DNA of 64,000 nt from Macrostomum lignano (Eukaryota). Each line of letters starts with the position of its first letter. Position 1 is the stretch's first letter. Below the pieces are notes generated by a model. The model was not told the DNA's origin, searched no databases, and worked only from the letters and a program-made list of their open reading frames with translations. Shown here one piece after another: positions 1 through 64,000 of the stretch. The stretch is from the NCBI GenBank assembly GCA_002269645.1, contig NIVC01003786.1, positions 12,820 to 76,819 on the forward strand, read 5' to 3'. Made by a program: the position numbers and the translations under genes.

Positions 1-3000
1 AGACTAGACAGGGGGTTTATTGGCGAGCGCCAACCTCAGACCAAGGGGTGTCTGCTACATTGCTAGAGTGTACATTCATCCGACCAGCATCCTATAGATA
101 GAAGGGACTAGAATGTACAGTAAACTTGAGGATGGAGGGTAAGAGTTAAGATAAGTGCGTGTCTAGAGCAGAAAGAATAGAAAAAGAATTCCTTTCCTCT
201 ATCGCTTAATAAACACATTCTTGTGAGTCCTTACCGCACCGTACCATCTTCTTAATAGTGTTTACGCGCCAGACGGTTTTGAGTGGGTTGGTTGTTCTGA
301 GGTTGACGGGCGGCGTATTGTGTACCCCCTACGCAAGGGTTGGGTTGAGTAACTTGAGTTTAGCAAGACTGAGCGGGGAACAGTAGCGTATGCTTCTATT
401 TATTCTGCCTTTCTTGCTTTTTCTTTCACGGATTAAAGAATTGAAATAGAGAAATTATTAGCTAGAAAATTAAGATTTCTCTCAGACTCAAAGCGCAAAG
501 AAAATCGAATGGGGTATTATAACTCTCTCGATTGATTGAAGAGGAATTCTTTCTCCAATGTCTTGCTTTGAGAATCGGGTTGTGGCTTCCAATTCAGAGT
601 TGCAGTACTAAGAAAGGTAGAAAATTTTTTTCAACAAACTAGAATTCAGGTCGTGGACTCGTGCAGTTGAATCTGGATCTTGAAGGCAATAACAGGCGCA
701 GAGGCTCCATTCGGTTGCTGTTGATATCGCTTTTTAAGGCTTTCTAAATGCAGAATTCCTTCGTCATTGTCATCGTCAATTAACATTGCAATTGTCAATT
801 AAACGCAAGTGTTAAATGTCTTTTCCATTTTGGTTGCTAACAATATTTTTTGCCAAGTTGCCAATGTCAAAAAGCTTCGGATTGCATCCAAAATCCAAAG
901 CAATGCATGAATTCATTTTTTGAAAGCGAAAATCTAATTTTAGCCCTATAGAAAAAAATATCATTTTGCTTTTCATACATTCGATGAGTTTGACAATGGG
1001 CCTTGGCTGCACTCTTCGACCCCGCCCTAACTCAAGTCATTCTTCTGGAATTGAACGCTCGAGCTCGTATCCTTGACAATCGGGATGTAAACGATATCTG
1101 GAGGCGACGGAGACTAATACTGGAGGGTCGAGTTGAGTGCAGAACAGAGTAGAGTCATGCAGCCCCCCTCCCCCAGCCTGCCACCCACGTGGCACGTGCT
1201 CTGCTGCCTGGCTTCTGTCCTTTCTCTCTCTGCATGGCGAATCGCTACAGCAATCGGCTGTCCCATAGGCCCATCTGTGCAGCTGGAGCCACGCCCACAC
1301 AAGCTATACGGGGATTAGGGATATGGTCACGAATTAGCGAGACGGCATGGGAACTACCCCGAACTCGGGAAGATGAGAAAGCTGGCATGGCTAAACGGGA
1401 TTTGGGCAAAGCAAGAAAATGGGAAATACAGGAGGCGGAGGCTCCATCCTGCATGCATCGCTGCTGCATGAGCTTATACCTGCCTCTCTTCAGTCCCGCA
1501 TCGCATAGCGTTTCTGTTAGCTGCTTACAGGCGGTCCCTGCATTTAAGCTGGTGCTCCATCATTTACGCCCACCCCCACCAGCATCCAGCATGCCGACAA
1601 TTGACTCCTGTTCCTTACATCCGCGTGTTAAGCCTCTCCATCAGCCTCCATGCATGCATGCAGCGCTTCGCTGTCCACTCTGCAGTGTCCACGGCGTCCT
1701 GTCAGTCTGTCTCTCTCTCTCTCCATCTCTCTGGCGCGAATGCGGCGAGCTAAGCTAAAAGTAGACTGGGGATTTCAGGGCAGATATCCGCATAGTTCTA
1801 ATGCTCTATCTATAGTATCCCATGTTGTTAACTTGGCGTTGGTATGCCAATGCATACTATACCACATCCCAGGGATCTCTCTCTCTCTCTCTCTCTCTCT
1901 CTGGGGGGAGAGGCTTATGGGCGAGGGCCATGCAGAGAAAAGGGGAATACGAAGAGAGATTAGGCCCGTGGCATATAGGGGATATGCAAGCACATCTCTA
2001 TACGGAGAAAATATAATGATTAATGTGCAGGATAGAGTTCTGAAAGCAATGGACCATTGTGTCTGTAGTTGGCGTAATGCTTTTTCTACCTGCACGTCCC
2101 TGTAAATTAATTTTCCTGTGTTTTTTCTTCAGCGAAACTACAGCATTGCAGATTGTATCGCGCAGAATCGAAGAAAGTACGAAAATTGAAAAAAAAATTG
2201 GCCAGAAAAATTCTTGTGGCCTGGAAACTTTTTTATACACTGCCAGTGGCATCAACTATGCGGGGAACTGCCGCGAACTGGATGTACTTTTAATTGGATT
2301 GGCTACACAGGCGAAACTGGGAGCGCCGGAATGAAAACAGACGTCAGCACGCCGGGATGAGGAAACCTATAGGGGTTACTGGGATGAATATTACATCCTC
2401 CTAATCCGGCCGCGGAATGCCCGCTGGTTGCCCAAATAAATCAACTTACACACGCACCGGGCACAGCGGCAGTTCAAAAGCAACTTATGCTCTCAGATAA
2501 AGTAGCTGGATGGAGTAAGAAAATATGCAGCAGCAGCTCCCTCCCTCCTCTTCCCAAATGTTGGAATATGAACGGAGAGTTTTATTAACCCATAACAGCT
2601 ACCCCAGCCCCTCCCGCCCGACCTTGCAAAGTTCCAGTTTGACTTTGGGAATATTGGGGTCGGGGATGTGGGGGAGGGATTTTATTGTCGCCCGCCAGGC
2701 AGCCATTCTGCTTTTGCAGGCATGGATCCTCTCTTGAAACTTCCATTGCAGGGACCCCCGCGCTACTGAGCTTAAACCGTTGCCTTTCTGATTCAAAAAG
2801 GAATGGCTAAACCAGTTATGGCTCTGATAGGGCTCTGCGGGGTGTCTTTGAGTTGACCTTGAGCCTGCTGGTTTGATCGGCAAGTAAAACTGATCAGCTT
2901 AGTCACGTGCGCCTGGGAATTCGATTTGTGAGCCACCTGCCTGGCGAAAAATGTCAAGTTGAACTTGAATTGAATGAGCTTACTTAAGACGAAAATGTCA

Positions 3001-3031
3001 AATTGTCAAATATCCAAACGGATCCAAAGCC

Positions 3032-3521
3032 ATTTTGAATCTATCTATGGGATGCTACTTTGAACTCTATGGGATGCCATTTTGATTCTATGGGATGCCA
3101 TTTTGATTCTATGGGATGCCATTTTGATTCTATGGGATACCATTTTTTTCTATGGGATGCCATTTTGATTCTATGGGATGCTACTTTAAACTCTATGGGA
3201 TGCCATTTTGATTCTATGGGATGCCATTTTGATTCTATGGGATGCCATCTTGATTCTATGGGAAGCCTTTTGATTCTATGGGATGCCATTTTGATTCTAT
3301 GGGATGCCATTTGAAATCTATGGGATGCTATTTTGAAATCTATGGGATGCCATCTTGATTCTATGGGAAGCCATTTTGATTCTATGGGTTGCCATTTTGT
3401 AATCTATGGGATGCCCTTTTGATTCTATGGGATGCCCTTTTGATTCTATGGGATGCCATTTTGAATCTATGGGATGCCATTTTGAATCTTTGGAATTGCC
3501 ATTTTGATTCTATGGGATGCC
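3032..3521. repeat. 21-bp minisatellite (TTTTGATTCTATGGGATGCCA), about 23 copies
   Basis: Direct reading; the repeat-derived ORFs show a 7-aa period. Confidence 0.95.
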
Positions 3522-4990
3522 GAACGACGATTTCTCATAATAAACAAAGTCAGTGGGTTACGCGATATAGAAGTTACACGATCAGCCCTGCAGCAGCTGT
3601 GAGTAAACAGCGCAATGTAATCTGTTTGGACTGCTCTCTAGCAGGTATATTTACAAATAATTCAACAATAGCGGGCATCGAGGCAGTTCGAAAAGCAAAA
3701 CACGATGGATATTTAAATAACAAGAAAGATAGAAAAAAACAACTTGTGGGAGCTCTGAAGTTCTGCTTTCCATAGCTGCAGTTATGTACAGATGGGAGAC
3801 GGGGAGTTGATGGACAGGTACTGAGGCTGCGCGCCAAGGTGTTCTGTGTACTTATCAACGCAATAGCTCAACTTTCTGACAGCCAATCAAAACAGCGCGC
3901 AATCGATGACGCTAACAATGAATGAATGCTACAGGGGTGGGTTAATTTTCTACGGATCAAAAAATACCAAAAAAGTGAACAGCTCTCAAGTTTAAAGCGA
4001 CAAATCTGCTTGTGCAATCGAAAAGAAGAGCCCTGAGAGAATGAGGGGGCGGGCAATGCAAGGAAATTTGTGCAAGGCTCCGGGAGAGGAAATGTCTGAA
4101 AACTAAGCCAAGGTCGTTCAGTTCGAGGCTGCAGGCTGGTAGAGAACGCGGTGGTTGTGAGGGTTAAGACTGCAAGCTATCAGATTCTGCTTCAAGGGCG
4201 GAGTCCGGATTCTGTGACAAATCTCGGAGGAGTTTTGCCCGGATGAAAAAAGCAGAAGAGGCAGTTCGCGTATTGAAGCAGATAACACGCGAGGCCGATA
4301 CTGAGAGTGGCAGAACTGCTTGCTGCTTTCCCAAAGAAACAAAGGACAGAGGGACAGAGTGTGTTAAGCCGGCAGAACTCTTGGACCTTTCCACATCTAG
4401 GCAAAATAATACGAACTGTGTAGCAAAGCGGAGAAAATAACAATTCACATTTATAATCAATAATAATAATAATATAATATGATCGACGCGAATCACCGGC
4501 GAAAAAGCGCTAATTAACAAGTGAAAAATTAATATATGGAGATGGCTGGGCAATTACTGGTACAGGTGAGAGAACTCCTTGACTTGATTTAAGCATTGAA
4601 TTAAATCAATTATTGTTATTATTGCACGAGAATGGAGAGGACAGTGAAATTGTACCTCAGAACTTAGGTTCCTGTGCCTGCAGTCTGTATGTACAGCAAA
4701 GTCGCAGAAGCAGTTAGATGAATTATTTTTAGGGCACAATGGTTCACAAAATATTGTTATGATGATGATACTCCCGTCGCATGGATAGCAAACAAGTGAA
4801 ACAATAATAACAATAATTGTACTGATAATATTGAGACGGCTGTCTCTGTCTTTCTCTGTCGTGTGTACCGAGATGACGCAAAGCCTGTTAAAAATAATAT
4901 AACAACTTATTATTAATTATACTGACAACAGAAACAAAACAAACGATCGCTTGTTAAAAGATGGCAACGAAAGAAACTCCATTAAAATCT

Positions 4991-6191
4991 TCACTGCTCA
5001 GCGGCGGTAGCAGAGGAGGCGGTGGCGGTCTCGATCTCGATCTCAAGGGCAGGCGGGGAGCTCGGCGCTTCCGGCCGAGTTGACTTCGCCTCAGAAGCGG
5101 CTGCGGCGGCGCTCAGCGCCAGTTTCAGGCTGTCCCGCTCCTCTTCCAGGCTGCGCAGCTCTTCTTTCTGTGCCGTGTACTTCATCCGGAGCCGGCGCAC
5201 GTCGGGCGAGCCCTGCTCCTCCAGCTGGCGCCGCATCTTGGCGGACTCGGCCTCCAGCTGCACAACACGGGAGGCCTGGCCGCGAAGCCGGTTGAGCTGC
5301 CCAACTAGACAGTCGATGTGATTCCTGTAGCCGGTTTTCACTTTCTCAACCATGGCCAGGAATTGCGGCGTGGCCTTCTCTGGTAGGTGGCCCTCGCCCC
5401 AGTCGGTGAGAGACTCCCAGTCTGCGGCAATCGTCTCTGCGAAGGAAAGGAAAAGTACATTTGAAATAGCTAGATTAGACAGCGGCAAGCAATATATAAT
5501 TGGGCCGGACTAGACAATGTACGCACGTGGTAGAAATCACGTGATGTGCGGAGCGGGGGCAGGAATTAGGATGGCTAGTGTACATTACAAAAGGCTGGAG
5601 TGGGGTTGGTGTCGGGTTAAGATAAGAGACGTACATTTAGGTGCGACGAAAAACTTTTATCGATCTTACTAATCGAATGAGCTTTTCTCTTCACTCACCT
5701 TCAATACTGGCGGCGTCCTCTTCCATCCGTTCAGCAGCTGCGGCAACCGCGGCGCTGACTGCGGCTGTGGCGGCTGCAGCCCCGGCCGGTGTGCAGACTT
5801 GCGAGGAGCTCCTGTTGACAGCGGCAGCGGGAGCTAGGCGCACATTCGGAGTGTAGTCTCGATGAGTCTGGCGCTGCTGCTGCTCAGTGTTGGCAACCGG
5901 AGAAGCCAGCTTCTTTGGGTAGTTGGAGCTGCTGCTGAGCAGTACAGCGCCGGCACCATTGTCGGCTCCCGGCCTCAGATGTGGAGGCGCCAGTTTGGCG
6001 CCGCTAAAATAAAATTAAATGATAAATATATATCGTTTTTTCTTTTTAAATACGGATGCTTCAGACAAGGCAGGACATAAGCAATTGCGTGGGTGTGCAG
6101 TTTGATGCTGCAGTAAATTGCAATTATTTTATTAACTAACCCAGTCGCGACGTCTGGCGGCAGTGGGACGACAAATTTCGAGACAGTAGTG

Positions 6192-6230
<39 letters not shown>

Positions 6231-7549
6231 AAGTCTGCCACAGGTTTAGCCTCAAGTTTGTAGCGCTTGGCAGGGTCTGGACAGCCGGAAATGACAGTAC
6301 CGGATGTTGACTGCTGCTGCTGAAAATTGAAAAATTGAATTGATGCCACTTCATGATTACGAGCGTAAACTTTGCTGTTGTGAGCTTGCTAAGGCAGTTG
6401 TTGCGAAAGTAATATTGCATAATATGCTTCAACGTAGCTAGTAGCTATGCTCACCTGGGGCCGCTTGCGATCAAATTTAGCCTTGACGCCGTCGAGCACT
6501 TTCTCCAGGCAGGCGCGCTCGCTGTCCGCCAAGCAACCGTCGGCGGCGGAGTCGGTCAGCCGCTTGTCCAACTGCAGGTAGAGCCGCCACTTGGTCGAGT
6601 CGAAGCCCCAGTGGCAGGTCTCCCGCTCCTGCCGGGTGTGCGCATGGCCAACGAACTGGGCAGGCGAGAGCAACGCCTGGCAGCCATTGGGCCCGTTGCA
6701 CAAGATGCACGGAGCGTCCGGACTGGTGTACAGGCGTGGTATGAGGAAGCCGCGCTGCTTCCCGAAGCAGGTGTGATAAACCCCGATGCCGTCCTCGTCC
6801 GTGGGGCTGCCGCGGAATTTCGGCAGCTCGCTGTTCAGCAAGGCTTTGCAAAGTCGTTCGGCGTTGGACTTGGTGATGAGGCCGCAGCTCTCCAGCACCG
6901 GGCCGAACACTTTTCGCTCCTTAAGAACGCTCATCTGCTGGCTGTTGCATCTGTCGCAGAAGATGTTGAGATCCTCGCACACTCGATTGATGTCAGTTAG
7001 GGTGGCGCCAGCGCATAGCAGCACTTTGTTGAGCACCTGCGGCAGGCACAGTCGCTTCTCGCCACCAACGTCGAATGCAAAAATTGACTTGCCTTCGAGC
7101 GTTGTCTCCACCAGTTCGCCTGTTAATTGGCTCGGCGGAGCTGGTGCAGCTGCCGGGCGATTGTGTTGACTAGGATGAACATGTCGATGGCTGCTCTCAG
7201 CTTCCGATGATTGCTGCCTGCCATTGCTGCTGCCTGGCAACGGGACCATAGACGAATGAGCGGCTGGCGGCTGACGAGAGTCGACACACGAAAACTGAGT
7301 TGTCGGCGAAGGTTGCGACGCACCTAATAGTCTGGCGTTGAGTATGCTTCCAGTTGGCGCCACAGTCTGCTGCGGCGGCAGACGGAGCTGAGGCATGGCG
7401 ATGCTGGGTAAGTAGTAGTTCGGAGTTGGCGGCATGCTGCCAGGTCTCATGGAGGCTGCCGCGGCGGCGTAACCCTGCATCGTCTGCAGCATGGACAGCG
7501 AGGCTGCCTGTGCGATTAGGTTGAAGCTGCCTGGGACCGATGAGTTCAT
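4991..7549 (-). CDS. SKI: Ski/Sno-family transcriptional co-repressor (Ski/SnoN-like), 4 exons, about 674 aa
   Basis: Exon 1 (7549-6455) encodes the Ski_Sno/DHD domain (ETTLEGKSIFAFDVGGEKRLCLPQVL...CGLITKSNAERLCKALL) and the SMAD4-binding SAND-like domain (FGKQRG...CILC...F VGHAH..ERETCHWGFDSTKWRLYL). Hand-built phase-consistent GT-AG model: 7549-6455, 6319-6141 (polyQ), 6003-5699 (contains TPNVRLAP, like the PNVALAP motif of Ski), 5436-4991 (coiled coil, TGA). Total 2025 nt. An in-frame TAA upstream of 7549 supports the ATG. Confidence 0.93.
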
Positions 7550-9764
7550 TATCAGTTTCTTCTGCTGGTCTTCTGACTCTTACAGTTACACAGTTCGTTT
7601 TCAAAATTAACGAACAAACAGCACTTGTTTCAGTTTTGAAAAAAGAAGCGGCAGCTCTTGGAAAGAGCTTTTAGAAAACAATTCAAAGGGGCAAAATAGT
7701 GGAGGACAAGGGCAGAAAATATGGGGAAGCGGATTAAAGGGCTGCGGGGGTTTTGCTATGACAGCGGGCCACTAAGCCTTATATGTTAAGCCCGTCTAGT
7801 CTCTCTTACCTTTAGATTTAGACTTCTCTCCTGACTTCAGGCCGCACAATACGCTCTGTAATATAAGCGTGCACTCGCCTAGACTTGTTGGGGGCGCTGG
7901 GGTGGGGTAAGTGGGGTGGGCGGTCTGGCCAGAGACGGGCAGAGAGGACTGGAATAGGGGTGGCTGATATTTTTGCCAGCCAGTTACGAGACAGACTGAG
8001 ATCGATGGCTTGGGGAAGGCGGGTGCAGTGTGGGTTGAGGCCCGCCGCCTGTCTGGAGAAGGCGCCGACAACAGACAGACAAGTGAATCTAGTTAGAAAA
8101 ATCCATGTATATTTTTGTTGTAATTTCGTGATTATTTCAGTGTTAAAGCAACAAAATGAATATCCAATGCTATCAGCTGGTAAGGTCACCTCAGCGCTAT
8201 GCTTTGGTAAACACAAATTTAGTTTCTTTTGCGTCATTTACTAATAATAGGCAAAAACGGCACATTTTTGTATGACTAATTGCCACAAGTGCTTATTACC
8301 ATAGATTGGCCTACTATAAGTAGAACTACACGGCCCAGTGTAGAAAATTAGCGATGGGACGATTCGGAGTTCGAGACTCGGCCAAAAGAACACATGGACA
8401 CATCACATGCCAGATAGCTTAGCCTATGCTTTTAATTAGCGTGCTGCGACTACAATTAGCATTTGACAATCATTAGGTTGCTGAACTTTCTACTTGTTTG
8501 CACCCCTGAGTCCTGGTGCGAAGCAAATCTTTATAATTGTGAACCGACAGACGACTGAAAATACGCCCTAGCCCTTGTTGATTTGTGCCTGTGCGGCTTA
8601 TCTAAATTTACATTGCAACCGAAGCTAACGAATTGAAATAATATGTGACTGCTAGCTGCGGTTCGTTTAACCTCGTCTAAACTTGGCTTTCCCTGGCTCT
8701 AATCGCTAAAGCCGCCAAAGCCAAGCCCAAACAAAGAGACGTTTAATGGGACAGAAAAAAGAAATGGGAGATTATATGTGCAAACAGATGTTCCAGCTGG
8801 GGCAAATGGGCTTCACGTAAGATCCTAGCTTAGCCTTCGAGCGTAAACCTGTGCACCCGCCTCTTTGCTTTATGCAGCAAAAACCGCAAGAAAGAAAACC
8901 AACTTGGGCCAATTACTGTCTAGTAAAAGAAGATAGTGCAATGCAAGCTTATACTTAGTGCTTTCGTGTTGTTTGTAATTTGAGTGACACACACTGAAAT
9001 ACGAAAAGCGGTATTAAAAGCTAGAAAATTTAGAGTGGAGCAGCCAATAAAGTCTGGAAGCTAACAAAACAAATACACATAAAAATGTTAAGACACGTTC
9101 TTTAAACGGTGAATAATAACAATAAATTTAGACACACGACGAGCATTTTTACTTGCACCCGGTCGCCTGACTGCTTTTGGCTAAACAAGCTCCGAACTTG
9201 TTTTCCCTCGAGTCTGGGGCTAAATCGATAGGATAGATAAATAATTCAACTGCAGCACTCAGCCAATTACCAAAAATAACAAGGGGTCTGTATTATTATA
9301 TTCGGAGCCCGCCGCTTTCCCTTATCAGGACAGGCCAAGCACAGTGAGGGTCTGCGCTTGCACCCATATCAGTGCCTGATAATATTGCAATAATACAACC
9401 AACCCCAACCGCCTCCAATTAAACTAAACTAATATGCTTTTTGGTGCTGAAAAAGCTAACATTGTATGCGTGCGCATTTTAAAATAATGTCATATTATCA
9501 AGTTTGTCAGAGCGGGCAATTACGACTTAGCTTGTGCAATGTACGAGCGTACACGGGCAGAAAATCTGTTCAAAACTGCATTGAACAATCCCTGGATGCC
9601 GTGTCTCTGTATAAAACGAACTCGTCTATTGAATACTAATAAGTAGTATCAGGAGTGTACGCACATGCGATGCTGAGCGGGTGAGGGTCCTTTCACTAAT
9701 CCGAATTTTCACCCGAATGTCGAAAGACGCTGTCTTTCATAAGCCAGAAATTTCAAGCCTGAAA

Positions 9765-9872
9765 TGAAATTTCGGGTTCGTGAAATTTCGGGTTCGTGAA
9801 ATTTCGGCTTTGTAAAATTTCGGGTTCGTTAAATTTCAGTTTCGTGAAATTTCGTGTCTATGAAAGCGCCAC
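9765..9872. repeat. 16-bp tandem repeat (GTGAAATTTCGGGTTC), possibly a MITE interior
   Basis: About 6 copies, flanked by degenerate inverted CTTTCATA..GAAATTTC motifs. Confidence 0.7.
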
Positions 9873-11114
9873 GCTGAGCGAAGTAAAGCGTTTCATTAGC
9901 TCGAAATTTTACAACTTTTATTCGCGAGCTCACGCATAACTCGCAATAACACGATGATGTACCCGCAAAAATTCGATCATTTGAAGTTACGAGCTTCTGA
10001 ATGCAACTCACTCGAGGCAAATACATGTAGCGACACAAAGTAATGAAAGGCAATAAAAAGAACTTCAACTTTCAATGGCTATGTCTGATATATCTCTCCC
10101 CCTGTTTGTAACCTTCATCGTGTCGTGTCTCCTCTCCTTTTCTCTCACCCTCTTCTTTTGCACCTTCACCCAGCTGGCATACCATACATGAACATGTACA
10201 TGTACGCCCAAATGTCAATACTGAAGCCTTGAAAGAATGCATATAAGGTAAGATACACGCTTTGCAGATAGAGTGAGGGAGATAGGCTTACTGACAGATG
10301 GACGCCGCTGACTTCCGAATATCCTCATTCCCGTTGTTCCCTTCAACTTTTCTGCCTATATTGTTCGAACAACACGTGCAAGGAGACATGCAGCGGGTTT
10401 GAAATTGGAATCCTGGATCCTAAGTGTGGCTTATTCTCTGAAAAAATAGCAAAAAGTGAAGCAGCTGCATATAGAAGCAGGAAAGTCCATCATGTCCTGC
10501 TCTCTTCTTTCCCCTAGAAGCAATTATTTCTTGTTTTCTTGGGTTAGATTTGGTGAAGTTTCAAAAAGTTGGTTAAAAAACGCTAACTGCACTGCTATTG
10601 AAAATGGTTTGCAGCAGTTCTGCTGCAAGTACTAGAAAAATCCCTATATGCACTTCAGTCTGTCAATGATGCATTGTTTTCGCTATTAACCTCGCTTTGA
10701 TCGAGTACAACGGCATAGTGCTTCTTGGCCAGAAACTTCATGACACTCATGAAGTTTCGAGCTTGTGAAGTTTCAAGCCTCGCTTTCTCTGATATGATCA
10801 ATATTTAAATTAGGTCGAAATCTGAGAAAAATAGCTAAATCACCTGACCTTTCCGTTAAATAGCCTTAAATTAAGTCTGCACGTGTTGGTTGGTATATGT
10901 TAACCTTGTAAACACGGTGTACACGTAAGCCTGCCTTCTTCTGGGCACATCAATAACGGTCACAACCACAAGAAAGGCTAAAGTGTGACATACATGAAAG
11001 CCCCAACCCGTGATCACAAAGATCACGTGGCAATTCACCTGCTCAGTTTAAAAAAAGGTCCTCCCGCTTTGTCCCCCCACCCCAGCTTGTGTCACGTTGT
11101 GGTAATCAATAATT

Positions 11115-11330
11115 TTTCTTCAGGGCGCTAAAATATAGCGCCTCCGGCGCCAAAATGAGTGCTTGCGGCGCCAAAATGAGTGCTTGCGGCGCCAAAATGA
11201 GTACCTGCGGCGCCAAAATGAGCGCTGACAACAAGCAAATAGAAATGTAGGAATTTAGTCATGTACATGTATACTTTGTTGAATTCTTGGTTTTGTCCCC
11301 CTCTACCATGAAATCCATGGCGCGACGCCC
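11115..11330 (+). repeat. Dispersed element with internal 21-bp GCGCCAAAATGAGTGCCTGCG array (copy 1)
   Basis: Same flanks (TTCAGGGCG.. / CATGTACATGTA..GAATTCTTG..CCATGGCG) as the inverted copy at 27488-27915. A partial copy sits at about 14395-14480. Confidence 0.8.
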
Positions 11331-11414
11331 TGCTTTCTTGTATATATAGAACAGGGGTCAAAGGCAAGGTGAAGAATCCAGCTCAAGGTTGTGGACTGGG
11401 TGAGATGAGAGAGG

Positions 11415-11602
11415 TCTTTACCCTGGGTCTTTACCCTCCTGAATCCGCCCCTGGTTTTTTACCCTCCAGAATCAGCCCCCTGGGTCTTTACCCTCCAGTA
11501 TCTGCTCCACTGGGTCTTTACCCTCCAGAATCCGCCCCCTAGGTCTTTACCCTCCAGAATCCGCCCCCTGCGTCTTTACCCTCCAGAATCCGCCCCTGGG
11601 TC
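11415..11602. repeat. About 28-bp tandem repeat (GGGTCTTTACCCTCCAGAATCCGCCCC)
   Basis: About 6 copies by direct reading. Confidence 0.85.
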
Positions 11603-12769
11603 TTACTAAGTTACTACATTTGTACTCCCGTTGTTGGCCCGCCACCACCTCACTTTCCTTCGCCGCCAGTTCCCCTATTTCTATTCTATTCGAAAGTTGG
11701 AACTTATGTGCAGTCTGTCTTCTAGAGTTTGTAAACAGCCACTTACACGATCAGTTCGTGTCTCATTACTAATTTGTCATTGAAGTTGGCAATTGAGGAA
11801 AGAAATTCCCCATTTTAGTGCACAAAACTTTTGTGGGAGAAACAATGAAGTTGCAATAAAGGTGCGGGCCGCATAGAAAGTCTGCGAGCCAACCTTGGGA
11901 CAGTATACCCCATTCAAGTGCAGAATTCAATATCGACAATCAGAAAAAAGGCTCGCCCAGATTGGGGTTGGGCGGAGACAGATCCCACGGTGCAGAGTGG
12001 ATGCTGCAGGTGCACAGTTGGGTATGCTTCGTCTGAACCAGGGACTGCTAAAACTTTTCTGTGTGGACTGGAAACCAGTCTGTAATAATCCCCTGAAGGT
12101 TTTTACACATAGAAGAAACTGGCAGACAAACCATGAGACCTGTTTCATTTCGTTCGGAAAAGCTACGATTAATGAAAGCTTGAAAAACGGCAAACCGATT
12201 TCTTTTTTGGAAAAAGTGCTACGTGAAACTTCTTTCAAGAAAATGCTTTATTTATTACGCAATGCATCTAGCTTTGCTGGATAAAACTTTTTAGCTGAAT
12301 TCGTCCGTGGAGATAGTGTAATTCGCACTTTTTTACCGGCTTATCGCTACATCTCTTCAGCGTAAAAGCAAAAAACGGGCCTTTCCCCTCTGTTCGCTTC
12401 CAGTCCAGTCCAGTGCTGGGTAGCGCTATAGGAGTCCTTGGTCCTCTAGCCTACCGAATGGCAAACGGACTGGCTGTTCGTTCGTCTTCTGCGGCCAAAA
12501 AGCCGAGGCGAGAGACCAATAATATTTTCCACTGGAGCCTCCGCGGTCCGCACTCTCCAATGGATGCGGTGCTGGACGTTCGGGTGGTTGACTGCAGGAG
12601 GTTTCCGGGTCAGAGAGGACGGAGGGGAGAAGGAGCGGAAGGGGAAGAGATAGATAAGGAAAGCATTGCTTCTCCCATCCCCAGGCCCAGAGGCACACGT
12701 GTAGCAGCATGTTAAAACCCCCCTCTTCCCAAATTTTCTAGGCAATGATTCACCCGCGCACCGGAGGAC

Positions 12770-15700
12770 ATGGCTGAGGATCTAGAAGCCAGCAGACGAG
12801 GCGGCGTCGGCAAGGATGCATGCCCCGGGTTCGAGCCCCAGCCAGTCAGGCGGAGCTTGTGCCGCAGCTGCCATCGGACGAAATCGCAGCACGGCGCGAC
12901 CGGCACTACTTCGGCAGCTGCTGCGGCAGTCGCGGCAAGTGGCGGGTCGACATCGTCGCCGAGATCGTCGCGAACGTCGTCGTCTAGCGGAATGTCGCGT
13001 CGCGCTGCTGCGGCGTCTGCGGCGACGCCAGAATCGAAACGAAAGGAAAGAGAAGAGGAAGGAGGCGCCAGGGGCTTCGGCAGGGATTGTGAGCGATGCG
13101 AACTGGATTATAGCCTCTTTGACCCCCACATTCAACTGATCTTCTTGACCCCGATTCTAGAGGGTCTGCTGACCTTGACTCATTTTTATGAAATTACCTG
13201 ACAGCACGATACGGTTATAAACGCGTTAGTCAAGTGAATCCAAACCCTACCCTTGCCCTAACCCTAGCTCTCTACAAACGAATGTTATATACACATGTAG
13301 CTGACTTTGCCAACCCCCCTCCCCCCCCCCCCAACGAACTATCGCAGCTATCAGTCGGTCTCGTTCAGCCAGCAAGGAGAGCCTTCGCTCCTGCGGCTCC
13401 GGCCGCTCAGCTGGTGGAGGTCGAAGCGCTGCCGGTAACCTTGACGACAAATACGTCGAGGAGCTGGAGAGCGACTTGTTCGAGCTGGAGGACAAGTACG
13501 CGGTGCTGTGCAGAGACAAACAGCTTCTGGACGCTCAATTGGAGGAGAGGCTGGGCGATATTGAGGATCTGGAGAGGGAGTTGGATAGTTGTAAGACCAG
13601 GTGAGTCTAGACTCAAAGACATCGGTTTTAAAGTAACAACTGTTGAAGCCTGTGATGTAGCTTGTGATGTCTCACGCACAATCCTGTCGATTTCAGGGGC
13701 TCAACACTTGAGAAGCGAATTCCCCAGCTCGAGCAGGAGGTCCGCTGCTACAGAGAGCGTCTTCGACTTCCCGAATCCGAGCAGCGACCGGCGGCTGCCG
13801 ACTTCGATGACTTCGAAGGTCGAGCTCGCGAGCTCGAGGATCTGTGCCGCGAGCTGACCGAAGAGAATGACCAACTCAAAGAGGAAGTTGAAGAGCTTCA
13901 ACGCGAGCTCGAGGAGATGCACGACTCGTTCCAGGACAAGGAGGAGGGCCGGACGGGCACAGTTCGGGAGCTGCAGCGAGAGCTGGACGCGGCCAACAAG
14001 AGCTACCGGGTGGTGCAGTTCAAGCTGCGCAAGGCCGAACGACGCTTTGAGCAGTGCGAGGCTGAGCGAGCGGAGTTGGAGGAGAAATTCCGCCGCCTCG
14101 GCGAGAGAATTCTGTCAGGCGACGACAGCCTGCAGGTGAGCTTGACGGGATTGAGTTGCCTGCTAAAGAGGGTTGAGGGTGGGGTAGTGGTTCTTGAGAC
14201 CCTAAACCGAGGGATTAGACTTTCAAGTGGGGCAGTATTTTCCTGCAGTTTTCCATAGGCGTAGGAACGGGGGGGCCAAGTGGGACCATGCCCCCCCACT
14301 TTTTAAAATGGGGGGCCAGTAATGGTATCTGGTCCCTCCACATTTTAAATGTTGCTTATTTTTGGTTTTTGCTGCTTTGCATGAATGCATTTTGCTGCAG
14401 GGCGACAAAACATACCGCCTGCAGCGCCAAAATGAGTGCCTGCAGCGCCAAAATGAGTGCCTGCGGCGCTTTATAAGATGAGTGCTGACAAGACGGATTC
14501 TGAAAATAATCGGTACATGATAATGTGCATTTTCCATATAAAAAATCTGACTCGACGGGGGCGTGCGCCCTGTGCGCCCCCACCCCCCCCCCCTAAATCC
14601 GTCACTGAACCTGGCCCCCACTTTTTGAAACGTTCCTACGCCTATGCAGTTTTCTCGGGGTCAAATATTCTATTTCAGCAGGGTGAGTTCTGATAACAGT
14701 TTGAATAGGGAATTTGCTGTCTCAGCCGCTCAAAAACGAATTATAAGATGGGGAAAGTCTCAAGAGTGGAAACCGCCCGGAAAAATGAGAATCCAAATGG
14801 AAATTACCTCCATTCTCGTCCCCAGTCCAGAAAACTTTGATAGGGATCATTTCAAAGAAAGTTGATTGATCTTTTCCGATGGCTGTCTGCTTGGGTTATG
14901 CGCTCCCAAGTGAACGGAGTGAAGTGCGGTATGTGGTGTCCCCCCTCGAGGCTGAGAGCTTTTCCCCCTGATTTGGTCCTCTTATCAATCGGATCTGTAC
15001 TCGCGTGCAATTGTACTTTAGCTTTCTGATAGGGTTCCCTTTCACAAGCTCGAAACTTCACAACGTCGAATTGCTTGATGTCCGGCCCCGGGGGGTCCTT
15101 TGAGACTTCACAATAGCAAACTTAAGGTTTCTGTCTCTTCTCAGTTCTCTTCTTCTCTCGAATCTACTCTCTCTTTGTATCTTCTCTCTGATCTCATCTC
15201 TGATCTCTTCTTTCCTCTTCTCTCTCCCTCTCTCCTCGATTTGCTCTCCTTTCCTCTCTCATCTCGCCCGCATTCATGAGCTGGAGTCTTGATTATCAGA
15301 TGCTTGAGGCAAATTGAGGCTTCGCAGTAAGAGACCGCCGTAGCCTAGTCGCAATAGCTGCGGCTGAGCTGTCGGTTGCACATCTGGCCATAGGGGCAGG
15401 TGTAATAAGTTATTATTATTAATATTCCTATTAGTATTGTTATTGTTATTATTAACATTGTTAATATTAATATTATTATTATTATTAGTATTATTATTAC
15501 AAACACGCTTTTCGACGATGGGAAACTTAAATTGCATGAAACGACCCCTTCTGATGTACCAGTTCGGTCACGTGGGACCTCTTTGCCTTTTAAATTCATG
15601 AGATCTCAAAGAGTCGAGAGGTTGCCCCTGTTTTGTATAAAAAGTGTTTATTAACATTCGTATGAACTCAACTTCTCGACCTTCCCAGATCCAAGAGCTG

Positions 15701-18700
15701 GAAGACGAGCTGCGAACGGCCAAGGAAGTCTCAGTCCGTCTGCACGATGAGCTCGAGTACATCGAGCAGAAGAGAAACCGCCTCGAGGCCGACAATCAGC
15801 GACTGAAAATCCAGCTCGAGTCCTCGGAGAGGGAGAAAATTCGACTAGAGAACGACATGGACCGAGTCCGTTTGGAGGTGAGCGATATGCGCTGACTCCC
15901 TGCAATGCTGTCCTTGGGTCAGGAGTCACTGAGCTGACCCATAGGGATAATGAATTTTGAAGCAGAGAATACTCAACAGAAAACTTTATAATTTGACATT
16001 TCACAGTTGGACAAGGTGAAAACTGATGCCGGAATTTCGGACGCAGGGCCACTTCAGGTGGTTGACAAGTCCAGTCCAAGGGTGAGTGAGGATACTTCTA
16101 TAATAATTGGTGATTGAAGCTTTCACAATGCACTGATTGCAATACAAATTACTCGAGCTTCCACTGTCTCCATTCGTCTCCCACCCTACTCTACTTCCTC
16201 TATTCTTCTACAACAACTGAATCCTTGATTTCTGTCCCGTCGCAGCCTCGCCTCGGGCAGGCGGCTTCGCGCGAGTCCTCCGTAGAGGAGGACCACCTCA
16301 AGCGCGAGCTCTCCGTGGCGCGCGAGCGCGAAGCCGACCTGGTCGAGCAGCTGCGCTTCTCCAAAGAGGAAGTCAAAATTATGCGACGCAAACTGCAAGA
16401 GGCCGAGGAGGAAAACGAAGCGCTCACGGCGAAGATCAACCGACTCGCCGATGGTGCCGGGGGTGGCGGAGGCGGCGTCGGCGGCGGAGGAGGCGGCGGC
16501 GGAGACGACGACAGCGCAGTCGACCTGGACGATTCGGAGGAGCCATCGACGGAGACTGTGACTCTTCGACGTCAGGTGCTTGAGTTGGACATGGTCAACC
16601 AGCGACTGCGAGGCAGCGTGGCGGCGCTGGAGTCTCGCCTGGAGTCGAGAGGCCTTGCACCGCACCTGAGCCCCAGCGACAAGCAGCTACTGTTCAAGTA
16701 CAGTGAGTACATCGCTTTGCTAATCGATATTTATTTCAAACTGTGTGCTGACACCAAAATAAATTGTGTCTTGGATTAGATTTCGCTTTAATACCCCCAG
16801 CGACAGATGTTTTAACTCTAACAGCCGTTTCAGCACCCTATGTTAAGATGGGTCTCGTCGACATAGAACTTCATTTTGAGGCCGGCATTTGCTCTTTCAC
16901 GACTTTTGTGTTTATCTTCGTGCACTCGTAAGCCAGCAGCTCTGTAAGAAGTCTGTGCTCGTACTGAACTCATGCCCGCAGGCACTCAGGAAGCGGAATC
17001 TCTGCTCGGCCAATTGGACTCAGAGATGGAGGAGATGAAGCGGAAAATCACCACAGCCGCTCAGCTCAGCCCCGAGGACCTGGCGCTGCACGAGAAATGG
17101 CTCGAGGCCAACGAAGCCAGACGCCGATTGGACGCCAAAGTTGACGAGCTTCGAGTGCGCGTCTCGCAGCTGGAGTCGATGAATGCGGATCTTCGACTGG
17201 AAGCCGAGAGGCTGGAGGCCGGGCAGCGGCAGACGCAGCAGCAGCAGCAGCCGACGGCTTCGGGCACATCGTCGGAGCGAAGGAAGACCAGCATCGACCA
17301 GCTGGGAGCCGCCACCAAGGCCGACCTCATCCGAGAGGTTGGCGACCTTGAAGACGAGATCGGTGAGAAACCTTTTACAATGGCCGGGTGGGGGGGGGAG
17401 GATGAAGCATTCCTAAAGCAACACCTGGGGTGACGTCATCTTCAATCAAGGTTCTGATTTTCGCGCCGGCTGGCATTTAGTCAGTAAGTAGCCAGTTATA
17501 CGAGAGTCACGAATGTTCTGCATCATCAAACGCATTTTTACCTTTTGCGGTAGCTGCTCTGGGAATCGAGGCCGTGTCCTCCCGGACAAGAGAGCGGCGC
17601 CACGATGCCGCTCTGTCTAAATATCCCACAACCAAACCACGCTAAAACTGATTGTAATAATAATTACTGCATAGTAGATAAACCACGCCGCTTCATCCAG
17701 AGGACCTCCAGCTGGCGATACGGAAGGGCACCATCCAATCGGAGAGCCTGGAGTACAGACTCAAAACAATGGAGGAAGATTTGAGCGAGAGTCGGCGAAA
17801 TTTCGAAGAGGACGAGCATTTCTTTGTGGAACAGCTGGAGAAACTACAAAAACAGAACGAATTGCTTGGCGATTTGCTGGCGTTGGTTACAATGAGGAAG
17901 CGGTTTCTGTACGAGTATGAGAGGTGAGTAGTCTGCTGCCCTTTCTGCTAGTAGTCTGTAAGTTGCTGTAATTTGCTGTAAGTTATAGAAGCATGCCAGA
18001 TTCGCTGCAAGGCATATACAGGTGTAGCAGCAAATTCGGTAAAGCTGCTTCAGGTGCTGTGTACAGCTTGTACAGGATCACAACTTTCAGCCTGTTTTTC
18101 TACCGAAGCAACCCTATCAGGGCAGGGTGAATTGAAGCTTATAATTCCACTGGCTACTTCCAGCTCATTGAAATCCCCAACATGCTTGCAGAGCTACTTT
18201 ACCTGTATTGACCCTGTTTTTCTGTTTGCAGCTCCGCCGATTCTGCCGACTCATCCGGACCAGGCGCTGGCGCTTCCGCGGACAACGACGAAGTTTTCAC
18301 AGATGGGCAGCCGCCGGAACAGGACGTCAAGTACTGGGACGTGAGTGCCGCGCCCGCGTTCTCGCTGTTTGAGTAGCGCCTGCTTAGTGCCTCTTCTCGT
18401 TGACTGCTTGTTAATTACACTGATCAATGTACGCGCTGTCGTGTCGTGTCACCCACCCCGGGCCCAAGAATTTAAGTGGCGATTGAGTCACGTGACCAGA
18501 CCACCACTGTACTTAGCGCCTGGTGCCCAATCCTAGAATGGTTCATTTGCTCTTATCTGCGTAGGATAATCTCTGCCCTTCGTGCCGCCCACCCCACGCC
18601 CAGTCCCAAGAATTTAAGTGGCGATTGAGTCACGTGACCAGACCGCCACTTAGCGCCTGGTGCCCAATCCTAGGATTTATTGCTTAGTTTATGCTTGGCT

Positions 18701-21700
18701 CATGTAACTCTTATCTTAGTCACGTCACCAGATCGCTGCTGCTCTAAGCGTCTAGTGCCCTGTTGTAATTGGTTGGCTCAATTACTCTTTATCCACTGTA
18801 TGTATGGTTAGGTTCTAGTGTCAGACGCCCGTGAATTGGGAAGTCCCATTACATGACTAGGACTGTACATGGCAGCTTGTGTTTAAAAAGTACATGTTGT
18901 ACATTTCAGTGTTACCAACAATCAGTTTTATTGCCCCCATATGCAGAAAAAGTTTCTCGAGCGTCTGCACAGCCTTGAAATTCTGCTTCGTGAGGAAAGA
19001 CAGCGAACGAAGCACTACCAGAAGCGGCTGGACTCGATGCGAGAGGATCAGCGACGGGAAGTGATGGACAGTGAGAAGTACAAAATAATGGTAAGGCTGT
19101 CAGACGGTTTGTGTTGTGGCGTGGGAAAAATTAAAGTGTCATAATAAATCGGGAAAACATCTGCCAACTTCAGAAAATACTCAGTGAAAATACACAACAG
19201 ACGAAACTTTCCACACAAAATCCCAACCCTAAAGCAACTCCAACCCCCAAACACTCCAACCCCAAAACACTCCAACCCCAAAACACTCCAACCCCAAAAC
19301 ACTCCAACCCCCAAACACCCCAACCCCAAAACACTCCAACCCCAAAACACCCCAACCCCAAAACACCCCGACCCCAAAACACCCCAACCCCAAAACACCC
19401 CAACCCCAAAACACTCCAACCCCAAAACACCCCAACCCCAAAATACTCCAACCCCAAAATACTCCAACCCCAAAACACCCCAACCCCAAAACACCCCGAC
19501 CCCCGCAGATCGAAGACAAGGAAACCCAGCTAAAGGACTACCAGAACCGGTTGGAGCAGGGTAAGAAGAAGTACGACTCGCTCAAGCAGCTGGCTGAGAC
19601 CCAGCAACAGCGCGGAAACGAGGAGTCAGTCCGAGCTCAGCTGGCCAAGCTCAAAACTCAAAACGACCAGCTGGCTGCCAAGCTGGCCAGGATGGAGAAG
19701 GAGAAAGCTGCGGCTGATTGCAGTCTCCAGGTGCTCAACGAGGAGCTCAAACTCAGAGAGGAGCACATCAGCGAGCAGGACGAGAGCATGCAGACATTGC
19801 AGCGCAAACTAGTCGACGCTGATAGGGAGTTTGAGCGACTCAAAGGGGAGCTGCATCTGCTCAAAACCCAGTTCACTAGTGAGTACCAGATAACCTCTGT
19901 TGTAAACTGAATAGTCTTGTGTTTGCACTTGCGAATTTCCGGGCCGAGTACTTGCTCCCCAATCTCCCATCGACCCTCTCTACCCTCTCTACCCTCTCTG
20001 CCCTATTTACCTACCCTCTTTACCTCTCTACCTTCTCTACCCTCTCTACCCTCTCTACCCTCTCTGCCCTATTTACCTACCCTCTTTACCTCTCTACCCT
20101 CTCTATCCTCTATACCCTCTCTACCCTCTTTGCCCTCTTTACCGCTTTACCCCTTCTACCCTCTCTACCCTCTGTCTTCAGTGCTCTCCTCTCCCTATCT
20201 ATCCCTTTCATGTTTGCCGCCACCCTCCAATCCGCCCTGATCTGCTCTATGCTCACTCAATAGATAACACCCCAATTGGAATTATTCCGCAATCAGGTTT
20301 CAAGTGCCAACACTTCAGGTGAGCAAAATTTACCGGAAAGTATCGAATCGGTGTAATTATAGTTTTATTCATTAGTTCATTCAGTCGTACTTTTATGAAA
20401 CTTGGCAAACTGCTTCCTGCATTAACCCCAACTGCCTCATCTGCCTCTGTTGTCGCAAGACATCAACCAGCTGTCGTGCCGGTTTGTCAGGAGCAAAATC
20501 TGCGTAGTACAGAGCCGAGCGAACAGATGTTGCAGACTCTGCTGCCGCTAAGTGCAGCTCTGGCCAGTTTGCGCAAAAGTGCAAATTAAAATTGAATGTT
20601 TGAAAGATAGTTGGTGCAACAGTTGGTTCTCGAGACTGAATTTTGCACTATCAGTATTGCTGTCGTCTACTGTTATAGATCCGTGTTGTTCAATGGATTA
20701 AATATGCTTTGATATCCCACCACACCTCTTTCTCTCCATCCTCCCACTTCTCTCCTCATCCCCCATCTCTCTCCCATCCCTCACCTCTCTCCCCATCCCC
20801 ACCTCTCTCCCCACCCCACCTCTCTCCCCACCCCCACCTCTCTTCCTATCCGCCACATCTCTCCCCATCCCCCACCTCTCTCCCCACCCCCACCTCTCTC
20901 CCCATCCCCACCTCTCTCCCCACCCCCATCTCTCTCCCCACCCCCACCTCTCTCCCCACCCCCACCTCTCTCCCCACCCCCACCTCTCTCCCCATCCCCC
21001 ATCTCTCTCCCCATCCCCCACCTCTCTCCCCACCCCCATCTCTCTCCCCATCCCCCACCTCTCTCCCCACCCCACCTCTCTCCCCATCCCCCACCTCTCT
21101 CCCCACCCCCACCTCTCTCCCCACCCCCACCTCTCTCCCACCCCCACCTCTCTCCCCATCCCCACCTCTCTCCCCACCCCCACCTCTCTTCCTATCCGCC
21201 ACATCTCTCCCCATCCCCCACCTCTCTCCCCACCCCACCTCTCTCCCACCCCCATCTCTCCCCACCCCCACCTCTCTCCCCACCCCCATCTCTCTCCCCA
21301 CCCCACCTCTCTCCCCACCCCCACCTCTCTCCCCACCCCCACCTCTCTCCCCATCCCCATCTCTCTCCCCATCCCCACCTCTCTCCCCACCCCCCCCTCT
21401 CTTCCTATCCGCCACATCTCTCCCATCCCCACCTCTCTCCCCATCCCCCACCTCTCTCCCCTCTCTCCCCACCCCCACCTCTCTCCCCACCCCCATCTCT
21501 CTCCCCACCCCCACCTCTCTCCCCACCCCCACCTCTCTCCCCACCCCACCTCTCTCCCCACCCCCACCTCTCTCCCCATACTCAACTCTCTCCCCATCCC
21601 CCACCTCTCCCCAGCCCCCACACATCTGTCTCCTCCCGCGCACCTCCCAGGCGTCCGAGAGAAGTCCAACGAAGGCGCCCGCCTACGCGAAGAGCTTCGT

Positions 21701-24700
21701 CGTCGAGCCGCTGAAGCGGCCGAGCGGGACCGTCAGCTGGACGAGCTGCGGCAGCAGCTGGCGGCGGTGTCGGCCGACCTGGAGGCCACCAGGGAGCGGC
21801 AGCGGCTCGAGCAGGAGGCGGCGGCCGGCCGGGACGACCGGATCCGGGAGAAGGATGAGCTAATCAGCCTGATTAGCGGCCGCCTGGCCGGGCGGGAGCG
21901 CGAACTCGGCCGACTGGACGGCGATCTGGGCGAGGCGAGCCGGCGACTGTCCGAGGCGGAGGCTGAAGCTCAGGTGGCCAGGCAGCAGGCGGCGGACTGG
22001 GAGGCGTCGACAGGCGGCCCGGCGAGGCGGCGGCTGGCGGAGCTGACGGCGGAGCGCGCGGCAGCTGCCGAGGAGGCCGAGAAGCTGCGGAGCGCCGCGG
22101 CGGCTGCTGCCGGGAAGCCCGCAGAGGCCGCGGCGGGAGTCGAGGATGAGGCGCGGAGGCTGCGAGCCGAGCGGGATCGGGACAGAGCGGAGACGGCGCT
22201 GCTGAGGCGGGATCTGGAGAGCATCAGAGCGCCCGGAGGAGCTGCCAGGGTGGGGCGCTTGGGATTCTGGGTTGCTTTTCTGGGATTTTTGCTTTCGCGC
22301 GTTTTCGTGTCTTCGTGTGCATGGGATCTGGGAAACACAAGGGGATCTGGGAAACACAAGGGGATCTGGGAAACACAAGGGGATCTGGGAAACACAAGGG
22401 GATCTGGGAAACACAAGGGGATCTGGGAAACACAAGGGGATCTGGGAAACACAAGGGGATCTGGGAAACACAAGGGGATCTGGGAAACACAAGGGGATTT
22501 TTAAAATATTCTGTTTGTCCGTCTCTGTCCCTGTGCTCATGTCTCCATATTCTTCTGTCTCTAAGCGAGAGATGAGATGAGAGATGAGAGAAAAAGACAC
22601 AAACTTTGAGCGGGTTCGCCGGAGTCTGCCGGTAAAAGGACTCAAACTTATTGTTCCAATCTCTCAATGTCTCAAGGAAAATATTCCCGCAACTTGCAGG
22701 AAACCGGGCAGGGGGACATTGCGAGCCATTGGTCATCGACCGGGGACCTGCCAACAGCAACTCGAGTCCGCCTGCGGCACCTGCAGCTGGTGGAGCGGAT
22801 CTACCTGCAGCAGACTCACGAGCAGGTGACTTTGCAGCTTCAGCTCGAAGCCTACCAGCGCGAGGTCGACGAGTTCCGTCGGTTGTACACCGAGGCGGCC
22901 GACAGATGTCGGCGAGAGCGCGACGCCTGGGAAAAGCAGCGGGAGGCTCTGGAGGCTCAGCTGAGGGCGGTGAGGATGGGCCGGTTTTTTCTGGCTCCGC
23001 TACTCTGAGTAGGATGATGAGCGAATTGGCGGAATTCCAGGACTACTTCTAGTAGAATAGCAAAAGGCGTGACACCATGGCATTGGTAGCTGGTAGCTGG
23101 TAGCTGGTAGCTGGTAGCTGGTAGCTGGTAGGTGGTAGGTGGTAGGTGGTAGATGGTAGGTGTTAGCTGGTAGCTGGTATGTGGTAGCTGGTAGCTGTTA
23201 GCTGGTAGGTGGTAGGTGGTAGGTGTTAGCTGGTAGCTGGTATGTGGTAGCTGGTATGTGGTAGCTGGTAGCTAGTAGATGGTAGCTGGTAGCTGGTAGC
23301 TGGCAACCGGTAGCTGGTAGGTGGTAGGTAGTAGCTGGTAGCTGGTAGCTGGTAGCTGGCAACCGGTAGCTGGTAGCTGGTAGCTGGTAGGTGGTAGGTG
23401 GTAGGTGGTAGGTGGTAGCTGGTAGCTGGTAGCTGGTAGTTGGTAGCTGGTAGCTGGTAGCTGGCAACCGGTAGCTGGTAGGTGGTAGCTGGTAGCTGGT
23501 AGCTGGTAGCTGGTGGGTGGTAGATGGTAGCTGGTAGCTGGTAGCTGGTAGCTAGTAGGTGGTAGCTGGTAGCTGGTAGATGGTAGCTGGTAGCTGGTAG
23601 CTGGTAGATGGTAGCTGGTAGATGTTAGCTGGTAGCTGGTAGGTGGTAGATGGTAGCTGGTAGCTGGTAGTTGGTAGCTGGTAGCTGGTAGCTGGCAACC
23701 GGTAGCTGGTAGGTGGTAGCTGGTAGCTGGTAGCTGGTAGCTGGTGGGTGGTAGATGGTAGCTGGTAGCTGGTAGCTGGTAGCTAGTAGGTGGTAGCTGG
23801 TAGCTGGTAGATGGTAGCTGGTAGCTGGTAGCTGGTAGATGGTAGCTGGTAGATGTTAGCTGGTAGGTGGTAGATGGTAGCTGGTAGCTGGTAGCTGGTA
23901 GCTGGTAGCTGGTAGACGTTAGCTGGTAGCTGGTGGGTGGTAGATGGTAGCTGGTAGCTGGTAGCTGGTGGGTGGTAGATGGTAGCTGGTAGCTGGTAGC
24001 TGGTAGCTAGTAGGTGGTAGCTGGTAGCTGGTAGATGGTAGCTGGTAGCTGGTAGGTGGTAGGTGGTAGGTGGTAGGTGGTAGGTGGTAGCTGGTAGCTG
24101 GTAGCTGGTAGTTGGTAGCTGGTAGCTGGTAGCTGGCAACCGGTAGCTGGTAGGTGGTAGCTGGTAGCTGGTAGCTGGTAGCTGGTGGGTGGTAGATGGT
24201 AGCTGGTAGCTGGTAGCTGGTAGCTAGTAGGTGGTAGCTGGTAGCTGGTAGATGGTAGCTGGTAGCTGGTAGCTGGTAGATGGTAGCTGGTAGATGTTAG
24301 CTGGTAGCTGGTAGCTGGTAGATGGTAGCTGGTAGCTGGTAGCTGGTAGCTGGTAGCTGGTAGCTGGTAGACGTTAGCTGGTAGCTGGTGGGTGGTAGAT
24401 GGTAGCTGGTAGCTGGTAGCTGGTGGGTGGTAGATGGTAGCTGGTAGCTGGTAGCTGGTAGCTAGTAGGTGGTAGCTGGTAGCTGGTAGATGGTAGCTGG
24501 TAGCTGGTAGCTGGTAGATGGTAGCTTGTAGCTGGTAGCTGGTATGTGGTAGCTGGTAGCTAGTAGCTGGTAGCTGGTTGCTGGTAGCTGGCAACCGGTA
24601 GCTGGTAGGTGGTAGGTGGTAGCTGGTAGCTGGTAGCTGGTAGCTGGCAACCGGTAGCTGGTAGCTGGTAGCTGGTAGCTGGTAGGTGGTAGGTGGTAGG

Positions 24701-27700
24701 TGGTAGGTGGTAGCTGGTAGCTGGTAGCTGGTAGTTGGTAGCTGGTAGCTGGTAGCTGGCAACCGGTAGCTGGTAGGTGGTAGCTGGTAGCTGGTAGCTG
24801 GTAGCTGGTAGGTGGTAGCTGGTAGCTGGTAGATGGTAGCTGGTAGCTGGTAGCTGGTAGATGTTAGCTGGTAGCTGGTAGGTGGTAGATGGTAGCTGGT
24901 AGCTGGTAGCTGGTAGCTGGTAGCTGGTAGCTGGTAGACGTTAGCTGGTAGCTGGTGGGTGGTAGATGGTAGCTTGTAGCTGGTAGCTGGTGGGTGGTAG
25001 ATGGTAGCTGGTAGCTGGTAGCTGGTAGCTGGTAGCTGGTAGCTGGTAGCTGGTAGCTGGTAGCTGGTAGCTGGTAGCTGGTAGCTGGTAGCTGGTAGAT
25101 GTTAGCTGGTAGCTGGTGGGTAGTAGATGGTAGCTGGTAGCTGGTGGGTGGTAGCTGGTAGCTGGTAGCTGGTAGCTGGTAGCTGGTAGACGTTAGCTGG
25201 TAGCTGGTGGTGGTAGATGGTAGCTGGTAGCTGGTAGCTGGTGGGTGGTAGATGGTAGCTGGTAGCTGGTAGCTGGTAGCTGGTAGCTGGTAGCTGGTAG
25301 ACGTTAGCTGGTAGCTGGTGGGTGGTAGATGGTAGCTGGTAGCTGGTAGCTGTAGCTGGTAGCTGGTAGCTGGTAGCTGGTAGCTGGTAGACGTTAGCTG
25401 GTAGCTGGTGGGTGGTAGATGGTAGCTGGTAGCTGGTAGCTGGTGGGTGGTAGCTGGTAGCTGGTAGATGGTAGCTGGTAGCTGGTAGCTGGTAGCTGGT
25501 AGCTGGTAGATGGTAGCTGGTAGATGTTAGCTGGTAGCTGGTAGGTGGTAGATGGTAACTGGTAGCTGGTAGGTGGTAGATGGTAGCTGGTAGCTGGTAG
25601 CTGGTAGGTGGTAGCTGGTAGCTGGTAGCTGGCAACCGGTAGCTGGTAGCTGGTAGCTGGTAGCTGGTAAGCTGATAGGTGTTAGCTGGCAACCGGTAGC
25701 TGGTAGGTGGTAGGTGGTAGCTGGTAAGCTGGTAGGTGTTAGCTGGCAACCGGTAGCTGGTAGCTGGTAGCTGGTAGCTGGTAGCTAGTATAGGTGGTAG
25801 CTGCAGCTGGTAGCTAGAACTGGTAGATGGTAGCTGGTATATGTTAGCTGGTAGCTGGTAGGTGGTAGCTGGTAGCTAGTAGGTGGTAGGTGGTAGCTGG
25901 TAGCTGGTAGCTGGTAGCTGGTAGATGGTAGCTGGTAGATGTTAGTTGGTAGCTGGTAGGTGGTAGATGGTAGCTGGTAGCTGGTAGCTGGTAGCTGGTA
26001 GCTGGTAGATGGTAGCTTGAAGCTGACACAACTTCCTGCCTTCATCATCAAGCTGAGATGCAAATCCGCTGCAGCAGTCATCCAGCGCCAGCCAATCAGA
26101 GTTGGAGCCGTTCTCAGCACCTGTCAGCCGATTCTGGCGCCAGCGGGACCAACAGCTGCGACAGCTGGAGGCTCAGCTGGCTGATCAGCGCAGAAGCACT
26201 CCGAGCTGGTGAGCCGACTCAGCAAAGAGAATCGACAGCTGCTGTCTCGGGTGCCGTCGTCAGGCTCGGGTGCCGCGGATGTTCCAGCGGTTCACCGGCG
26301 CAGCGAAATCCGGCGCCTCCGCGGCCGTGGGGCGCCGGCGCCTCGACTGCGGCCCGTTCGACGCGGAGCGGGCCGAACTGCAGGTGCGGCTGGCCGAGCA
26401 GGAGCGGCGGGTTGAACGCCAGCGAAAGGAGGCGGCCGAACTGGCCGGAAAGATGGCCGAAATGCGGCTGGAGCAGCTGGAGCGATGGGGCGGAGAGGCT
26501 GGGAGACTGTGGCGAAGGATCGAGGAAATGCGGCTCACATGCGACCAGGTGAAAGGAAGGATATTGCGGCGTGCTTTGATGTTTGGCTAATGGCGGCGTG
26601 CTTTGATGTTTGGTTAATGGCGGCGTGCTTTGATGTTTGTTTAATGGCGGCGTGCTTTGATGTTTGTTTAATGGCGGCCTGCTTTGATGTTTGTTTAATG
26701 GCGGCCTGCTTTGATGTTTGTTTAATGGCGGCCTGCTTTGATGCTTGTTAATGGCGGCGTGCTTTGATGTTTGGTTAATGGCGGCGTGCTTTGATGTTTG
26801 TTTAATGGCGGTGTGCTTTGATGTTTGTTTAATGGCGGCCTGCTTTGATGTTTGTTTAATGGCGGCCTGCTTTGATGTTTGTTTAATGGCGGCGTGCTTT
26901 GATGTTTGTTTAATGGCGGTCTGCTTTGATGTTTGTTTAATGGCGGCGTGCTTTGATGTTTGTTTAATGGCGGCGTGCTTTGATGCTTGTTAATGGCGGC
27001 TTGCTTTGATGCTGCATAAACACAGAGCTTTGTTCAATGGCGATATATTTCGATAATGTTCTCAGAGATCTTATCGCTGAATGCTCCGAACTTCACGCCA
27101 CAGGCGGGCAGATTGCAACGCGAATCGACGGAGTGGCGAGTCCGGGCGGAGAGCCTGCAGGAGACCCTGGCAAAGGAGAGTCAGCGCTGGGTTGGCGAGC
27201 GGGTGTCGCTGCAGTTCGCCAGTCAGCAGCTGCGCCTGGTGGTGGACCAGTGGCTGGACCGGTTCCAGGGCGCGGTTGAGGAGGTTCCTTGATGCTCAAT
27301 TATTTACCTTCATATCTTTAACCTATAAATCATCTTCCAAGTTTGATAGTCAAACGCTCTCCCCTTTCACAGATCAGTTCTATCAAGTTGGAATCTGAGG
27401 AGAACCGGCCCGCCAGACAAGACGAGGTAATGAAATTTTAGTCCAGTCCTTTTTTATTTTTGATACCGTGGGTAATTGATAAAATCAGTGGCATCGCCAT
27501 GGATTTTATGGTAAGTTGGGGGAGCAAAGTCAAGAATTCTACATATACATGTACATTATTTTAGAATAAGTGTTTTCAGTGCTAGTTTTGGCGCCTCAGG
27601 CACTTATTTTGGCACCTCGGGCAGTCATTTTAGCGCCGCAGGCACTCATTTTGGCACCTCGGGCAGTCATTTTAGCGCCGCAGGCACTCATTTTGGCGCC

Positions 27701-28751
27701 GCAGGCACTCATTTTGGCGCCGTAGGCACTCATTTTGGCGCCGCAGGCACTCATTTTGGCACCGCATGCAGTCATTTCGGCGCCGCAAGCACTCATTTTA
27801 GCGCCGCAGGCACTCATTTTAGCACCGCAGGCACTCATTTTGGCGCCGCAGGCAGTCATTTTGGCGCTGCAGGCACTCATTTTAGCGCCGCAGGCGATAT
27901 ATTTTGTCGCCCTGAAGCAAAGTTATTGATTTACATAACGAGTCACAAGATTGGGTGGGGAAAGCACTGGCATGTCCCCCCATTCTTATAGCTTTTACAG
28001 GTGGCGATCGACGCCCCTGAGTAAAATGAATTCTATTTAATTGACATTTCAGCTGAGGGCCACGCTGCAGGTCATTGTGGACGAGATTGGCAAGTACAAG
28101 GCGCGAGGCTCGAGCAGTCTGGACAGGAGCAGCGGTGCATCGAGAAAGAGCCACTCGGCCGGGTGAGTCAAAGGCGCGAATTTTGTTCAAGCGAAGTTCC
28201 TTAATTCCCTACTCCCCTGCGACTGACAAAACTCCTCCTGACTTCTCCTCAGCCGCCCGGTGGCCTCTCGTCGAACCGCGACAGCCGAGCTGCCGGCAGC
28301 CTCGGCGGCTCGCGGTCTCAGCGTCGCCACCAGCGTGCCAAAGTTTGTGCACTATCGGTACAACCTGCAGCAGCAGCAGAAGCAACAACAGCAGCAACAG
28401 CAGCAGAAGCAGCAGTTCCAGGAAAATCGCAGATCTGCGAGTCCCGACCTGCCAGAGACGAGAGAGGGGCCGACCCCACCGACGCCACAGCCAGCGGAAC
28501 CCGCAGCCGCTCCTGCACCGTCTGCGAAGCGACGCTTCTACCAGGGCTTCGACGAGCGGCTGTTCAGCGGCGACGGCGGCTCCAAGTCGTCGGAACAGAA
28601 GAAGCCTTTGGAGCAGACGAAGCCAAAGCCACAGGTGCAGCTGAAACCTGTCGCAGCGCCGTCCGGCGGCAGCCGGTTCGGTGTGACCCTGAGGGCCATC
28701 AAAACGGACCGGCCGCCAACTGTCGTGTCCAGGACTGCTGGCAGCAGCTGA
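12770..28751 (+). CDS. SOGA: SOGA/MTCL-family (microtubule cross-linking factor-like) long coiled-coil protein, about 17 exons
   Basis: SOGA-like motifs: ENDQLKEEVEELQRELEEMHDSF...ELQRELDAANKSYRVVQFKLRKAERR, ELEDELRTAKEVSVRLHDELE and LVEQLRFSKEEVKIMRRKL. Phase-consistent exons: 12770-13088, 13348-13600, 13697-14135, 15689-15877, 16246-16702, 16982-17362, 17701-17923, 18232-18340, 18947-19090, 19509-19878, 21651-22249, 22700-22969, about 26075-26548 (frame problem, see findings), 27104-27283, 27373-27426, 28053-28162, 28253-28751 (TGA). Family-level call only; orthology not tested. Confidence 0.8.
14254..14646. mobile_element. hAT-type MITE (393 bp)
   Basis: Perfect 16-bp TIRs CATAGGCGTAGGAACG / CGTTCCTACGCCTATG and perfect 8-bp TSD CAGTTTTC (14246-14253 and 14647-14654). 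Lies in intron 3 of the SOGA-like gene. Confidence 0.9.
15280..15500 (+). mobile_element. 3' tail of a non-LTR retroelement (LINE/SINE-like): stem-loop plus (ATT)n tail
   Basis: GC-rich foldable segment (about 15297-15386) followed by a degenerate (ATT)n tract (about 15410-15500). No RT ORF upstream. Confidence 0.5.
18461..18790. repeat. Local duplication of a 100-140-bp element (CCCAAGAATTTAAGTGGCGATTGAGTCACGTGACCAGACC...GCGCCTGGTGCCCAATCCTAG)
   Basis: Two near-identical copies (about 18461 and 18602) and a degenerate third (about 18717). Confidence 0.8.
19215..19505. repeat. C/A-rich minisatellite (CCCCAAAACACTCCAA-type); G4T4-like on the minus strand
   Basis: Direct reading; ends at the acceptor of exon 10 (19508). 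Confidence 0.9.
19975..20180. repeat. CCCTCTCTA-based low-complexity tandem repeat
   Basis: Direct reading. Confidence 0.85.
20715..21620. repeat. C-rich minisatellite (CCCCACCTCTCT variants)
   Basis: Direct reading; intronic, between SOGA-like exons 10 and 11. Confidence 0.92.
22322..22498. repeat. 21-bp perfect minisatellite (GGGATCTGGGAAACACAAGGG), about 8 copies
   Basis: Direct reading. Confidence 0.95.
23078..26018. repeat. About 2.9-kb 7-bp satellite (GGTAGCT)n with variant units
   Basis: Direct reading; source of the spurious PATSYQL ORFs. Confidence 0.97.
26567..27012. repeat. 27-bp minisatellite (GCGGCGTGCTTTGATGTTTGTTTAATG), about 16 copies
   Basis: Direct reading; the MAACFDVCL 9-aa period in the ORF track. 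Confidence 0.95.
27488..27915 (-). repeat. Dispersed element with expanded 21-bp array (copy 2, about 14 units)
   Basis: Reverse-complement homolog of 11115-11330 with more repeat units. Confidence 0.8.
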
Positions 28752-28809
28752 AGCGCCTGACCCGCCTCCGAAACTGACTGCTTCATGACTCGCCCAGCCC
28801 ACCCCTCAC

Positions 28810-29212
28810 AATTAAACAATAAAAAGTGTTTTAGAGGCCAATCACCCACCCCTCACCAATTAAAAGTGTTTTAGAGGCCAATCACCCACCCCTCACCAAT
28901 TAAAAGTGTTTTAGAGGCCAATCACCCACCCCTCACCAATTAAAAGTGTTTTAGAGGCCAATCACCCACCCCTCACCAATTAAAAGTGTTTTAGAGGCCA
29001 ATCACCCACCTCTCACCAATTAAAAGTGTTTTAGTGGCCAATCACCCACCTCTCACCAATTAAAAGTGTTTTAGAGGCCAATTACCCCACCTCTCACCAA
29101 TTAAAATGTTTTAGAGGCCAATCACCCACCTCTCACCAATAAAAAGTGTTTTAGAGGCCAATCACCCACCTCTCCCAATAAAAAAGTGTTTTAGAGGCCA
29201 ATCACCCCACTT
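28810..29212 (+). repeat. 40-bp minisatellite in the 3' region of the SOGA-like gene, each unit with ATTAAA or AATAAA
   Basis: About 10 copies of AATTAAAAGTGTTTTAGAGGCCAATCACCCACCCCTCACC, starting about 60 nt after the stop codon. Confidence 0.92.
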
Positions 29213-29901
29213 ATCTCCGCTGCAGGGGTTTTAAACTTCCCCAGCCTTAAATTAAACGGGGTCAACTCGTCACTTTTAATTTAATGAGCAATAACACAAG
29301 CACGCTATCAGTATATTTAATCAGCCAAAACGAACCGTTTATTTAAACTCTCTTTGCTTATTCAAATCAGTTGGTTTGTAGAGCTTCGCAAAGTGTTGAT
29401 GGCGTTATCGTTTTAATTCTTTACTGAAATTTCCTTAGTTTTTGCAGTTTTGTTGAGCATCCCGTCATTTCTGACAGAGCTTCTCCGCCATTTGTTTAAA
29501 TCATGTAATTGGTTCAATTTTAATTTAAGCTTCTAATCTTACGATTTCCCGAAACTTGCAAATAAAAAAAATATGTTAACGCAAAAGCAAATTTAATCGC
29601 ATAAATAATAATTGACTGCATTCATTCAGACACTTCAGTGCAGTTTGTGTTAGAATGAACCGATTTCATGGATAATTAAGTAACCTGAGGTAATTCCTGG
29701 AAGTAATACAATTTTATACTGGATTTTTCTAGCGCAGATTAACAAAGTAACAATACCGATGCAGTAAAACAAAATTTTAAAAAATTATCGACGATATATA
29801 AATTGCATTAGACGGGCATTTAAAACCAAATATTTGTGCATGGAAATTTCAAACTGCTAAACTATGCAAAAAATAAACAAATTTGACGAATATTCAAAAA
29901 A

Positions 29902-31988
29902 TCAAGTCACCAGCGAATAACCCGGAGTTGTCTGCCAGTCACGTGACGGCTTCTCGGCCCTCCGGTTGAACAGCTTGGTGGACGCTCGAATGACTTTCTG
30001 GCTGCAGCTGGAATTGCGGTTGAGATGACTGGGTGTCTGCACTTTCTGTATGTGCGCCTTGTAATCCCATGCTTTAACACTAGGGGTCATGACCTTAACT
30101 GTCCTGCTCCGGGTTGGCACTAATAGAGGTCATGACCTTAACTGTCCTGCTCCGGGTTGGCACTAATAGAGGTCATGACCTTAACTGCCCTGCTCCGAGT
30201 TTTTACTAATAGAGGTCATGACCTTAACTGTCCTGCTCTGGATTGACACTAATAGAGGTCATGACCTTAACTGTTCTGCTCCGAGCTTGCACTAATAGAG
30301 GCCATGACCTTAACTGTCCTGCTCCGAGCTTGCATTAATAGAGGCCATGACCTTAACTGTTCTGCTCCGATCTTGCACTAATAGAGGTCATGACCTTAAC
30401 TGCCCTGCTCTGGTGTTTGCACTAATAGAGGTCATGACCTTAACTGTCCTGCTCTGGATTGACACTAATAGAGGTCATGACCTTAAGTGCCCTTCTCTGG
30501 GGTCTGCACCAATAGAGTTCATGACCTTAACTGTCCTGCTCCGAGCTTGCACTAATAGAGGTCATGACCTTAACTCTGTCCTGCTCCAGGTTGGCACTAA
30601 TAGAGGTCATGACCTGAAAAAACGGCACCCTTAACACTCCGCCCTGCTCACACTCGACCACTGTCGGGATCTTCAACGATGAGTAGCGCGCCGCAGGTGG
30701 CCAAACCGGCGTCGTTCTCGGCGGCCAGGCAGATGCGCCCGGACTCGGCGGGGGTGGCTCGGGCCAGCCGGAGGCGGTGCAGACGGCCTCTGCTGCTGAC
30801 GGAGAACCGCCGGTCAGAGGAATCGATGGGCTGCCCGTTGAAGCTCCACGTGACCTGCAGACGGATTGGAGGGCAGCGGGTTGGAGACAATTATAAGGCA
30901 GCGAGTGACAGACATCAATGAGGGAGTGACAGACATCAATGAGAGTGAGAGACATCAATGAGGGAGTGACAGACATCAATGAGGGAGTGACAGACATCAA
31001 TGAGAGAGAGAGAGAGACATCAATGAGGGAGTGACAGAAATCAATGAGGGAGTGACAGACATCAATGAGGGAGTGACAGAAGCCACACAAAAGTGAGGGG
31101 AGGCAGCTGCTTGTGATCATAAAATGCCGAGAAATATGCAAAGTGCTAGGTGTTGGTCAGAGTGACTGCCGTAGTGAAAGACGATACAGAGTGACAGACA
31201 GGAGTAACAGACGATAGACTGACAACCCGAGTGAAAGCTGTAGTGACAGACGACACAGAGTGACAACCAAGTGACAGAGTGACAGGTCAAGTCACCTTCG
31301 GCGCTGGCGAGGCGGCCACCTCGCACTCCAGAGTGACAGGCTCGCCAGACCGGCAGTACCTGTCCCTGAACAGACTCAGCAGCTCGGGCGGCACCAGGCA
31401 GTCGGCTGTGCAGCAGCCGCGAGCCGCCGGAGTGTCCAGCGATGCAGCCGAGGCGGCGAGCATCTCGACTCCGCTGTCCGCCGGCTCGTCGATCACGCTG
31501 ATGACGCAGTGGCACTCGGCTTGGCCGAGCGAGTTGGCCGCAGCGATGCAGTACACGCCTGCGTGCTCGTGGCCCACGTACGGGATCACCAGCCGGTGCT
31601 CGAACCCCTGCGACCACAGCTACGGCGGAGGAGCGGGTTCGTGGTGGCTGGTGGTTCAGATGAGTTGCAGTTTAGCTGTGCTCAGCGCTTCATCCGGGAG
31701 AGAAGATAGGAAGGGCGAGTGAGTGTAGAAGAGACAGAGAGTGACAGCTGGAGTGACAGCTGGAGTGACCGGTGGAGTGACCGGTGGAGTGAATCACAGC
31801 TAGAATGACAGGCAACACTTGAGGGGGAAGACGTCCCTGCACAAACTGGTTTGATGGTGAACGAAATTTGGTTTTCCGCAATGGAAGGAGATGGCAGATC
31901 TAATAGGATAAGAGGAAGAGGAAGAGAAGGGAGACGGAAAGGGAGAGTGAGAAAAAGGAGAGGGAGAGGAGAGTGAGAGAGAGAGAGT

Positions 31989-32022
<34 letters not shown>

Positions 32023-35000
32023 AAGAGGAGGGGGAGAGTGAGAGAAGGGAGAGGCAGAGTGAGAGGGAGAGAGAGAGTCAGAGGGAGAGGGAGAGGGAGA
32101 GAGAGAGTGAGAGAGAGAGAGGGAGAGAAGGAGAGTGAGAGAAGGAGAGTGAGAGAAGGAGAGGAAGAGAAGGAGAGGAAAAGTGAGAGAAGGGAGAGGG
32201 AGAGAAGGAGAGTGAGAGAGGGAGAGTGAGAGAGGGAGAGTGAGAGAGGGAGGGGGAGAGGGAAGAGGGAGAGGGAGAGTGAGAGAGGGAGAGTGAGAGA
32301 GGGAGAGTGAGAGAGGTAGAGTGAGAGAGGGAGAGTGAGAGAGGGAGGGGGAGAGGGAAGAGGGAGAGGGAGAGTGAGAGAGGGAGAGTGAGAGAGGGAG
32401 AGTGAGAGAGTGAGAGGGAGAGTGAGAGAGGGAGAGGGAGAGAAGGGAAGAGAAGAGGGGAAGGAGAGAGTAGGGGAGAGGGGAAGGAGAGAGTAGGGGA
32501 GAGGGGAAGGAGAGAGTAGGGGAGAGGGGAAGGAGAGAGTAGGGGAGAGGGGAAGGAGAGAGTAGGGGAGAGAGGAGAGAGAGGAAGGAATCATGGCCTG
32601 CAAAGCAGTTACGAGTACAGCAAGCGGTTCAACAACGCATGAAAGCGCCGTGCAGGCGCCCCACCTCAATGCCGTGGCTGTTCTGCAGCAGCAGCACGCC
32701 GTCCTTGTGCCAGGCGACCTCTGGCTTGGGGTGCCCGTGTACAATGCAGGCGATGGTGACTTTGTCGTCCACCTGGGCCTCCAGGTCTTCGCTGATGTCG
32801 CCGGAGAAGCATGGCGGGAACGGGATGGGCGAGACGGGGCCGGCGCGGGGCGCTGCGGGCCGGGTGGAGCTTCAAATATAATCTCTATGAGATTTGAGTG
32901 CTCAAAGATAGTCTGTATGAGATTTGAGTTCTCAAAGATAATCTGTATGAGATTTGAGGTCTCAAAGATAATCTCTATGAGATTTGAGTTCTCAAAGATT
33001 ATCTCTATGAGATTTGAGTTCTCAAAGATATCTCTATGAGATTTGAGTTCTAAAAGATAATCTGTATGAGATTTGAGGTCTCAAAGATTATCTGTATGAG
33101 ATTTGAGTGCTTAAAGATAATCTGTATGAGATTTGAGTTCTCAAAGATTATCTCTATGAGATTCGAGTTCTCACAAATAATCTATGAGATTCACGTTTTA
33201 AAGATTGTCTCCATGAGATTGGAATTCTCAAAGATAATCTCACTCAAAGATAATAGCAAAGATTATTACTATGAGATTCGAGTTCTCAAAGACAATTTTC
33301 GAGATTTGAGGTATCAAAGATAATCTCTATGAGATTTTATTTCTCTAAGATAAATCACATTGAGCATTCAGTTCACAGAGATAATCTCATTAGGATTCTA
33401 TACCACGGTGTAGTTCTTAAAGATAATCAAATTCAGATTTAAGTTCTCAAAGACAATCTCAGTGAGATTCAACATGTACTTCTCAACTATAATCTCATTA
33501 ACATTCGAGCATTCTCAAACGCAAACCTCCCCGAGCTCACAGGCTGGCTGGAACATGTGCGACTTCAGGTCGACCTCCAGGCGGGCGGCCATGTCGGAGC
33601 TGCCGCGGCGAGATCGCGAGAGCGAGTCCACGCTGGACCGGCGAAGCTGCGAAGCAGCCGCCGCGGGGGTCTGCTGGCCGGGAACTGCGGGTGGGGGGGC
33701 AATTGGGGCCTCTCAGAGCCTTGTGGAATTCTTAGTTTGAGATTACTGGCTTGAGATAAGAGAGGGAGACAGGGGGATAAGACAGGGAGACAGGGAGATA
33801 AGAGAGGGAGAGACAGGGAGATAAGAGAGGGAGAGACAGGGAGATAAGAGAGGGAGAGACAGGGAGATAAGAGAGGGAGAGACATGGAGATAAGAGAGGG
33901 AGACAGGGAGATAAGAGAGGGAGAGACGGGGAGATAAGAGAGGGAGAGACGGGGAGATAAGAGAGGGAGAGACAGGGAGATAAGAGAGGGAGAGACAGGG
34001 AGATCAGAGAGGGAGAGACAGGGAGATCAGAGAGGGAGAGACAGGGAGATAAGAGAGAGAGACAGGGAGATCAGAGAGGGAGAGACGGGGAGATAAGAGA
34101 GGGAGAGACGGGGAGATAAGAGAGGGAGAGACAGGGAGATCAGAAAGGGAGAGACGGGGAGATAAGAGAGGGAGAGACGGGGAGATAAGAGAGGGAGAGA
34201 CAGGGAGATAAGAGAGGGAGACAGGGAGATCAGAGAGGGAGAGACAGGGAGATCAGAGAGGGAGAGACGGGGAGATAAGAGAGGGAGACAGGGAGATAAG
34301 AGGGAGAGACGGGGAGATAAGAGAGGGAGACAGGGAGATCAGAGAGGGAGAGACGGGGAGATAAGAGAGGGAGAGACGGGGAGATAAGAGAGGGAGACAG
34401 GGAGATCAGAGAGGGAGAGACAGGGAGATCAGAGAGGGAGAGACGGGGAGATAAGAGAGGGAGAGACATGGAGATAAGAGAGGGAGACAGGGAGATCAGA
34501 GAGGGAGAGACGGGGAGATAAGAGAGGGAGACAGGGAGATCAGAGAGGGAGAGACAGGGAGATCAGAGAGGGAGAGACAGGGAGATCAGAGAGGGAGACA
34601 GGGAGATCAGAGAGGGAGAGGCAAGGAGATAAGAAAGGGAGAGACGGGGGATAAGAGAGGGAGAGACAGGGAGATCAGAGAGGGAGAGACGGGGAGATAA
34701 GAGAGGGAGACAGGGAGATCAGAGAGGGAGAGGCAGGGAGATAAGAAAGGGAGAGACGGGCGATAAGAGAGGGAGAGACGGGGAGATCAGAGAGGGAGAC
34801 AGGGAGAGAGGGGGAGATAAGAGAGGGAGAGAGGGGGAGATAAGAGAGAGGGAGACACGGAGATAGAGAAGTACATTACATGTACATGGAGATAACCGGT
34901 GAGAAATCATATTTCGAGAACTGCTCACCAAAAAGTTTGCTAACATCCAGCGACTCCTGCATGTCATTCACCAGGCCGAATCGAGAATTTAGGCACCAGA

Positions 35001-35060
35001 AGATGGAATTGGAAGTCACTCTGAAGACGCTTTCTCGGTATAGCGCTGACGGCCTGCTTT
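29902..35060 (-). CDS. Small protein with two I-set immunoglobulin domains (titin/palladin-type intracellular Ig); 5' end uncertain
   Basis: Exons 32869-32665 (PPCFSGDISEDLEAQVDDKVTIACIVHGHPKPEVAWHKDG), 31619-31296 (HAGVYCIAAANSLGQAEC; VTLECEVAASPAPK), 30854-30652 (VTWSFNG...HRLRL...ESGRICLAAENDAG) and 30079-29902 (stop) join in phase. Probable upstream exons at 33719-33541 and about 35060-34929 need single-base indels to join. Confidence 0.72.
30084..30615. repeat. 43-44-bp minisatellite filling the last intron of the Ig gene, about 12 copies
   Basis: Unit AGGTCATGACCTTAACTGTCCTGCTCCGGGTTGGCACTAATAG. Confidence 0.95.
30905..31085. repeat. 21-bp minisatellite (GAGGGAGTGACAGACATCAAT)
   Basis: About 8 copies. 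Confidence 0.9.
31900..32592. repeat. Polypurine (GA-rich) low-complexity tract
   Basis: Direct reading. Confidence 0.9.
32878..33340. repeat. 30-bp minisatellite (TATGAGATTTGAGTTCTCAAAGATAATCTC)
   Basis: About 12 decaying copies abutting the acceptor at 32870. Confidence 0.9.
33755..34858. repeat. About 21-23-bp purine-rich minisatellite (GAGAGGGAGAGACAGGGAGAT(AA/CA))
   Basis: Direct reading, about 1.1 kb. Confidence 0.93.
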
Positions 35061-35689
35061 CATTCTTTTAACTGGCAGGTTTAGCTAGGTAAACAATTTG
35101 TAAAACTATGCAGATTCTCTCTCCCTGTGTTGGGCAGAGAGAGAGAGAGAGAGGCACATTGAGAGCATTCGGGTGAAATTCCAGTTTGCTTTCGAGTTTC
35201 GAGTCCACGGCAGAGCAATGAAGAGGCCAGAGTAGAGGTGGAGTGACCTACTCAAAGCTGCAGAATTGTGCGCATGCATTTTAGTAGGCATCTGCTTGTA
35301 AGAAACATCATCTCATCAGCAAGAGCGAGAGGCGCAGTGAACGGCCCCAGCTGCCCCCTCCACTGTCCTGTTTGCCAACGCGGCCATTGCAGTTCGAAGG
35401 CAAACTGCAGACAAACAAAAGCAAATTTTGCTCTAATTACAAGAGCGACCATCTATCCAATTCAAGTGGACTGGTTGGCAGTAGAGTGCCGTGAGGGCAA
35501 TAAGTAGGCGTTCGCTACCTCATAACACCTTAATGACAATGCAAAACTCAAAATATTCTATATGCGTTATAGAACTAACTCCATTTGAGCTTCGGGGAAT
35601 GAATTGCTGTTTGCCCTGCTAAGTGCCTGAGCCAATGTCACTAATCTGACATGTACATGTATGACAAACACTAATAAAATACCTAACCC

Positions 35690-36110
35690 ACTTCGACCCA
35701 ATACCTGACCAAAACTACATGTATATACATGTAATTACCCAATACCTGAAAACTTTAAATGTACGACCCATGCAATACCTGACCAACTCTTTATGTATGA
35801 CCAAATACCTGACCAAGACTATAAATGTACATGTATGACCAAATACCTGACCAACAATAAATGTATGACCCAATACCTGACCAACTCTATACATGTATGA
35901 CCAAATAACTGACCAACACTATACATTACATGTATGACCAAATACCTGACCAAAACTATAAATGTATGACAAAATACCTGACCAAAACTATAAATGTATG
36001 ACCAAATACCTGACCAAAACTATAAGTGTATGACCCAATACTTGACTAACATTATGACCCACTATGACCTATTATCTGACCAACATTATGCCTCAATACC
36101 TGACCCACAC
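35690..36110. repeat. About 33-bp degenerate minisatellite (TGTATGACCAAATACCTGACCAAAACTATAAA)
   Basis: Direct reading. Confidence 0.85.
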
Positions 36111-36759
36111 TGTGACTCAACACTCAACTCACAGCAAATGCCTGACTCAGTTTGCCCAAGTAATTGACGTTGCGACAGAATGAATAAAAAATAACGGACT
36201 CCAACTAAAAGCACAATGTCTTGCATATCTCTTTGTACAAGTAGAATTGCTAAATGTATTCATAAAAACAACTCATTATCGGTAAAGCCTAACCGATAAA
36301 GACTAAGTAAAAAGACTAACAAGAGAATAACAAGTTATGAACAAAAGTACAAGCGGACTCGGGGGGGGATGCTGGCTTATCAAATTGCGGCGGTGCAAAA
36401 GTTGGAGTAAACAGTCACAAAAACTACACTGGGTTTTGTTAGCACCGAAAGTGCGTACGTACAAAATGTTAGACAATGCAAAATGTTAGACAATGCGCAA
36501 ATTGGTCTACTTTTTGAAGTAGTGTATAATGGAATATTGATAAAATAACAAGCAAGCAATACAAAAATTAGTAGGGGGCGTTAAAAAAGGGCGACTGACT
36601 TATTATAAGGAAAAAGATTGTATTACAAAGTATTTTACAATTTTTGTTACCTCAAAAACCTCATCGCCTCGTCGCAAGAAATCTCCCTTAATCTTTTACC
36701 AAACTAACTTCATCATGTACGATTCTCTCAACCCATGTGCTACGAATCTCAGCCTAGAT

Positions 36760-37316
36760 TGTACGAATCTCAGCCCAACTTGTACGAGTCTCACCGTATC
36801 TGTACGAATCTAACCCTATCTTGTACGAATCTCATCCCATATTGTACGAATCTCACCCCATATTGTACGAATCTCACCCCATATTGTACAAATCTCACCC
36901 CATATTGTACGAATCTCACCCCATATTGTACGAATCTCATCCTATATTGTAAGAATCTCACCCCATATTGTACAAATCTCACCCCATCTTGTACGAATCT
37001 CATCCTATATTGTAAGAATCTCACCCCATATTGTACAAATCTCACCCCATATTGTACGAATCTCACCCCATATTTTACGAATCTCACCCCATCTTGTACG
37101 AATCTCATCCTATATTGTAAGAATCTCACCCCATATTGTACAAATCTCACCCCATCTTGTACGAATCTCACCCCATATTGTAGGAATCTCACTCCATCTT
37201 TACGAATCTCCACCCATCTTGTACGAATCTCACCCCATCTTGCAAGAATCTCACCCCATCTTGTACGAATCTCACCCCATCTTGTACGAATCTCATCCCA
37301 TCTTGTACGAATCTCA
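36760..37316. repeat. 21-bp minisatellite (TTGTACGAATCTCACCCCATA/C) beginning at the lipase stop codon
   Basis: About 26 copies; source of the CTNLTPY and GVRFVQY ORFs. Confidence 0.95.
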
Positions 37317-40300
37317 GAGCATGGCATTGCTATTAAAGAACACAGCCATATCGTCCACAATCCTTTTAGCATCCTTGTCCTCCGTCAGGCAGCCGTGATA
37401 GCACGGATAGTACTTATAGTAGACTCGAACTCCCGACTTCTCCAGCCGTTGAGAATACAGATGGGCGTCGCTTCTCAATGGATCGTGCTGGCAGGCCACG
37501 ATGTAGGCGGGCGGCAACCGCAGCGGATCGATGCTGGGCGTCAGCAGAGGCGACACTCGCGGATCGATGAGAAGCTTCTCCAGTTTAGCTGCCAGGGCCG
37601 CGTCTGCGTGGGAGGATTCTGGCGGCATGGACTCGCCGAGCTGCGGGATCGGGGTGAGGCATTGATATGCGATGATTGGACTGGTCAGCTGATGACCCCA
37701 GTGACCTTACGAGTAGATGAACGATGTGAGTTCAGGTGACCCCAGTGACCTTAGATGAACTATGTGAGTTCATGTGACCCCAGTGACCTTAGATGAACGG
37801 TGTGAGTTCATGTGACCCCGTGACCTTAGATGAACGATGTGAGTTCAGGTGACCCCGTGACCTTAGATGAACGATGTGAGTTCAGGTGACCCCAGTGACC
37901 TGAGATCAACTATGTGAGTTTAGGTGACCCCAGTGACCTGAGATGAACTATGTGAGTTTAGGTGACCCCAGTGACCTGAGATGAACCATGGGGAAGTTCA
38001 GGTGACTCATGAGACCTCAGATGGGCCATGGGGATTTCAGGTGACTCATGAACTTCAGGTTCAGAACTTCAGAGTTCAGGTTACCTGGAATGATGATAGA
38101 GTGACCTTTGGATTTCAGGTTAAGCTATATAGACAAATTCGTGATCAAGAAGCAATATAATGATAGAACTAAATCCTATAATTAGTACTTACTCTTTCGG
38201 CATAGGCGGCCCGCACGGACTTGCTGGCATGCCCGTTCCCAATGACGGAACGCCAGTGCCGAATGCTGCCAGTCAGGTACATGCTGGCACTCCGGGCCAC
38301 CTGACTGCCCTCAAGCAGCGGCGATCTGTAGCTCTCCCGGTGGGACTGGGTCCTGAAGTTGGCCAGCTGGGTGATGGGGTACACCAGCAGCTGGAGACGC
38401 GGGGTCAGCTGGTCCTCAGCCTTGGCCAGCGCCTGAGTAACCGAGGCGGCCAGTTGCCCGCCTGCGCTGTCCCCGCCAAGCATAATCCGGTGCGGATTAA
38501 CGCCCAGCACTGAGCTGGCGTTGGCTAGGATGGAGCGAACTGCGGCGAGGCAGTCATCAAAGGCAGCTGGGAACGGGTGCTCAGGGGCCCGGCGATACCT
38601 GATGAAGGAGATTAATGAGCTTTGAGTTCATTGACAGAGATGATGTAGGGGTCACATGACCTCATGTTTTCGGCATAAATTACGAGCTAAGAACCAGAAT
38701 AGTTCACAAATCTTTAGAATCGCATTTCGCATTTATAACAACTCTATTTAGTCTACTTGAGTGACTATACTGACTAAACTAGACTTAGCTATGAAAGAAA
38801 CCTAAGGTAAGCAAAAATTAAGGTAATTATGGGTAAACGGCAGGAGTATCTAAACTCTATTTTTAAGGCGAAATGCCTCGTCATCTAATTAGTACTACGT
38901 CAACAACTTTTTCGCAACTCTTACGATTCTACAGTTTACGTGATGCACTAGTGACTGACTGACTCACTCAAAACTGGTACCTCACCCACTCACTCAATAG
39001 CCACCGCAGTGATGTTGATTCTCATTGCCAATCTGGTCACAAAACCGGCAGCTCACCCACTCACTCAATAGCCACCGCAGTGATGTTGATTCTCATTGCC
39101 AATCTGGTCACAAAACCGGCAGCTCACCCACTCACTCAATAGCCACCGCAGTGATGTTGATTCTCATTGCCAATCTGGTCACAAAACCGGCAGCTCACCC
39201 ACTCACTCAATAGCCACCGCAGTGATGTTGATTCTCATTGCCAATCTGGTCACAAAACCGGCAGCTCACCCACTCACTCTATAGCCACCGCAGTGATGTT
39301 GATTCTCATTGCCAATCTGGTCACAAAACCGGCAGCTCACCCACTCACTCAATAGCCACCGCAGTGATGTTGATTCTCATTGCCAATCTGGTCACAAAAC
39401 CGGCAGCTCACCCACTCACTCAATAGCCACCGCAGTGATGTTGATTCTCATTGCCAATCTGGTCACAAAACCGGCAGCTCACCCACTCACTCAATAGCCA
39501 CCGCAGTGATGTTGATTCTCATTGCCAATCTGGTCACAAAACCGGCAGCTCACCCACTCACTCAATAGCCACCGCAGTGATGTTGATTCTCATTGCCAAT
39601 CTGGTCACAAAACCGGCAGCTCAACCCACTCACTTAATAGCCACCGCAGTGATGTTGATTCTCATTGCCAATCTGGTCACAAAACCGGCAGCTCAACCCA
39701 CTCACTCAATAGCCACCGCAGTGATGTTGATTCTCATTGCCAATCTGGTCACAAAACCGGCCGAAGCATCTGGCGAGCCGAACACCCAGCCGCCGCCGTG
39801 AATCCACACCAGGCCGGGTCCGCCCGCCCTGGCTCCGGCCGGTCTGAAAACCAGCGCTCGAGAATCGGCAAACCGGGCTTCGGTCACGGTCAGGCGGCTG
39901 CTGTTGGCCGGCAGTGCAGGCGTCAGCAACGCCAAGTCGGCCAGGCGCTGCAGCTGGACATGCGGCGCCTCCCACAGCCCGGTGAGTGAGAGCGCTGAGC
40001 CCTGGGAAAGATCCAGCACAGCTGATTAGGGTAGCTATTCAAGTACAATAAGTACTTCATGGAGTTTGAAGGATCCCCTGAAGGAGAGGGTAAGTAGTCA
40101 CTGAAGAACACCTGAGGGAGAGGGGGGCAGTCACTGAAGAACACCTGAGGGAGAGGGTAGCAATCATTGATAGACATTTGAGAAAGAAGATAGCAGCCAT
40201 TGATAGACATTTAAGAGAAAAGATAGCAGATACTAAAAAGCCTAATGGGTAATAGCCCACTCAAGAATCTAAAAAAAACAATGATAGCTTAAATGATATA

Positions 40301-40468
40301 AATAAAAATAAAGCTGAAAATACTTACAATAAAATGACAGAGCTTTCCAATACAATTTTTAATAGCAACAGAATGCCAATCCTGCACATAGTCTGGCACT
40401 GGCTCATATAATAAGTAGGCAAGGATTGCCATCAGTATTGGAATAAGAAGAAATTTTTTTAGTTCCAT
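37314..40468 (-). CDS. AADAC: Arylacetamide deacetylase / NCEH1-like GDXG (HSL-family) lipase-esterase, 4 exons, 389 aa
   Basis: Exons 40468-40328 (N-terminal hydrophobic anchor MELKKFLLIPILMAILAYLLY), 40001-39706 (HGGGW oxyanion motif), 38598-38193 (YRRAPEHPFPAAFDDC, GDSAGG nucleophile, LVYP) and 37640-37314 (HDPLRSD Asp, YHG His, TGA). All GT-AG and phase-consistent; 1170 nt. Confidence 0.93.
37700..38055. repeat. About 38-bp minisatellite (GATGAACGATGTGAGTTCAGGTGACCCCAGTGACCTTA)
   Basis: About 8 copies in intron 3 of the lipase gene. Confidence 0.88.
38983..39761 (-). repeat. 71-bp tandem array made of the exon-2 3' end plus 5' splice site of the lipase gene, 11 copies
   Basis: Minus-strand unit GCCGGTTTTGTGACC...GGCTATTGA|GTGAGTGGGTGAGCT; the first copy is the coding exon end. 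Confidence 0.95.
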
Positions 40469-42983
40469 AATTTTAGTAACTTTATGTTAGGGTCATGAAA
40501 TGACAATGATTTATATTGTTAATAGGTATAAATGAAAAATATTAATTTAAAATATACCTTTTGTTGATAGTATCTTCCATGACTATTTAAAGCCTAAAAA
40601 TATTAAACATTTGAATTATGCTTTTAAGTTGAAAATTTGAGCTTAAAATTAAATTAAAATAAAATAGAAGATTTTTTCAAGGCCTGGGAAAAAAAATAGG
40701 ATTATTTAATTATGATACGATTATTACATTATGATTCAAAATGAAAGATATAATGATATATAGGCCTAATAAGTTAGATAATAAATGAAATAATATAAAT
40801 AATATATGAATCTAGTATAATAAAATCTAACTTTTGCAAATAGACCTATAGGCTATAATACATGATATATCCTATCAAATAGACTGATTGAAATAGGCCA
40901 AATATATTTAAATTATGATTTAAAACTATTAATATTAATAAGTCTAGCACAATATTGTTTTACCTTCTTAGAATCTTTAAACTTTTCCCATTATTCTAAT
41001 CCATGCCTCCAAAGGGGTTGAAAGGCAACTATAGTTGTAGTAAGAAGGAACTCATGGCAATTGGCAATAAGATGGCCAATAATACTACCTTAGATAGTTA
41101 TATTTAGAGGTTCCTTATCCAACTATTCCTAGGCATAGGCTTCTTGTCTTGCATTTTACATATTGGCAACTAGGTGCTTTTAGTTTTGTTTTTGGGATTC
41201 TGGATTAGCAGATTACATCACAATCACATGTATGCCTTTCGCGTTATGTCTATGCCAATGCCACAATGCCTGGATGCCAATTGTTATATGGTACAATTAA
41301 AACATTGTAATAAATCGAAAAAAATAGGTCTAATAAGCGTTCTAGATCGAGGGCTACCTCACATTGTAGTAAAGTAAGAGAATTTGGCTCAGGCAATTAG
41401 CCTGTTTGGCCAATATATTATAGAGCTATGTATTTGGAATTTTCGAATATAGAAGTTTATAAAGACGATTTGACGACGATTTGCTGAGTTATTGTAAAAG
41501 ATAAAGTATTTGAAAGCGCGCCAGAATTTTTACGGTATTTTTAGACGAAAAGTGACAACGAGTATAAATATTAATACAAAAATGAGTACAAATTACGAGG
41601 TATAGCTTTAATTGCGAGATTACTTTGGTAAGCGAGTTTGTAAAAAAAAAAAAGATGTAGTATTTTTGAAAGCGCGTGATATTTCAAAGCGTGAAAAACG
41701 AACATAAACAATACTTCGAAAGAATTTTACGTTTAACGAATAACGACGATTTAAATATAGGAAATTTAAAAAGACAGTAAATGAATAAACAACTGAAAAG
41801 CGGATTTGTTACACTGCTGATGTATCTGATTCAGTTTGTTTAACTGTTTTAGCTATTCATGACTTCATATATTTTAGCTACACCAGTGAGCTCTTTTCTG
41901 ACTCTTTTTTCATTTGTAGCATATCCTATCTTGTGTATTTGATTGCTATTTAAGAGGTATTGACAGAAGTATTTTTTCCTGATCTCTTCATTGTAATATA
42001 TAGACGTCTCTTGTTGAAAAAACAATTTCCGTCACGCGTTAACTTTCAAATTAATGCGAAGAATAAGTTCACGCGAGAACCTCGTCAAAAATTTTCTTAT
42101 CTTATGAATATTTTCTTTGGACACATATAATCAAAGGGAAGAGAAAATCCAGAGTCAGTAAGTTTTCCTATTTATGACTATTAGGTTTTTAGGTACTGGA
42201 AAAGTTGCTTTAGCATAGTGGTGAACAATAGGCCTAACTTCTCTTACATGGTATTACTTTCACATGTATGCCGTGATTTAAACCTACATAACATTTGTAG
42301 ATATACATACGTACATGAACCACTACACACTTCACAACTTGTGAAATAGATGTTAAATGTACAAGTACTGCTCTGAGGAAAAAATTTGGCATCATTTTTT
42401 ATATGAAATCTGAGTGCTCTTGATGCAATTTTGCTTTTAATCAAAAACATTTTTATACACGACATACATGTACATGCAGTAATTATTATCGAGTTATGAT
42501 GCTCGTAGTTATAAACTGTGCTAATAAATTAATTAGCTATATGAAAGCCAAAAAAGACAACAATTTTTTCACTTAAAGCGGTAACAGCAGACGTACAAGC
42601 TAACTACTATATATTTTAAAACGCTTAAAACAGATATTCATCAAATTAATTGATTGCTTAAAAAGCGAATTATATAATCAAGCCATACGCAAAATTTAAA
42701 GGTTCTAGAAAGACAAAGAACAAAACAATATCAAATTAACAAAGAGAAAGAAATAACAACAAGGAAAAAAGTAAGTATTGTATCGCAAATCGTACCTCTC
42801 GGCGTAGCACCAATACATTCGAAGAAGTCGGTTGCGGTGCACTTAATTTTATATATAGTATCTTGTATGTACTTTTTATGCAGTCAAATTAAACATTTTT
42901 GCTAGCTTAGACAATGTGGGACAATGTGGTAACAGACAGTTGGGTAACAGCCGCGCTCGCGGGCCGTTTCAGTTCGGCCTGAT

Positions 42984-43352
42984 CTCACTGGGAAAAAAGC
43001 TTGCGGCCCGCTAGCGGCCCGAAAGCGGCATGGCGGTAACATAGCGGCACAAAAAAGAGTTGTTTTATGCAAAAATGTACTTTTTAGCGTCCTTTATGTA
43101 TAAAGTGATTAATCGTTTCCATTAAAGTACTCGTATGTTTTTTGAATATTGTAACTTGATGGCATTAGGAGCGGCAAGTATAAACATTGCCGCGATATTG
43201 CCGACATAATCATAATTATTACAGATAGTTAGATATAATAAATAAATAGCCGCTAGTGGGCCGCGAGTGGATCACGTGACACGCCGCCAGTCGGCCCGAT
43301 ATCGGCCCGCTGGCGGCTGCCGCTAGCGGGCCGCTAGCTTTTTCCCGGTGGG
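42984..43352. mobile_element. CMC/EnSpm(CACTA)-like MITE (about 370 bp)
   Basis: Imperfect about 35-bp TIRs (CTCACTGGGAAAAAAGCTTGCGGCCCGCTAGCGGC vs reverse complement CCCACCGGGAAAAAGCTAGCGGCCCGCTAGCGGC), AT dinucleotide on both flanks, GC-rich subterminal GCGGCCCG repeats and AT-rich interior. Confidence 0.65.
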
Positions 43353-43889
43353 ATACACATGCATGTACAACTCGGTTACAGGTTGGGTAAAAATTGTTCT
43401 GTAACAGAGACACTTGGAATTTGGGTTGTAGAGACATTTTCAGTTCGGAACAGACGACATTTTTGTACATATCCAAGGACCACTTGCAGCATAAATACAA
43501 GTGTAGCATAACTAAATTTACGTGTACATACAGCTCAATAAATTTTACTTCTCATATAAGGAGGCAAGCACAAGACAAAGCGGATGAATGTACATGCACA
43601 TTTAGTACTCGCATTTCGGAGCACCAAAAGGTGCATACGAGTGTAAAATTTTTAATCAAAATAGAAAACCAAAAATAGCTTGTACCTTGAAGCAATCGCA
43701 CGAGAAAAGCAGCCCAACAACGCAGCAAAGTACTTTTACATAGATTTGTGATTTTCATTGAAAAATATGCACGTCACTTTTCTGGCAGGCATTAAATTGA
43801 GACACTACATGACAAAATGATAATTTGTATGATAACGGCCTAGTCAGTACCTTGATCGGATATACTGAAGTTGCTCCCCGACGCCCTGT

Positions 43890-45413
43890 GAAGAAGGAGA
43901 AGGAGTAGGAGAAGGAGTAGGAGAAGGAGTAGGAGTAGGAGAAGAAGAAGGAGAAGAAGGAGAAGGAGAAGGAGTAGGAGTAGGAGAAGAAGAAGGAGAA
44001 GGAGTAGGAGAAGGAGTAGGAGTAGGAGAAGAAGAAGGAGAAGAAGGAGTAGGAGAAGGAGTAGGAGTAGAAGTAAGAGTAGGAGAAGAAGAAGGAGAAG
44101 AAGGAGTAGGAGAAGGAGTAGGAGTAGGAGAAGAAGAAGGAGAAGAAGGAGTAGGAGAAGGAGTAGGAGTAGGAGAAGAAGGAGAAGAAGGAGTAGGAGA
44201 AGGAGTAGGAGTAGGAGTAGGAGAAGAAGAAGGAGAAGAAGGAGTAGGAGAAGAAGAAGGAGTAGGAGTAGGAGTAGAAGTAGGAGAAGGAGAAGGAGTA
44301 GAAGTAGGAGTAGGAGTAGAAGTAGTAGAAGGAGTAGGAGTAGAAGTAGGAGAAGGAGTAGGAGTAGGAGTAGGAGTAGAAGTAGGAGAAGGAGAAGGAG
44401 TAGAAGTAGGAGAAGGAGTAGGAGTAGGAGTAGGAGTAGAAGTAGGAGAAGGAGAAGGAGTAGAAGTAGGAGAAGGAGTAGGAGTAGAAGTAGGATAAGG
44501 AGTAGGAGTAGGAGTAGAAGTAGGAGAAGGAGAAGGAGTAGAAGTAGGAGTAGGAGTAGAAGTAGTAGAAGGAGTAGGAGTAGAAGTAGGAGAAGGAGTA
44601 GGAGTAGGAGTAGGAGTAGAAGTAGGAGAAGGAGAAGGAGTAGAAGTAGGAGAAGGAGTAGGAGTAGGAGTAGGAGTAGAAGTAGGAGAAGGAGAAGGAG
44701 TAGAAGTAGGAGAAGGAGTAGGAGTAGAAGTAGGATAAGGAGTAGGAGTAGGAGTAGGAGTAGAAGTAGGAGAAGGAGAAGGAGTAGAAGTAGGAGAAGG
44801 AGTAGGAGTAGGAGTAGGAGTAGAAGTAGGAGAAGGAGAAGGAGTAGAAGTAGGAGAAGGAGTAGGAGTAGAAGTAGGATAAGGAGTAGGAGTAGGAGTA
44901 GGAGTAGAAGTAGGAGAAGGAGAAGGAGTAGAAGTAGGAGTAGGAGTAGAAGTAGTAGAAGGAGTAGGAGTAGAAGTAGGAGAAGGAGTAGGAGTAGGAG
45001 TAGGAGTAGAAGTAGGAGAAGGAGAAGGAGTAGAAGTAGGAGAAGGAGTAGGAGTAGGAGTAGGAGTAGAAGTAGGAGAAGGAGAAGGAGTAGAAGTAGG
45101 AGAAGGAGTAGGAGTAGAAGTAGGATAAGGAGTAGGAGTAGGAGTAGGAGTAGAAGTAGGAGAAGGAGAAGGAGAAGGAGTAGGAGTAGGAGTAGAAGTA
45201 GGAGAAGAAGAAGGAGAAGGAGTAGAAGTAGGAGAAGGAGAAGGAGAAGGAGAAGGAGTAGGAGTAGGAGTAGAAGTAGGAGAAGGAGTAGGAGTAGGAG
45301 TAGGAGTAGGAGAAGGAGTAGGAGTAGGAGTAGGAGTAGGAGTAGGAGTAGAAGTAGGAGTAGAAGTAGGAGAAGGAGTAGGAATAGGAGTAGAAGTAGG
45401 AGAAGGAGTAGGA
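43890..45413. repeat. 1.5-kb compound trinucleotide array: (AGG/AGT/AGA)n on plus, (C/A/T)CT on minus
   Basis: Direct reading; stop-free in two minus-strand frames (poly-Leu and Pro/Thr/Ser). Confidence 0.95.
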
Positions 45414-45703
45414 TCTGGATCAGTAGGATTTGCATAAATTCGTGACACAGACAGGGACAGGGAAACAGTACAGGGACACAAGGATGCCGCCTGATTCCGA
45501 GAAAAAGCAGACCAAGTAATTCTGAGGTTTCACGAGTACATTTTGCATTTTTTGCTGTCTGTCTCGACGCTGGCTACGCAAGACAAGTTGCTGGGTTAAG
45601 AGTTTTGCTGCATGGCCAAGATCTACTGTTTATTCAGACGGGAGTGGATGCTTCACCGTTAAATAAACGTCCTCTTACAGTGGTCCCTGCATACCCGCAG
45701 GCA

Positions 45704-46496
45704 TCAGGGCGCTGAGTCCGGGCAGACGAGCGGGCAGCGGGCCCAGTCCCGGGTCCAGTACTCGCCCGTGAACTGCCAGTCGTCATCCCGCTTTGTGTAT
45801 GGATTTCGCCAGCGCCGGAACCAGACACCGCCGCCAGCCTCTGACGATGACGAATCGCCAGCAGAAGCAGACGCTGAAGTCGATTTCTGCTGCTGACGCT
45901 GTTGCTGAAGGCGCAGACGCTGCCACTCTTCTAGTCGAGACTTGACCGACTGCGCCGTGTCGGCGTCGCCAGCCTCCAGAGCCCGGATGTCGGCGCGAAT
46001 CCGACGACAATCCGTTGGCGGCAGCGCGCAGTCGTCGCCGGCGTCGTCGTTCAGCTGCATGGCGAAGCGGGTGAACCCGTAGAACCTGCCGCTGCTCGAT
46101 GGCCGCGGCTGGCAGCGCCACAGCTCAGTTTGGCCCGCCAAGCCGAGGTCGCTGCTGCCGCTGTCGACGAAATCATCCTCGTCCGTGTCCTCGTTGTCGC
46201 TGCCGTCGATACAAACGCCGCCGCCTCCGCCGCTGCCACCGCGACGTCCTCCGTTGATGCTGCCGCTGCTGCCGCAGCTGTCGTCGTTGTTTCGGCGACG
46301 AAGGACGCCGAACTGGTAGCTGAAGCTGATGGACTTGGAGCCGCCTGACCGCATCTTCTGCTGCTGCTGCTGCTTGTCCGATCGAGACTTGAGGCTGGCG
46401 AGGCTGGCAGCTGTTGATGGCGAGTTGCACTTCCTGCTTCGGGACAGCGGCATCGACGCGGTGCTCTTGTGCGTCTTCCACGACTCCACGGGGATG
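45704..46496 (-). CDS. Terminal exon of an oxysterol-binding protein-related protein (ORP1/ORP2-like ORD C-terminus); upstream exons not found in the window
   Basis: FYGFTRFAMQLN...LPPTDCRRIRADIRALEAGD...KSRLEEWQR...WFRRWRNPYT..DDWQFTGEYWTRDW matches the OSBP/ORP ligand-binding domain C-terminus. Acceptor CCCCGCAG ends at 46497. Low-complexity G/D/S insertions are present. Confidence 0.9.
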
Positions 46497-46612
46497 CTGC
46501 GGGGACGCGCAAGTTATTGTCGGTGTTTCAAATTTTCATTCGCGTCGGGCACGGCTACAAGAAGCCAAAAGCAAGAATACGAATTGAGAAACCAGCTGCA
46601 TTTCCTCTCTAT

Positions 46613-49600
46613 TCTATCTATCTATCTTAATACTAAAAGTGGTGCGTTGTTTGTCTGTATGTATGTCAGTTCGATAACTCCTCCTAGAATACTTGCAACT
46701 CAGCGTTGAAACTTATCTTAATACTAAAAGTGGTGCGTTGTTTGTCTGTATGTATGTCAGTTCGATAACTCCTCCTAGAATACTTGCAACTCAGCGTTGA
46801 AACTTATATGGGAAAACTGCAAATTTTCCGAGGATGGCTTTAGGCTATTTTAATCTTTCATTTTTAAATTTTAAGATCCCTAAAAAAGCAGGAAGCAGCA
46901 ATTCTGACCTTTGATAATCTTATTTGTCCCCTCTTTCTGCTCGGAGCTGAAAATTGGCATAAATTTTGAGTGATTACGCCACAACTTTTTCCTATGTCGC
47001 CAGTGCATTTTCTCTCCTGTGGGGGAATGGGCGCGTTCTCATTGGCGGCGTGTGTACAATCGGACCCTGGCTCACTGGCTGACTTTATTTTAACAGGAAG
47101 CCCTGTGTATTTTTTGCACAGTGAAATTCAGTGCATTTTAATGCATAAACTTGCGAGCATCTTTAGCAGGCAGTGAACGTACACTCGATATTTCAATGCT
47201 TAAAATCAGAAAGTTTCAAACACTAACTGTTGCTCGAGTTTTGAACTTAGAGAGGAGAGACTTATATTGCTGGAAAGATCTTGCAGCGATGAGTTCGGGG
47301 ATATAAGTTTTTTGCTTTAAATATGAAAATTAAATTCACAGCATTCAAGAAAAGATTTTCATACTTTTAGCTTTCTGCAAAGATTTTGCTCATTTTGGAG
47401 TTCAATGGGGGTTCGACCGACCCCCCCCCCAATAGTTGGTAGGGGGTTCAATTTCTAGCTGCACTGCGTATTGGAAGGGGGTCGGTTGCTGTGTATTGGA
47501 GGGCTGATTTAGATTGCGCAATCTTTTTGTTAACTTTAACCGACGCTGATACTGACTGCCTGAGAAATAAGTTGCGCAATTTAATTGGTTCAATGTTTTT
47601 ACGGAGCCTTTCAACACGCAGCTGTGTGTAGCTCTAACCCTAACCCTAACCAATGAATTCTGAGAGCTGGGCTGTTTGACGTAGAAATTTCGATTTAGTC
47701 CAGTTTCACGGAGAGGATTTCTATTTCGCGGAGAATATTTCGATGGTGTTCAGTTTCACGGAGAGGATTTCGATAGTGTTCAGTTTCACGGAGACGATTT
47801 CTGTTGCGCGGAGAGGTGTTGGAAAATGGGATTCCGCTGATGGAGTTCAGGGAATGGAATTCCGCTGATTGGAGTTCTTCCCCTTTCTTCTCCGAAGGAG
47901 GAGTTGGCCTCGTCTCTATCTATATATACTAAAGTTGACGCGTTGTTTGTCTGTCTGTCTGTGTGTCTGTCTGTCATTTCGACAACTCCTCCTTGAATAG
48001 TGGCAACTCAGCGTTGAAACTTATATGGGAAGATTGGAAATTATCCGAGGTCGGCTATAGGCTATTTTAATTCTGAAATTTTAATTTCTAAGATCCTCAA
48101 AAAAGCAGAAAACGGCGGTCTTGACCTTTGATAATCTTAATTGTCCCCTCTTTCTGCTTGGAGCTGAAAATTTGCATGAATTTCAAGTGATTGCGCCACA
48201 ACTTTTCCCTATCTCTGCAGTGTATTTTCTCTCCAGTGGGGGGATGGGGCGTTCTAAATGGCTGCCTGTGTACAATCGGACCCTGGCTCACTGGCTGACT
48301 GTATAGACAATTGCGCAAAGATTTGTGTTCTAATTTTCAATAGGCAGCCCTGTGATTTTGTTGAACCTTGAAATTCAATGCATAAACTTGCGGGCCTCTT
48401 TAGCAGGCAGTGAACGTACAATCGATATTTCAATGCTTTAAATCAGAAAGTTTCAAACGCAAACTGTTGCTCGAGTTTTTAACTTTGAGAGAAAAAATTT
48501 ATATTGCTGGAAAGAACTTGCAAAGCTGATTTCAGGGATATAAATTGTTTGCTTCAAATATGAAAACTAAAAGCTCTGCATTGCAAAAACTATTTCCATA
48601 CTTTAAACTTTCTGCAAAGATTGTACTCATTTTGGCGAGAGGTGAGAGATAAAGTTGGGGGTTTCGACTTCTAACTGGCGCTGTGTATAGGAAGAGGGTC
48701 AGTTGCTTTGTATTGGAGGGTTGATTAGATTGCGCAAACTTTTTGTTAACTTTAACTGAGACTGATACTGACTGACTGTGAAATCGGTTGCGCAATGAAT
48801 TGATTCAATTAGTTCAATATTTTTATCAGTGCCTTTTAACACAAAGCTGTGCGTAGTTCTAACCCTAACCCTAACCCTAACCCTAACCCTAACCAATGAA
48901 TCCGGAGAGTTGAGTTGTTTGACGGAAAAAATTCGATTGAGTCCAGTTTAGCGGAGACGATTTCAATGTTTTAATTTTGACGGAGAGGATTTCTGTTTCG
49001 TGGAGAGGATTTCGATGGTGTTCAGTTTCGTGGAAAGGATTTCGATGATGTTCAGTTTCGTGAAAAGGATTTCGATGGTGCTCAGTTTCACGGAGAGGAT
49101 TTCGATGATGTTCAGCTTCACGGAGAGGATTTCTGTTTCGCAGAGATAATTTATGATTGATTTCTGTTTTATGGAGACCATTTTGATGGATTTAAGTTTC
49201 AAGGAGAGGATTTCGAAGGAGTCCAGTTTCACGGAGAGGATTTCGATGGTTTTCAGTTGCACAGACTGCTTCGCGGAGAGGATCTTGATGGATTTGGCAT
49301 CTTCAATCAGTCAGAGAAGAGAGTAAAGAGAAGAATGAAAGGAGAAGAGAGATGAGATGATAGAAAACAGAGTAGAAATGAGTGAAGAGATTAAACATGA
49401 CAGATGGGAGAGAAGAAGGGAGTAAGGCGGGAACGAAGGAGAGAGAAGAGAAGAGGAGAGAGGAGATGAAGGGAGAGGATATGAGAGAGGAGATATGAGA
49501 TAGCAGAGAGGAGACAGGAGAGAGAAGAAAAGAGGGATAAGAGCGTACAGAGGCAATAGAAGAGAGGAAAGAGAGGATAGAGGTGAGAGGTGAGAGGAGT

Positions 49601-52600
49601 GAGATGAAAGATCAGAGATCAGAGATTTAAGAGAAGAAAGTAGTGAGGAGAAAGAAGATGGTAAAGATGTGAGTGCAGAGAGGAGAGAAATGAGAGGAGA
49701 CAGGTGGTAGAAAGGAGTGTAAAAAACAGGAGATAAGAAAGGAGAGGGTGAGTGTGAGAGCATATAGGAAAGTGTAAAAGGGGAGCAAAGAGAGAGAATA
49801 GATAAGTGAGTAGAGAAGAGATATGAGGGAGAAGAGATTAGAGATTAGATAAGAGATGAGGGGAGATGAGAGGAGAGAAGAGAGAATGGAGAGGAGAAAA
49901 AAGAGAGGAGAGGAGACAGGTGATGCAGTAGAAAGGAGGGAAGAAAAAAGGGAGATAAGAAAGGAGAGGTTGAGAGCGTATAAGAGATACGAGAAATGAG
50001 AGCAGAGAGAAGAGAGAAAAGGGAAGAGAGAAAGTAGTAGAGCGGAGATGATAGATAAGTGATTAGAGATGAGATATGAGAGAGGAGAGAAAAGGGGAGA
50101 GATAAGATAGAAGATGGGAGAGTAGACAGGAGAGGGAGAATAAATAAGGGATAAATAAGGGAGTAGAGATAAATAAGGGAGTAGAGATAAATAAGAGAGT
50201 AGGGGTAGAGATGAGATGAGAGAGAGGAGAGAGAAGCGAGTCACGATAATAGCGAAGAGAGGAGAGAGTAGATATGAGAGACGTAAGAGTCTTTGATCTA
50301 TGGTCTTTGAAAGGTTTGTAAAGAATTTGGAGACGATTTGGAAGATGGGATTCAAGACATGGAATTTCAGTTGATGGATAATTCAGGGAATGGAATTCCG
50401 GTGATGGGAGTTCTTCCCCTTTCTCCTCCGAAGGAGGAGTTCCACTCGTTAATACTAAAAGTGGTGCGTTGTTTGTCTGTATGTATGTCAGTTCGATAAC
50501 TCCTCCTAGAATACTTGCAACTCAGCGTTGAAACTTATATGGGAAAACTGCAAATTTTCCGAGGATGGCTTTAGGCTATTTTAATCTTTCATTTTTAAAT
50601 TTTAAGATCCCTAAAAAAGCAGGAAGCAGCAATTCTGACCTTTGATAATCTTATTTGTCCCCTCTTTCTGCTCGGAGCTGAAAATTGGCATAAATTTTGA
50701 GTGATTACGCCACAACTTTTTCCTATGTCGCCAGTGCGTTTTCTCTCCTGTGGGGGAATGGGCGCGTTCTCATTGGCGGCGTGTGTACAATCGGACCCTG
50801 GCTCACTGGCTGACTTTATAGACAATTGCGCAACTATTTGTGTTCTGTTTTTTAACAGGCAGCCCTGTGTATTTTTTGCACAGTGAAATTCAGTGCATTT
50901 TTACGCATAAACTTGCGAGCATCTTTAGCAGGCAGTGAACGTACACTCGATATTTCAATGCTTAAAATCAGAAAGTTTCAAACACTAACTGTTGCTCGAG
51001 TTTTGAACTTAGAGAGGAGAGACTTATATTGCTGGAAAGATCTTGCTGCGATGAGTTCGGGGATATAAGTTTTTTGCTTTAAATATGAAAATTAAATTCA
51101 CAGCATTCAAGAAAAGATTTTCATACTTTTAGCTTTCTGCAAAGATTTTGCTCATTTTGGAGTTCAATGGGGGTTCGACCGACCCCCCCCAATAGTTAGT
51201 AGGGGGGGTTCAATTTCTAGCTGCACTGCGTATTGGAAGGGGGTCGGTTGCTGTGTATTGGAGGGCTGATTTAGATTGCGCAATCTTTTTGTTAACTTTA
51301 ACCGACGCTGATACTGACTGCCTGAGAAATAAGTTGCGCAATTTAATTGGTTCAATGTTTTTACGGCGCCTTTCAACACGCAGCTGTGTGTAGCTCTAAC
51401 CCTAACCCTAACCCTAACCAATGAATTCTGAGAGCTGGGCTGTTTGACGGAGAAATTTCGATTTAGTCCAGTTTCACGGAGAGGATTTCTATTTCGCGGA
51501 GAATATTTCGATGGTGTTCAGTTTCACGGAGAGGATTTCGATAGTGTTCAGTTTCACGGAGACGATTTCTGTTGCGCGGAGAGGTGTTGGAAAATGGGAT
51601 TCCGCTGATGGAGTTCAGGGAATGGAATTCCGCTGATTGGAGTTCTTCCCCTTTCTTCTCCGAAGGAGGAGTTGGCCTCGTATATACTAAAGTTGACGCG
51701 TTGTTTGTCTGTCTGTATGTCAGTTCGATAACTCCTCCTAGAATACTTGCAACTCAGCGTTGAAACTTATATGGGAAAACTGCAAATTTTCCGAGGATGG
51801 CTTTAGGCTATTTTAATCTTTCATTTTCAATTTTTAAGATCCCTAAAAAAGCAGAAAACGGCGGTCTTGACCTTTGATAATCTTAATTGTCCCCTCTTTC
51901 TGCTCGGAGCTGAAAATTGGCATAAATTTTGAGTGATTACGCCACAACTTTTTCCTATGTCGCCAGTGCATTTTCTCTCCTGTGGGGGAATGGGCGCGTT
52001 CTCATTGGCGGCGTGTGTACAATTGGACCCTGGCTCACTGGCTGACTTTATAGATAATTGCGCAATGATATGGCTACTGATAAGTTTTCCTGCCTATCAA
52101 TGGGCAGTCCTGTGTATTTGTTGGACATTGAAATTCAATGCATCAACTTGCAAGCAGGCAGTGAACGTACACTCGATACTTCAATGCTATAAATCAGACA
52201 GTTTCAAACGCTAACTGTTCCTCGAGTTTTAAACTTTGAGAGGAGAAACTTATATTGCTGGCAAGATCTTGCAACGCTGAGTTCGGGGATATAAGTTGTT
52301 TGCTTTAACTATGAAAAGAAAAAGCACAGCATTTGGAAAACTATTTCCATACTTTTAACTTTTTGCAAATATTGTACTCAGTTTTGCAAGACGTAATAGA
52401 TAAAGTTGGGGGGAGGGTTCAACTTCTCACTACAGCTGTGGATTGGAGGGTTGATTTAGATTGCGCAATCTTTTGTTAACTTTACCTGAGGCTGATACTG
52501 ACTGACTGTGAAATCGGTTGCGCAATGAATTGATTCAATTAGTTCAATATTTTTATCTGTGCCTTTTAACACGAAGCTGTGCGTAGTTCTAACCCTAACC

Positions 52601-53911
52601 CTAACCCTAACCCTAATGAATCTGGCGAGTTGAGTTGTTTGACGGAAAAAATTCGATTAAGTCAAGTTTAGCGGAGACGATTTCAATGTTTAAATTCTGA
52701 CGGAGAAGATTTCTGTTTCGTGGAGAGGATTTCGATGATGTTCAGTTTCACGAAAGGATTTCCATGGTGTTCAGTTTCACGGAGAGGATTTCGATCATGT
52801 TCAGCTTCACGGAGAGGCTTTCTGTTTCGCTGAGATAATTTATGATTGATTTCTGTTTTATGGAAACAATTTTGATGGATTCAGGTTTCAAGGAGAGGAT
52901 TTCGAAGGAGTCCAGTTTCACTGAGAGGATTTCGATGGTTTTTAGTTGAACAGACAGGATTTTTGCTTCGCGGAGAGGATTTTGATGGATTTGGCATCTT
53001 CAATCAGTCAGAGAAGAGAGTAAAGAGAAGACTGAAAAGAGAAGAGAGAAGAGATGATAGAAAACAGAGTAAATTGAGTGGAGAGATTAGACATGACAGA
53101 TTGGAGATGATAGGAGAGAGAATAGATGAGGGATAAGAGCGTACAGAGGCAATAGAAGAGAGGGGAGAGTAGAGGAGAAAGAAAGAGTGAGATGAGGAGA
53201 TGAGGAGATGAGGGATGAGAGAGGAGGGGAGAGAGGAGACAGGAGAGAGTACAGACGAAAGACTAGGGAGAAGATATAAATAAGGTAGTAAAGATGAGAG
53301 GAGAGAGAGGAGAGAGAAGCGAAAGGAGAAGAGAGTGAGGAGAGAGGAGAGAGATGAAAGGAGCAAGGAAAGGAGAAAAGAGAGAATGGAGAGAATAGAA
53401 AAGAGAGAAGAGAAGAGACAGGGGATAGTGAAAAGGAGGAAGAAAGATGGGAGACAAGAAAGTAGTGTCAGAGCGTATATGAAATATGAGAAATGAGAGC
53501 AGAGAGAAGAGAAAAGAGAAGAGAGAGAGAGGGTTAAGAGAGACGATAGATAAGTGAGTAGAGATGACATATGAGAGAGGAGAGAAGAGGGAGAGATAAG
53601 AGTGAAGAGAGGAGACAGAAGACAGGAGAAGGTACAGACGAAAGACGAGGGAGAAGAGATAAATAAGGGAGCAGGGGTAGAGATGAGATGAGAGAGAGGA
53701 GAGAGGAGATATGAGAGACTTGAGAGTCTTTGAGCTATGGTCTTTGAAAGATTTTGTAAAGAATTTGGAGACGATTTGGAAGATAGGGTTAAAGACATGG
53801 AATTTCAGTTGATGGATATTTCAGGGAATAGAATTCCGGTGATGGGAGTTCTTCCCCTTTCTCCTCCGAAGGAGGAGTTCCACTTCTCTATATATACTAA
53901 AGTTGACGTGT

Positions 53912-53943
<32 letters not shown>

Positions 53944-56900
53944 ATTTCGACAACTCCTCCTTGAATAGTGGCAACTCAGCGTTGAAACTTATATGGGAAG
54001 ATTGGAAATTATCCGAGGTCGGCTATAGGCTATTTTAATTCTGAAATTTTAATTTCTAAGATCCTCAAAAAAGCAGAAAACGGCGGTCTTGACCTTTGAT
54101 AATCTTAATTGTCCCCTCTTTCTGCTCGGAGCTGAAAATTTGCATGAATTTTAAGTGATTGCGCCATAAAATTTTGCTACCTTGGCAGTGTATTTTCTCT
54201 CCAGTGGGGGGATGGGGCGTTCTAAATGGCTGCATGTGTACAATCGGACCCTGGCTCACCGGCTGACTTTATAGACAATTGCGCAAAGATTTGTGTTCTA
54301 ATTTTCAATAGGCAGCCCTGTGATTTTGTTGAACCTTGAAATTCAATGCATAAACTTGCGGGCCTCTTTAGCAGGCAGTGAACGTACAATTGATATTTTA
54401 ATGCTTTAAATCAGAAAGTTTTAAACGCTAACTGTTGCTCGAGTTTTTAACTTTGAGAGAAAAAATTAATATTGCTGGAAAGAACTTGCAAAGCTGATTT
54501 CAGGGATATAAATTGTTTGCTTTAAATATGAAAAGAAAAAGCACAGCATTGAAAAAACTATTTCCATACTTTTAACTTTCTGCAAAATTGTACTCAGTTT
54601 TGCGAGACGTAATAGATAAAGTTTGGGGGAGGGTTCAACTTCTTACTGCTGCTGTGTATTGGAGGGTTGATTTAGATTGCGCAATGTTTTTGTTAACTTT
54701 AACTGAGACTGATACTGACTGACTGTGAAATCGGTTGCGCCATCAATTTGTTTTATTATCTGTGCCTTTCAATAGGCTGCCCTGTGTAATAGCCAGCCTG
54801 TGTAATGAATGAATAAATTTGCGAGCCTCTTTGGCAGGCAGTGAACGTACACGCGATATTTCAATGCCTTAAAACGGGAACTTTCAAACGCTAACTGCTC
54901 TTCGAGTTCTAAACTTTAAGAGAAGATACTTATCCTGCTGAAAAGATCTTGCAACGCTGAGTTCGAGGATATAAATTGTTTGCTATAAATATAAAGACTA
55001 AAAGAGCAGCATCAAAAAAACTATTTCCATACTTTTAGCTTTATGCAAAGATTGTACTCATTTTTTGGTTCAATGCCCCCAACAGTTCGGCGTTCAATTT
55101 CTAACTGCTACTGCGTATTGAAAAGAGGTCGGTCTCTGTGTACTGGAGGGTTGATTTAGATTGCGCAATCTTTTTGTTAACTTTAACTGAGACTGATACT
55201 GACTGACTGAGAAATCGGTTGCGCAATCAATTGATTCAATTGGTTCAATTTTTATTTGAACACGCAGCTGTGTGTAGCTTTAACCCTAACCCTAACCCTA
55301 ACAATAACCCTAACCAATGAATCCTGATATTTATTTTTTTTGACGGAGAAAATTTCGATTGAGTCCAGTTTAAAAGAGAGAATTTCGATGGTTTTCAGTT
55401 TCACGGAAAGGATTTCGAAGGAGTCCAGTTTCACGGAGAGGATTTCGATGGTTTTCAGTTGCACGGACAGGATTTCTGCTTCGCGGAGAGGATCTTGATG
55501 GATTTGGCATCTTCAATCAGTCAGAGAAAAGAGTAAAGAGAAGAATGAAAGCAGAAGAGAGATTAGATGATAGAAAACAGAGTAGAAATAAGTGGAGATA
55601 TTAGACATGACAGATTGGAGAGAAGAGGGGATTTAGGCGGGAACGAAGAGGGAGAGAGAAGAAAAGAGGAGAGAGGAGAGAAAATAGATTAGGGATAAGA
55701 GCGTACAGAGAAAATAGAAAGAGGGGAGAGTAGAGGAGAAAGAAAGAGTGAGATGAGGGATGAGGGATGAGAGAGGAGGGGAGACAGGAGAGACAAGAAA
55801 GGAGAAAAGAGGGAGAAAGGAGAAAGGAGAGAGTAGAGACGAAGGACCAGTTAGAAGATATAAATACGGTAGTAGAGATGAGAGAGAGATAGGAGAGAGA
55901 AGCGAGAGAAGAAGCGAGAGGAGAAGAGAAAGAGGAGAGAGGAGAGAGATGAAATAGATAAGAGAGTTAAGAGAGGAAAGTAGTGAGGAGAGGAGAGATG
56001 AGAGATGCGATGATAAGAGATGAGTGAGAACATAAGAGAGAAGAGAGAAGAGATTAGAGAAGAGAGGGGAGAAGATAAAAGGAGCAAGGGAGGAGAAAAG
56101 AGAGAATGGAGAGGATAGAAAAGAGAGAAGAGAAGAGACAGGGAAAAGTGGAAAGGAGGAAAGAAAGATTGGAGACAAGTAAGTGGAGTGTGAGAGCGTA
56201 TATGAGATATGAGAAATGAGAGCAGAGAGGAAAGAAAAGAGAAGAGAGAGAGGGTTAAGAGAGACGATAGATAAGTGAATAGGGATGACATATAAAAGAG
56301 GAGAGAAGAGGGAGAGATAAGAGAGAAGAGAGAAGACAGGAGACAGAAGTGAAGAGGAGAGATATGAGAGAAGAGAGGAGACAAGAGACAGGAGAGGGTA
56401 CAGACGAAAGACGAGGGAGAAAACATAAATAAGGGAGTACGGGTAGAGATGAGATGAGAGAGAGGAGAGAGAAGAGAGTCACGATAATAGCACAGAGTGG
56501 AGAGAGTAGATATGAGAGACGTGAGAGTCTTTGAGCTATGGTCTTTGAAAGGTTTTCTAAAGAATTTGGAGACGATTTGGAAGATAGGGTTCAAGACATG
56601 GAATTTCAGTTCATGGATATTTCAGGGAATGGAATTCCGGTGATGGGAGTTCTTCCCCTTTCTCCTCCGAAGGAGGAGTTCCACTTCTATATATACTAAA
56701 GTTGACGCGTTGTTTGTCTGTCTGTATGTCAGTTCGATAACTCCTCCTAGAATACTTGCAACTCAGCGTTGAAACTTATATGGGAAAACTGCAAATTTTC
56801 CGAGGATGGCTTTAGGCTATTTTAATCTTTCATTTTCAATTTTTAAGATCCCTAAAAAAGCAGAAAACGGCGGTCTTGACCTTTGATAATCTTAATTGTC

Positions 56901-59900
56901 CCCTCTTTCTGCTCGGAGCTGAAAATTGCATAAATTTTGAGTGATTACGCCACAACTTTTTCCTATCGCCAGTGCATTTTCTCTCCTGTGGGGGAATGGG
57001 CGCGTTCTCATTGGCGGCGTGTGTACAATTGGACCCTGGCTCACTGGCTGACTTTATAGATAATTGCGCAATGATATGGCTACTGATAAGTTTTCCTGCC
57101 TATCAATGGGCAGTCCTGTGTATTTGTTGGACATTGAAATTCAATGCATCAACTTGCAAGCAGGCAGTGAACGTACACTCGATACTTCAATGCTATAAAT
57201 CAGACAGTTTCAAACGCTAACTGTTCCTCGAGTTTTAAACTTTGAGAGGAGAAACTTATATTGCTGGCAAGATCTTGCAACGCTGAGTTCGGGATATAAG
57301 TTGTTTGCTTTAACTATGAAAAGAAAAAGCACAGCATTTGAAAACTATTTCCATACTTTTAACTTTTTGCAAATATTGTACTCAGTTTTGCAAGACGTAA
57401 TAGATAAAGTTGGGGGAGGGTTCAACTTCTCACTACAGCTGTGGATTGGAGGGTTGATTTAGATTGCGCAATCTTTTGTTAACTTTACCTGAGGCTGATA
57501 CTGACTGACTGTGAAATCGGTTGCGCAATGAATTGATTCAATTAGTTCAATATTTTTATCTGTGCCTTTTAACACGAAGCTGTGCGTAGTTCTAACCCTA
57601 ACCCTAACCCTAACCCTAATGAATCTGGCGAGTTGAGTTGTTTGACGGAAAAAATTCGATTAAGTCAAGTTTAGCGGAGACGATTTCAATGTTTAAATTC
57701 TGACGGAGAAGATTTCTGTTTCGTGGAGAGGATTTCGATGATGTTCAGTTTCACGAAAGGATTTCCATGGTGTTCAGTTTCACGGAGAGGATTTCGATCA
57801 TGTTCAGCTTCACGGAGAGGCTTTCTGTTTCGCGAGATAATTTATGATTGATTTCTGTTTTATGGAAACAATTTTGATGGATTCAGTTTCAAGGAGAGGA
57901 TTTCGAAGGAGTCCAGTTTCACTGAGAGGATTTCGATGGTTTTTAGTTGCACAGACAGGATTTTTGCTTCGCGGAGAGGATTTGATGGATTTGGCATCTT
58001 CAATCAGTCAGAGAAGAGAGTAAAGAGAAGACTGAAAAGAGAAGAGAGAAGAGATGATAGAAAACAGAGTAAATTGAGTGGAGAGATTAGACATGACAGA
58101 TTGGAGATGATAGGAGAGAGAATAGATGAGGGATAAGAGCGTACAGAGGCAATAGAAGAGAGGGGAGAGTAGAGGAGAAAGAAAGAGTGAGATGAGGAGA
58201 TGAGGAGATGAGGGATGAGAGAGGAGGGGAGAGAGGAGACAGGAGAGAGTACAGACGAAAGACTAGGGAGAAGATATAAATAAGGTAGTAAAGATGAGAG
58301 GAGAGAGAGGAGAGAGAAGCGAAAGGAGAAGAGAGTGAGGAGAGAGGAGAGAGATGAAAGGAGCAAGGAAAGGAGAAAAGAGAGAATGGAGAGAATAGAA
58401 AAGAGAGAAGAGAAGAGACAGGGGATAGTGAAAAGGAGGAAGAAAGATGGGAGACAAGAAAGTAGTGTCAGAGCGTATATGAAATATGAGAAATGAGAGC
58501 AGAGAGAAGAGAAAAGAGAAGAGAGAGAGAGGGTTAAGAGAGACGATAGATAAGTGAGTAGAGATGACATATGAGAGAGGAGAGAAGAGGGAGAGATAAG
58601 AGTGAAGAGAGGAGACAGAAGACAGGAGAAGGTACAGACGAAAGACGAGGGAGAAGAGATAAATAAGGGAGCAGGGGTAGAGATGAGATGAAGAGAGGAG
58701 AGAGGAGATATGAGAGACTTGAGAGTCTTTGAGCTATGGTCTTTGAAAGATTTTGTAAAGAATTTGGAGACGATTTGGAAGATAGGGTTAAAGACATGGA
58801 ATTTCAGTTGATGGATATTTCAGGGAATAGAATTCCGGTGATGGGAGTTCTTCCCCTTTCTCCTCCGAAGGAGGAGTTCCACTCGTCTATATATACTAAA
58901 GTTGACGTGTTGTTTGTCTGTCTGTGTGTCATTTCGACAACTCCTCCTTGAATAGTGGCAACTCAGCGTTGAAACTTATATGGGAAGATTGGAAATTATC
59001 CGAGGTCGGCTATAGGCTATTTTAATTCTGAAATTTTAATTTCTAAGATCCTCAAAAAAGCAGAAAACGGCGGTCTTGACCTTTGATAATCTTAATTGTC
59101 CCCTCTTTCTGCTTGGAGCTGAAAATGCATGAATTTTTAGTGATTGCGCCACAACTTTTCCCTATCTCTGTAGTGTATTTTCTTTCCAGTGGGGGTGGGA
59201 GCGTTCTCAGTGGCTGCGTGTGTACACTTGGACCCTGGCTCACTGGCTGACTTTATAGATAATTGCGCAATGATATGGCTACTGATAAGTTTTCCTGCCT
59301 TCAATGGGCAGTCCTGTGTATTTGTTGGACATTGAAATTCAATGCATCAACTTGCAAGCAGGCAGTGAACGTACACTCGATACTTCAATGCTATAAATCA
59401 GACAGTTTCAAACGCTAACTGTTCCTCGAGTTTTAAACTTTGAGAGGAGAAACTTATATTGCTGGCAAGATCTTGCAACGCTGAGTTCGGGGATATAAGT
59501 TGTTTGCTTTAAATATGAAAAGAAAAAGCACAGCATTTGAAAACTATTTCCATACTTTTAACTTTTGCAAAGATTGTACTCAGTTTTGCAACGTAAAGAT
59601 AAAGTTGGGGGAGGGTTCAACTTCTCACTGCTGCTGTGGATTGGAGGGTTGATTTAGATTGCGCAATCTTTTGTTAACTTTACCTGAGGCTGATACTGAC
59701 TGACTGTGAAATCGGTTGCGCAATGAATTGATTCAATTAGTTCAATATTTTTATCTGTGCCTTTTAACACGAAGCTGTGCGTAGTTCTAACCCTAACCCT
59801 AACCCTAACCCTAATGAATCTGGCGAGTTGAGTTGTTTGACGGAAAAAATTCGATTAAGTCAAGTTTAGCGGAGACGATTTCAATGTTTAAATTCTGACG

Positions 59901-61105
59901 GAGAAGATTTCTGTTTCGTGGAGAGGATTTCGATGATGTTCAGTTTCACGAAAGGATTTCCATGGTGTTCAGTTTCACGGAGAGGATTTCGATCATGTTC
60001 AGCTTCACGGAGAGGCTTTCTGTTTCGCGAGATAATTTATGATTGATTTCTGTTTTATGGAAACAATTTTGATGGATTCAGGTTTCAAGGAGAGGATTTC
60101 GAAGGAGTCCAGTTTCACTGAGAGGATTTCGATGGTTTTTAGTTGCACAGACAGGATTTTTGCTTCGCGGAGAGGATTTGATGGATTTGGCATCTTCAAT
60201 CAGTCAGAGAAGAGAGTAAAGAGAAGACTGAAAAGAGAAGAGAGAAGAGATGATAGAAAACAGAGTAAATTGAGTGGAGAGATTAGACATGACAGATTGG
60301 AGATGATAGGAGAGAGAATAGATGAGGGATAAGAGCGTACAGAGGCAATAGAAGAGAGGGGAGAGTAGAGGAGAAAGAAAGAGTGAGATGAGGAGATGAG
60401 GAGATGAGGGATGAGAGAGGAGGGGAGAGAGGAGACAGGAGAGAGTACAGACGAAAGACTAGGGAGAAGATATAAATAAGGTAGTAAAGATGAGAGGAGA
60501 GAGAGGAGAGAGAAGCGAAAGGAGAAGAGAGTGAGGAGAGAGGAGAGAGATGAAAGGAGCAAGGAAAGGAGAAAAGAGAGAATGGAGAGAATAGAAAAGA
60601 GAGAAGAGAAGAGACAGGGGATAGTGAAAAGGAGGAAGAAAGATGGAGACAAGAAAGTAGTGTCAGAGCGTATATGAAATATGAGAAATGAGAGCAGAGA
60701 GAAGAGAAAAGAGAAGAGAGAGAGAGGGTTAAGAGAGACGATAGATAAGTGAGTAGAGATGACATATGAGAGAGGAGAGAAGAGGGAGAGATAAGAGTGA
60801 AGAGAGGAGACAGAAGACAGGAGAAGGTACAGACGAAAGACGAGGGAGAAGAGATAAATAAGGGAGCAGGGGTAGAGATGAGATGAGAGAGAGGAGAGAG
60901 GAGATATGAGAGACTTGAGAGTCTTTGAGCTATGGTCTTTGAAAGATTTTGTAAAGAATTTGGAGACGATTTGGAAGATAGGGTTAAAGACATGGAATTT
61001 CAGTTGATGGATATTTCAGGGAATAGAATTCCGGTGATGGGAGTTCTTCCCCTTTCTCCTCCGAAGGAGGAGTTCCACTCTCTATATATACTAAAGTTGA
61101 CGTGT

Positions 61106-61137
<32 letters not shown>

Positions 61138-64000
61138 ATTTCGACAACTCCTCCTTGAATAGTGGCAACTCAGCGTTGAAACTTATATGGGAAGATTGGA
61201 AATTATCCGAGGTCGGCTATAGGCTATTTTAATTCTGAAATTTTAATTTCTAAGATCCTCAAAAAAGCAGAAAACGGCGGTCTTGACCTTTGATAATCTT
61301 AATTGTCCCCTCTTTCTGCTTGGAGCTGAAAATTTGCATGAATTTTAAGTGATTGCGCCATAAAATTTTGCTACTCTGGCAGTGTATTTTCTCTCCAGTG
61401 GGGGATGGGGCGTTCTAAATGGCTGCATGTGTACAATCGGACCCTGGCTCACCGGCTGACTTTATAGACAATTGCGCAAAGATTTGTGTTCTAATTTTCA
61501 ATAGGCAGCCCTGTGATTTTGTTGAACCTTGAAATTCAATGCATAAACTTGCGGGCCTCTTTAGCAGGCAGTGAACGTACAATTGATATTTTAATGCTTT
61601 AAATCAGAAAGTTTTAAACGCTAACTGTTGCTCGAGTTTTTAACTTTGAGAGAAAAAATTAATATTGCTGGAAAGAACTTGCAAAGCTGATTTCAGGGAT
61701 ATAAATTGTTTGCTTTAAATATGAAAAGAAAAAGCACAGCATTGAAAAAACTATTTCCATACTTTTAACTTTCTGCAAAAATTGTACTCAGTTTTGCGAG
61801 ACGTAATAGATAAAGTTTGGGGGAGGGTTCAACTTCTTACTGCTGCTGTGTATTGGAGGGTTGATTTAGATTGCGCAATGTTTTTGTTAACTTTAACTGA
61901 GACTGATACTGACTGACTGTGAAATCGGTTGCGCCATCAATTTGTTTTATTATCTGTGCCTTTCAATAGGCTGCCCTGTGTAATAGCCAGCCTGTGTAAT
62001 GAATGAATAAATTTGCGAGCCTCTTTGGCAGGCAGTGAACGTACACGCGATATTTCAATGCCTTAAAACGGGAACTTTCAAACGCTAACTGCTCTTCGAG
62101 TTCTAAACTTTAAGAGAAGATACTTATCCTGCTGAAAAGATCTTGCAACGCTGAGTTCGAGGATATAAATTGTTTGCTATAAATATAAAGACTAAAAGAG
62201 CAGCATCAAAAAAACTATTTCCATACTTTTAGCTTTATGCAAAGATTGTACTCATTTTTTGGTTCAATGCCCCCAACAGTTCGGCGTTCAATTTCTAACT
62301 GCTACTGCGTATTGAAAAGAGGTCGGTCTCTGTGTACTGGAGGGTTGATTTAGATTGCGCAATCTTTTTGTTAACTTTAACTGAGACTGATACTGACTGA
62401 CTGAGAAATCGGTTGCGCAATCAATTGATTCAATTGGTTCAATTTTTATTTGAACACGCAGCTGTGTGTAGCTTTAACCCTAACCCTAACCCTAACAATA
62501 ACCCTAACCAATGAATCCTGATATTTATTTTTTTGACGGAGAAAATTTCGATTGAGTCCAGTTTAAAAGAGAGAATTTCGATGGTTTTCAGTTTCACGGA
62601 AAGGATTTCGAAGGAGTCCAGTTTCACGGAGAGGATTTCGATGGTTTTCAGTTGCACGGACAGGATTTCTGCTTCGCGGAGAGGATCTTGATGGATTTGG
62701 CATCTTCAATCAGTCAGAGAAAAGAGTAAAGAGAAGAATGAAAGCAGAAGAGAGATGAGATGATAGAAAACAGAGTAGAAATAAGTGGAGATATTAGACA
62801 TGACAGATTGGAGAGAAGAGGGGATTTAGGCGGGAACGAAGAGGGAGAGAGAAGAAAAGAGGAGAGAGGAGAGAAAATAGATTAGGGATAAGAGCGTACA
62901 GAGAAAATAGAAGAGAGGGGAGAGTAGAGGAGAAAGAAAGAGTGAGATGAGGGGATGAGGGATGAGAGAGGAGGGGAGACAGGAGAGACAAGAAAGGAGA
63001 AAAGAGGGGAGAAAGGAGAAAGGAGAGAGTAGAGACGAAGGACCAGTTAGAAGATATAAATACGGTAGTAGAGATGAGAGGAGAGATAGGAGAGAGAAGC
63101 GAGAGAAGAAGCGAGAGGAGAAGAGAAAGAGGAGAGAGGAGAGAGATGAAATAGATAAGAGAGTTAAGAGAGGAAAGTAGTGAGGAGAGGAGAGATGAGA
63201 GATGCGATGATAAGAGATGAGTGAGAACATAAGAGAGAAGAGAGAAGAGATTAGAGAAGAGAGGGGAGAAGATAAAAGGAGCAAGGGGAGGAGAAAAGAG
63301 AGAATGGAGAGGATAGAAAAGAGAGAAGAGAAGAGACAGGGAAAAGTGGAAAGGAGGAAAGAAAGATTGGAGACAAGTAAGTGGAGTGTGAGAGCGTATA
63401 TGAGATATGAGAAATGAGAGCAGAGAGGAAAGAAAAGAGAAGAGAGAGAGGGTTAAGAGAGACGATAGATAAGTGAATAGGGATGACATATAAAAGAGGA
63501 GAGAAGAGGGAGAGATAAGAGAGAAGAGAGAAGACAGGAGACAGAAGTGAAGAGGAGAGATATGAGAGAAGAGAGGAGACAAGAGACAGGAGAGGGTACA
63601 GACGAAAGACGAGGGAGAAAACATAAATAAGGGAGTACGGGTAGAGATGAGATGAGAGAGAGGAGAGAGAAGAGAGTCACGATAATAGCACAGAGTGGAG
63701 AGAGTAGATATGAGAGACGTGAGAGTCTTTGAGCTATGGTCTTTGAAAGGTTTTCTAAAGAATTTGGAGACGATTTGGAAGATAGGGTTCAAGACATGGA
63801 ATTTCAGTTCATGGATATTTCAGGGAATGGAATTCCGGTGATGGGAGTTCTTCCCCTTTCTCCTCCGAAGGAGGAGTTCCACTCTTATATAAATAAATTG
63901 AGTCGGCTATAGGCTATTTTAATTCTGAAATTTTAATTTCTAAGATCCTCAAAAAGCAAAAAGGCGGTCTTGACCTTTGATAATCTTAATTGTCCCTCTT
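46613..64000 (+). mobile_element. Head-to-tail array of non-autonomous Helitron-like elements (8 complete units plus 1 partial)
   Basis: Units start TC(TA)TATATACTAAAG or TTAATACTAAAAG followed by a (GTCT)n/(GTAT)n microsatellite, like Lep1-type Helitron 5' ends. They end with a CT(C/T)CTCC-GAA-GGAGGAG hairpin a few nt before CTCG(T) or a slightly eroded form of it. Approximate units: 46613-47912, 47913-50448, 50449-51680, 51681-53884, 53885-56685, 56686-58885, 58886-61080, 61081-63884, 63885-end. No TIR, TSD or RepHel ORF. Confidence 0.72.
48860..48894. repeat. Interstitial telomere-type (CCCTAA)n, longest example; shorter copies in every complete array unit
   Basis: 5 tandem CCCTAA here; 2-4 copies at about 47635, 51397, 52590, 55282, 57592, 59787 and 62476. 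Confidence 0.9.

What the first reader, a model, noticed from the sequence alone, without database searches (positions are those of the whole stretch)
15297..15400. 27-nt antisense copy of the Macrostomum spliced leader inside a structured retroelement-like 3' tail
Seen: plus strand 15311-15337 reads AAATTGAGGCTTCGCAGTAAGAGACCG, so the minus strand reads CGGTCTCTTACTGCGAAGCCTCAATTT. Recalled, not database-verified: the M. lignano SL is CGGTCTCTTACTGCGAAGACTCAATTTATTGCATG, which would be a 26/27 match to the SL 5' part. The match stops before the terminal TTGCATG and there is no GT donor or clear Sm site, so this is not an SL RNA gene. On the plus strand the region folds: CAGATG (about 15297) pairs with CATCTG (about 15380), and a long hairpin forms at about 15334-15374 with three G-U pairs that work only on this strand. 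Most of the anti-SL stretch is left unpaired, and an (ATT)n tail follows. Inference: either (a) a LINE/SINE whose RNA can base-pair with SL RNA or with the 5' ends of trans-spliced mRNAs, as a targeting or priming device or a guide RNA, or (b) a relic of an SL-gene-targeting element in the manner of NeSL/SLACS.
Basis: partly seen in the sequence, partly recalled or inferred. Interest (0 to 1): 0.8.

Follow-up and report, generated by a model that had tools for sequence, protein, structure and literature searches.

The report
Spliced-leader fragment fused to retroposon tail
The backwards 27-base copy of the flatworm spliced leader is real, but it sits at the broken front end of an ordinary SINE/LINE-type retroposon tail inside a gene's intron, and the related retroposon copies I could find lack it, so it is most likely a one-off accident of retroposition and not a device for pairing with spliced-leader RNA.

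Summary
Observation confirmed. Window 15311-15337 (minus strand) matches nt 1-27 of the published 35-nt Macrostomum SL at 26/27, once in 64 kb, with chance expectation 0.

15334-15403 shares ACCGCCGTA plus a 33/33 block with the tail of a SINE in M. lignano (L007). It shares a second hairpin with a related SINE in a metagenomic Macrostomum-like contig (L003). An imperfect (TTA)n tail follows at 15410-15499.

None of the three relatives (L007, L003, and M. lignano protein P0128, an exonised tail) has the anti-SL. Homology to them begins at ACCG, which overlaps SL nt 1-4. So the SL piece lies at the 5'-truncation junction with a 4-nt microhomology. There is no splice donor, no Sm site and no similarity to an SL RNA gene beyond the 27 nt.

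The locus lies in intron 14136-15688 of an MTCL1-like gene. The missing 8 nt of the SL (ATTGCATG) lie 194 nt downstream on the other strand, which hints at a 220-bp inversion.

Best reading: a one-off chimeric retroposition or repair junction. I could not search the source genome, so a family-wide anti-SL module is not excluded (about 0.1). Interest is low to moderate.

The parts
15311..15337 (-). Copy of spliced-leader nt 1-27 (26/27; C instead of A at SL position 19). It is antisense to the host gene and to the retroposon tail.
15334..15337 (+). ACCG, 4 nt shared by the end of the anti-SL (complement of SL nt 1-4) and the start of homology to the retroposon family. This is the junction microhomology.
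   Evidence: L007 1276-1284 ACCGCCGTA = window 15334-15342
15334..15386 (+). Retroposon 3' region with hairpin 1 (stem 15337-15376). 15352-15384 is 33/33 identical to the M. lignano SINE tail at L007:1307-1339.
15380..15403 (+). Hairpin 2 (ACATCTG..CAGGTGT). L003:329-357 has the counterpart (ACATC..GGTGT). The L007 copy lacks it.
15410..15499 (+). Imperfect (TTA)n/(ATT)n simple-repeat tail of the retroposon.
   Evidence: L007 copy ends ...CACATCA(ATT)n
15304..15310 (+). TTGAGGC, a direct duplicate of anti-SL bases 15314-15320, separated from them by AAA. A junction scar of unknown origin.
   Evidence: read directly
15500..15530 (+). 31-nt spacer (CAAACACGCTTTTCGACGATGGGAAACTTAA) between the repeat tail and the ATTGCATG octamer. 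It begins with CAAAC, like the flank of the L007 copy.
15531..15538 (+). ATTGCATG = SL nt 28-35, on the strand opposite to nt 1-27. Candidate other half of a split SL.
   Evidence: 2 occurrences in 64 kb, both strands
14136..15688 (+). Host intron (GT..AG) of an MTCL1/SOGA-like coiled-coil gene. The whole feature lies inside it, 351 nt upstream of the 3' splice site.
   Evidence: the exon join ...GDDSLQ|IQELEDEL... is colinear with S. japonicum MTCL1, 54% over 136 aa

Best explanation
The segment is the 5'-truncated 3' end of a non-LTR retroposon on the plus strand: two hairpins followed by an (ATT)n tail, as in SINE/LINE families whose tail the reverse transcriptase recognises. The retroposon belongs to a family shared with M. 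lignano. The anti-SL is not part of that element. It is a passenger fused to the truncated 5' end.

Proposed mechanism. During target-primed reverse transcription the retroposon cDNA stopped at ...ACCG. Its 3' end (CGGT) annealed through this 4-nt microhomology to the end of an SL-bearing nucleic acid and was joined to it. That partner was either a cDNA of SL RNA or of a trans-spliced mRNA, in a twin-priming-type resolution, or an SL copy already present in the target DNA. This places the SL in inverted orientation next to the tail.

The SL piece was probably complete at first. A conservative inversion of 15311-15530 would explain why SL nt 28-35 now lie 194 nt away on the other strand, and why TTGAGGC flanks the left breakpoint.

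Shown: the retroposon tail, the junction position, the microhomology, the absence of the anti-SL in relatives, and the absence of SL-gene features. Inferred: the joining mechanism, the inversion, and that the fragment has no function of its own.
For: Tail homology.
- 33/33 identity of window 15352-15384 to L007:1307-1339 (M. lignano GCA_002269645.1), E = 8e-10.
- ACCGCCGTA is shared ~20-30 nt further upstream.
- L007:1075-1355 reads as a SINE: A/B-box-like head, a core shared with L003, an (ATT)n tail, and direct repeats ATTATTA[T/G]CAAACC on both sides.
- Hairpin 2 is shared with L003.
- Tail fold z = -2.96, top ~1-1.5% of windows.

Anti-SL absent from relatives.
- L007 and L003 continue into SINE body upstream of ACCG.
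- M. lignano protein P0128 carries the same body in antisense translation.
- The window has no SINE body, so its copy is 5'-truncated.

No SL gene.
- Similarity to the real SL RNA gene stops at 27 nt. The flanks score no better than shuffles.
- Rfam gives nothing.

Split-SL hint.
- ATTGCATG occurs only twice in 128 kb of both strands. One copy is at 15531-15538, on the strand and side expected for an inversion. By my estimate p is about 0.003-0.013.
Against: - Only three relatives were available: two DNA copies and one seen only as protein. All are SINE-type. The partner LINE was never seen, so a subfamily carrying the anti-SL cannot be excluded.
- No convincing target-site duplication bounds the chimera. 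Only CAAA is shared, at 15310-15313 and 15500-15503.
- RNA-seq assemblies in two congeners, and the L003 gene, extend the SL 10 nt upstream of CGGTCTC. The SL boundary here may therefore reflect the microhomology and not an RNA 5' end.
- The 31-nt spacer and the TTGAGGC duplication are not cleanly explained.
- With gaps allowed, the ATTGCATG flank scores only in the top 2% of window segments.
- No covariation evidence supports the hairpins.
Confidence: 0.6

Rival explanations
1. DNA-level origin. A complete SL copy (34/35) already lay in the intron on the plus strand, directly followed by AAACGACC. It would be a relic of a retro-copied trans-spliced 5' end. The (ATT)n-tailed retroposon then integrated at or next to it, perhaps favoured by the SL's ATTTATT motif pairing with the (AUU)n tail. 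The SL was split at nt 27/28, either by a template switch onto the nicked target strand or by a later 220-bp inversion. In effect this is an SL-hitting insertion, but not by a dedicated SL-specific element.
For: - The complementary breakpoints are exact: nt 1-27 at 15311-15337 (-) and nt 28-35 at 15531-15538 (+).
- After the inversion is undone, the SL would end exactly at the exon boundary and be followed by non-donor sequence. That is what a spliced SL would look like, not an SL gene.
- The L007 copy's direct repeat begins with ATT repeats, consistent with tail-to-target annealing.
- M. lignano is reported to hold at least one genome-encoded SL at the 5' end of a protein-coding gene (PMC8629364).
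- The ACCG microhomology is also what a standard 5' junction to target DNA would show.
Against: - It needs a rare pre-existing SL copy.
- The 31 nt between the tail and ATTGCATG need an extra assumption, such as 3' transduction or filler.
- The octamer could be chance (p about 0.01; one search puts the flank in the top 2%).
- There is no AG acceptor and no retrocopy body to explain how the SL got there.
Confidence: 0.2
2. The anti-SL is a conserved module in the 3' UTR of a LINE or SINE subfamily. Its RNA pairs with SL RNA or with trans-spliced mRNA 5' ends for targeting, priming or regulation.
For: - The tail is a genuine retroposon tail on the same strand.
- An SL-to-anti-SL duplex would be very stable: -45 kcal/mol for the 35-nt SL against 15271-15420.
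- Both genomic loci that hold SL sequence (the window and L003) have a member of this tail family within 250 nt. Both were, however, selected for containing SL.
- The source genome was never searched.
Against: - Three relatives lack the anti-SL, and homology begins exactly at its edge.
- There is no second copy in the window.
- An exhaustive protein-level search with the translated region found only two unrelated repetitive proteins. One of them was checked at DNA level and shows no similarity.
- A six-frame word-index search found only the L007-type tail.
- The anti-SL is not preferentially single-stranded.
- The fragment stops at nt 27 and carries a junction duplication, which looks like a scar and not a module.
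Confidence: 0.1
3. Relic of a dedicated SL-gene-specific non-LTR element (NeSL-1/SLACS/CZAR type), or a decayed SL RNA gene or pseudogene.
For: A retroelement tail abuts an SL fragment. In L003 a family member lies 225 nt upstream of a real SL RNA gene.
Against: - There is no donor, Sm site, stem-loops or promoter similarity. The flanks score no better than shuffles against the L003 gene.
- The locus is inside an intron of a protein-coding gene.
- The SL parts are in opposite orientations.
- The L007 copy is not in an SL gene.
- No ORF of 70 aa or more between 8 and 22 kb reads as an RT or endonuclease; these ORFs were read by eye and not scanned against Pfam.
Confidence: 0.03
4. Exapted function in the host gene. 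The intronic anti-SL tethers SL RNA 351 nt upstream of the exon-2 acceptor and promotes internal trans-splicing. This would give an N-terminally truncated MTCL1-like isoform started from the SL's AUG.
For: - The anti-SL is on the sense strand of the host pre-mRNA.
- The SL ends in ATG and exon 2 starts in phase 0 (ATG|ATC CAA GAG), so the fusion would be in frame.
- The duplex is stable.
Against: - There is no expression data.
- It is a single locus.
- An in-frame join has a 1-in-3 chance.
- Pairing would sequester the SL's 5' half, which normally forms stem I with the donor.
Confidence: 0.03

Closest known systems
Stringent-type LINE/SINE 3' tails (conserved stem-loop plus simple-repeat tail recognised by the partner LINE's reverse transcriptase, e.g. 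eel UnaL2/UnaSINE1). From my own knowledge, not tested here.
   Same: - There are hairpins immediately upstream of a short-unit repeat tail.
- The tail sequence is shared between copies whose bodies differ: window, L007, L003.
- The window copy is 5'-truncated.
   Different: - The partner LINE is unknown.
- Covariation in the hairpins was not demonstrable with three sequences.
- Hairpin 2 is missing in the L007 copy.
L1 twin-priming 5' inversions (Ostertag and Kazazian 2001; my own knowledge)
   Same: An inverted segment abuts a sense-oriented, 5'-truncated retroelement 3' part, and the two are joined at a short microhomology (ACCG).
   Different: Here the inverted segment is not from the element itself but from the spliced leader. 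The target-site duplication is not established.
Chimeric retrocopies made by RT template switching (U6-L1 and other snRNA-LINE chimeras; tripartite chimeras in Magnaporthe, PMC2104539; L1 recombination with diverse RNAs, PMC13174262)
   Same: Sequence from an abundant small nuclear RNA is fused directly to a 5'-truncated retroelement copy.
   Different: In those chimeras the captured RNA is in the same orientation as the element and usually full-length from its 5' end. Here it is inverted and only 27 nt long.
SL-gene-specific non-LTR elements: SLACS, CZAR, CRE1/2 (trypanosomatids) and NeSL-1 (C. elegans). My own knowledge.
   Same: A non-LTR retroelement lies next to spliced-leader sequence.
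   Different: - Those elements insert at a fixed site inside tandem SL RNA genes, with both SL parts co-oriented.
- They encode a restriction-like endonuclease.
- Here there is no SL gene, the location is intronic, the SL parts are in opposite orientations, and another family copy lies outside any SL gene.
Genome-encoded SL relics from retroposed trans-spliced mRNAs (dinoflagellates, from my own knowledge; the M. lignano gene Mlig013257.g1 with a genomic SL, PMC8629364)
   Same: A spliced-type SL with no donor lies in the genome outside SL genes.
   Different: Those relics sit in sense orientation at the 5' end of a retrocopied gene. Here the fragment is partial, inverted and attached to a retroposon tail.

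Membership tests
SL RNA gene | Complete SL exon immediately followed by a GT (GTAAG) splice donor | tested here: not met
   The match stops at nt 27 and the next bases are GCCTCAAGC. The control gene L003 has ...GCATG|GTAAGAC.
SL RNA gene | Sm-binding site and stem-loops II/III downstream; stem I formed between the SL 5' part and the donor | tested here: not met
   The downstream 110 nt score below the shuffle mean against the L003 gene. The L003 gene itself folds into three stems with AUUUUUA between them. No Rfam hit.
SL RNA gene | Upstream promoter region similar to genuine SL genes | tested here: inconclusive
   No similarity to the L003 upstream region. L003 is from another, unidentified Macrostomum-like organism.
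Macrostomum (ATT)n-tailed SINE/LINE retroposon family (3' tail) | Sequence homology of the 3' region to other copies | tested here: met
   33/33 plus ACCGCCGTA to L007. Hairpin 2 and flanks shared with L003. P0128 carries an antisense translation of the same tail.
Macrostomum (ATT)n-tailed SINE/LINE retroposon family (3' tail) | Simple-repeat (ATT)n 3' terminus | tested here: met
   15410-15499, period 3, 30 copies, 72% matches. L007 ends CACATCA(ATT)n.
Macrostomum (ATT)n-tailed SINE/LINE retroposon family (3' tail) | Stable stem-loop(s) just upstream of the tail, on the sense strand only | tested here: met
   z = -2.96. Top 1-1.5% of windows. Minus strand z = -0.07. Covariation is not demonstrable.
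Macrostomum (ATT)n-tailed SINE/LINE retroposon family (3' tail) | Target-site duplication flanking the insertion | tested here: inconclusive
   Only CAAA is shared at the two junctions. The 8-mers found are at chance level. The L007 copy has a 13/14 direct repeat.
Macrostomum (ATT)n-tailed SINE/LINE retroposon family (3' tail) | SINE body (tRNA-like head, conserved core) or LINE ORF upstream | tested here: not met
   No body similarity anywhere in the window. No ORF of 70 aa or more between 8 and 22 kb reads as RT-like (read by eye, no Pfam scan). The copy is therefore 5'-truncated.
SL-gene-specific non-LTR elements (SLACS/CZAR/CRE/NeSL-1) | Insertion at a fixed site inside an SL RNA gene, with both SL parts co-oriented around the element | tested here: not met
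   There is no SL gene features. The locus is intronic. SL nt 1-27 and the candidate nt 28-35 are on opposite strands.
SL-gene-specific non-LTR elements (SLACS/CZAR/CRE/NeSL-1) | Other family copies also reside in SL genes | tested here: inconclusive
   The L007 copy is not near any SL. The L003 copy lies 225 nt upstream of an SL gene but not inside it. Only two DNA copies were available.
snRNA-LINE template-switch chimeras (U6-L1 type) | Captured RNA in the same orientation as the element, upstream of its truncated 5' end | tested here: not met
   The SL is antisense to the tail.
Twin-priming-type 5' inversion | Inverted 5' segment joined to a sense 3' segment at a microhomology | tested here: met
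   ACCG overlap at 15334-15337.
Twin-priming-type 5' inversion | Inverted segment derives from the same element RNA | tested here: not met
   The inverted segment is spliced-leader sequence.

The most novel reading that the evidence does not exclude
A subfamily of the (ATT)n-tailed Macrostomum retroposons carries a conserved 27-nt anti-SL in its 3' region. Its RNA would then base-pair with SL RNA or with the 5' ends of trans-spliced mRNAs, either to hijack or prime on them or to interfere with trans-splicing. The window copy would be one member of that subfamily. A related possibility is that this intronic copy has been exapted to tether SL RNA and drive in-frame internal trans-splicing of the MTCL1-like gene.
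Probability: 0.1. Interest if true: 0.8.

Novelty: new member of a known kind. Interest (0 to 1): 0.3.

Why it matters
If the best reading is right, this is a small curiosity. It is a natural example of spliced-leader sequence caught at the 5' junction of a non-LTR retroposon in a flatworm. That would add SL RNA or trans-spliced 5' ends to the list of abundant nuclear RNAs that leave chimeric scars through LINE machinery. It also flags an undescribed (ATT)n-tailed SINE family shared between Macrostomum lineages.

It would matter much more if the anti-SL proved to be conserved across many copies. That would be a transposon built to pair with the trans-splicing machinery, and it is easy to test by one BLAST against the source genome.

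For annotation, such fragments should not be scored as SL RNA genes.

Tried and rejected
- Chance match: rejected. No shuffle reproduces it.
- SL RNA gene or pseudogene: rejected. Flank alignments to a genuine gene (L003) score no better than shuffles, and Rfam and ARAGORN give nothing.
- Other copies in the window: none found by blastn with word sizes 7-9 or by mismatch searches.
- Orthologous or homeologous intron:
  - The MTCL1-like query found no Macrostomum protein.
  - The Ski-like neighbour gave only a 70%-identical Logan transcript and a 45%-identical M. lignano paralogue.
  - That paralogue's locus, L007, happened to contain the SINE that solved the tail.
- ENA loci L008 and L009: unrelated organisms.
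- Six-frame protein search with the region plus the SINE: only P0128.
- Exhaustive search with the translated anti-SL/tail frame: two repetitive proteins. The one fetched (P0130, locus L010) has no DNA similarity.
- Pattern scans of viral and prokaryotic genome collections: nothing. The single metagenome scan gave L001-L003.
- Target-site duplication search: only chance-level 8-mers. AAACTTAA at 15118 and 15523 is not adjacent to the tail.
- A longer degenerate SL on either flank: not significant. The plus flank is in the top 2% and the minus flank in the top 15%.
- RNAalifold on three tails: no covariation.
- Literature search for SL-retroposon chimeras or Macrostomum SINEs: nothing specific.
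Full report
1. THE OBSERVATION

The plus strand 15311-15337 reads AAATTGAGGCTTCGCAGTAAGAGACCG. Its complement matches nt 1-27 of the published 35-nt M. lignano spliced leader, CGGTCTCTTACTGCGAAGACTCAATTTATTGCATG, at 26/27 (SL taken from PMC8629364). [quoted passage not shown] There the RNA-seq-assembled leader extends 10 nt further 5' (GCCGTAAAGA).

The match is unique in the 64-kb window, and no dinucleotide shuffle gives one. The recalled SL was therefore correct and the match is not chance.

2. NOT AN SL RNA GENE

One metagenome scan for the SL core returned three contigs.
- Two look like trans-spliced cDNAs, with the SL followed by coding sequence.
- The third, L003, carries a genuine SL RNA gene. 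It has the SL, then GTAAGAC, a stem, AUUUUUA and a terminal stem. It folds into the canonical three stems.

Aligned to this gene, the window matches only the 27 nt. The downstream and upstream flanks score at or below the shuffle mean. Rfam and ARAGORN find nothing.

3. CONTEXT

The flanking ORFs on the plus strand are exons of a coiled-coil gene. Its best database relative is Schistosoma japonicum microtubule cross-linking factor 1. Joining ...GDDSLQ (ends at 14135) to IQELEDEL... (starts at 15689) gives an ungapped 54%-identical alignment over 136 aa. So 14136-15688 is a GT..AG intron, and the feature lies inside it, 351 nt from the acceptor.

The anti-SL is therefore on the sense strand of the host pre-mRNA.

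The species is unresolved. A Ski-like ORF at 6389-7549 is 70% identical to a Logan transcript and only 45% identical to an annotated M. lignano Ski-family protein.

4. THE KEY RESULT: THE PLUS STRAND IS A RETROPOSON TAIL, AND ITS RELATIVES LACK THE ANTI-SL

I fetched the M. lignano locus of the Ski paralogue (L007, GCA_002269645.1) and compared it with the window. This gave an unexpected 33/33 match, window 15352-15384 = L007:1307-1339.

L007:1075-1355 reads as a SINE. It has:
- an A/B-box-like head (GTAGCCTAGTG...GGTTCGATTCC), although ARAGORN does not call it a tRNA;
- a core, GCATTGCTTCAGTTCACCCAGCTGT;
- a 3' region ...ACCGCCGTACGCAGCC...CAATAGCTGCGGCTGAGCTGTCGGTTGCACATC;
- an (ATT)n tail;
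- flanking direct repeats ATTATTA[T/G]CAAACC.

L003 holds a diverged copy of the same SINE at about 125-400. That copy ends in ...TTGTACATC, then a hairpin (AGGCACAGCCAGCCTGCCAGGTGT), then AT-rich repeats.

The window shares three things with these copies:
- ACCGCCGTA plus the 33-nt block, with L007;
- the second hairpin (ACATCTGGCCATAGGGGCAGGTGT, 15380-15403), with L003;
- an imperfect (TTA)n tract at 15410-15499.

The 79-nt tail 15334-15412 folds into two hairpins at -35.2 kcal/mol, z = -2.96. The 75-nt stretch 15334-15408 gives the same energy and ranks in the best 1-1.5% of 75-nt windows. The minus strand does not fold better than shuffles. With only three sequences, no covariation can be shown.

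However, in L007 and L003 the sequence upstream of ACCG is SINE body, not anti-SL. An M. lignano protein model, P0128, contains the antisense translation of the same L007-type tail and body. The window has no SINE body anywhere.

Homology to the family thus begins at ACCG (15334-15337). Those same four bases are the complement of SL nt 1-4. The anti-SL sits exactly at the 5'-truncation point of the retroposon copy, with a 4-nt overlap.

- The long hairpin (15337-15376; 16 bp, four of them G-U) is confirmed.
- The proposed outer CAGATG/CATCTG stem is not in the MFE. CATCTG forms hairpin 2.
- In a 370-nt context the anti-SL is not preferentially unpaired. Its mean unpaired probability is 0.37, against 0.44 overall, and its first nine bases are fully paired.

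6. JUNCTION SCARS

- Immediately left of the anti-SL is TTGAGGC (15304-15310). It is a direct duplicate of anti-SL bases 15314-15320, separated from them by AAA.
- The eight SL bases missing from the fragment, ATTGCATG, occur only twice in the window on either strand. One copy is at 15531-15538 on the plus strand, 31 nt beyond the repeat tail.
- Inverting 15311-15530 would rebuild a contiguous 34/35 SL on the plus strand. It would end exactly at the exon boundary and be followed by AAACGACC, with no GT.
- In that ancestral arrangement TTGAGGC and GCCTCAA would be a 7-bp inverted repeat near the two breakpoints.
- I estimate the chance of the octamer at that strand and side within 200 nt at about 0.003, and about 0.013 for either strand within 250 nt either side. 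With gaps allowed, the flank scores only in the top 2% of window segments. This is a lead, not proof.
- No convincing target-site duplication was found. The two junctions share only CAAA. The flank after the tail starts with CAAAC, as does the distal part of the L007 copy's direct repeat.

7. MECHANISM

Shown:
- a 5'-truncated (ATT)n-tailed retroposon 3' end;
- an inverted SL nt 1-27 fused to it at a 4-nt microhomology;
- relatives without the anti-SL;
- no SL-gene features.

Inferred: during target-primed reverse transcription the retroposon cDNA (3' end ...CGGT) was joined by microhomology to an SL-bearing partner. There are two candidates for that partner.
- (i) The 3' end of a cDNA copied from SL RNA or from a trans-spliced mRNA. 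This would be a twin-priming-type resolution, and the A-run at 15311-15313 could have primed on SL U25-27.
- (ii) An SL copy already present in the target DNA.

A conservative 220-bp inversion, or a template switch onto the nicked target strand, would account for the split at nt 27/28.

I put about 0.6 on the general statement that this is a one-off junction passenger and not an element module. Within it, variants (i) and (ii) have comparable weight. Variant (ii) is also listed separately as the main rival.

The fact that the SL in congeners extends 10 nt further 5' argues that the microhomology, and not an RNA end, sets the nt-1 boundary.

8. RIVALS

The three relatives, the absence of further hits in two protein-space searches and the scar-like junction all argue against it (about 0.1).
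- A NeSL/SLACS-type SL-gene-specific element fails the defining tests (about 0.03).
- An exapted role in tethering SL RNA to the host intron is possible in principle. The SL's ATG would be in frame with exon 2, and the duplex energy is -45 kcal/mol. It is untested (about 0.03).

9. COMPARISON WITH KNOWN SYSTEMS, AND NOVELTY

The tail works like stringent-type LINE/SINE 3' ends. The junction resembles twin-priming inversions and snRNA-LINE chimeras (PMC2104539 and PMC13174262 for the general phenomenon). It differs from them in combining an inverted orientation with a foreign RNA source.

It is best filed as a new member of a known kind, a chimeric retroposition scar or SL relic. Interest is low to moderate.

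10. LIMITS

- No Macrostomum genome could be searched by DNA.
- Only 24 kb of M. lignano (L007) and one 3-kb metagenomic contig were available as comparators.
- Copy number, the empty site, the partner LINE and expression all remain untested.

Noticed in passing
L003:125-400 and L003:615-735: In the metagenomic Macrostomum-like contig, a copy of the same SINE family lies about 225 nt upstream of a genuine SL RNA gene, in the same orientation. Both genomic loci that hold SL sequence (the window and L003) therefore have this tail family within 250 nt. Both were selected for containing SL, so the association may be an ascertainment effect, or the SINE may be part of the SL-gene repeat unit.
   Followed up: partly
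window 15531-15538 (+): ATTGCATG, the last 8 nt of the SL, lies 194 nt from the 27-nt fragment on the opposite strand. Inverting 15311-15530 would rebuild a contiguous 34/35 SL followed by AAACGACC.
   Followed up: partly
window 15304-15320 (+): TTGAGGC-AAA-TTGAGGC: a 7-nt direct duplication at the left edge of the anti-SL. It carries the same C19 variant base as the SL fragment, which points to a local templated duplication at the junction.
   Followed up: no
window 15687-15697 (+): Exon 2 of the MTCL1-like gene starts in phase 0 (ATC CAA GAG). An SL trans-spliced at this acceptor would supply an in-frame ATG.
   Followed up: no
window 63892-63904 (-): GACTCAATTTATT, a 13-nt exact match to SL nt 18-30 (canonical A19 form) in an AT-rich stretch. 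By my estimate the chance of such a match is about 0.06, so it is probably chance.
   Followed up: partly
L007:1075-1355 and protein P0128: An apparently undescribed SINE family in M. lignano, with a tRNA-like head and an (ATT)n tail. One M. lignano UniRef gene model (a SAM-domain protein, P0128) contains an antisense SINE tail translated as ...MCNRQLSRSYCAAHLKAAYGCSVQGLG..., which is either an exonisation or a mis-annotation.
   Followed up: partly
window 14417-14469; 27586-27921; 11112-11231: A 21-bp minisatellite (GCCTGCAGCGCCAAAATGAGT) in the same intron has larger arrays elsewhere in the window, partly in inverted orientation.
   Followed up: no
window 4991-7549 (-) versus L007:9995-13602: A Ski/Sno-family gene (Pfam Ski_Sno and c-SKI_SMAD_bind in its homologues) lies head-to-head with the MTCL1-like gene. 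The M. lignano locus L007 has a 45%-identical Ski paralogue with coiled-coil ORFs upstream on the opposite strand, which suggests an old paralogous block. The window's own Ski protein is not among annotated M. lignano proteins, so the source species is uncertain.
   Followed up: partly
window 48000-64000: Multi-kb repeated blocks, for example 53004-53798, 58004-58570 and 60283-60993, and 55851-56594 with 62794-63792. They show strong positive GC skew and CT/GA-rich low complexity that cross-matches the CT-rich tract at 15130-15257.
   Followed up: no
window 43840-45481: About 1.6 kb of near-perfect simple repeat. It reads as poly-Leu in one frame and as a Pro/Thr/Ser-rich repeat in another.
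   Followed up: no
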